Shown in pieces: positions 1 through 26,716 of a DNA stretch of 26,716 nucleotides; position 1 is the first letter of the stretch; each line of letters starts with the position of its first letter. The stretch comes from Candidatus Eiseniibacteriota bacterium (GTDB lineage: Bacteria > Eisenbacteria > RBG-16-71-46). Location: contig JBGAOA010000059.1 in the NCBI GenBank assembly GCA_044222065.1, positions 1-26,716 on the forward strand. Reading direction: 5' to 3'. The notes below the pieces were generated by a model that had not been told where the DNA came from, did no database searches, and saw only the letters and a program-made list of their open reading frames with translations. The position numbers and the translations under genes are program-made.

Positions 1-41
1 CCCCGGCGCTCGCCTCCGAGCGCCTCCGCTCCGGAGGTCCC

Positions 42-752
42 GTTACCACGACCCGTTCCCTCGCACAGCGCGCCGGACTCCTCTACCTGCTGCTCGGCGT
101 CTCCGCGCCGCTCGGCCTGATGGTCGTCCCCTCGAAGGTCATCGTGCGCGGCGACGCCGCCGCGACGGCGGAGCGGCTGCGCACGCTCGAGACCTGGCTG
201 CGGGCGGGAATCGCCTCCGAGCTCTTCCACCAGGCGGTGTGCGTGTTCCTCGTGCTCGCGCTCTACCGGCTGTTCAAGCCCGTGAACGCGGGGCTCGCGC
301 GCCAGCTCGTCGCGCTCGGCGCGTTCGTCTCGGTCCCGATCGTGTTCGTGAACGTGCTGAACGAACTCGCGGCGCTGATGCTGGCGAAGGGCGCTCCGTT
401 CCTCGCCGCGGTCGAGCCCGCGCAGCGCGATGCGTTCGCCTACCTCTTCCTGCGCTTGCACGGACTCGGCATCGACGTCGCGTCGGTGTTCTGGGGACTG
501 TGGCTCTTCCCGTTCGGGCTGCTCGCCCTCCGCTCCGGGTTCATCCCGCGCGTCTTCGGGTGGCTGCTCCTCGTGGCGGGCGCCGGATACGTGGCCGCGG
601 CGATCGGAAACCTCGTCGCGCCGACTGCGGCGCCGATCCTCGGACCCGTGGCCGAGATCCTCGAGTTCGCGGAGGTCCCGATCATCTTCTGGCTCGCGAT
701 CTGGGGCGCCCGCGGTCCCTCGGCCGACGCGGCTTCCGAAGCCGGCGCGTAA
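42..752 (+). CDS. DUF4386-like multi-pass membrane protein (start uncertain; first in-frame ATG is at 120)
   Basis: Hydrophobic ORF with family-like motifs (IVRGDAAATA, LALYRLFKPVN, FWGLWLFPFGLL..RSGFIPRVFG..L..AG.GY). The frame is open upstream of ATG120 and encodes RAGLLYLLLG, the usual first helix of the family. GGAGG lies at 33-37. Confidence 0.75.
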   Translation, partial: VTTTRSLAQRAGLLYLLLGVSAPLGLMVVPSKVIVRGDAAATAERLRTLETWLRAGIASELFHQAVCVFLVLALYRLFKPVNAGLARQLVALGAFVSVPIVFVNVLNELAALMLAKGAPFLAAVEPAQRDAFAYLFLRLHGLGIDVASVFWGLWLFPFGLLALRSGFIPRVFGWLLLVAGAGYVAAAIGNLVAPTAAPILGPVAEILEFAEVPIIFWLAIWGARGPSADAASEAGA

Positions 753-806
753 CCCTCGCGCGGGCGACCGGACAATATCCGGGCCCTTCGTCCGTCTGCA
801 CCGGGG

Positions 807-1400
807 ATGGACGGCGCGGGAGCGAACACCATGGCACGCGGAGCGGACGACGGGATCGAGGGCATCGTGGAGCGGGAGAGTTCCCGGCTCCGTGGCTTCA
901 TCCGGCGCCGCGTGCCCGACTCGCTCGACGCCGAGGACATCCTTCAGGATGTGCTGTTCGAGCTCGCCGAGGCGAACCGCCTGCTGATGCCGATCGAGCA
1001 CGTCACGTCGTGGCTCTTCCGCGTGGCGCGCAACCGCATCACGGACCTCTTCCGCAGGAAGCGGCCCGAGCGGCTCGGCGACGCGGCGGCGGTCCACGAG
1101 GACGGCGAATCGCTCGGCCTCGAGGACCTGCTGCCGTCGCAGGCGCCGGGACCCGAGAGCGACTTCGAACGCGGCGAGCTGCTCGATGCGCTCGAAGAGG
1201 CGATCGACGCGCTGCCCGAGGAGCAGAGGGCGGTGTTCGTCGCGCACGAGATCGAAGGGCGCAGCTTCCGGGAGCTGTCCGAGACCACCGGAGTGAACGT
1301 GAACACGTTGCTCTCGCGAAAACGCTACGCCGTGCTCCGATTGCGGGACGCGCTCGGCGAGCGGTACGGCGAAGGCACGAAAGGGAGGAGGACACGATGA
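807..1400 (+). CDS. ECF-type RNA polymerase sigma-70 factor
   Basis: Region 2 (RLRGFIRRRV..DAEDILQDV..SWLFRVARNRITDLFR) and region 4 (ALPEEQRAVFVAHEIEGRSFRELSETTGVNVNTLLSRKRYA). Alternative start is ATG 831. Confidence 0.93.
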   Translation: MDGAGANTMARGADDGIEGIVERESSRLRGFIRRRVPDSLDAEDILQDVLFELAEANRLLMPIEHVTSWLFRVARNRITDLFRRKRPERLGDAAAVHEDGESLGLEDLLPSQAPGPESDFERGELLDALEEAIDALPEEQRAVFVAHEIEGRSFRELSETTGVNVNTLLSRKRYAVLRLRDALGERYGEGTKGRRTR

Positions 1401-1720
1401 GGACTCGACTGCTGTGGATCGCGCCGCTCGCGATCGCCGGAATGGCGGCGTTCGTGGCGCTCGGCGGCTACGCCGTGATGTGGCTGTGGAACTGGCTCCT
1501 GCCGCCGCTCTTCGGCTGGCACACGGTCACGTTCTGGCAAGCGCTCGCGCTGCTCGCGTTGTGCCGGATCCTGTTCGGCGGGCTCGGCGGACACGGCGGC
1601 CCCCGGAGCCGAATTCGCGAACGCGTGCGCGAACGCTTTGGGGAACGCTGGCACGCGGACCGGGGCTCCGCGCCCCGGGGGCCCGGCAACGCGCCGCCGG
1701 AGTCCGGCGCGCCGGCCTGA
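1397..1720 (+). CDS. Small membrane protein (107 aa) translationally coupled to the ECF sigma gene
   Basis: ATGA overlap with the sigma stop (1397-1400) and SD GGAGGAGG upstream. Hydrophobic core VMWLWNWLLPPLFGWHTVTFWQALALLALCRILFGG followed by an Arg-rich tail. Confidence 0.85.
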   Translation: MRTRLLWIAPLAIAGMAAFVALGGYAVMWLWNWLLPPLFGWHTVTFWQALALLALCRILFGGLGGHGGPRSRIRERVRERFGERWHADRGSAPRGPGNAPPESGAPA

Positions 1721-1732
1721 GCGGCCCACGGA

Positions 1733-1762
1733 CGGCCGAAGGCCCCGCGCGGGCCTCGGCCG
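1733..1762 (+). terminator. GC-rich stem-loop after the sigma/membrane-protein pair
   Basis: CGGCCGA(A)GGCCC-cgcgc-GGGCCTCGGCCG, a 12-bp stem with one bulge and no U-tract. Confidence 0.5.
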
Positions 1763-1838
1763 CGTCGTGTGATTCCGCGCCCGCCGTTCCGGTCTCACGA
1801 CCGAGAACCGACTCGGGAGTGAATCCGGAGGACCTGTC

Positions 1839-2885
1839 ATGAACGTGAACGGGCTGCGGCGGGTGTGGGCGAGTGCGATCGTGATCGGGATGTTCGTCGT
1901 GTTGCCCGCGCCTTCCGCGCGCGCGAGCCTGATCGCCTACTGGCCCTTCGACGGCTGCACGACCACCGACGCGAGCGGTCACGCCTACCACCTCAGCGGG
2001 AACGGCTCCCCGACGTGCGTCGCGGGGCGCTTCGGGACGGCCTGGCAGCTGAACGGACAGGATCAGTGGCTGGACGTGGCCAACGGGGCGCCCTTCACTC
2101 CGGGTTCGCAACCCTGGACGGTCGCCTTGTGGGTTCGATCCCAGGACACCGTTCGGCCCTCGAGCCTGCTCACCTGGTACCGCTGCGGCGCGAACCCGCT
2201 TTGCTCCGGTCCGGACGCCGCCGCCTACTTCCTCTCGATGCGCGACGGGCGTGGCAATTGGTGGATCCGCGACGACCTCGCGACGACGCTCGAGTGCACG
2301 GACACGCTCGAGACCATCGCCGACGGGAACTGGCACTTCCTCGCCGCCACGTTCAGCGCGGCGACCGACTCGAGCAAGCTCTACGTGGACGCGCGCCTCG
2401 TCGCGACGGCGACCGGAGCGCTCGGCACGCTCTTCGCCTCCGGGACTCCGCTCGACATCGGCCGGACGTTCCGCACGGGCTGGGGCGTGCCCGGCGAATA
2501 CCTGAACGGCGCCGTGGACGAAGTACGCATCTACGACGAGGAACTGCCCGCGGCGCAGATCGCGGGGTTGTTCGTCGCCAATTCGACCGTGGACGTGGGG
2601 GACGGCTCGAGCCTGCCGTCTCGGGTCACGCTCCGCGCCTGGCCCAATCCCGCGCGCGGAGGACGCGTCACGGTGTCGTTCCGGCTCGCGTCGGACGAGC
2701 CCGCCGAACTCGCGCTCTACGACGTCGCGGGCCGGCTCGTGCTGCGTGAGCGACCCGCGACGCACCGGGCCGGCGATCACGATGTCGTGCTCGGAAGCGA
2801 GCGCCCGCTGCGGGCGGGGGTCTATCGTCTGCGGCTCACGCAGGGGGCGCACGCCTCTTCGCGCCCGCTCATCGTGCTCGACTAG
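1839..2885 (+). CDS. Secreted LamG-like jellyroll (concanavalin A-like) protein with a C-terminal T9SS-A/FlgD-like domain
   Basis: Signal peptide ending SARA-S. LamG_3-type motifs (LIAYWPFDG...DASG, DGNWHFLAATF, KLYVD, LNGAVDEVRIYDEEL). C-terminal WPNPARG...LALYDVAGRLV...LRAGVYRLRL...RPLIVLD. SD GGAGG upstream. Confidence 0.88.
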   Translation: MNVNGLRRVWASAIVIGMFVVLPAPSARASLIAYWPFDGCTTTDASGHAYHLSGNGSPTCVAGRFGTAWQLNGQDQWLDVANGAPFTPGSQPWTVALWVRSQDTVRPSSLLTWYRCGANPLCSGPDAAAYFLSMRDGRGNWWIRDDLATTLECTDTLETIADGNWHFLAATFSAATDSSKLYVDARLVATATGALGTLFASGTPLDIGRTFRTGWGVPGEYLNGAVDEVRIYDEELPAAQIAGLFVANSTVDVGDGSSLPSRVTLRAWPNPARGGRVTVSFRLASDEPAELALYDVAGRLVLRERPATHRAGDHDVVLGSERPLRAGVYRLRLTQGAHASSRPLIVLD

Positions 2886-3020
2886 CGCGGGCCCGGCGGC
2901 CTTCAGGGTGTGCGCTTTCGGGCGCTCGCCCGGTTGACCGTGCGGGAAAGCGCCGGTCGCGGCCCGGCGAACGCGGAGACTCCGCTTCGCGCCGGAGCGC
3001 GGCGCCCCGCGGAGCCTCGC

Positions 3021-4148
3021 ATGTCGCCACGCGTCGCCGTCGCCGCACTGATCGCGCTCGCCGCCGCGGCCCCTTCGGGCGCGCAGACCTTCTCGGGCAA
3101 CGCCACCGCGCTCGCCGAGGGCGCGACGACGCAGTACGTGACGCTCGGCGGCCTCGAGAGCACGACGGGACCGCTGTCGGCGAACGGCACGTGCTCGAAC
3201 GGCTCGGCGCAGTCGTGGCTGAGCGCGAGCAGCGGAGCCCTCGCGCTGCGCGCCGCCTGCGACGGATCGCCGTCGCCGAACTGCGTTCCGAACTCGTACG
3301 GGAACGGGAACTCCGCGTACTCGGGCAGCTTCGTCGTTCAGTCGGCCACGCTGCCGGCCGGCACCCTCGTGGACGTGTCGTTGTGCGTGAAGGCCGCGAT
3401 CCGGCACGGCATTCGATTCGGCTGCGGCGGCAGCGTCTTCGAAGGCGTGACGAGCGTCGCATCGGCCGAGATCTCGATCGTGCAGGGCACGTCGCCCGCC
3501 CTCGTCGCGCGCGGCGGGTACAGCGAGCGCTGGAACTGCTTCGACGGGCACTCGGTCACCGAGACCGGATTGTTCGCCGCCGGCGCCGGCGAGACGACGC
3601 TGACGGCCGCTCAGGTTCCGGTCGGAAGCGTGATGACCGTGTCGGCATCGCTCACGTGCGCCACGAGCGAGCAGTCTTTCTTCGGCCAGGATGCGGGCCG
3701 CATCGAGATGGCGGTCGTGTTCGGCTACTCGGCGAGCGGCGATGTGCGCCTCGTGTCGCTCGGCAGCGGCACCGAGCTGAGCCCGCTCTCGAATTGCTCG
3801 CTCGCGAACCTCGATCACTGGCTGCCGCCGGCGACCGGGACCGTGTCGGTCGAATCCGCGATCGACGGGCCGCGAGCGGTGCTGCTGCCTCCGACGCCTC
3901 AGCCCGCGCGCGGCGCCACGCGGCTGGCGTTTTCGATCCCGCGCGACGGCCCGGTGGAGCTGACGGTGTGCGACGTCGGGGGCGCCTGCGTCGCGCGCGT
4001 CACGAGCGGCTGGCGCCGCGCCGGCCGGCACGAACTCACGTGGGAGCCGCGCGATCGTCGGGACCGGGCGCTCGCGCCCGGGCACTACTGGCTTCGGCTC
4101 GTGACGCCCGAGGGACGGACCACGCGGAGCCTGCTCGTCGTGCGCTGA
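3021..4148 (+). CDS. Secreted Cys-containing protein of unknown function with a C-terminal FlgD-Ig-like domain (375 aa)
   Basis: ATG 3021 with GGAG at 3011-3014. Signal peptide MSPRVAVAALIALAAAAPSGA-Q. C-terminal PQPARG..RLAFSIP...VCDVGG...WEPRDRRDRALAPGHYWLRL...TRSLLVVR. Confidence 0.82.
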   Translation: MSPRVAVAALIALAAAAPSGAQTFSGNATALAEGATTQYVTLGGLESTTGPLSANGTCSNGSAQSWLSASSGALALRAACDGSPSPNCVPNSYGNGNSAYSGSFVVQSATLPAGTLVDVSLCVKAAIRHGIRFGCGGSVFEGVTSVASAEISIVQGTSPALVARGGYSERWNCFDGHSVTETGLFAAGAGETTLTAAQVPVGSVMTVSASLTCATSEQSFFGQDAGRIEMAVVFGYSASGDVRLVSLGSGTELSPLSNCSLANLDHWLPPATGTVSVESAIDGPRAVLLPPTPQPARGATRLAFSIPRDGPVELTVCDVGGACVARVTSGWRRAGRHELTWEPRDRRDRALAPGHYWLRLVTPEGRTTRSLLVVR

Positions 4149-4203
4149 TCCGTGCCGCCGGCCGCGGCCCGACACGCGGTGACGCTCGCCGTTGGCCCTT
4201 CGC

Positions 4204-5964
4204 TTACGAGGACGCGATCGGATCGGGGAGCGGCGCGCCGGGAGTCCACGCCGAATCCGAGAGCCGATCGAGCAGCGCCGTGACGTCCTGCCGCTGCGCG
4301 TGCGTCGTGAGCAGCAGGAGATCGCCGGCCCGCGACCACGCGAGCGCGGCGCGCACGGCGTCGAGTTCCGAATCCCAGCGGCTGAGCGCACTCGCGTCGA
4401 GTCCGCAGCGGCGCAACTCCGCTTCGATGAGCGCCGGAACGACGCCCGGCTCGCGTCCCCGCAGGTAGGGCGTGAGTTCCTTCACGAAGACGTGATCGGG
4501 TCGCATCGCGCCCGCGGTCCGCGCGAACTCGCGGATCGCGTCGTCGTCGCGGTCGCCCGCCTGTCCTATCACGAGCGCGCGACGCTCGGCGGGCAGTCCG
4601 GCGGCGAGCGCCGCGAGCGCCGTCAGGCCGTGCGGATTGTGCGCGAAGTCCACGATCGCCGTGACGCCCCCGAGGCGCCAGACGTTCGCCCGTCCGGGGT
4701 TCGTCCGCGGCCCGCCGTCGAACGCGCGCAGCCCGGCTCGGATCGCGGCGTCGGACAGCCCGAGGGCGCACGCCACGCCGATCGCGGCGAGCGCGTTCGC
4801 GACGTTGTGCGTCGCGGCGCCGCCGAACGCGATCGGCACGTCCGCGACCGGGACGATCGCGCGGCGCGCGGCGCCGTCGTACACGCACAGCACGCCCTCC
4901 TCGCACAGGCACACGTGATCGTCGGGGCGCGGCCGGGCCGCGATCACCGGGTGGCGCGGATCGAGCGTGAACCACGTCACGCGCGCATCGAGGCGTTCCC
5001 CGCGCGCGAGCAGGCGCGGGTCGTCGGCGTTCAGCACGACGCGCCCCTCGGCGTCCACCGCCTTCGCCACGACGAGCTTCACGTCGGCGAGCGTCTCGAG
5101 ATCGAAGACGCCGAATTCGCCGAGGTGATCGTTCGCGACGTTCGTGACGAGCGCCGCGCGCGTGCGCGGAATCGCGAGTCCGCGCCGCAGGATGCCCCCG
5201 CGCGCGACCTCGAGCAGCGCGATCTCGACGCGGCGGTCGCGCAGGGCCGTCCGAGCGCCGTTCGGTCCCGAGTAGTCGCCTTCGGCCACGACCTCGTCGC
5301 CGACCATCACGTGGTCCGTCGTCGTCGTGCCCGCGGTCTTCTCGGCCGCGCGCGCGATCGCCGCGAGCAGCCGGATCGTCGTCGTCTTGCCGTTCGTGCC
5401 GGTGACGAGGGCGGTCGGCACGTCGGCGACCGCGTCCCACGGGATGCGATCCATCACGTCCGCCGTCTCCTCGATTGGCCACGCACGCGAACCGCGGCCG
5501 AATCCGACCGAGACGCGCTTGTCGTCGACGAGCACCGTGACGCCGCGCTCGCGGGCGCTGCGGGCGAGCGGCGCGAACCACGGCTTCGTTTCGCGCGCGA
5601 TCGATTCGTGCAGCGCGGCGAGCACTTCCGGCGGCACCGAACCCGAGCCTTCGACCTCGAGTCCGCGGCAGGCCGCGGCCCACGCCGCTTCGTTGACCTC
5701 GGTCGCGGCGTAGAGCACGTCCGGCGGCGCGGCGAACGCGAGGCTGAGCCCGCCGGCGTGAGCCCGCGACGCCACGTCGTCGGTGTCCCATCCGAGCGCC
5801 GCGAGCGCCGTCCGGAGCGCGGAGCGCCACGCGACGACGGCGCGGTCGCGCTCGTCGGGCGCGAGCTCGACGTCGAGAATCGCGCCCGGGCGGTCGAGCA
5901 GCAGACTCGGGCCCGTGAGCCGGCGCGAGTCCACGACGCGCGCGATCACGGCCACGGAACGCAT
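4204..5964 (-). CDS. Cyanophycin-synthetase paralogue: N-like domain plus Mur-ligase domain, lacking the ATP-grasp domain
   Basis: N-terminal VVDSRRLTGPSL parallels LLDSSVYLGPSI of the adjacent CphA1. Mur motifs VTGTNGKTTT, LEVARGGILRRGL, NVANDHLG, LNADDP, PGRAN, DFAHNP and GDRDDD align one-to-one with the CphA1 M domain. No ATP-grasp segment. Confidence 0.88.
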   Translation of the reverse strand: MRSVAVIARVVDSRRLTGPSLLLDRPGAILDVELAPDERDRAVVAWRSALRTALAALGWDTDDVASRAHAGGLSLAFAAPPDVLYAATEVNEAAWAAACRGLEVEGSGSVPPEVLAALHESIARETKPWFAPLARSARERGVTVLVDDKRVSVGFGRGSRAWPIEETADVMDRIPWDAVADVPTALVTGTNGKTTTIRLLAAIARAAEKTAGTTTTDHVMVGDEVVAEGDYSGPNGARTALRDRRVEIALLEVARGGILRRGLAIPRTRAALVTNVANDHLGEFGVFDLETLADVKLVVAKAVDAEGRVVLNADDPRLLARGERLDARVTWFTLDPRHPVIAARPRPDDHVCLCEEGVLCVYDGAARRAIVPVADVPIAFGGAATHNVANALAAIGVACALGLSDAAIRAGLRAFDGGPRTNPGRANVWRLGGVTAIVDFAHNPHGLTALAALAAGLPAERRALVIGQAGDRDDDAIREFARTAGAMRPDHVFVKELTPYLRGREPGVVPALIEAELRRCGLDASALSRWDSELDAVRAALAWSRAGDLLLLTTHAQRQDVTALLDRLSDSAWTPGAPLPDPIASS

Positions 5965-6001
5965 CCGGAGCAGCGGGGAAGTGCATGCGTCGGGCCGCGC
6001 A

Positions 6002-8785
6002 TCAGTCGGTCAGCTCCGGTTCGCGCGCGAGCCGCACGCCACGCTCGTCGCGGATCAGTCCGCTCTCCTCGAGGTCGGGTCGCGCGTCGGCCACGAGTGC
6101 CGAAGGCGCCGTGCCGTCGGCCGCGTGCGGGTGCGCGTCGGCGGGATCGAACGTCACGACCTGGTGCCAGGTCCGCGCGGGATCGTCCGCGAACAGCAGC
6201 AGCAGGTCTCCGGCGCGCGCCGCGCGCAGGGCGAGGTCCACGGCTGCGCGCTCCTCGGGAACGATTTCGATCTGCTGCGCGGGCACGCCTTCTTCGAGCA
6301 GCGCCGAACGCAGCATGCGCGGGACCTCGTCGTGCTTGCGGCCCCTCAGCACGTCGTCGCGCCGGCAGATGTAGTGGTCGAAGTGCCCCGCGGCCGTGCG
6401 GCCGATCTCGGCGATGTCCTCGTCGCGGCGGTCGCCCGGCGCCGCGAGCACGCAGACGCGCTTCCCCCGGACCTCGAGCCGGTCCGCGAGCTGGCACATG
6501 GACGCGACCGCCGCCGCGTTGTGCCCGTAGTCCATGATCACCTTGAAGGGATGACGGTCGTAGACGTTCGTCCGGCCCGGCGCCTGGTCGAACGTCGTGT
6601 CGAACGTCCGAAGCCCCTGGCGGATGTCCTCGACCTTCACGCCCATCGCGTACGCGATCGCGGCGGCGAACATGGCGTTCTGGACGTTGTGGACCGCGCG
6701 GCCCTCGAGCGTGGCCGGGATCGCGTGCGTCCAGACGACCGGCAGGTGCAGGCCGCGGTCGAACAGCGTGATCATGAGACCGTTCACGCCCTCTTCGAGC
6801 CCGCACGCGCGGCCGCCCGCCCGGATGTGCTCCTTCACGAGCGGGTACTGCGTCTGCTGCGTCACGTAGCAGAGGTGCTTCGCGTGCGTGTGGTCCGCCA
6901 TGCGCAAGCAGCGCGGATCGTCGGCGTTCAGCACCGCCGTGTCCTGCGCGACCTCGACGACGACGCGCTTCACCTCGGCAAGCTGGTCGAGCGTCTCGAC
7001 GCCCTTGAGCCCGAGGTGGTCGCTCTGGATGTTGAGCACGGCGCCGACCGTGTTCTTCCGGTAGGCGAGTCCGCGCCTCAGAATGCCGCCGCGCGCGGTC
7101 TCGAGCACCGCCACGTCCACGCTCGGATCGCGAAGCACCATGCGCGCCGCGATCGGTCCGGTCATGTCGCCGGGCACCGTGAGCTGGCCGTTGATGTACA
7201 CGCCGTCGGTCGTCGTCAGGCCGACGGTGCGTCCGGCGAGCTTCAGCACGTGTGCGACCATGCGCGCCGTCGTGGTCTTGCCGTTCGTGCCCGTGATGCT
7301 CGCGATCGGGACGCGCGTCGGCGTACCGGGCGGGAACAGCATGTCCATCACGGGCCCGGCCACGTCCCGCGGCGTGCCCTCGCTCGGAGCGACGTGCATG
7401 CGGAAGCCGGGCGCGGCGTTCACTTCGCAGATCGCTCCTCCCGCGTCCTTGTAGGACTCGGTGATGTCCGGCGAGATGAAGTCCACGCCGCCGACGTCGA
7501 GGCCGATCGCCCGGATCGCGCGGATCGCCATCTCGACGTTGTCGGGGTGGACGATGTCCGTGACGTCGATCGCGGTGCCGCCGGTCGAGAGATTTCCCGT
7601 GAGCCGTAGCGGCACGACCGCATCGCGCTCCGGCACGGAGTCCGGCGTCAGCCCCTGGTCCGCGAGGCAGCGCTCCGCCTGAGCGTCCAGTTCGAGCCGC
7701 GTCAGAACCTTCTCGTGACCGATGCCGCGTCGCGGGTCCTGATTCGTCCGCTCGACGAGGTGGCGCACCGTGCTCGCGCCGTCGCCGATCACGCGCCCCG
7801 GCACGCGCTCGGCCGCGGCGATCAGCTGGCCGTTCACGACCAGCATGCGGTAGTCGCGACCGGTGACGAACGACTCCACGATCACCGCGCGGCTGTACTC
7901 ACGCGCGGATTCGAACGCCGTCCGCACCTGCGAGGTGCTGCGCAAATCGAGCGACACGCCGCGGCCGTGATTGCCGTCGTAGGGCTTGACCACGACCGGG
8001 AAGCCGAGCTTCTGGCCGGCGATCGCCGCCTCCTCCTCGGTCCACACGAGCCGCTGCTGCGGCACCGGGAGTCCGAGCATCGTGAGGATGCGGTTCGTCT
8101 CTTCCTTGTCGGAAGCGATCTCGACCGCGATGTGGCGGGTCTCGCTCGTGATCGTCGCCTGGATGCGCCGCTGGTACCGCCCGTGGCCGAACTGGACGAG
8201 GCTCTGGTTGTTGAGCCGGATCACCGGAATGTCGCGCGCCTCGGCGGTGTGCACGAGCGCGGCCGTGCTCGGCCCGAGCGCGCGCCGCTGCGTGAAGCGA
8301 ATGAACTCGTCGCGCGCCGATGCGAACTCGAAGCCCTCGGGGGGCGCGTTCTCGGGGCGAAGTTCGGCGGGAACGAGCGAGTGCAGCAGGTGCATCGCGA
8401 GGCGGCCCGCCTCGAGGCCGACCTCGGCTTCCTCGTACTCGTACACGACGTCGTAGACGCCGGGCGCGCCGGCCTCGCGGGTCTTGCCGAACGTGACCTT
8501 CGTGCCGGCTTCGCTCTGGAGTTCGATCGCCACGTGCTCCAGCACGTGGCCGAGCCACGTGCCGTCGTCTTCGGTGAGGCGCCGGACGAATCCGCCCGGC
8601 TCGCCGTAGGAGCACCCGTGCTCGCGCAGCCCGGGAAGTGCGCCGAGGAGCGCGTCGATGAAGCCGCCGCCGAGCTTGCGGCTCGGCCACGCCTCGAGCG
8701 GGCCGAGGTCGACCGTCAGCCGGATGACGGGGAAGTGGGCGTAAATGCTCGGTCCGAGGTAGACCGAGGAGTCGAGCAGCTTCAT
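6002..8785 (-). CDS. cphA: Cyanophycin synthetase CphA1 (927 aa)
   Basis: N domain (HGCS..GGF..RL...GTWLGHVLEHVAIELQ), LGPST, ATP-grasp domain (PVVVKPYDGNHGRGV, NLSTGGTAIDVTD, EVNAAPGFRMH) and Mur domain (ITGTNGKTTT, ETARGG, DHLG, DYGHN, GDRRD). Confidence 0.97.
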   Translation of the reverse strand: MKLLDSSVYLGPSIYAHFPVIRLTVDLGPLEAWPSRKLGGGFIDALLGALPGLREHGCSYGEPGGFVRRLTEDDGTWLGHVLEHVAIELQSEAGTKVTFGKTREAGAPGVYDVVYEYEEAEVGLEAGRLAMHLLHSLVPAELRPENAPPEGFEFASARDEFIRFTQRRALGPSTAALVHTAEARDIPVIRLNNQSLVQFGHGRYQRRIQATITSETRHIAVEIASDKEETNRILTMLGLPVPQQRLVWTEEEAAIAGQKLGFPVVVKPYDGNHGRGVSLDLRSTSQVRTAFESAREYSRAVIVESFVTGRDYRMLVVNGQLIAAAERVPGRVIGDGASTVRHLVERTNQDPRRGIGHEKVLTRLELDAQAERCLADQGLTPDSVPERDAVVPLRLTGNLSTGGTAIDVTDIVHPDNVEMAIRAIRAIGLDVGGVDFISPDITESYKDAGGAICEVNAAPGFRMHVAPSEGTPRDVAGPVMDMLFPPGTPTRVPIASITGTNGKTTTARMVAHVLKLAGRTVGLTTTDGVYINGQLTVPGDMTGPIAARMVLRDPSVDVAVLETARGGILRRGLAYRKNTVGAVLNIQSDHLGLKGVETLDQLAEVKRVVVEVAQDTAVLNADDPRCLRMADHTHAKHLCYVTQQTQYPLVKEHIRAGGRACGLEEGVNGLMITLFDRGLHLPVVWTHAIPATLEGRAVHNVQNAMFAAAIAYAMGVKVEDIRQGLRTFDTTFDQAPGRTNVYDRHPFKVIMDYGHNAAAVASMCQLADRLEVRGKRVCVLAAPGDRRDEDIAEIGRTAAGHFDHYICRRDDVLRGRKHDEVPRMLRSALLEEGVPAQQIEIVPEERAAVDLALRAARAGDLLLLFADDPARTWHQVVTFDPADAHPHAADGTAPSALVADARPDLEESGLIRDERGVRLAREPELTD

Positions 8786-8848
8786 GGCGAGCCCCGTGTC
8801 GCTGCGCGATCCCTGCGCAAGCCCAGGTGAGGAATCGGAACGTGCGAG

Positions 8849-8877
8849 AGCCTAACAGGCCCGTTCGCGAGCGTCAG
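8849..8877 (-). promoter_or_regulatory. Putative internal sigma-70 promoter for cphA
   Basis: Minus strand CTGACG-N17-TAGGCT with an extended -10 TGn, in the 141-bp cphB-cphA gap. Confidence 0.45.
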
Positions 8878-8926
8878 TTCCAAACTCCCAACCCGGACGG
8901 CGCGGCGGCGCCGGCGCCCGGGCGAG

Positions 8927-9766
8927 CTACTCGTCGCTCTCCGCGCGCACCGCGGTCGCGCGGCGCAGATGCAGGTTGTAGCGCGCGCCCTGCAGCAGCA
9001 CGTGCAGCTTGATCCCGATGAGGCTCACGGGCTCACCCTGCTTGGCGTGGTCCATCGACGAGTACTCCATCTCGCCGGGATCCACGATCGTCACCGCACC
9101 GCTGCCCACGACCTCGAGCGTGTCGTCGGGTCCGATGAAGGCCGCCGTGTCCTCGTCGAGGCCGAGCCCGTGCGCGAACGGATTGTAGGCGAGCGCCGTG
9201 AGCAGTCGCCCCAGCCGGTCCCGCTGGCGGAAGTGCTGGTCCACGACGACGCGATTGGTCAGTCCGAGGCCCGGCGCGAGTGACACCATTCCCGCGCGCG
9301 GCGTCGAACCTTCCTCTCCGAACGCGATCATGTGCTCGGAGAGGAATGCGGCGCCGGCCGAAGTGCCCGCGACGTGGACCCCGTGCGCGTTCATGATCCG
9401 GAGCGCCTTCGCGACCGGCGTGCCGCCGAGCGTCGTGCCGAGTCGCAGCTGGCTGCCTCCCGTCAGGAACACGCCCGTGGCCTTCTCGAGCACGGACAGC
9501 TCCTCTCGATCCTCGCACTGCTTGCGCGACTCGAACGGGAGCACCCACACCTTGCCGGCGCGCAGATCGCGGAACAGCGCTTCGTAGCGCCGTCCCGTGT
9601 CGCGCAATTCCGACGCCGTCGGCAGCACGGCGATGCGCGCTTCGCGGCGACCGGCCAATTGGACGAAGCGCTTGAGAATCGCCTCGTCGCCGATCTTGTC
9701 CTCGGCGCCGCCGATCGGAATGATGAAACCGCGTTCTTGCCCCTCGGGCACGCGGGATGGGCTCAC
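8927..9766 (-). CDS. cphB: Cyanophycinase CphB (peptidase S51), cytoplasmic
   Basis: IIPIGGAED, FLTGGSQ, GTSAGA (catalytic Ser), DQHFRQRDRLGRL (catalytic His plus the cyanophycin-binding D-Q-H..R.R..R pattern) and GLDEDT (Glu). GTG start with SD GAGGAGG, no signal peptide, adjacent to cphA. Confidence 0.96.
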   Translation of the reverse strand: MSPSRVPEGQERGFIIPIGGAEDKIGDEAILKRFVQLAGRREARIAVLPTASELRDTGRRYEALFRDLRAGKVWVLPFESRKQCEDREELSVLEKATGVFLTGGSQLRLGTTLGGTPVAKALRIMNAHGVHVAGTSAGAAFLSEHMIAFGEEGSTPRAGMVSLAPGLGLTNRVVVDQHFRQRDRLGRLLTALAYNPFAHGLGLDEDTAAFIGPDDTLEVVGSGAVTIVDPGEMEYSSMDHAKQGEPVSLIGIKLHVLLQGARYNLHLRRATAVRAESDE

Positions 9767-9854
9767 GGGAAAACCTCCTCGAAGCGGTTATCGGTCGGCT
9801 CGGCGAGCCGGTCGAGCCCTCCGTTCGAGCGCGCGCATCGCGGCGGGCCGAGGG

Positions 9855-9883
9855 AAGCTAGCAACCCATCCGGCGAGCCTCAA
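9855..9883 (-). promoter_or_regulatory. Putative sigma-70 promoter for the cphB-cphA operon
   Basis: Minus strand TTGAGG-N17-TAGCTT with an extended -10 TGn, about 90 bp upstream of the cphB start. Confidence 0.55.
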
Positions 9884-9950
9884 GGCGGCGCCGTGCGGCC
9901 GCCGCAACGTCGGGGCCTGCCGCGCGCGTCCCGGCACGCCACGCGTGCGC

Positions 9951-9956
9951 TAGAGT
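9951..9956 (+). promoter_or_regulatory. Putative -10 element of a leaderless GNAT transcript
   Basis: TAGAGT ends 6 nt before GTG 9963 and there is no SD-like sequence before the start. Confidence 0.4.
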
Positions 9957-9962
9957 GCGCGC

Positions 9963-10481
9963 GTGACCGACTCACGGAACGCACCGACGATCCGTCCGGC
10001 GACGCCGGACGACCGCGACGCGCTCGGACGGATGGGCGCTGCGCTTCTGCACCAGCACCACGATTCCGATCCCGCCCGCTTCCTGCACGTCGAGAGCCCC
10101 GAGGCCGGCTACGGACGCTTCCTCGTCGCCCAGATCACCGACCCGCGCCGCGTCGTGCTCGTCGCCGAGGTCTCGGGCGACGTCGTCGGGTACGTCTTCG
10201 GCGAGATCGCCGACACCGACTGGATGCAGCTGCGCGGTCCGTGCGGCATCGTGCAGGACGTGTTCGTCGAGCCGCGTGCGCGCGGCCTCGGCGCGGGCCG
10301 CGCGCTCCTGGAAGCGGCGATCGCGTGGATGCACGCGCGCGGCCGCGACCAGGTCGTGCTCATGACGAAGACGCGCAACGAGGCGGCGCAGCGGCTCTTC
10401 GCCTCGCTCGGATTCCGCCCGACGATGGTCGAGATGACGCGGGACGGCGCCGATCCCGTCGGCCGGGGAACTCCGGCGTAG
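9963..10481 (+). CDS. GNAT family N-acetyltransferase
   Basis: IRPATPDD start, VLVAEVSGDVVGY, acetyl-CoA motif A (VFVEPRARGLGAGRALL) and motif B (NEAAQRLFASLGF). Confidence 0.93.
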   Translation: MTDSRNAPTIRPATPDDRDALGRMGAALLHQHHDSDPARFLHVESPEAGYGRFLVAQITDPRRVVLVAEVSGDVVGYVFGEIADTDWMQLRGPCGIVQDVFVEPRARGLGAGRALLEAAIAWMHARGRDQVVLMTKTRNEAAQRLFASLGFRPTMVEMTRDGADPVGRGTPA

Positions 10482-10507
10482 CGCGATCCGAGCGAGGCGT
10501 GCGCCGC

Positions 10508-11776
10508 CTACGGCGCGAGTCGAACCGTCCGCCGGACGCGCTGCTCCGTACCCGCGGCGAGGCGCACGAAGTAGATGCCCGACGGCAGCCGCTCGCCGCG
10601 GTCGCTCGTGCCGTTCCACTCGACGGCGTGCGCGCCCGCGGCGCGCGACTCGCCGTCGACCAGCGTCCGCACGCGCCGCCCGCTCACGTCCAGCACTTCG
10701 AGCCGCACTTCGGCGGCGTGCGGCAGCGCGAAGCGCACGAGGGTGTTCGAGCGAAAGGGGCTCGGGATGGGCGAAGCCAGCGCGAGTCCGTCCGCGATCG
10801 CGAGCGGCTCGACGTCCGAGTTGCCGCCCGTGACAGTGAGTCGCGCGAGGCTGCTGGGTTCGATCGTGGGGCCGTCGGTCACGATACAGTCGTACACGCC
10901 GGTGTCCGCGACCGCGACGTTCGCGATCACGAGATGGTTCGTCGTCGCGCCGCTGATTCGCCCGCCGTCCGAGAGATTCACGTAGTTGCGTCGCCATCGG
11001 TACGTGAGCGCCTGCAGCCCCGGTGCATCCAGCGGGGTCGTGCCGCTCGCGCCGACGCTGAACGACGCCGTCGCGCCCGGCGCCACCGTCTGGCTCTGGG
11101 GATGCTGGCCGATCAGCGGATCGGGCACCTCGTAGAAGGCCACCTGAATGCTCGCCGCGTTCGGACTGCCGTTCTCCGTTTCGTCCTTGTAGTAGTTCTC
11201 GTAGTAGAGGAAGTAGAGGCCGGGAGCGAGACGCCCAGACTGCGTCGGCCCCGGCAGCAGCGCGAGGAGTTGGAGGTCCTGAGCCAGGCCACTCGCCAGG
11301 AACGCCGTCATACGCCTCGATGCGAAGTTCCCCTCACCGACGACGGGGTAGGCGATGTAGTTCTGCGTGCGCGGAACGTAGAACCACACGAACACGAGCG
11401 CCCCACCGCCGTTCTTCGCGCCCGGTCCATCGGCCGAGCCGAAGCCGCTCGATTGAATGCCGAACACCGAATCGCCGAAGCTGGTCGAGAGGTACATGTT
11501 CGCGAACGCGTGCGAATCGGTCGTGTCGTTGTCGGCGCTGCTGAACGGCATCCCGGCCCACGAGGCTGGGCCGGGGGGAGCGGACGACTGCTGGTCCACG
11601 ACGCTGCCCGCTTCGGACTTGGTCGTGACGCCCGCGAGGTTGCCGGACCATGGCGCGACCTCGACGCGGGCGCTTGCGAACTCGCCCACGGCGGCGATCG
11701 AGAGGAAGAGCACGGCGGCGCCGATTCCCAGCGCGATTCGAGCAGAGAGCGGCGAGGTCTGAGGACGAGCGAGCAT
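10508..11776 (-). CDS. Secreted protein with an immunoglobulin (I-set-like) domain and a C-terminal FlgD-Ig-like domain
   Basis: Hydrophobic N-terminal signal. Ig motifs HPQSQTVAPGATASFSV...LTYRWRRN...L.I.NV...DTGVYDCIVT. C-terminal PSPF..NT.VRFAL...LDVSGRRVRTL...WNGTSDRGERLPSGIYFVRL. Confidence 0.88.
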   Translation of the reverse strand: MLARPQTSPLSARIALGIGAAVLFLSIAAVGEFASARVEVAPWSGNLAGVTTKSEAGSVVDQQSSAPPGPASWAGMPFSSADNDTTDSHAFANMYLSTSFGDSVFGIQSSGFGSADGPGAKNGGGALVFVWFYVPRTQNYIAYPVVGEGNFASRRMTAFLASGLAQDLQLLALLPGPTQSGRLAPGLYFLYYENYYKDETENGSPNAASIQVAFYEVPDPLIGQHPQSQTVAPGATASFSVGASGTTPLDAPGLQALTYRWRRNYVNLSDGGRISGATTNHLVIANVAVADTGVYDCIVTDGPTIEPSSLARLTVTGGNSDVEPLAIADGLALASPIPSPFRSNTLVRFALPHAAEVRLEVLDVSGRRVRTLVDGESRAAGAHAVEWNGTSDRGERLPSGIYFVRLAAGTEQRVRRTVRLAP

Positions 11777-12019
11777 TCGGGCACTCCCGGGTGGGCGGTT
11801 CGGGCGCGGAGGAGGACGGTCGGTTCACGGTGAATGCTCCCCGCGGCCCGAAGTCACGACGACCCGGGCGATTGGGTTCCGCCGGGGCGTTCCCACCCGG
11901 CGGGAGAAGCCGGGCGGATCGCAGGGATCCCCAGGTCCCGCCCCCGGGGCGGCGGGGCGCCCCCGACGGCCCCTCGCCCCGATTTCTGCGAAATCGGCCC
12001 GGAGTTCCGGAAAAACTAC

Positions 12020-12040
12020 TTTGTTCGGCCTCCGAACATA
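12020..12040. promoter_or_regulatory. Palindromic operator-like site TTTGTTCGGCCTCCGAACATA
   Basis: Perfect TGTTCGG-N3-CCGAACA inverted repeat (12022-12038) in the AT-rich patch of a divergent intergenic region. Confidence 0.5.
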
Positions 12041-12136
12041 GGGTAGCCTCGTGCACGCAGAGGCGGTCGGGGAGGTCCCGAAGCGCAGCCCCGAGCCTCG
12101 CGAACGGGCTTTCATCATTCACAGGAGGGCAGTTCG

Positions 12137-12829
12137 ATGCTTCGTCGCTTTGCTACAGCCCTTGCGGTTCTCGCCTGCGCGGCGCTCGTTCAGCCCGCGC
12201 ACGCCGTCGACGTGACGGTCAATCCCGCCACGATCAACCTCGGCTTCATGAACGTCAGCAACCTGCCGGCGCCGGACGGCGACGGCGCCTACCAGTTCGG
12301 AAGCCCGTGGGGCTTCGCCGACCTCAACGCCAGCTACTCGGGCAGCAACCTCACGCTGAGCCCCAACACGATCGGCGATCCGAACGAGTACTGGTATCGC
12401 TGCGTCGGCTCGGCGACCCCGCCGAACTGCGGCGGTCCGGGCGCGCCCGGCAACAAGATCATGGAGGCGAACGGCTACGCCGAGATCAACGACGGCTCGC
12501 TCGCCGGGCAGACCGTGAGCTTCAGCGGAATCGTGATGTCGAACTCGCTCACGTCGGCGCACGTCGCGTACGCCTTCGTGAAGGACTTCGCAGCCGACTA
12601 CTCGTCGTTCAACGCGCAGGTGATCCCGGTGCCGGCATCGGGTTCGTTCGTCGTGTCGCTGAACACGGTGAACGATCCGTCTCGCCACGTGCAGTACGGC
12701 TTCCAGATGGTGGGCGTCAACGTGTGGGCGACGGACGTCGGGCCGTTCGGCTCGGTGACGATCGGTCCGTATCTGCCGACGCCGTCGAAGTCCGCGTCGT
12801 GGGGCCGGATCAAGACGCTCTATCGCTGA
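12137..12829 (+). CDS. Secreted protein of unknown function ending in the SWGRIKTLYR tail
   Basis: SD AGGAGG, signal peptide ending PAHA-V, strong GC3 codon bias, C-terminus PTPSKSASWGRIKTLYR*. Confidence 0.88.
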   Translation: MLRRFATALAVLACAALVQPAHAVDVTVNPATINLGFMNVSNLPAPDGDGAYQFGSPWGFADLNASYSGSNLTLSPNTIGDPNEYWYRCVGSATPPNCGGPGAPGNKIMEANGYAEINDGSLAGQTVSFSGIVMSNSLTSAHVAYAFVKDFAADYSSFNAQVIPVPASGSFVVSLNTVNDPSRHVQYGFQMVGVNVWATDVGPFGSVTIGPYLPTPSKSASWGRIKTLYR

Positions 12830-12839
12830 CGCTGCACGA

Positions 12840-12919
12840 CGCCGGGTTCGCCCGGCGAAACGACCGGGAGGTCATCTCCCGAGACTTGCGCGGCCGGGCC
12901 ACCCCATCGCCCGGCCGCG
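12840..12919. terminator. Three tandem GC stem-loops between convergent genes
   Basis: CGCCGGG-ttcg-CCCGGCG (12840-12857), CGGGAG-gtcat-CTCCCG (12865-12881) and CGCGGCCGGGC-N9-GCCCGGCCGCG (12889-12919). No U-tracts. Confidence 0.5.
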
Positions 12920-12979
12920 ATCGTTGGTGCGCGAGCGCCATCCCGACCCGGTGACCGCGATTCGATCCCGGACCGTGCG

Positions 12980-14476
12980 TCAGTCGCCCGCGTTCGCGAC
13001 CTTCGCGAGCCGCCGGATCGAAGGCGCCGCGCGCACGACCGCGGCTCTCAGTCGATCGGCGTCGGTGGCGCCGTAGTTGACGACGAGTCCGCGCCACGGG
13101 CGGCGAGCGCGGTGATAGCGCGACAGCGCCGCCGCCGAGAGCCCGGCGCGCCGCGCCTCGCGCGCGATCGCGACGTCGTCCACGCCGCCGTCGAGGTGCG
13201 CGAGAACGTGCAATCCCGTCGCCGCCGGGCCGAGCCGCACGCGATCGCCCCAGTGGGTGGCGATCGCCTCGAGCAGTGCGTCGCGATGACGCGCGTAGCG
13301 CAGGCGACTCTGGCGCAGGTGCGCGGCGAGCCTGCCCGTCGCGAGGAACTCGGCCAGCACCGCCTGGAGGAGCGCCGGCGGCGGCCCGCTCGCGATGCGC
13401 CGCGCGGCGACGAACGGCCCGACCCACGCCTCGGGCAGCACGACGTACGCGAGACGCAGCCCGAGAAGAAGCACCTTGTTCCAGGTGCCGAGGTAGAGAA
13501 CGCGCCCCTCGGGATCGAGCGACTGAAGCGCCGCGATCGGGCGGCCGTCGTAGCCGAACTCGCTGTCGTAGTCGTCCTCGAGGATCCACGCGTCGTTCCG
13601 TGACGCCCACCGGAGCAGTTCGAGCCGGCGTCCGAGCGCGAGCGGCACGCCGAGCGGGAACTGGTGCGAGGGCGTGACGTAGGCAAACATGCGCGCGCCC
13701 CGCGCGGCAGCGCACAGCGATCACGATGCCGTCGCGGTCCACCTTCACGGGCCGCAGTCTGCGCCGCGGCCGCGAAGGCCGCGTGGGCTCAAGTACCCCG
13801 GGTCCTCCACGACGACGCCGTCGCCGGGATCGAGCATCACGCGCGCGGCGAGGTCGAGCGCTTCCTGAGTGCTCGAGAGCACGAGCACCTGCTCGGCGCC
13901 GCAGTGGAGACCGCGCGAGAGCCCCGCGTGCGCGGCGATCTCGCGGCGCAGTTCGAGCGAGCCCTGCGCATCGCCGCTCACCATCCACGACTCGCCGCCA
14001 CGCCGCGCGCGGCGCGCGAGCAGGCGCGTCCATTCACGAACGGGGAAGCGCGCGAGATCGGTTGCGCTCGTCCCGACCGCGCCGTCCTGTCGCAGCTCGC
14101 TCGTTCCGAGCGCGTGCAGGCGCTGGCCCCGCGCCGAGGGTCGCGCGCGTGTCGCGCGCAGCGCCGCCGGACCCGGCGAAGGCGCGCGCTCGGCGACGGA
14201 CGCCGAGACGACCGTCCCGGCGCCGACGCGGCGCTCCAAGAAGCCCTCGGCGACGAGCTGGGCGAACGCGGTCTCGACCGTGTTGCGCGCGAGGCGCAGT
14301 TCTGCGGCGAGGGCGCGCGCGCTCGGCAGGCGTTCGCCCGGAGCGAGCCGGCCCGCGAGCACGTGCGCTCGCAGCTGGCGGTAGAGCCGGCGGTGGAGCG
14401 GACCCTCGTCCCCGGGCCGCGTGACCCAGCGCAGATCGCGGGCGAGCGCCTTCGGAACGGGAAGGGAGCGCTTCAT
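12980..14476 (-). pseudogene. MocR/GabR-family regulator (GntR wHTH plus PLP-dependent aminotransferase-like domain), disrupted by clustered frameshifts at about 13690-13790 (pseudogene or sequence error)
   Basis: The 5' ORF has LYRQLRAHVLAGRLAPGERLPSARALAAEL..ARNTV..A..QL.AEGFL and VVVEDPGY. A second frame carries RLRPVKVDRDG. The 3' ORF has YVTPSHQFPLG, WILEDDYDSEF and YLGTWNKVL..GLRLAY. Confidence 0.88.
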
Positions 14477-14494
14477 GCGCCGGACGCTACTTCA

Positions 14495-14554
14495 GAATGG
14501 CCCCATCGAGCGAGCACGAATGGCGCTTGTCGTGGGCCGCGGACGGGCTACCGT
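14495..14554 (+). promoter_or_regulatory. Putative MocR-type operator (GAATGGC direct repeats) next to a sigma-70-like promoter for the DinB operon
   Basis: GAATGGC at 14495-14501 and 14518-14524 (23-bp period), then TTGTCG-N16-TACCGT at 14527-14554. Confidence 0.5.
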
Positions 14555-14600
14555 CTCGGCGTTCCCGGACGAAGGTCCCGGCCCATCGAAGGAGACCCGC

Positions 14601-15200
14601 ATGGACACGACGATCTCGAACGCATTGGTCGCGGTGCTTCAAGGCCCCGCGGCGCCGTCGCGCGCACGCCTCGAACCGCCGGCGCCGAGCGAGTACCACG
14701 AGTACTACGCGCGCTACATCTCGCTCACTCCGCCCGGGGATCTGTCCGCCGTGCTGCGGCGCCAGGCCGAGGAGGTCGTGCGGACGTTCGGGGGACTCAC
14801 GGCGGAGCAGGGCCGGTTCGCCTACGCGCCGGGCAAGTGGAGCGTGGCGGAAGTGCTCGGCCACCTCGCCGACGCCGAGCGCATCTTCACGTTCCGGGCG
14901 ACGCACGTCGCGCGCGGCGACGCGAATCCGCTTCCCGGCATGGAGCAGGACGAGTGGATGCGCGGCGCGGGCTTCGAAGGACGGGCGATCGCGGACCTGC
15001 TGCGCGAATGGCTCGCGGTGCGCGCCGGGACCATCGCCGTCGCAGAAGGCCTGCCGGCGGACGCGCCGACGCGTACCGGAACGGCGTCCGGCCGCACGTT
15101 CAGCGCTCGGGCGCTGCTCTACATCTCGCCGGGCCACACGGAGTATCACCTCGCGATCCACCGCGAGCGATACCTCGGCGCCACGGAATGGCCGCGATGA
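14601..15200 (+). CDS. DinB/YfiT-like family protein (199 aa)
   Basis: SD AAGGAG before ATG 14601. Motifs EY..YY..YI, YAPGKWSVAEVLGHLADAERIF..R, PLPGMEQD and GHTEYHL (three-His metal triad). Confidence 0.9.
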   Translation: MDTTISNALVAVLQGPAAPSRARLEPPAPSEYHEYYARYISLTPPGDLSAVLRRQAEEVVRTFGGLTAEQGRFAYAPGKWSVAEVLGHLADAERIFTFRATHVARGDANPLPGMEQDEWMRGAGFEGRAIADLLREWLAVRAGTIAVAEGLPADAPTRTGTASGRTFSARALLYISPGHTEYHLAIHRERYLGATEWPR

Positions 15201-15817
15201 TCGGACGACCGGCGGTCCCCGCCTCGATCACGCGACGCGACCTGCTGCGCGGCGGCGCCCTGCTCGCGACGGCGCCGTGGCTGTTGCGCGCCTCGGCGGC
15301 GTTCGCCACCGGCTCCGCCGCTGCCGCCGACAGCGCCGCGACGCGGCCCGCGGGCGTGCCCGAGGGGAGCCCGGGGGAGTTCGACTTCCTTCAGGGCGAA
15401 TGGCGCATCGCCCATCGCTGGCGAAAGGACGCGGCCTCGAAGGAGTGGATCGCGTTCGACGGGCAGGCGACGTGCTGGAGCATCCTCGGCGGCATCGGCA
15501 GCGTCGAGGAGCTGCGCATCCCGGCACGCAACTTCAGCGGCATGGGGCTGCGGCTCCTCGACGTCGAGCGAAAGCTCTGGTCCGACTTCTGGGTGAACTC
15601 GAACAGCGGCGTGCTGGTCTCGCCGGGAACGTACGGGGGATTCCGCGGCGGTGTGGGTACGTTCGTCTCGGAGGACGCCGAGGGCGATCCGCCGACGATG
15701 GCGCGCGGCGTCTGGGATCGCATCACCGGAAGATCCCATCGCTGGTCGCAGGCGGTGTCGTTCGATCGTGGCGCGACGTGGGCCGAGACGTGGGTCATGG
15801 AGTGGAAGAAGGCGTGA
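15197..15817 (+). CDS. Tat-exported DUF1579-like beta-barrel protein (206 aa)
   Basis: ATGA overlap with the DinB stop. Twin-arginine motif TRRDLL plus an h-region and AFA site. Core FDFLQGEWRI.HR...W..F.G...GMGLR.......WS..W...W.QA.S.D.G.TW..TW.M. Confidence 0.8.
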   Translation: MIGRPAVPASITRRDLLRGGALLATAPWLLRASAAFATGSAAAADSAATRPAGVPEGSPGEFDFLQGEWRIAHRWRKDAASKEWIAFDGQATCWSILGGIGSVEELRIPARNFSGMGLRLLDVERKLWSDFWVNSNSGVLVSPGTYGGFRGGVGTFVSEDAEGDPPTMARGVWDRITGRSHRWSQAVSFDRGATWAETWVMEWKKA

Positions 15818-15983
15818 GGCTTGCGCCCGTGGACGCGCACGACGCGTTCCGTATCGCGCGGGGGACCCCGTGTGCGAACCGCGATGGAATCTCGAAGCAT
15901 CGCGCGCCGCGGCCGTGCTAGCTTCGGGACGGCGACGACACGCGCCGCCGCGAAATGGAGCCTTGGACAAGGACGACCCCCTC

Positions 15984-16784
15984 ATGCGCGACCGCTACCT
16001 GCTTCCGCTCGCACTCTTCGCCGCGCTGTCGTTCGGCGCAACGCCGGTGACGGCCCTGACCCTCGACACGTTTTCTACCACGCTTCCGCCCAATCCCTGC
16101 CTGCCGGTGACGGGCCAGCCGGTCGTGTTCCTCGGCCCGTTCTGCGACGGCGCCGCCTGTCCGCCGGACGCGTTCGCGGCCTGCGTCGGGCCCTCCGCTT
16201 CGCAGTCGGGCGCCGCGGGCGTCTATGCGGGCACGCGACGGGACGTCATCGTGCACAACTGGCTCGACGAGCCCACGCGCGCCTTCGTGGATCCCGCGAC
16301 CCACACGCTCCGCGCCGACTTCGGCGGCGTGTCGGAATCGCTGGTCGACGTCTTCTACGGCACGCCGTTCGACGCGACGCCCGCGGCGGACGCGCTCAAC
16401 CTCGACCTCGTCGCGCTCGGCGGCAGCGAGTTCCGCTTTCTCGTGGACGGCGACTTTTCCGATGCGAATCCGATCGGGATCGAAGTGATCGTGCTGTCGG
16501 ACGCCGCCGTCACCCCGCGTCCCTCGGCCACGGCGCGCATCACGCTCGACACGCCGGGCATCGTCAGCATTCCCTTCGTCGAATTCGTTCCGGATCTCGG
16601 CTTCACGTTCGCGGACGTGGACGACATCCAGATCACGCTCTCGAACTGCACGAACTTCGACAGCGGCTGCGGTGACCGCGAAGTTCCGCCGCTTCACCTC
16701 GCCATCGGCCCGATCGACATCGTGACCGCTCCGGTGGCGACCGTTCGCACCTCGTGGGGGAGGCTCAAGGCCTCGTACCGCTGA
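15984..16784 (+). CDS. Secreted protein of unknown function ending in the SWGRLKASYR tail (266 aa)
   Basis: ATG 15984 with AAGGA upstream and an extended -10-like TGcTAGCTT at 15916-15924. Signal peptide ending PVTA-L, Cys pairs, C-terminus PVATVRTSWGRLKASYR*. Confidence 0.85.
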   Translation: MRDRYLLPLALFAALSFGATPVTALTLDTFSTTLPPNPCLPVTGQPVVFLGPFCDGAACPPDAFAACVGPSASQSGAAGVYAGTRRDVIVHNWLDEPTRAFVDPATHTLRADFGGVSESLVDVFYGTPFDATPAADALNLDLVALGGSEFRFLVDGDFSDANPIGIEVIVLSDAAVTPRPSATARITLDTPGIVSIPFVEFVPDLGFTFADVDDIQITLSNCTNFDSGCGDREVPPLHLAIGPIDIVTAPVATVRTSWGRLKASYR

Positions 16785-16945
16785 ACGCCGGCGGCGACGC
16801 CCCTTCTACGACGCGGCTCCACTGGCTCACGAGGCCCGTCCGCCCCGAGGGCAACGGGCCTCGCCGAGCGAATCCGGCGCGCGAGGATTCGCCGAAACGG
16901 CGGCCGAGGGGGGGGGACTACTGCACACGTGGGAGCGCGGGAAAC

Positions 16946-17185
16946 GTGTCGCTCGCGTGGACCGTCCCTGCCGAGCTCGAGTCGGCGCCCGCGCGGCTCA
17001 CGCTCCACGACCTCGGAGGCCGAACCGTACGGACGTGGCCGCCTTCGGCCGGGCTCACCGCCGCTCGCCGCGTGAGCTGGGACGGACGCGACGACGCCGG
17101 CCGGCCGCTCGCGCCGGGGCTCCACGTCGCGCGGCTCGCGATCGGCGAGCGCGTGCTCGTTCGCCGGCTGATTCGAACGCGCTGA
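16946..17185 (+). CDS. Orphan, N-truncated FlgD-Ig-like C-terminal domain (79 aa); small gene or gene remnant
   Basis: LTLHDLGGRTVRT...VSWDGRDDAGRPLAPGLHVARL...RRLIRTR matches the other CTDs in the window. GTG 16946 with GGGAG at 16931-16935. No signal peptide, cargo domain or PNP motif. Confidence 0.6.
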   Translation: MSLAWTVPAELESAPARLTLHDLGGRTVRTWPPSAGLTAARRVSWDGRDDAGRPLAPGLHVARLAIGERVLVRRLIRTR

Positions 17186-17230
17186 AGGGGAACTGCCGCT
17201 GCAGGCCTCGATCGTCGAGCGCGTGCTCGT
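17139..17230 (+). repeat. 22-bp direct repeat with one mismatch, 70-bp period
   Basis: CGATCG(G/T)CGAGCGCGTGCTCGT at 17139-17160 and 17209-17230. Confidence 0.75.
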
Positions 17231-17340
17231 CGGGGCGTGAGCGAACTCGCCGGCGAGGGCGTTCGCCGCGTCGCTGAGCGAGACGACCCGCGCCGGCGAG
17301 CAGCAGCTCTCGCACGCCGGACTCGTCCATCACGCACGAA

Positions 17341-17426
17341 CGCGCCGGGGCGAACGTCGCACGCCCCGGCGCGCTCGTGGGGACGGCGCCGACGCCGATC
17401 GCGATGCCCGGCGATCGGCCGTCGGC
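17341..17426. terminator. Two strong GC stem-loops between convergent genes
   Basis: CGCGCCGGGGCG-N9-CGCCCCGGCGCG (17341-17373) and GCCGACGCCGATCGC-N8-GCGATCGGC(C)GTCGGC (17388-17426), the latter 6 nt past the stop of the 17433 gene. Confidence 0.55.
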
Positions 17427-17432
17427 CGCCCA

Positions 17433-18275
17433 TCAGCGATAGAGCACTTTCAGCCTTCCCCAGCTCGTCGTGCGCGCCGGCACCGGGTCGCCGCCCACGG
17501 TCAGGCCGAGCACCGTGTCGATTTCGTCGTCGCCGTCGTGCTGGTACGCGCCGCGTCCGCCCGCGACCACGTTCACGTAGCGGAACGTCTGACTTCCCGG
17601 GAGCTTCCACACCGTCGTGAAGCCGTCGGCGATCCAGGTGCTGATCCACCCTTCGAGGTAGACCTTCACGAGCGACGCGTACACCCAATCGGTGTTGCCA
17701 TCCGTGCCCTCGACCGTCGCGTTCGGATTGTTCGACAGGAAGACGGAGTACTCGATCGCCTCCTCGGGCAACGGCGTGTGGTCGATGATCGGGAAGACCG
17801 CGACCTGATTCGCCTGACCGCCGAGGTCCCACTTGTTCCCGGTGGCGAGATCGCCATCGCCATTGTCCTGCACCCACCACATGTCGAGGCAGCGACCGCG
17901 ATCGGCGTAGTCGGCGAGCGTCGCCGCGCCGCACGAGTACGCATAGGAAGGCGGGTCGTAGCTGTATCCCGAGCAACCTTCCACGTTCCCCACGTACGTG
18001 CTCAGCAGTCCGTTCGGCGGCATGCTGCCGCACGCCGTACCCGGCAGCGTGAACGTCGCAGCGTATGCGGACGTGTGAGGGAAGACGGCGTCGTCGAGAA
18101 TGGACGCGCTCACCAGGTCCTGCCGCGTCGCATATCCGAGCAGGGCGCGGAAGGTCTCGACCGTGGCGCCCTGCCAGGAACGCGGGTCGTTGGGATCGGT
18201 GATCGGAGCCGCGGGGACGGGACGGGGAGTCAGGAGCAGCAGCGTGACGACCGCGAACTTCGCGACGGCTTTCAT
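17433..18275 (-). CDS. Secreted protein of unknown function ending in the SWGRLKVLYR tail (280 aa)
   Basis: ATG 18275 with GGAG 5 nt upstream. Signal peptide MKAVAKFAVVTLLLLTPRPVPA-A, Asp-rich motifs (DNGDGD, HDGDDEID), C-terminus PVPARTTSWGRLKVLYR*. Confidence 0.87.
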   Translation of the reverse strand: MKAVAKFAVVTLLLLTPRPVPAAPITDPNDPRSWQGATVETFRALLGYATRQDLVSASILDDAVFPHTSAYAATFTLPGTACGSMPPNGLLSTYVGNVEGCSGYSYDPPSYAYSCGAATLADYADRGRCLDMWWVQDNGDGDLATGNKWDLGGQANQVAVFPIIDHTPLPEEAIEYSVFLSNNPNATVEGTDGNTDWVYASLVKVYLEGWISTWIADGFTTVWKLPGSQTFRYVNVVAGGRGAYQHDGDDEIDTVLGLTVGGDPVPARTTSWGRLKVLYR

Positions 18276-18646
18276 GGGGACTCCGGCGTGGGGGTGGCAC
18301 ACGGGCAGCGCGAGCGAGGCACGCAGAATACGCGAGCGCGAATCGCCATCGAGCGCAGAATCGTGCCGTGGCCATTCGCGCGGCCGGTCGTCCGATGCGA
18401 CTAAACACGCTTGCCTCGAGCAGTAGAGATCCCGGGGCCAGCACTACAACTCGGCGAAGAGCGGGACTAATATGGCGACGCAACAGCCCCGCGCGGCCGC
18501 GTGAAACCAGCAGGGCTTACGTCCCGAGCAGGTCTACCGCGTCGCCGCGTTTCGAGACCGGGCCTCGCTCCCCGAATCGTTTCGAGAGCGTTCGGTCGTT
18601 CGCTGGAGACCGTTCCCGTTCGGGCGCACTCGCGGAAGGAGCGGCC

Positions 18647-21409
18647 ATGATTCGTGCCACCGGCACCGGTGCGGTGATCCTCGCGCTCACTGCGTCCCTC
18701 GCATTCGCACAGCTTCCCGCCGTTCACGATCTCGGACTGCTGCCCGGGGATACCTCGGTGTCGCCCGCGGTCAGCGAACAGGTGGAATTCTCCGTCGCGC
18801 GCGGCGGCGACCAGTACCTCGTGGTCTGGTCGGACTATCGCGGCGCTGCCGTCCGTACGGATGCCCAGCAGAGCGCGGTCGACGTATTCGGCATCCGACT
18901 CGATGCTCAGGGCGCCCCGATCGATGCGGCACCGTTCCTCGTCGCGGGGGGCATGGGAACACAGAACCGCCCGCTCGTCGCGTGGAACGGGACCGCGTGG
19001 CTCGTCGTCTACGTTTCACAGGATCCGGTCGCCGCGTACTACGACAACGTCATGCGAGCGGTGCGCGTTTCCGCTGCGGGGCAGATACTCGACGCGACGC
19101 CGATCAGTTTTCCGCCGACCGAGTTCTCCCCGAACACCGTCGGAATGCAGGTCAGCGGACAGAACGGCCAGTGGCTCGTCACCCGCTGCATCTACCACTC
19201 GGACGGGTACGGAACGTACCTCGCGGGGCAGCGCATCGACGGAAACGGAGCCCTGCTCGATCCCGACCCCGTCATGCTGATCGACTGGATCTACGGTGCA
19301 ACCGTCTCGTTCGCGGTCAACGGCGAATACGTCGTCGGGGGACCCGATTGGACGAACTACACCGCGAGCGCGCGGCGAATCGCGCAGAACCTCCAGCCCA
19401 TCGGGGCCTCCTACTCGGTGCCGAGCCTCTCGATGGCGAGCAGTGGCAGCGAACTCTACATGGTGTGGGTGAAGGACTACGTGAATCTCGTAGGATCCCG
19501 CATGACCCCGTCGGGGACGCTGCTCAATCCGGCCGGCACCATGATCCTGCCGAACTTCACGCAGCTCGGCGAGACCACGCTCGCTCACGACGGCACGCAA
19601 TGGTGGCTCGAATACGGCGTCAACGACCAGCTCCACACCATTCGCATCAGCGCCGCCGGGGCCGTGATCGACGCGAACGGCGGGCCGCTGCTGCCCATCA
19701 CGATCGGCGGTAACGTGATGACCGCCTACGGACCGCACCTCGCAGGCCGTCCCGGGGGCGGCGTCCAGTTCCTCTGGTACGACTACCGCATCGCGCTCGG
19801 GAACGACGGCAACGTGTTCACGCTGCCCGTGTCGGCCGCAAACGTCCCGGGATCCGAACGTCTGGTTTCCACCGGCACGCGCAGTCAGCGCGGCCCGGAT
19901 TTCGCGCCGGGGCCAAACGGAACGTCCGCGATCGTGTTCGTGAGCGAAGCGGCGAACGATCGCCGCGTGCTCGTTCACTTCCTCGACGCCAGCGGCGCCG
20001 CCGTGAATGCCGAGCCGCTCCTGGTCGCGAGCGGGGCCTCGATCGGGAACGCCGGCATCGCCTGGAACGGCTCGCAGTATCTGGTCACGTGGGACGGCGG
20101 CACGACCGGCAATGCGCTGCTGCCGATCAAGGCCCGGCGAATGAACTCCGACGGCTCGTTCGTGGACGCCGCGCCGCTCGACGTGATGGCGGGGTTCGAT
20201 CCCGATGTCGAGGCGCTCGGCAACAACTTCCTGATCGCCTGCGCGCGTGCGGTCAACTTCCAGACGATCACGGCCTACATGCGCATCGTGAACGGCGCGA
20301 ACGGCGCCTTCCTCAATGCGGCCACGCCCGTCGGCGGCGGCTACGTGCGCGTGGGTCCACGCGTGAAGTCGAACGCCACGCAGTGGATAATCACGTACGA
20401 CAGCAACTGGACCCACGACTCGAGCCAATCGGATGCCGTCTATCACATCGTGAACGCCGACGGCTCGATCGTCGCCGGCGTCAATCCGACCGGCAGCTTC
20501 GGTGGAAGCGGCACGCCAGACATCGCGTTCTCGGGGAGCAAGTACCTGTTCGTGTGGCGCAGCAACTCGCTCTCGAACGCGAACAACTACGTCTCCGGTC
20601 GAGTGATCAACGCCGACGGCAGCTTCGCGACGAGCCCGTTCGTCATCGCCGAGGCGCTCGGGCGCCAGCTGCGCCCCGTCGTGGGATGGGACGGCACGAC
20701 GTTCGTCGTGGTGTGGGACGACCAGCGGAACCAACAGTCGTTCTTCGATGAGCGCACGGATCTCTATGCCGCGCGTGTCAGCACTGCAGGCGTCGTGCTC
20801 GACCCGAACGGATTCCCCGTGTGTGCCGGTCCGCAGGGAGACGCGGCGGCCGCGCTGATCACGTGGCCGGACGGCCGCGCGCTCGTCGCCTCCGCGCGAT
20901 TCTCGGTCGCTCCACCGTGGGACTCTTATCGCATCGGTCTGCACGGGACCGGTCCCGAGGCCCTCGCCGCGTCCGGAGACGCACGGACCGTGACGATGTT
21001 CCGTGGGAGCGCGCCGAACCCCCTGCGGCAAAGCACGTCGATCGCCTACGTGCTCGCGCGCGAAGCCCCGGTGTCGCTGACCGTGCACGACGTTCAGGGA
21101 CGGCTCGTTCGAACGCTGATCGCGGGCGAGTCGCGTTCCGCCGGTCCCCACGAGGTGGAGTGGGACGCGCGCGCGGAGTCCGGACGCCGTGTTTCGGCCG
21201 GAGTCTATTTCTGCGCGCTGAGTGCGGACACGAAGACGGAGGTGAAGCGCCTCGTCGTGCTGGATCCCGGTCCACGGTGGAGTGCGGCCGCAGACTCTCC
21301 GTGGCTCCCGACGACGTCACTTGCTTTCGCTCGATCCGCGGCTCCCCCGGCCGCACGCGGTCGGGCGTCGGCGACCCGCAGCTGCGGCGGCTTCGGCGCG
21401 GGGGCGTGA
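18647..21409 (+). CDS. Large secreted repeat protein (probable tandem beta-propellers) with a FlgD-Ig-like domain and a 47-aa C-terminal extension (920 aa)
   Basis: SD AAGGAG before ATG 18647 and signal peptide ending LAFA-Q. About 14 repeats of the VAWNGxxYLVVW...RxxxxG type. APNPLRQST.I.Y.L...VHDVQGRLVRTL...WDARAESGRRVSAGVYFCAL...KRLVVLD. Confidence 0.88.
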   Translation: MIRATGTGAVILALTASLAFAQLPAVHDLGLLPGDTSVSPAVSEQVEFSVARGGDQYLVVWSDYRGAAVRTDAQQSAVDVFGIRLDAQGAPIDAAPFLVAGGMGTQNRPLVAWNGTAWLVVYVSQDPVAAYYDNVMRAVRVSAAGQILDATPISFPPTEFSPNTVGMQVSGQNGQWLVTRCIYHSDGYGTYLAGQRIDGNGALLDPDPVMLIDWIYGATVSFAVNGEYVVGGPDWTNYTASARRIAQNLQPIGASYSVPSLSMASSGSELYMVWVKDYVNLVGSRMTPSGTLLNPAGTMILPNFTQLGETTLAHDGTQWWLEYGVNDQLHTIRISAAGAVIDANGGPLLPITIGGNVMTAYGPHLAGRPGGGVQFLWYDYRIALGNDGNVFTLPVSAANVPGSERLVSTGTRSQRGPDFAPGPNGTSAIVFVSEAANDRRVLVHFLDASGAAVNAEPLLVASGASIGNAGIAWNGSQYLVTWDGGTTGNALLPIKARRMNSDGSFVDAAPLDVMAGFDPDVEALGNNFLIACARAVNFQTITAYMRIVNGANGAFLNAATPVGGGYVRVGPRVKSNATQWIITYDSNWTHDSSQSDAVYHIVNADGSIVAGVNPTGSFGGSGTPDIAFSGSKYLFVWRSNSLSNANNYVSGRVINADGSFATSPFVIAEALGRQLRPVVGWDGTTFVVVWDDQRNQQSFFDERTDLYAARVSTAGVVLDPNGFPVCAGPQGDAAAALITWPDGRALVASARFSVAPPWDSYRIGLHGTGPEALAASGDARTVTMFRGSAPNPLRQSTSIAYVLAREAPVSLTVHDVQGRLVRTLIAGESRSAGPHEVEWDARAESGRRVSAGVYFCALSADTKTEVKRLVVLDPGPRWSAAADSPWLPTTSLAFARSAAPPAARGRASATRSCGGFGAGA

Positions 21410-21558
21410 GCCTCGTTGCTCGCGACGGCGCTGGCGGCGAACGCCGCGTTCGCGACGAATGCGCTGCCGCTCGTCGCCCGGGCGGTTGCCGCGGAGGTAT
21501 CGCGCGCTCACCCTGCCGGTGGATTCGTCTTCGACCGGGCCACACGAGGAGTCTCGCC

Positions 21559-22683
21559 ATGCCGCGTCTCACCGCCGCTCTCGCCGCCGTCGCATTCGCC
21601 GGCGCGCTCGCGTCCGCCGCCGCCGCGATGGACATCACGCTGCCTCCGAACGGCGACAATCCGTTCGCTTCGGTCACGCAGGGCATCGGGCTCGTGCGCG
21701 CGACCGTGCAGTACAACAGCCCCGACGTTCACGGCCCCGACGGCGCCGATCGCAAGGGGCACATCTGGGGCGAACTCGTTCCGTACGGGCTCTCGGATCT
21801 CGGCTACAACGGCTGCAAGGAGTGTCCGTGGCGCGGTGGCGCGAACGAGAACACGGTCTTCACCGTCACGCACGACGTGAAGATCGAGGGGCAGGCGCTG
21901 CCCGCGGGCTCCTACGGCCTGCACTTCATCCCCGGCAAGGACGAGTGGACCGTGATCTTCTCCAGGGACTCGAAGGCCTGGGGGAGCTTCTGGTACGACC
22001 CGGCGAAGGACCAACTGCGCGTGAAGGTGAAGCCGGAGCCGTGCGAGTACCACGAGTGGCTGACGTACGAGTTCGTCGATCGCGGCGTCGACCACGCGAC
22101 CGTCGCGCTCGAGTGGGAGAACCTGCGCGTGCCGATCCGGGTCACGGTGGACGACTGGGTCGGACTCTACGTGAACCAGATGCGCGACGAGTTCCGCAAC
22201 GCCGCCTCGTTCCGCTGGCAGACCTACGCCGACGCCGCGCAGTTCTGCCTCGATCAGAAGAAGTACCTGGACCAGGGCCTCGCGTGGGCGGAGCTCGCGG
22301 TGACACGCGAGTTCGCAGGCGTGGCGAATTTCCGCACGCTCTCGGTTCTCGCGCAGCTGCAGATGGCGAACGGCCGCACGGCCGACGGCGAGAAGAGCTT
22401 CGAGCGCGCGCTCGCGGCGGGCGACGCGAGCCCCGTGCAGGTCCACCTGTACGCACGCCAGCTGCAGGCGGCGGGGAACGAGGCCGGCGCGAAGCGCATC
22501 TACCTCGCGAACGCGAAGCGCTTCCCGAACCAGTGGCCCGTCAACGTCGGGCTCGCACGGGTCGCGGCCGGGGACGGCGACAAGACGAAGGCGATCGCGT
22601 TCGCTCGCAAGGCGATCGCGCAGGCGCCGGACGAGTCGAACCGCAAGAACCTCGAGGCGCTCATCCAGCAGTGGCAGAAGTAG
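21559..22683 (+). CDS. DUF2911-domain secreted protein with C-terminal TPR-like helices (374 aa)
   Basis: SD GAGGAG and an Ala-rich signal peptide. DUF2911 motifs VQYNSP...R...IWGELVPYG...PWRGGANENT...V.IEG..LPAGSYGLH.IP...EWTVIF...WGSF.YD..KD.LRV.V.P. Helical TPR-like C-terminal half. Confidence 0.9.
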   Translation: MPRLTAALAAVAFAGALASAAAAMDITLPPNGDNPFASVTQGIGLVRATVQYNSPDVHGPDGADRKGHIWGELVPYGLSDLGYNGCKECPWRGGANENTVFTVTHDVKIEGQALPAGSYGLHFIPGKDEWTVIFSRDSKAWGSFWYDPAKDQLRVKVKPEPCEYHEWLTYEFVDRGVDHATVALEWENLRVPIRVTVDDWVGLYVNQMRDEFRNAASFRWQTYADAAQFCLDQKKYLDQGLAWAELAVTREFAGVANFRTLSVLAQLQMANGRTADGEKSFERALAAGDASPVQVHLYARQLQAAGNEAGAKRIYLANAKRFPNQWPVNVGLARVAAGDGDKTKAIAFARKAIAQAPDESNRKNLEALIQQWQK

Positions 22684-22689
22684 GAGCGG

Positions 22690-22719
22690 GCGACGGGGGC
22701 GGCGATCCGCCCCCGCCGC
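22690..22719. terminator. Bidirectional stem-loop between convergent genes
   Basis: CGGGGGCGG-cgat-CCGCCCCCG (22694-22715), extendable to 22690-22719, filling the 37-bp gap between two stop codons. Confidence 0.65.
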
Positions 22720-22720
22720 G

Positions 22721-24472
22721 CTAGCGTGCGACGGCGACGCGGACGACGGCGCCCCCGGATGCCGCCACGGCCCGCGCGAAGTACAGGCCCGCGGGCAGCG
22801 CCTGCGTGCCGCCGATCACGACCTCGCCCGGGGAAACGTCCAGGCGCTCGCGCGCGAGCCGCCGGCCCGAAACGTCGTAGAGCTCGAGGCGCACGTCCTC
22901 CGCACGCGCGAGCGCGAAGGTCACGCAAACGCCGCGCGCGGGATCGAAGCGCGCGCGAATCGCCGACCCGGTGATGGTCCCCGGCTTCACGTCCGCGGTC
23001 AGACCGCCCGGACCGAAACGGAAGGCGTAGTACTCCGGGTACGGAAGCCAGGCCACGACGACTCCGCCGGACTCGTCCGCCACGAGCCGCGCGAGATTGT
23101 GCGGACCTCCCTCGCCGAGGCTCACTCCCGGCGCGAGCGTCCTCGGCAGATTGGAGGTCGGCCAGCCGGGGGCGACGACGCCACCCGGGCCCATTCTCGT
23201 CACGAGCAGCGGCCCCGTGCACGACAAGTGCGGGCAGTCCCGGGGAACCATGCTCGCGACGAACAAACCGGCGCCGTCGGCCACGAGCGACACCGACATC
23301 TCGCCGCCGACGATCGGCGGAGCCGTCCACCCGGATGCAATCGTTCCATCGAGCAGCACGCGACTCGCGTGGAGCAGGAAGTCGGCCTCGTCTCGCCAGC
23401 CGACGTAAGCCGAACCCAGCCGATCGCCGGCCGCAGCCGGCCAGTTCTCGTCGACCGGGAAGTGCGCCGAGGGCCAGCCGGCACCGCTCGCGAGCACGCG
23501 CCCGCCCGCGGGCCAGGCGGGATCCTCGTCGAGGGTGGAGCGCAGATGGAACGCTCGCACGACCCCGTTTCTTCCGAGCGTGAACGCGAACGCGCCCCCG
23601 GCGCCGTCGAGCGCGAGGGCCACCGGAGCGTAGGGATAGAGCGTCCCAACCTCGCCCGCCGGCAACGAGAGCACCCGGCCGTTCGGCGCCTGCCCCGCAG
23701 TCTTGCGACCGCTGGTGTCGAGGTGCGTCACCGCGTACGAAGAAGGGAAGGTCAGCGTGTCGAGTCCAATGCGCGTGTACGAGATCCAGAACCCGCGATC
23801 GCCGTCCCGCAGCAGCCGCGGCTTCACGCTTCCCGTGGTGGATCCGCCGCCGCTCGTGATGAGGAGCCCCTGCGCCGGGAATCCGCTCGCACGCGAACCG
23901 TTCGCGTGGAATCGCTGCGTCACGATCTCCTTCGTCTCGCCGGACGCAGAGCGCTGCCACGCCAACAGCACACCGCCCCGGCCATCGTCGGCACCGACAA
24001 GACCGGACTGCCCCGTCGCGGTGTCGAGCGCGATGCCGGCCGCCGGCCAGCCCGGGGCCACCGCGCCGCCGGAGCCGATACGGCACACCCGCGACGTACC
24101 CGCGGGATCGTCCCAGTAGAGGTAGGCGCCACCCGCCCCGTCGGGAATCACACCGGCCGCCCCGGTCCAGTTCGACAGTGCGCACGCCCGCACGCCGGTC
24201 GCGGTCCAGCCGTCCGGCGGATCGCCCGCGGCGGTGAGTCGATGGATGCGAAACGCGATCGCGCCGAGCGTGTCCGCTTCGGGCCACGCGATGTAGGTGC
24301 CGCCCTCGCCATCGGAGCCGATGGTGGCGATCCCGCTCGAAGCCGGAGGCGCGGGACGCACGAGATGCACGCCGTTCGGGCCCCAGGTGGCGAGCGAGTC
24401 CTGCGCCGTCAGTGCCAGGAGCGGCGCGCAGGCGAGGACGAGTTCGAGGACGAGCCGGCGATTCGATTTCAT
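22721..24472 (-). CDS. Secreted repeat protein (probable 8-bladed beta-propeller) with a compact T9SS-A-like C-terminal domain
   Basis: SD GGGAGG and signal peptide ending DSLA-T. Eight xxDGxGGxxxxW-type repeats alternate with GxxxxGWPxxG motifs. C-terminal LELYDVSGRRL...LPAGLYFARA...VRVAVAR. Confidence 0.85.
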   Translation of the reverse strand: MKSNRRLVLELVLACAPLLALTAQDSLATWGPNGVHLVRPAPPASSGIATIGSDGEGGTYIAWPEADTLGAIAFRIHRLTAAGDPPDGWTATGVRACALSNWTGAAGVIPDGAGGAYLYWDDPAGTSRVCRIGSGGAVAPGWPAAGIALDTATGQSGLVGADDGRGGVLLAWQRSASGETKEIVTQRFHANGSRASGFPAQGLLITSGGGSTTGSVKPRLLRDGDRGFWISYTRIGLDTLTFPSSYAVTHLDTSGRKTAGQAPNGRVLSLPAGEVGTLYPYAPVALALDGAGGAFAFTLGRNGVVRAFHLRSTLDEDPAWPAGGRVLASGAGWPSAHFPVDENWPAAAGDRLGSAYVGWRDEADFLLHASRVLLDGTIASGWTAPPIVGGEMSVSLVADGAGLFVASMVPRDCPHLSCTGPLLVTRMGPGGVVAPGWPTSNLPRTLAPGVSLGEGGPHNLARLVADESGGVVVAWLPYPEYYAFRFGPGGLTADVKPGTITGSAIRARFDPARGVCVTFALARAEDVRLELYDVSGRRLARERLDVSPGEVVIGGTQALPAGLYFARAVAASGGAVVRVAVAR

Positions 24473-24633
24473 GGCGCGGGCCTCCCGTAAGGTTCCGCTC
24501 GCAAGGCACGGCGGCGAACGGACGCAAAGGTACGTCCGAACCGGCGCGGAGTCCCGTCAGGAATGCGGCGGCCGGAATCGGACGTCGGGCGTCCCGAGGA
24601 CGATGCCGGCGGGCGTGGCGACGCCGAACCCGG

Positions 24634-26715
24634 TCAGTGCAGCAGCGTGAGCTTGCGCGTCACCTGCTGCCCGCGACTCGCGAGTCGGTAGAAGTAGACG
24701 CCGGGCCGCTGCCTCCGGCCCGCCGCATCGCGCGCGTCCCACTCGACCTCGTGGACTCCCGCCTCGAGATCGCGGTTCACGAGCGTGCGCACGCGCCGTC
24801 CGCCGACGTCGAACACCGCCAGATCCGCGTGTCCGGGGTTCGCGAGCTCGAAGCGGAGCAGCGTCGTCGAGGCGACGGGGTTGGGGACGTTCGCGTGCAG
24901 CAGGAGCGCCGCGCGCGGAACCGAAGACTCGACCGCCGTCGTCGGCGGCGTCGTCGGCACGCCCGTGATGCGGATCTCGTCGAGGTTCCAGCCGCCGTAC
25001 TGGAACGAGCCGTTGCTCTTGAGCGTCCAGCCGACGTGGACCGAACTCCGGCCGTCGGCGAGCGCCGAGATGTCGAGATCCTGAATCGTCCAGCCCGCGT
25101 CGTTCGTGTTCGAAGCTGACGAGCTTTCCCAGACGGTCTGCCCGTTGACCTGCACCTGCGCCCAGTCGAGCGTGTTTCCGTTCGAGCGCTGGACCGCGAG
25201 CTTGCGCGCGAACGACAGCCGCACGCCCGCGTAGAGCGAGCAGCTCACGGCGGGCGAGGTGAACCACGTGTCGCAGTTCACGTCGTAGCGACCGGCCACG
25301 CCGCCGACGCCCGAGAGGTCCGTGCCCGCGATCTTGCTGCCGGCGTAGGCGGCGGTCGGATCTTCGAAGAAGCCGCCCGGAGGGCCCACCTGCCAGTCGT
25401 CCTTCGTGCCGCCGTGCGTCCAGCCCGGCGCGCCGAATTCGAATCCCTCGGCGAGCAGCGTCTCGCGCGGCGCCACGACGAAGTGGTTCACGGTGGCCGG
25501 GGCGCCGAGCGGGTGGCGCGCCGTCCGACCGGCGCTGTCCCGTGCGCTCAGCCAGTAGGACACGGTGCCGATCGGCTGGACCGGAATGAACGCGTGCCAG
25601 CGGTTCGGCGTTGCCGTCGCCGTCAGCGGCGTGCTCGACCATTCCCCTCCGGCCGACCAGTGGAGCTGTAGCGAGTCGGCGACGAGCGCGGAGACCTGCG
25701 ACACGTCCGCGACGACTTCGATCGGCGTCGCGGTGTTCTCGCTGCCCGCGATCGGCGTGTGCGTGATGTGAAGGCCTGGAGCGCCCGCGAGGTGCGCCAC
25801 GGTCGCGAGTCCGGCCTTGACGACCTCGGCGCCGAACACCGTCTGGTTCCAGCGCACCGAATCGCACGTCTGGTGGTAGCACGGATAGTCGGGATACTCG
25901 TTCTCGATCGCGAGGAACGACGAGTAGCCCGCGTTCTGGAACGGCACGTGGTCCGAGCCCCAGCTTCCGAGCACGACGTTCGTCAGCAGCGTGGTGTACT
26001 GCGCGCACGCGTCCACCATCACGTTCATGACGGGCAGGTAGGGCGTCTCGCCTTCGACGTCGATCTTGTTCTGCAGGTTGTGCCACCCGATCATGTCGAA
26101 GATCACGGCCGTGGTGATCGTGTCGCCTCGCCCCGCCGCCGCGTTCGCGTAGTGCTGCGAGCCGTAGAGACCCTGCTCTTCGCCCGTGAACGCGATGAAG
26201 CGGATCGTCTTCTTGAACGGATACGCGCGCACGATGCGGGCGATCTCGAGCAGTCCCGCGACGCCGCTGGCGTTGTCGTTCGCGCCCGGAGCGAACGTGC
26301 TCGCCGTCGGCGACGTCGAGTCGAGGTGCGCGCCGAGCACGACGACCTGTCCCGGCGTCTCCGTTCCGGGCAGCGTCGCGACGACGTTGCGCGCCGAGGT
26401 CGAGCCGAACGTGTAGGGGTCGTACTGAACGTCGGTGTAGCCGAGGTCCACGAGGCGCTCGAACACCCATTGCTCCGCCTTGTCGCACTGCGACGTGGGG
26501 GAGGCGCGCGTGACGAACGTGACCGGCAGTCCGCCGACCGTGGTGGGACGACCGTTGCCCATGTCGTAGATCCAGTCCATGACGCGGGCGCCGGAGACCT
26601 GGTTGACCATGGTCGGGATCACCGGCAGGAACGTCGTCGCCAGCGTGACGTTCGGGGCCGCCTTCGACGACCCGATCGCGAGCGGCGTGTCGCCGAGCAC
26701 CTTGTGCGCGTGCGC
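24634..26715 (-). CDS. M28-family zinc aminopeptidase with accessory beta-sandwich (MAM/adhesin-like) domains and a C-terminal FlgD-Ig-like domain; 5' end lies outside the window
   Basis: M28 motifs GAHLDS, PGANDNASG, FTGEEQGLYGS, FDMIG, SDHVPF and YHQTCD. Accessory domain ...TSP...GWNLDEIRI. C-terminal NVPNP...FDVGGRRVRTL...WDARDAAGRRQRPGVYFYRL...TRKLTLLH. The frame is open to the window edge. Confidence 0.92.
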   Translation of the reverse strand, partial: AHAHKVLGDTPLAIGSSKAAPNVTLATTFLPVIPTMVNQVSGARVMDWIYDMGNGRPTTVGGLPVTFVTRASPTSQCDKAEQWVFERLVDLGYTDVQYDPYTFGSTSARNVVATLPGTETPGQVVVLGAHLDSTSPTASTFAPGANDNASGVAGLLEIARIVRAYPFKKTIRFIAFTGEEQGLYGSQHYANAAAGRGDTITTAVIFDMIGWHNLQNKIDVEGETPYLPVMNVMVDACAQYTTLLTNVVLGSWGSDHVPFQNAGYSSFLAIENEYPDYPCYHQTCDSVRWNQTVFGAEVVKAGLATVAHLAGAPGLHITHTPIAGSENTATPIEVVADVSQVSALVADSLQLHWSAGGEWSSTPLTATATPNRWHAFIPVQPIGTVSYWLSARDSAGRTARHPLGAPATVNHFVVAPRETLLAEGFEFGAPGWTHGGTKDDWQVGPPGGFFEDPTAAYAGSKIAGTDLSGVGGVAGRYDVNCDTWFTSPAVSCSLYAGVRLSFARKLAVQRSNGNTLDWAQVQVNGQTVWESSSASNTNDAGWTIQDLDISALADGRSSVHVGWTLKSNGSFQYGGWNLDEIRITGVPTTPPTTAVESSVPRAALLLHANVPNPVASTTLLRFELANPGHADLAVFDVGGRRVRTLVNRDLEAGVHEVEWDARDAAGRRQRPGVYFYRLASRGQQVTRKLTLLH

Positions 26716-26716
26716 G

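Follow-up and report, generated by a model that had tools for sequence, protein, structure and literature searches.

Why does a cyanophycin gene cluster that already encodes a complete CphA1 carry, just downstream of it, a CphA paralogue whose polymerizing domain is missing? Cyanophycin synthesis is thought to need CphA1 or CphA2 only, which are the two synthetases described in the portions consulted of bioRxiv 2023.04.15.537035, PMC10206079, and PMC9974463, and the consulted parts of bioRxiv 2022.11.30.518518, PMC5178258, and PMC11362209 give the same two-synthetase picture. A third enzyme that, in the three lineages tested, is nearly always kept with CphA1 and that probably has a different amino acid pocket points to an unknown step in polymer composition, chain termination, or salvage, and the discussion section of PMC9427784 presents the control of cyanophycin chain length as an open question. 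Here, we analyze such a locus in a contig of 26,716 nucleotides from a Candidatus Eiseniibacteriota bacterium (referred to below as the window).

A CphA paralogue without its ATP-grasp domain

On the minus strand of the window, cphB (positions 8927..9766; cyanophycinase, TIGR02069 at 265.6 bits with a cut-off of 126.6) is followed by cphA1 (6002..8785; a full N-G-M cyanophycin synthetase of 927 residues, TIGR02068 at 1135.8 bits with a cut-off of 850) and then by the gene for a protein of 586 residues (4204..5964; P0001), which we call the N'+M protein and which was delimited by its ORF, Pfam, TIGR02068, and a structural model. As the earlier note had read from the ORF coordinates, 37 bases separate the cphA1 stop at 6002 from the beginning of this gene on the same strand; its start codon may be an ATG at position 5964 or, slightly further downstream by a few codons, a GTG. 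Its GC3 of 0.91 is like that of cphA1, and no promoter or terminator consensus was found between positions 3900 and 10600 of the window.

The note had also claimed that the protein is an N+M paralogue without ATP-grasp domain within a cphB-cphA1 operon, and the Pfam and TIGR02068 scans together with model superposition bear this out, the N domain by structure only. Above cut-off, Pfam recognizes only Mur_ligase_M (residues 187 to 398; 73.9 bits, cut-off 24) and Mur_ligase_C (residues 425 to 553; 49.2 bits, cut-off 28.4), which places the protein in the Mur ligase superfamily, with no ATP-grasp family and no PF18921 above cut-off, whereas the neighboring CphA1 has PF18921, ATP-grasp, and both Mur domains. 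TIGR02068 is matched over profile positions 473 to 852 only, and the score of 354.8 bits lies below the CphA1 cut-off of 850. In BLASTP, residues 159 to 552 are 39% identical to residues 468 to 864 of the neighboring CphA1.

Upstream of this region, residues 124 to 167 align without gaps to CphA1 residues 168 to 211 (score 38, reached by 2 of 1,000 shuffles), a remnant of the start of the G-core consisting of a helix and a G-x-G hairpin (5464..5589, minus strand; approximately CphA1 170 to 211), in which G154 and G156 are conserved in 100% and 98% of 122 sequences. The junction or linker that follows (5419..5463, minus strand; BLASTP alignment) corresponds approximately to the end of the G-core (CphA1 ~478 to 491). 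Since the hairpin and the P-loop are separated by 35 residues here and by 299 in CphA1, approximately 265 residues, comprising the whole ATP-grasp site, are missing. The deletion itself is thus as previously proposed; its size is slightly less than the suggested 280 or so residues, and the junction narrows from 5400-5510 to about 5420-5490. By Pfam, TIGR02068, and the model, the ATP-grasp domain that would carry the G-site set H267, R309, R323, N394, S396, and R458 is absent, and with this site missing, the protein cannot polymerize, just as the note had argued.

The M half is retained. Its core (4705..5418, minus strand; delimited by Pfam and residue comparison) has the P-loop GTNGKTT (5380-5400, minus strand) and its lid (4249..4704, minus strand; Pfam and residue check) keeps R425, D439, and H442; the P-loop, E-x-ARGG, N-x-x-x-DH, LNADD, and DFAHN motifs are all in the protein, as listed before.

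The N' domain (approximately residues 9 to 125; 5590..5940, minus strand) has a predicted CphA N fold, and because its sequence is barely recognizable, this identity rests on predicted structure. HH-align gave a probability of 21% over the first 32 residues only, and profile comparison by itself gives no proof of N-domain homology. For an AlphaFold2 model of the N'+M protein built from 44 sequences (pLDDT 92.7, pTM 0.91), the nine top Foldseek matches were all CphA1 structures (TM 0.83 by query length for 7wae_A), and VIA superposed 549 of the 586 residues on CphA1 7lgq with an rmsd of 3.2 Å and a Z of 36.4, spanning model residues 8 to 571 against chain residues 1 to 872. As N' and M superpose together on CphA1, they are predicted to be placed as in CphA1, with G removed. 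When residues 1 to 180 of the model were compared with 48,161 chains, CphA2 7ta5 came first (Z 9.5, 163 residues aligned, 4.7 Å) and AbCphA1 of A. baylyi (7lgm) second (Z 7.6, 164 aligned, 4.8 Å), with unrelated folds close behind at Z 7.2. R14, R15, G18, D82, and E92 are conserved in N', while the HxxEH peptidase motif, whose absence had been remarked on before, occurs in none of the 122 family N-regions; the Cx19HxxEH primer-making site is given for 83% of CphA1 in the consulted part of PMC9262961. A complex prediction for the CphA1 G domain (165 to 492) with the N'+M protein scored 0.00 and carries no weight either way.

Elsewhere in the window, a MocR/PdxR-type regulator (12980-14476, minus strand) is split into two ORFs, which match NF052281 at positions 16 to 223 and 257 to 473, as a frameshift at around 13,700-13,800 would produce. 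Three proteins (12137-12829 and 15651-16784, plus strand; 17433-18302, minus strand) have N-terminal hydrophobic leaders and share an end motif similar to S-W-G-R-[IL]-K-x-x-Y-R, which looks like a C-terminal sorting signal; none of them has an NCBIfam match. Tails resembling FlgD_ig or T9SS type A are found on secreted-type proteins at 1839-2885, 2910-4148, 10508-11776, 18368-21409, and 24634-26700.

An old family inherited with one CphA1 subclade

The N'+M family was found in at least seven phyla. Among the best 120 of 6126 word-search matches, 119 were homologues of 489 to 655 residues with 52 to 70% identity, the closest named ones among the matches listed belonging to Candidatus Eisenbacteria and Acidobacteriota. 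A profile of 44 homologues yielded a best 150 representatives (50% clustering), mostly full-length, from which 121 of 550 to 620 residues, with 33 to 52% identity, were kept in the alignment and 29 partial, fused, or split rows were left out. The GTDB scan gave at least 75 loci. Subfamily 1, to which the N'+M protein belongs, accounts for at least 8 GTDB loci in Acidobacteriota, Pseudomonadota, Planctomycetota, and Myxococcota, with cphA and cphB adjoining in 8/8; subfamily 2, G-less to the point of having no G remnant, is found at 11 or more GTDB loci in Actinomycetota and Chloroflexota/Thermomicrobiota. Cultured hosts of the family include Luteimonas, Kribbella, Terrabacter, and Plesiocystis; WP_344760523.1 of Luteimonas lutimaris and WP_406056003.1 of Kribbella are two of its members.

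In a 120-row M-domain tree, subfamilies 1 and 2 form one clade outside CphA1 (SH-aLRT 98). In a careful 40-row tree, support was 95/90 for the G-less clade and 81/53 for CphA1, within which all sampled partners and one alphaproteobacterial enzyme made up a subclade (99/99). A clade uniting subfamily 1 with its partner CphA1s was rejected by the AU test (p-AU 0.0003). By the Nei-Gojobori method, dN/dS was 0.19 to 0.41 in four subfamily-1 pairs and 0.10 to 0.12 in two subfamily-2 pairs, values that the extreme GC3 probably inflates; cphA1 gave 0.07 to 0.26, and the N'+M value was the higher one in five of six pairs. That the gene is a decaying or recent tandem duplicate of its neighbor, a reading for which its position next to cphA1 and this faster evolution could be cited, is therefore hardly credible: the tree and the conservation across the 121 full-length representatives refute it, as do the AU result and a dN/dS below 1 in all six pairs. 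The homologues, by the searches and by genome counts in three lineages, are likewise not sporadic, which, like a dN/dS near 1, the earlier note had regarded as the mark of such a duplicate.

We conclude that the family is real, old, and under selection. It is also apparently uncharacterized: members are named "Mur ligase family protein" or "cyanophycin synthetase" in databases, the clusters in the Atlas are all automatic ones, labeled "Mur ligase" or "putative cyanophycin synthetase", and no cyanophycin protein or characterized CphA class of N+M architecture was found in the portions of the literature covered. According to section 12 of PMC10687191, Tetrasphaera has two copies of cphA that differ in length, with lower expression of the shorter copy, which may be a subfamily 2 member.

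Several variant forms were observed. A third G-less form, represented by one Sarcina locus among the GTDB matches listed (L075:7668-9239, plus strand), has the same G remnant and a lid closer to that of CphA1; its gene is unlinked to cphA, which lies elsewhere in the same genome. In the 120-row tree, long branches connect it to a clostridial CphA1, so that its position is unsettled, and it possibly represents an independent loss of G. Subfamily 2 proteins of the Terrabacter group have a TPR-like C-terminal tail of approximately 180 residues (L049:9993-12251, L071:8934-11216, and L077:8985-11258, all on the minus strand). P0134 (972 residues; two cluster members) is a naturally fused protein from a low-GC organism that joins an M domain of CphA1 type to N'+M; its locus was not found in metagenome contigs. 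Another fused form, P0272, the one match among 7843 longer candidates, was rejected as an artefact because both the linker and the tail resemble read-through in a shifted frame. At a further locus, a cyanophycinase (L014:11636-13366, minus strand) has, with its start as called, an N-terminal extension of approximately 280 residues with no Pfam match.

Co-inheritance with one CphA1 subclade is near-strict in the three lineages tested, with the provisos that kin are non-independent in such counts and that absence from a draft genome is weak evidence. Among 101 genomes of the source phylum, the N' query and PF18921 match the identical 11 (11/11). Of the 200 Luteimonas-family genomes that were scored, the N' and cphA queries match 57 each and both match 55, the exceptions being two cphA-only genomes (G274 and G312, of the tandem betaproteobacterial type) and two with N'+M only. 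Two unpublished genomes are counted here, namely G331, which has N'+M only, and G357, which has both but with no more than a 56-residue frame; when they are left out, 54/55 are shared. Of 121 genomes of the Terrabacter family, 82 have subfamily 2 and 81 have cphA, all 81 in common. Over the three lineages, three of 150 N'+M-bearing genomes, all draft assemblies (G218, G331, and G480), gave no cphA match. At 14 co-oriented loci, the N'+M gene starts between -4 and 80 bases after the cphA1 stop; in the Terrabacter family, a convergent arrangement is usual and one pair lies megabases apart, and in Actinomycetota, the N'+M gene often stands behind fabG/fabI-like genes in a separate transcription unit.

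Four of 50 other cphA genomes in which the fetched locus lacked a full partner have one elsewhere, and the three of these that are in the tree fall inside the partner CphA1 subclade; the 50 include cyanobacterial, Bacteroidota, and betaproteobacterial genomes, and the family was found in none of these. The link is not obligate, since four genomes with a CphA1 of the partner subclade (G151, G153, G146, and G114) gave no family match even when searched with the full profile. No conserved fourth gene hinting at a substrate appeared among 85 neighbors chosen from 30 loci. RNA at a Luteimonas locus came from five weak runs, the four inspected being mixed-organism contigs that may hold DNA.

Catalytic residues, the lid pocket, and the putative reaction

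With Spirulina CphA1 as the residue ruler, 18/18 published residue numbers were matched. In this numbering, the family keeps N497, K499, T500, T522, E558, R561, D585, H586, N696, R731, D745, H748, R777, and the RGR motif, most of whose roles are named in sections 7 and 10 of PMC9427784 and the consulted part of PMC9262961. Nine of these (N497, K499, T500, T522, E558, D585, H586, R731, and H748) are kept, or exchanged between T and S, in 98 to 100% of 122 subfamily-1 sequences and in 11/11 of subfamily 2. P0001 itself has the equivalents of K499 in the P-loop, T500, T522, E558, D585/H586, R731, and H748 that mark a CphA1 M domain, the kept core residues in its own numbering being K193, T194, T216, E252, R255, D279, H280, and N390. 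In 50 M columns, identity reaches 85% or more both in CphA1 and in the N'+M family. The partner CphA1s have canonical residues at all three sites, N (C/H/E/H), G, and M, and no defect was found at the known residues; the extra gene therefore patches no visible defect. These data agree with the suggestion that the protein is a stand-alone side-chain ligase: it is probably an active M-type ligase, conserved and tied to cyanophycin genes.

By contrast, three lid loops differ in a conserved way between the family and CphA1, as emerged from the comparison of the Arg-binding pocket that had been suggested. In alignment, loop 1 reads GDRD (4546..4557; GDRR in CphA1, GGDR in MurE), loop 2 KELTPYLRGR (4453..4482; x-x-D-x-x-x-RGR in CphA1, aligned to DNPR of MurE), and loop 3 HAQR (4291..4302; a conserved D/E in CphA1, near GKGHE of MurE), all on the minus strand. 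R778, present in 96% of CphA1, is replaced by S/D/T/A/P; position 801, D/E in 94% of 72 CphA1 sequences, is L/M/I in 75% of subfamily 1; and in place of D857 (D/E in 94% of CphA1), the family has H555 (73%) and R558 (70%). Loop 2 also contains a one-residue insertion and Y500, the latter in 70% of one subfamily and 100% of the other, in the order 1 and 2. Subfamily 2 is more variable at positions 496, 497, and 555. The α-carboxylate binder R472, which corresponds to R389, is retained in 98 to 100%.

According to the consulted part of bioRxiv 2022.01.05.475093, the MurE loops GGDR, DNPR, and GKGHE bind the incoming amino acid, and the Lys-specific enzyme of S. aureus uses R383 and, for Lys, the acidic D406 and E460. 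Because the lid loops align with these, D801 and D857 of CphA1 look like recognizers of Arg or Lys, an assignment that depends on MurE homology, since the lid Arg site is unseen in the CphA1 structures consulted; the comparison between the N'+M protein and CphA1 in turn points to residues of that site. With both acidic residues lost and the α-carboxylate Arg retained, the rebuilt pocket probably accepts an amino acid other than arginine, which lends support to the earlier idea of a different substrate. The acceptor side of the M-core has changed as well (an aromatic at 537, S542 to G/A, R567, and E589 in CphA1 numbering; the family-specific Y/W/F231 [92%/99%], G/A236, R261, and E/D283 of P0001), and thus the acceptor may differ from the terminal Asp. 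Residues 533 to 566 of CphA1 are said, in work by Sharon et al. from 2021, to line the polymer site.

Our preferred reading, held tentatively, is a trans-acting ATP-dependent ligase that would add a non-basic amino acid to the terminal Asp of cyanophycin. In this scenario, the N' domain would hold the chain made by the partner CphA1, the M-core would phosphorylate the free β-carboxyl of the newly added terminal Asp as the CphA1 M site does, and the lid would bring in an acidic or neutral polar α-amino acid in place of Arg or Lys, with Glu, Asp, Gln, and citrulline as candidates, the choice among which is a guess. Glu side chains in cyanophycin are known under nitrogen limitation (PMC8560796, in part). 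According to section 7 of PMC9427784, the CphA1 G site requires Arg on the terminal unit for extension, and as the partner G site is canonical, the residue so attached would be either a co-monomer of minor abundance or a chain cap setting length, solubility, or turnover. A counterpoint is that E/D496, found in 88% of subfamily 1 one residue before the lost D801, together with the insertion, could still bind a basic side chain.

It is this acidic residue, which could stand in for D801, that along with the intact catalytic residues and N-M geometry would suit a second Arg/Lys ligase, for instance a Lys-preferring or gap-filling one that boosts or repairs the side-chain step and yields ordinary or Lys-rich cyanophycin; CphA1s accept Lys, ornithine, or citrulline (PMC8560796, in part). 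Such an enzyme seems unlikely, however, as three independent lid loops are altered, two acidic residues are lost and His/Arg gained, and a plain duplicate would be hard to keep across phyla beside an intact partner M site. A changed acceptor is doubtful too. Here, the enzyme would activate the α-carboxyl either of a side-chain Arg, giving branch extension or cross-links, or of the β-Asp-Arg dipeptide, in which case β-Asp-Arg released by CphB and Asp would give (β-Asp-Arg)-Asp, the minimal CphA1 primer, in a salvage role analogous to that of CphA2. The acceptor-side changes fit this, the His/Arg lid would suit Asp, and (β-Asp-Arg)-Asp primes CphA1 while β-Asp-Arg does not (PMC9262961, in part). 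Neither IaaA-family nor IadA matches were found in 23 of 38 family-bearing genomes; IadA (TIGR01975) and IaaA (PF01112) were also not found in the source genome (94% complete) or in 10 family-bearing relatives of its phylum, where the dipeptide-splitting step is thus unaccounted for. Yet 27% of cphA1 genomes have neither dipeptidase anyway (PMC9974463, in part), IadA occurs in 7/38 genomes, mostly beside cph genes, R561 is conserved in 100% and R566 in 100% of subfamily 1, and primers are not lacking, since 25/25 partner CphA1s have an intact N site for primer making. An isoaspartyl dipeptidase replacement running backwards was ranked low because IadA stands beside cph genes in several family-bearing genomes. 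Amidohydrolases beside cph genes were also seen at L017 and L018, and PF04952 gave no match (0/5) with a 76-position sub-domain as query, a poor test for CphZ.

A mainly binding or regulatory partner, that is, an ATP- and polymer-binding subunit joining CphA1 oligomers or coating granules and tuning synthesis or CphB access, might explain the G-core remnant of subfamily 1, the natural fusion P0134, and the faster evolution relative to CphA1, but we consider it quite unlikely given that acyl-phosphate and lid catalytic residues are near-invariant at below 50% identity, as in active enzymes, and that subfamily 2 has lost the remnant. A further alternative is a small-molecule Mur-type ligase with a non-cyanophycin substrate, for which the cph linkage would reflect shared nitrogen regulation or co-transfer. 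The fabG/fabI-like context in Actinomycetota and the bare Mur ligase database name would allow it; the predicted retention of the CphA-specific N fold and the rarity of family-bearing genomes with no cphA match make it very unlikely.

Whether the N'+M protein represents a third dedicated cyanophycin enzyme class, a tailoring ligase that acts with its co-inherited CphA1 subclade to produce a polymer of different chemistry, is in our judgment evenly balanced. If so, non-basic side chains, capped chains, or residues on the Arg carboxyl would be expected, and the cyanophycin of Actinomycetota, Xanthomonadales, Acidobacteriota, Chloroflexota, and candidate phyla would not be plain poly(β-Asp-Arg). 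A stand-alone side-chain ligase would also serve as a tool for producing cyanophycin variants.

Comparison with known systems

With MurE and MurF, the N'+M protein shares the P-loop, the GDR arginine, and the fold of both M-core and lid, for which Z reaches 26.5. It differs in having neither their UDP-binding N domain nor DNPR, in the place of which KELTPYLRGR stands, and all Mur models score far below cut-off (MurE model TIGR01085 at 77.2 bits, cut-off 257.3); a separate, DNPR-bearing MurE is encoded in the same genome.

The tandem cphA pairs of Betaproteobacteria go by the names CphA3/CphA3'. At tandem-type loci that we sampled (L032, L040, L044, L046, L066, L070, L083, and L084), the upstream gene encodes N, G, and a truncated M, and the downstream gene a degenerate N, G, and a full M. 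As described in parts of PMC10687191 and PMC11362209 for Cupriavidus/Ralstonia and Accumulibacter, such pairs likewise consist of two adjacent genes that divide the intact parts between them. Unlike the N'+M gene, both keep the G domain, and the family was found in none of nine genomes of this type.

CphA2 (PDB 7TA5) is, like the N'+M protein, a single-site CphA1 derivative with a non-catalytic N domain, and it is the top structural match of N'. The protein had been called the mirror image of CphA2, which holds for function only: the cyanobacterial CphA2 has an active G and retains a truncated, inactive M with neither P-loop nor lid, whereas the N'+M protein keeps M and has deleted G almost entirely. 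The closest likeness is to CphA1 (TIGR02068; PDB 7LG5, 7LGQ, and 7WAE), with which it shares the M domain at the identity given above, all tested M catalytic residues, the gene cluster, and, in the model, the N fold and the relative geometry of the two domains, while the ATP-grasp domain and Cx19HxxEH are gone, the lid pocket is rebuilt, and the M clade is separate. The N'+M protein thus stands outside both CphA1 and CphA2 and resembles the M half of CphA1.

Follow-up and report, generated by a model that had tools for sequence, protein, structure and literature searches.

Three exported proteins with a shared C-terminal end

The window analysed here, meaning the whole stretch of 26,716 nucleotides (positions 1 to 26,716 of contig JBGAOA010000059.1, Candidatus Eiseniibacteriota bacterium), encodes three exported proteins that end in the 17 residues PTPSKSASWGRIKTLYR, PVATVRTSWGRLKASYR and PVPARTTSWGRLKVLYR, each followed by a stop codon. 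Gene 1 (12137..12829, + strand) is an ATG-initiated ORF for a 230-aa protein with a predicted Sec signal peptide (MLRRFATALAVLACAALVQPAHA, 12137..12205, +), called by a heuristic rule and with a putative cleavage site; its tail and stop codon occupy 12776..12829 (+). The AF2 model of this protein (mean pLDDT 90.9) presents the signal peptide as a helix at residues 2-16 and the cargo at about residues 24-210, and places the tail outside the cargo domain, as a coil linker at residues 211-221 (pLDDT about 70) that ends in a short helix at 222-229 (WGRIKTLY, pLDDT about 59). The best solved-structure matches of the model are beta-sandwiches of carbohydrate-binding modules (CBM; 2c4x_A, Z 8.7, rmsd 3.0, 124 residues aligned), a likeness that holds at the level of fold only, since the Z score is middling. 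Gene 2 (15984..16784, +, with an alternative TTG start at 15963) encodes a 266-aa exported protein of unknown fold, and its tail with stop codon lies at 16731..16784 (+). Gene 3 (17433..18275, - strand) encodes an exported protein of 280 aa, and its cargo domain behaves like a choice-of-anchor domain; the tail and stop codon lie at 17433..17486 (-).

A previous sequence-only reading had placed the three tails at exactly these positions, and had described the proteins that carry them as mutually unrelated and the resemblance of the tails as one of protein rather than of recently repeated DNA. Both descriptions agree with the present results. After removal of the tails, an all-against-all BLAST of 45 tail bearers from this genome leaves each of the three window proteins as a singleton, and none of them belongs to a Pfam or NCBIfam family. 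The tail-coding stretches share a pairwise DNA identity of 0.59-0.65 and use different codons at 3/7, 4/9 and 6/10 of their shared residues, and hence they do not represent a DNA repeat.

Distribution of the tail within and among genomes

The whole 4.21 Mb genome, translated in six frames, yielded 43 matches to the expression [ST]WGx[ILVM]Kxx[YF], compared with 0.019 expected from composition and none in reversed sequences. The motif is followed directly by R and a stop codon in 41 of the 43 cases and by two residues and a stop codon in the other two, while internal occurrences are absent (0/43); two further tails of this genome, outside the 43 matches, end in WR. The logo built from these tails is a conserved 17-residue block, [PA][TV][PA][ATS][RK]Rx[TS]WGx[VIL]KxLYR, in which W, G, K and the final R were imposed by the selecting expression. 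None of the sorting-signal models of NCBIfam 20.0 or Pfam-A matches the tail (0/44 bearers), and no paper or library entry describing it was found.

Tail bearers are predominantly exported, small and diverse. Signal peptides were called on 37 of 39 complete bearers compared with 664 of 1557 control ORFs (Fisher p=9e-12), these calls being made by an in-house heuristic with an any-start scan rather than by a trained predictor. The 45 bearers fall into 31 unrelated cargo clusters and have a median length of 251 aa. Pfam domains found on them include NHL, Laminin_G_3, GEVED, cupredoxin with LTD, DUF642, PPC and DUF4114, and 26 of 41 bearers lack any Pfam match. Three bearers carry NCBIfam 'choice-of-anchor' domains, namely V (73.3 bits, cut-off 42), X (35.7 bits, cut-off 25) and C (87.4 bits, under its cut-off of 120). 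The motif is thus spread well beyond a single homologous family, confined to protein ends, enriched among signal-peptide proteins and without a counterpart among the described signal models, as the sequence-only reading had anticipated. Within this genome no dedicated gene recurs beside the tail genes; the only recurring neighbours are T9SS-CTD cargo, ABC ATPases and Ser/Thr kinases.

Multiple copies of the tail were found in 140 of the 151 genomes of the phylum, which is most likely Candidatus Eisenbacteria, and the tail is present in 41/41 relatives; the backwards motif used as a control gave no match in any of the 41 and a single match in one of the 151. MAGs labelled Fibrobacteraceae, Latescibacterota, Limnocylindria and Verrucomicrobiia carry 24-38 copies, as does one complete chromosome. 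Copy number reaches 31-46 per genome in family f3, whereas family f10 is almost free of tails, yet possesses a full T9SS and many classical cargo proteins. Among the five f10 genomes without a strict tail, PorU exceeds its cut-off in 5/5 and SprA is found in 4/5, with 29-40 mostly CTD-type matches in each genome; a relaxed pattern applied to three of these five recovered only noise-level W-G tails. It should be noted that f10 is a single clade, in which the two window cargo families searched are missing as well, so that the contrast may reflect loss of cargo rather than loss of a reader. Among candidate correlates of the tail, exosortase (PF09721) occurs in 108 of 151 genomes and was rejected, being absent from tail-rich f3 (0/6) yet present at 216-243 bits in the zero-tail f10 genomes G053, G060, G080 and G117. 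PorV copy number (1-5 copies), which does not track tail number, and a PorU-like paralogue were likewise rejected.

The residues preceding the motif differ among lineages. In the 43 tails of the window's own genome, positions -14 to -12 are basic in 36 cases, acidic in none and neither in 7, and the flavour in other MAGs is mostly uniform, either 'PVE' or 'TPxR'. With the window's own genome left out, 27 of 36 within-genome pairs of dissimilar cargo share the same flavour class, compared with 0.55 after shuffling (23 of 2000 shuffles reach the observed value, p about 0.01). The effect is modest with the own genome left out, and it could arise in part from common ancestry or from spread of the tail module within a genome.

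Exchange of C-terminal signals in the cargo families

The relatives of the three window proteins present different histories at the cargo-tail junction. An exhaustive HMMER search with the gene 2 cargo gave 92 representative clusters, with a strict tail in 64 and a variant in 12 (76/92 together) and a CTD in none (0/92), and the tail is retained down to about 30% cargo identity. The last 10 residues form the most conserved 10-residue window of this family, equalled by 0 of 214 cargo windows, although the aligned rows had been pre-selected for a tail-like end, so that W and K were fixed beforehand. Likewise, the lysine at -5 is found in 71/71 gene 2 relatives and in 62/62 rows of alignment A1, but for the own-genome set and the gene 2 rows it was imposed by the selecting expressions.

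The gene 1 family comprises 965 matches at E<=0.001, none of them named; 3 of 120 homologues carry a hydrophobic helix and RMRQR at the same junction in place of the tail. Exchange is most extensive around gene 3, where the 120 homologues listed include 8 with a strict tail, 1 with a variant and one more (P0254) recognised by eye, together with 60 PEP-CTERM-like ends (by regular expression; precomputed PF07589 assignments, counted by hand, number about 61) and 2 named MYXO-CTERM by their source. Tail, PEP-CTERM and MYXO-CTERM replace one another at a single junction, after ...DEIDxVxGLTxxGxP. The tail is therefore likely to be an undescribed label, an address or an anchor, because relatives in other phyla have known surface-sorting signals at the same place.

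Known sorting systems and the candidate reader

Strict terminal position, signal-peptide proteins, unrelated cargo and exchangeability with other signals are properties of C-terminal sorting signals in general, and the tail displays all of them. These properties and the breadth of its occurrence argue for a portable sorting or anchoring tag; together with the choice-of-anchor domains among its bearers, they favour the function that the sequence-only reading had proposed. PEP-CTERM, MYXO-CTERM, IPTL-CTERM, GlyGly-CTERM and LPXTG share with it the layout of signal peptide, variable cargo and short conserved C-terminal module, PEP-CTERM and its kin resemble it in being present in many copies per genome on unrelated proteins, and the same cargo domains are involved: gene 3 relatives carry PEP-CTERM or MYXO-CTERM, and tail bearers carry choice-of-anchor domains V and X. 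Unlike these tripartite signals, the tail has no PEP, Cys or LPXTG motif and no transmembrane helix. It is about 10 residues shorter than the PEP-CTERM module, and beyond the linker it consists of only 10 residues with K and R interspersed, modelled in part as an 8-residue helix, rather than of a hydrophobic transmembrane helix with a basic cluster; here too the earlier reading was correct. Pro-Glu-Pro is absent from the own-genome logo, a regular expression found no PEP-CTERM-like C-termini in this genome, and neither PF07589 nor an NCBIfam PEP-CTERM model matches any bearer (0/44). Exosortase is not the reader, and the core T9SS alone is insufficient to account for the tail.

The tail could be a minimal signal for type IX secretion (T9SS) that mimics the last strand or strands of the CTD and docks on the PorV shuttle or a PorV/PorQ-type barrel, from which cargo would pass through SprA to the surface with or without cleavage by PorU; we consider this unlikely, while giving it real weight. 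T9SS is present in every tail-rich genome examined, including the window's own (SprA 89 bits, PorU 469.5 bits with a cut-off of 420, PorV as PF19572, and 216 CTD ORFs), PorV is found in 150/151 genomes of the phylum, and PorU occurs in 5/5 tail-rich MAGs with other labels, in 4 of them over the cut-off. Occurrence of the tail only alongside T9SS machinery is not specific, however, as tail-poor f10 has the machinery too: its five genomes free of strict tails retain PorU, mostly SprA, and CTD-type matches, and PorV-family copy number does not follow tail number. Tail loci are found close to CTD genes more frequently than under random placement (25 of 33 versus 16.7 +- 2.9; 7 of 2000 trials reach 25), and in a MAG with a single tail gene the next genes encode a protein with a CTD-like end and a weakly PorV-like barrel (hhalign E=0.055). 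Like the type A CTD (TIGR04183 / PF18962; here the FlgD_ig-like PF13860), the tail forms the very C-terminus of surface-type proteins exported by Sec, and both have a basic/hydrophobic/basic ending. A precedent for a shrunken signal comes from Prevotella intermedia, for which passages of PMC11969387 describe short CTDs of 43-55 aa and cite the finding that the last 22 residues of Hbp35 are enough for secretion and attachment of GFP. The tail, with 17 residues compared with about 85 in the type A CTD, does not contain the folded domain of ~70-100 residues (or 43-55 in the short form) that bears motifs B, D and E; its model shows coil and a short helix rather than a beta-sandwich or 3-stranded sheet. 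No tail ORF matches the own-genome CTD profile at E<1e-4 (0/45; best 8.6 bits with filters off), Pfam and NCBIfam CTD models are absent from the tail (0/44), and the swaps in the three window families involve PEP-CTERM, MYXO-CTERM or a hydrophobic anchor and never a CTD. Tail bearers are small proteins only, unlike CTD cargo, whose median in stop-to-stop ORFs is 824 aa compared with 251 aa for tail bearers (Mann-Whitney p=1e-15, computed on stop-to-stop ORF lengths).

MinD, FtsA and PBP5 have membrane-targeting helices, and the tail might similarly tether its cargo to a membrane surface with no protein reader, if it formed a short, basic and amphipathic helix with non-covalent affinity for anionic lipid or lipopolysaccharide. 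The net charge of +2.4 over the last 10 residues, the alignment of W, I/V/L, L and Y on one helical face as read from the sequence, the modelled helix at residues 222-229 and the plain hydrophobic anchor that replaces the tail in 3/120 gene 1 homologues are in keeping with such tethering. The short basic amphipathic helix of the sequence-only reading is weakly supported: a terminal helix is modelled, but at low pLDDT, and the helical hydrophobic moment of 0.47 is ordinary for the composition (0.37 +- 0.17 in shuffles, 29% of which reach it) and similar to the strand moment. The motif (64/92 strict and 12/92 variant in the gene 2 family) and the spacing to the stop codon (43/43) are much stricter than lipid-binding helices usually need, and the lineage flavours on unrelated cargo suggest a co-evolving partner, which makes tethering by lipid alone improbable in our view. 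Still less probable is that the lysine serves as a covalent attachment site, through which the tail would be joined to peptidoglycan or a glycan by a transpeptidase of the envelope. Braun's lipoprotein ends in ...YRK, the tail ends in YR, its slot is otherwise filled by signals that lead to covalent anchoring, and the lysine is constant in gene 2 relatives and A1 rows (a constancy partly fixed by the expressions); this lysine is not terminal, however, and no candidate enzyme was found beside the tail genes of the own genome. Free C-termini are read by PDZ domains, and the fixed distance to the stop codon would also suit a tag that a periplasmic PDZ protease reads for quality control or turnover, with no role as an address. 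We regard this as very improbable, as it explains neither the replacement of surface-sorting signals by the tail at the same junction nor the presence of the tail on choice-of-anchor domains.

In the reading we prefer, at a confidence a little short of even, the tail serves Sec-exported proteins, mostly small and of binding type, as a portable C-terminal tag, and a single envelope protein common to all of them may recognise it as a free terminal peptide and keep the cargo at the cell surface. The linker, flexible and rich in Pro and Thr, would present ...[ST]WGx(I/V/L)KxLYR-COOH once the protein has been exported by Sec and has folded, and docking on the partner would keep the cargo on the envelope, whether by non-covalent contact or after a processing step. 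A protein is the expected partner, since unrelated cargo in one genome share a lineage-specific tail flavour, and recognition probably extends to the carboxyl end itself, because the stop codon always lies at a fixed distance. Recognition that includes the carboxyl end is known from PDZ ligands and from chaperone-usher pilin C-termini, in which, as in the tail, a short motif lies at a constant spacing from the free carboxyl end and the penultimate residue is aromatic. Unlike these, the tail is appended to complete, unrelated domains, and the analysis identified neither a PDZ nor a chaperone partner. The constant spacing to the stop codon fits reading of a terminal peptide and is not in itself proof of it.

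New envelope machines have been discovered time and again by way of C-terminal sorting signals, among them sortase, exosortase, rhombosortase, myxosortase and the T9SS attachment complex. The tail may represent a third sorting-signal architecture besides the transmembrane tripartite signal and the folded CTD, a possibility to which we give somewhat less than even odds; it would then be a 17-residue unfolded terminal peptide, served in Eisenbacteria and allied uncultured phyla by an envelope machine of its own that is yet to be discovered, and would label dozens of surface proteins per cell. The tail marks roughly 1% of genes in many uncultured soil and sludge bacteria. Naming it would improve the annotation of many 'hypothetical' proteins (76/92 clusters in the gene 2 family alone) and would define the surface proteome of these phyla, and a peptide of 10-17 residues offers a concrete handle for finding the machine that reads it.

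Tail genes of the window

Re-reading of the sequence found all three C-terminal tails described in the sequence-only reading in place, terminating tail gene 1 (12137-12829, plus strand, 230 aa), tail gene 2 (15984-16784, plus strand, 266 aa counted from the ATG) and tail gene 3 (17433-18275, minus strand, 280 aa). As had been claimed, signal-peptide-like N-termini are found on all three, and their cargos have no mutual similarity detectable by BLAST after tail removal; no Pfam or NCBIfam family was found for any of them. DNA identity between the tail-coding stretches reaches no more than 59-65% in pairs, and codons differ at 3/7, 4/9 and 6/10 shared tail residues in the three gene pairs, which supports the proposal of conservation at the protein level and suggests selection on the tail peptide. 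An AlphaFold2 model built from the gene 1 alignment folds this protein with confidence (mean pLDDT 90.9) into a beta-sandwich whose likeness to carbohydrate-binding modules is at the fold level only (best Z 8.7, a middling value). A coil linker (residues 211-221, pLDDT ~70) leads to WGRIKTLY, a short helix outside the cargo domain. The proposed amphipathic helix thus finds weak support: the helix is modelled at pLDDT ~59, and its hydrophobic moment of 0.47 is unremarkable, 29% of shuffles scoring as high.

Several other features of the window were recorded. A cyanophycin gene block on the minus strand (4204-9766) encodes a 927-aa cyanophycin synthetase (Cyanophycin_syn N-domain, ATP-grasp and Mur ligase), a second Mur-ligase-type protein of 586 aa and a cyanophycinase-type Peptidase_S51. 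The window also contains four cargo genes of the classical type IX secretion system (T9SS) kind, all of them with either a FlgD_ig or a Por_Secre_tail domain; they encode a Laminin_G_3 protein (1839-2885, plus), a protein with Ig domains (10508-11776, minus), a 1013-aa protein (18368-21409, plus) and an M28 peptidase (24634-26700, minus); the C-terminal sorting domain (CTD) of the third (~21011-21238) is non-terminal, the reading frame remaining open for ~57 further residues. Some 150 nt beyond the end of tail gene 2, in a different frame, stands an intact orphan T9SS-type CTD (16940-17185, plus, inside ORF 16754-17185; GC3 0.86) that neither a signal peptide nor a cargo precedes; it scores 57 bits with a CTD profile from the same genome and 25.2 bits with FlgD_ig (E=1.6e-5, cut-off 27). 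A GntR and aminotransferase-type regulator (12980-14476, minus) seems split: ORF 13745-14476 carries GntR with only the first ~90 positions of Aminotran_1_2, and the adjoining ORF 12980-13690 has no Pfam match. This may reflect a frameshift or a real truncation.

Tail-bearing proteins and their distribution

In six-frame translation of the whole genome (4.21 Mb, 71.8% GC, 131 contigs, the window being C105), the pattern [ST]WGx[ILVM]Kxx[YF] matches 43 times, with 0.019 matches expected from composition and none in reversed sequences. R and a stop follow in 41 of the 43 and two residues and a stop in the other 2; none of the 43 copies is internal, and two more tails, beyond these 43, end in WR. 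The tails form a 17-residue block, [PA][TV][PA][ATS][RK]Rx[TS]WGx[VIL]KxLYR, in which the selecting expression itself imposes W, G, K and the final R, and a Cys stands 17-24 residues before the C-terminus in 27/43. Signal peptides, called by our own strict heuristic rule with controls scanned identically, are present in 37/39 complete tail ORFs vs 664/1557 control ORFs (Fisher p=9e-12), an enrichment for which the sequence-only reading had proposed a test. The tail is not confined to one homologous family: of the 31 BLAST clusters formed by 45 bearers, 27 are singletons, two are pairs, one has 3 members and one has 11. Outside the window, a Pfam domain was recognised in 15 of 41 bearers, including NHL propellers, Laminin_G_3, GEVED, cupredoxin with LTD, DUF642, PPC and DUF4114, and 26 had none. 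The NCBIfam choice-of-anchor families V (73.3 bits, cut-off 42) and X (35.7 bits, cut-off 25) also occur among the bearers, and family C reaches 87.4 bits, under its cut-off of 120. On comparison with C-terminal signal models, no NCBIfam sorting-signal model fell on the tail in any of 44 bearers, and none for the tail was found in Pfam-A or NCBIfam 20.0.

Tail bearers have a median length of 251 aa, with 2/45 exceeding 400 aa, and are smaller than the 216 classical CTD ORFs of the same genome (median 824 aa; Mann-Whitney p=1e-15 on stop-to-stop ORF lengths). Tail bearers and CTD proteins are non-overlapping classes, because none of the 45 tail ORFs matches the CTD profile. The genome also holds an 11-member paralogous family of ~250-aa tail proteins with N-termini reading ...APAINLAWNDC..., partly in tandem arrays (in G000, the genome of the window: C25 7988-10390; C15 43-1115; C38 62809-65474; C14, C81 and C117), with GC3 mostly 0.64-0.83, below most genes.

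A strict DNA pattern detected the tail in 41/41 relatives at 4-46 copies each, with no match in the backwards control, and the tail pattern occurs in 140/151 genomes of the phylum. Proteins of the genome have relatives that bear the label Candidatus Eisenbacteria. A cross-phylum scan, using a codon-biased pattern and one genome per species with taxa tallied by hand, gave at least 129 loci, under Eisenbacteria and several other phylum labels. Among the loci listed, the Eisenbacteria label accounts for 38, Fibrobacter(aceae) for 5, and Latescibacterota, Krumholzibacteriia and Gemmatimonadota for 3 each; a few loci have other labels and 69 have no taxon label; one, a 22-aa ORF, is a chance match. 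Whole records contain 38 tails in a Fibrobacteraceae MAG, 24 in a Latescibacterota MAG, 38 in a complete chromosome, 31 in a Limnocylindria MAG and 25 in a Verrucomicrobiia MAG, and five further records hold 1-4 each. Some taxon labels of tail-bearing MAGs may be binning or naming errors.

A slot shared with known sorting signals

Homologues of the window proteins suggest that the tail occupies the slot of known sorting signals. The gene 3 cargo ends in ...DGDDEIDxVxGLTxxGxP, and among 120 listed homologues the closest carry the tail (8 strict, 1 variant and P0254 by eye); in 60, by regular expression, the cargo runs on into VPEP, then a hydrophobic helix and a cluster of basic residues. Many of the 49 classed as 'other' show a PEP-CTERM-like ending by eye, precomputed PF07589 matches cover ~61 of the 120 by hand count, and two are MYXO-CTERM by source naming. 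In the gene 1 family set, 83/120 match the canonical tail expression and 3/120 have the tail replaced, at an identical junction, by a hydrophobic helix and RMRQR, an ending that no curated model matched; the remaining members have degenerate tails (e.g., SFGxVKSLFR) or are truncated. Atlas look-alikes bearing PEP-CTERM or IPTL-CTERM count only as leads. An exhaustive search for the gene 2 family returned 92 representative clusters, down to ~30% identity, with strict tails in 64 and variants in 12; the best-conserved window of the protein is its last ten residues (71 full-length rows, chosen beforehand for a tail-like end). A 709-aa ORF on the minus strand of C131 in G000 ends in ...RASWGARFAFAALFTGGLAGFVRRRRSA, which resembles a hybrid of both signal types because a tail-like SWG start is followed by a hydrophobic helix and RRRR.

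Candidate readers and the nature of the signal

The genome encodes SprA and PorU followed by PorV alongside its CTD ORFs, and tail loci are somewhat enriched near CTD genes (25/33 vs 16.7 +- 2.9 by chance). Genomes of the tail-poor family f10 (32 genomes) have 0-4 strict tails each, and five of those with none retain PorU (5/5), SprA (4/5) and 29-40 mostly CTD-type matches each; a relaxed pattern gave only noise-level W-G tails in three of them, with 63 and 29 in two positive controls. The core T9SS is therefore insufficient to explain the tail; however, f10 is a single clade and is also without the two cargo families searched (gene 1 and gene 3 homologues were not found in these five genomes with our queries). 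The orphan CTD after gene 2 is not supported as a relic of CTD-to-tail replacement, none of the 92 gene 2 clusters having a CTD; a CTD lies downstream of 1/45 tail genes vs 28/~1500 random stretches.

Phylogenetic profiling had been proposed as a way to find a co-occurring peptidase or translocon, and two candidates for a reader, a putative envelope protein that would recognise the tail, both fail to track it. The exosortase (PF09721, 205 bits, G000:C95:6757-7509, plus), in a genome without PEP-CTERM-like C-termini by regular expression, does not follow the tail across 151 genomes, occurring in 0/6 of the tail-rich family f3 yet present in zero-tail f10. A PorU-like paralogue on C38 (Peptidase_C25, propeptide and FlgD_ig), 5 kb from three tail genes, is also found in 4/5 zero-tail f10 genomes (103-174 bits). 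PorV-family copy number (1-5 per genome) is unrelated to tails, and PorP/SprF (PF11751) gave 0/13 in f10 and one sub-threshold match in 13 relatives, control genomes likewise giving none. The 33 tail loci have no dedicated recurrent neighbour; what recurs near them is limited to CTD cargo, ABC ATPases and Ser/Thr kinases. Complex prediction of PorV (residues 24-315) with the C-terminal 45 residues of gene 1 returned a score of 0.00, which counts neither for nor against binding. In a Gemmatimonadota-labelled MAG with a single, Glucodextran_C-type tail gene (locus L181, G162:C2:128000-147335, 10893-19168, plus), the genes that come next on its strand encode a protein with a CTD-like end, a 305-aa protein weakly resembling a PorV-like barrel (hhalign E=0.055), another protein, of 487 aa, and a CBM48 protein ending in ...GRFTF, much as an outer-membrane barrel would; this arrangement is a lead only.

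The tails themselves offer evidence for a protein partner. Positions -14 to -12 are basic in 36/43 tails of the genome and acidic in none; in other MAGs the flavour upstream of the core is mostly 'PVE' or 'TPxR' throughout, so that unrelated cargos in one genome share a lineage flavour (concordance 27/36 vs 0.55 after shuffling, own genome excluded). This concordance and the fixed distance to the stop favour a free terminal peptide that would be recognised by one co-evolving protein partner over generic lipid binding.

The tail is like PEP-CTERM and MYXO-CTERM in slot and cargo types, but has no PEP or Cys motif, transmembrane helix or exosortase link; it is like the T9SS CTD in organisms and kind of proteins, but lacks the motifs and fold of that domain. 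Searches of the main text of papers for the motif or concept yielded nothing, and those on Eisenbacteria sorting, T9SS and secretion or on choice-of-anchor signals gave nothing about the tail. The nearest published shrunken T9SS signal is the short CTD of Prevotella intermedia, at 43-55 residues (PMC11969387), in a paper that also cites a minimal Hbp35 signal of 22 residues. We conclude that the tail is real and widespread, a C-terminal tag for sorting or anchoring that has apparently not been published before and whose mechanism is inferred.
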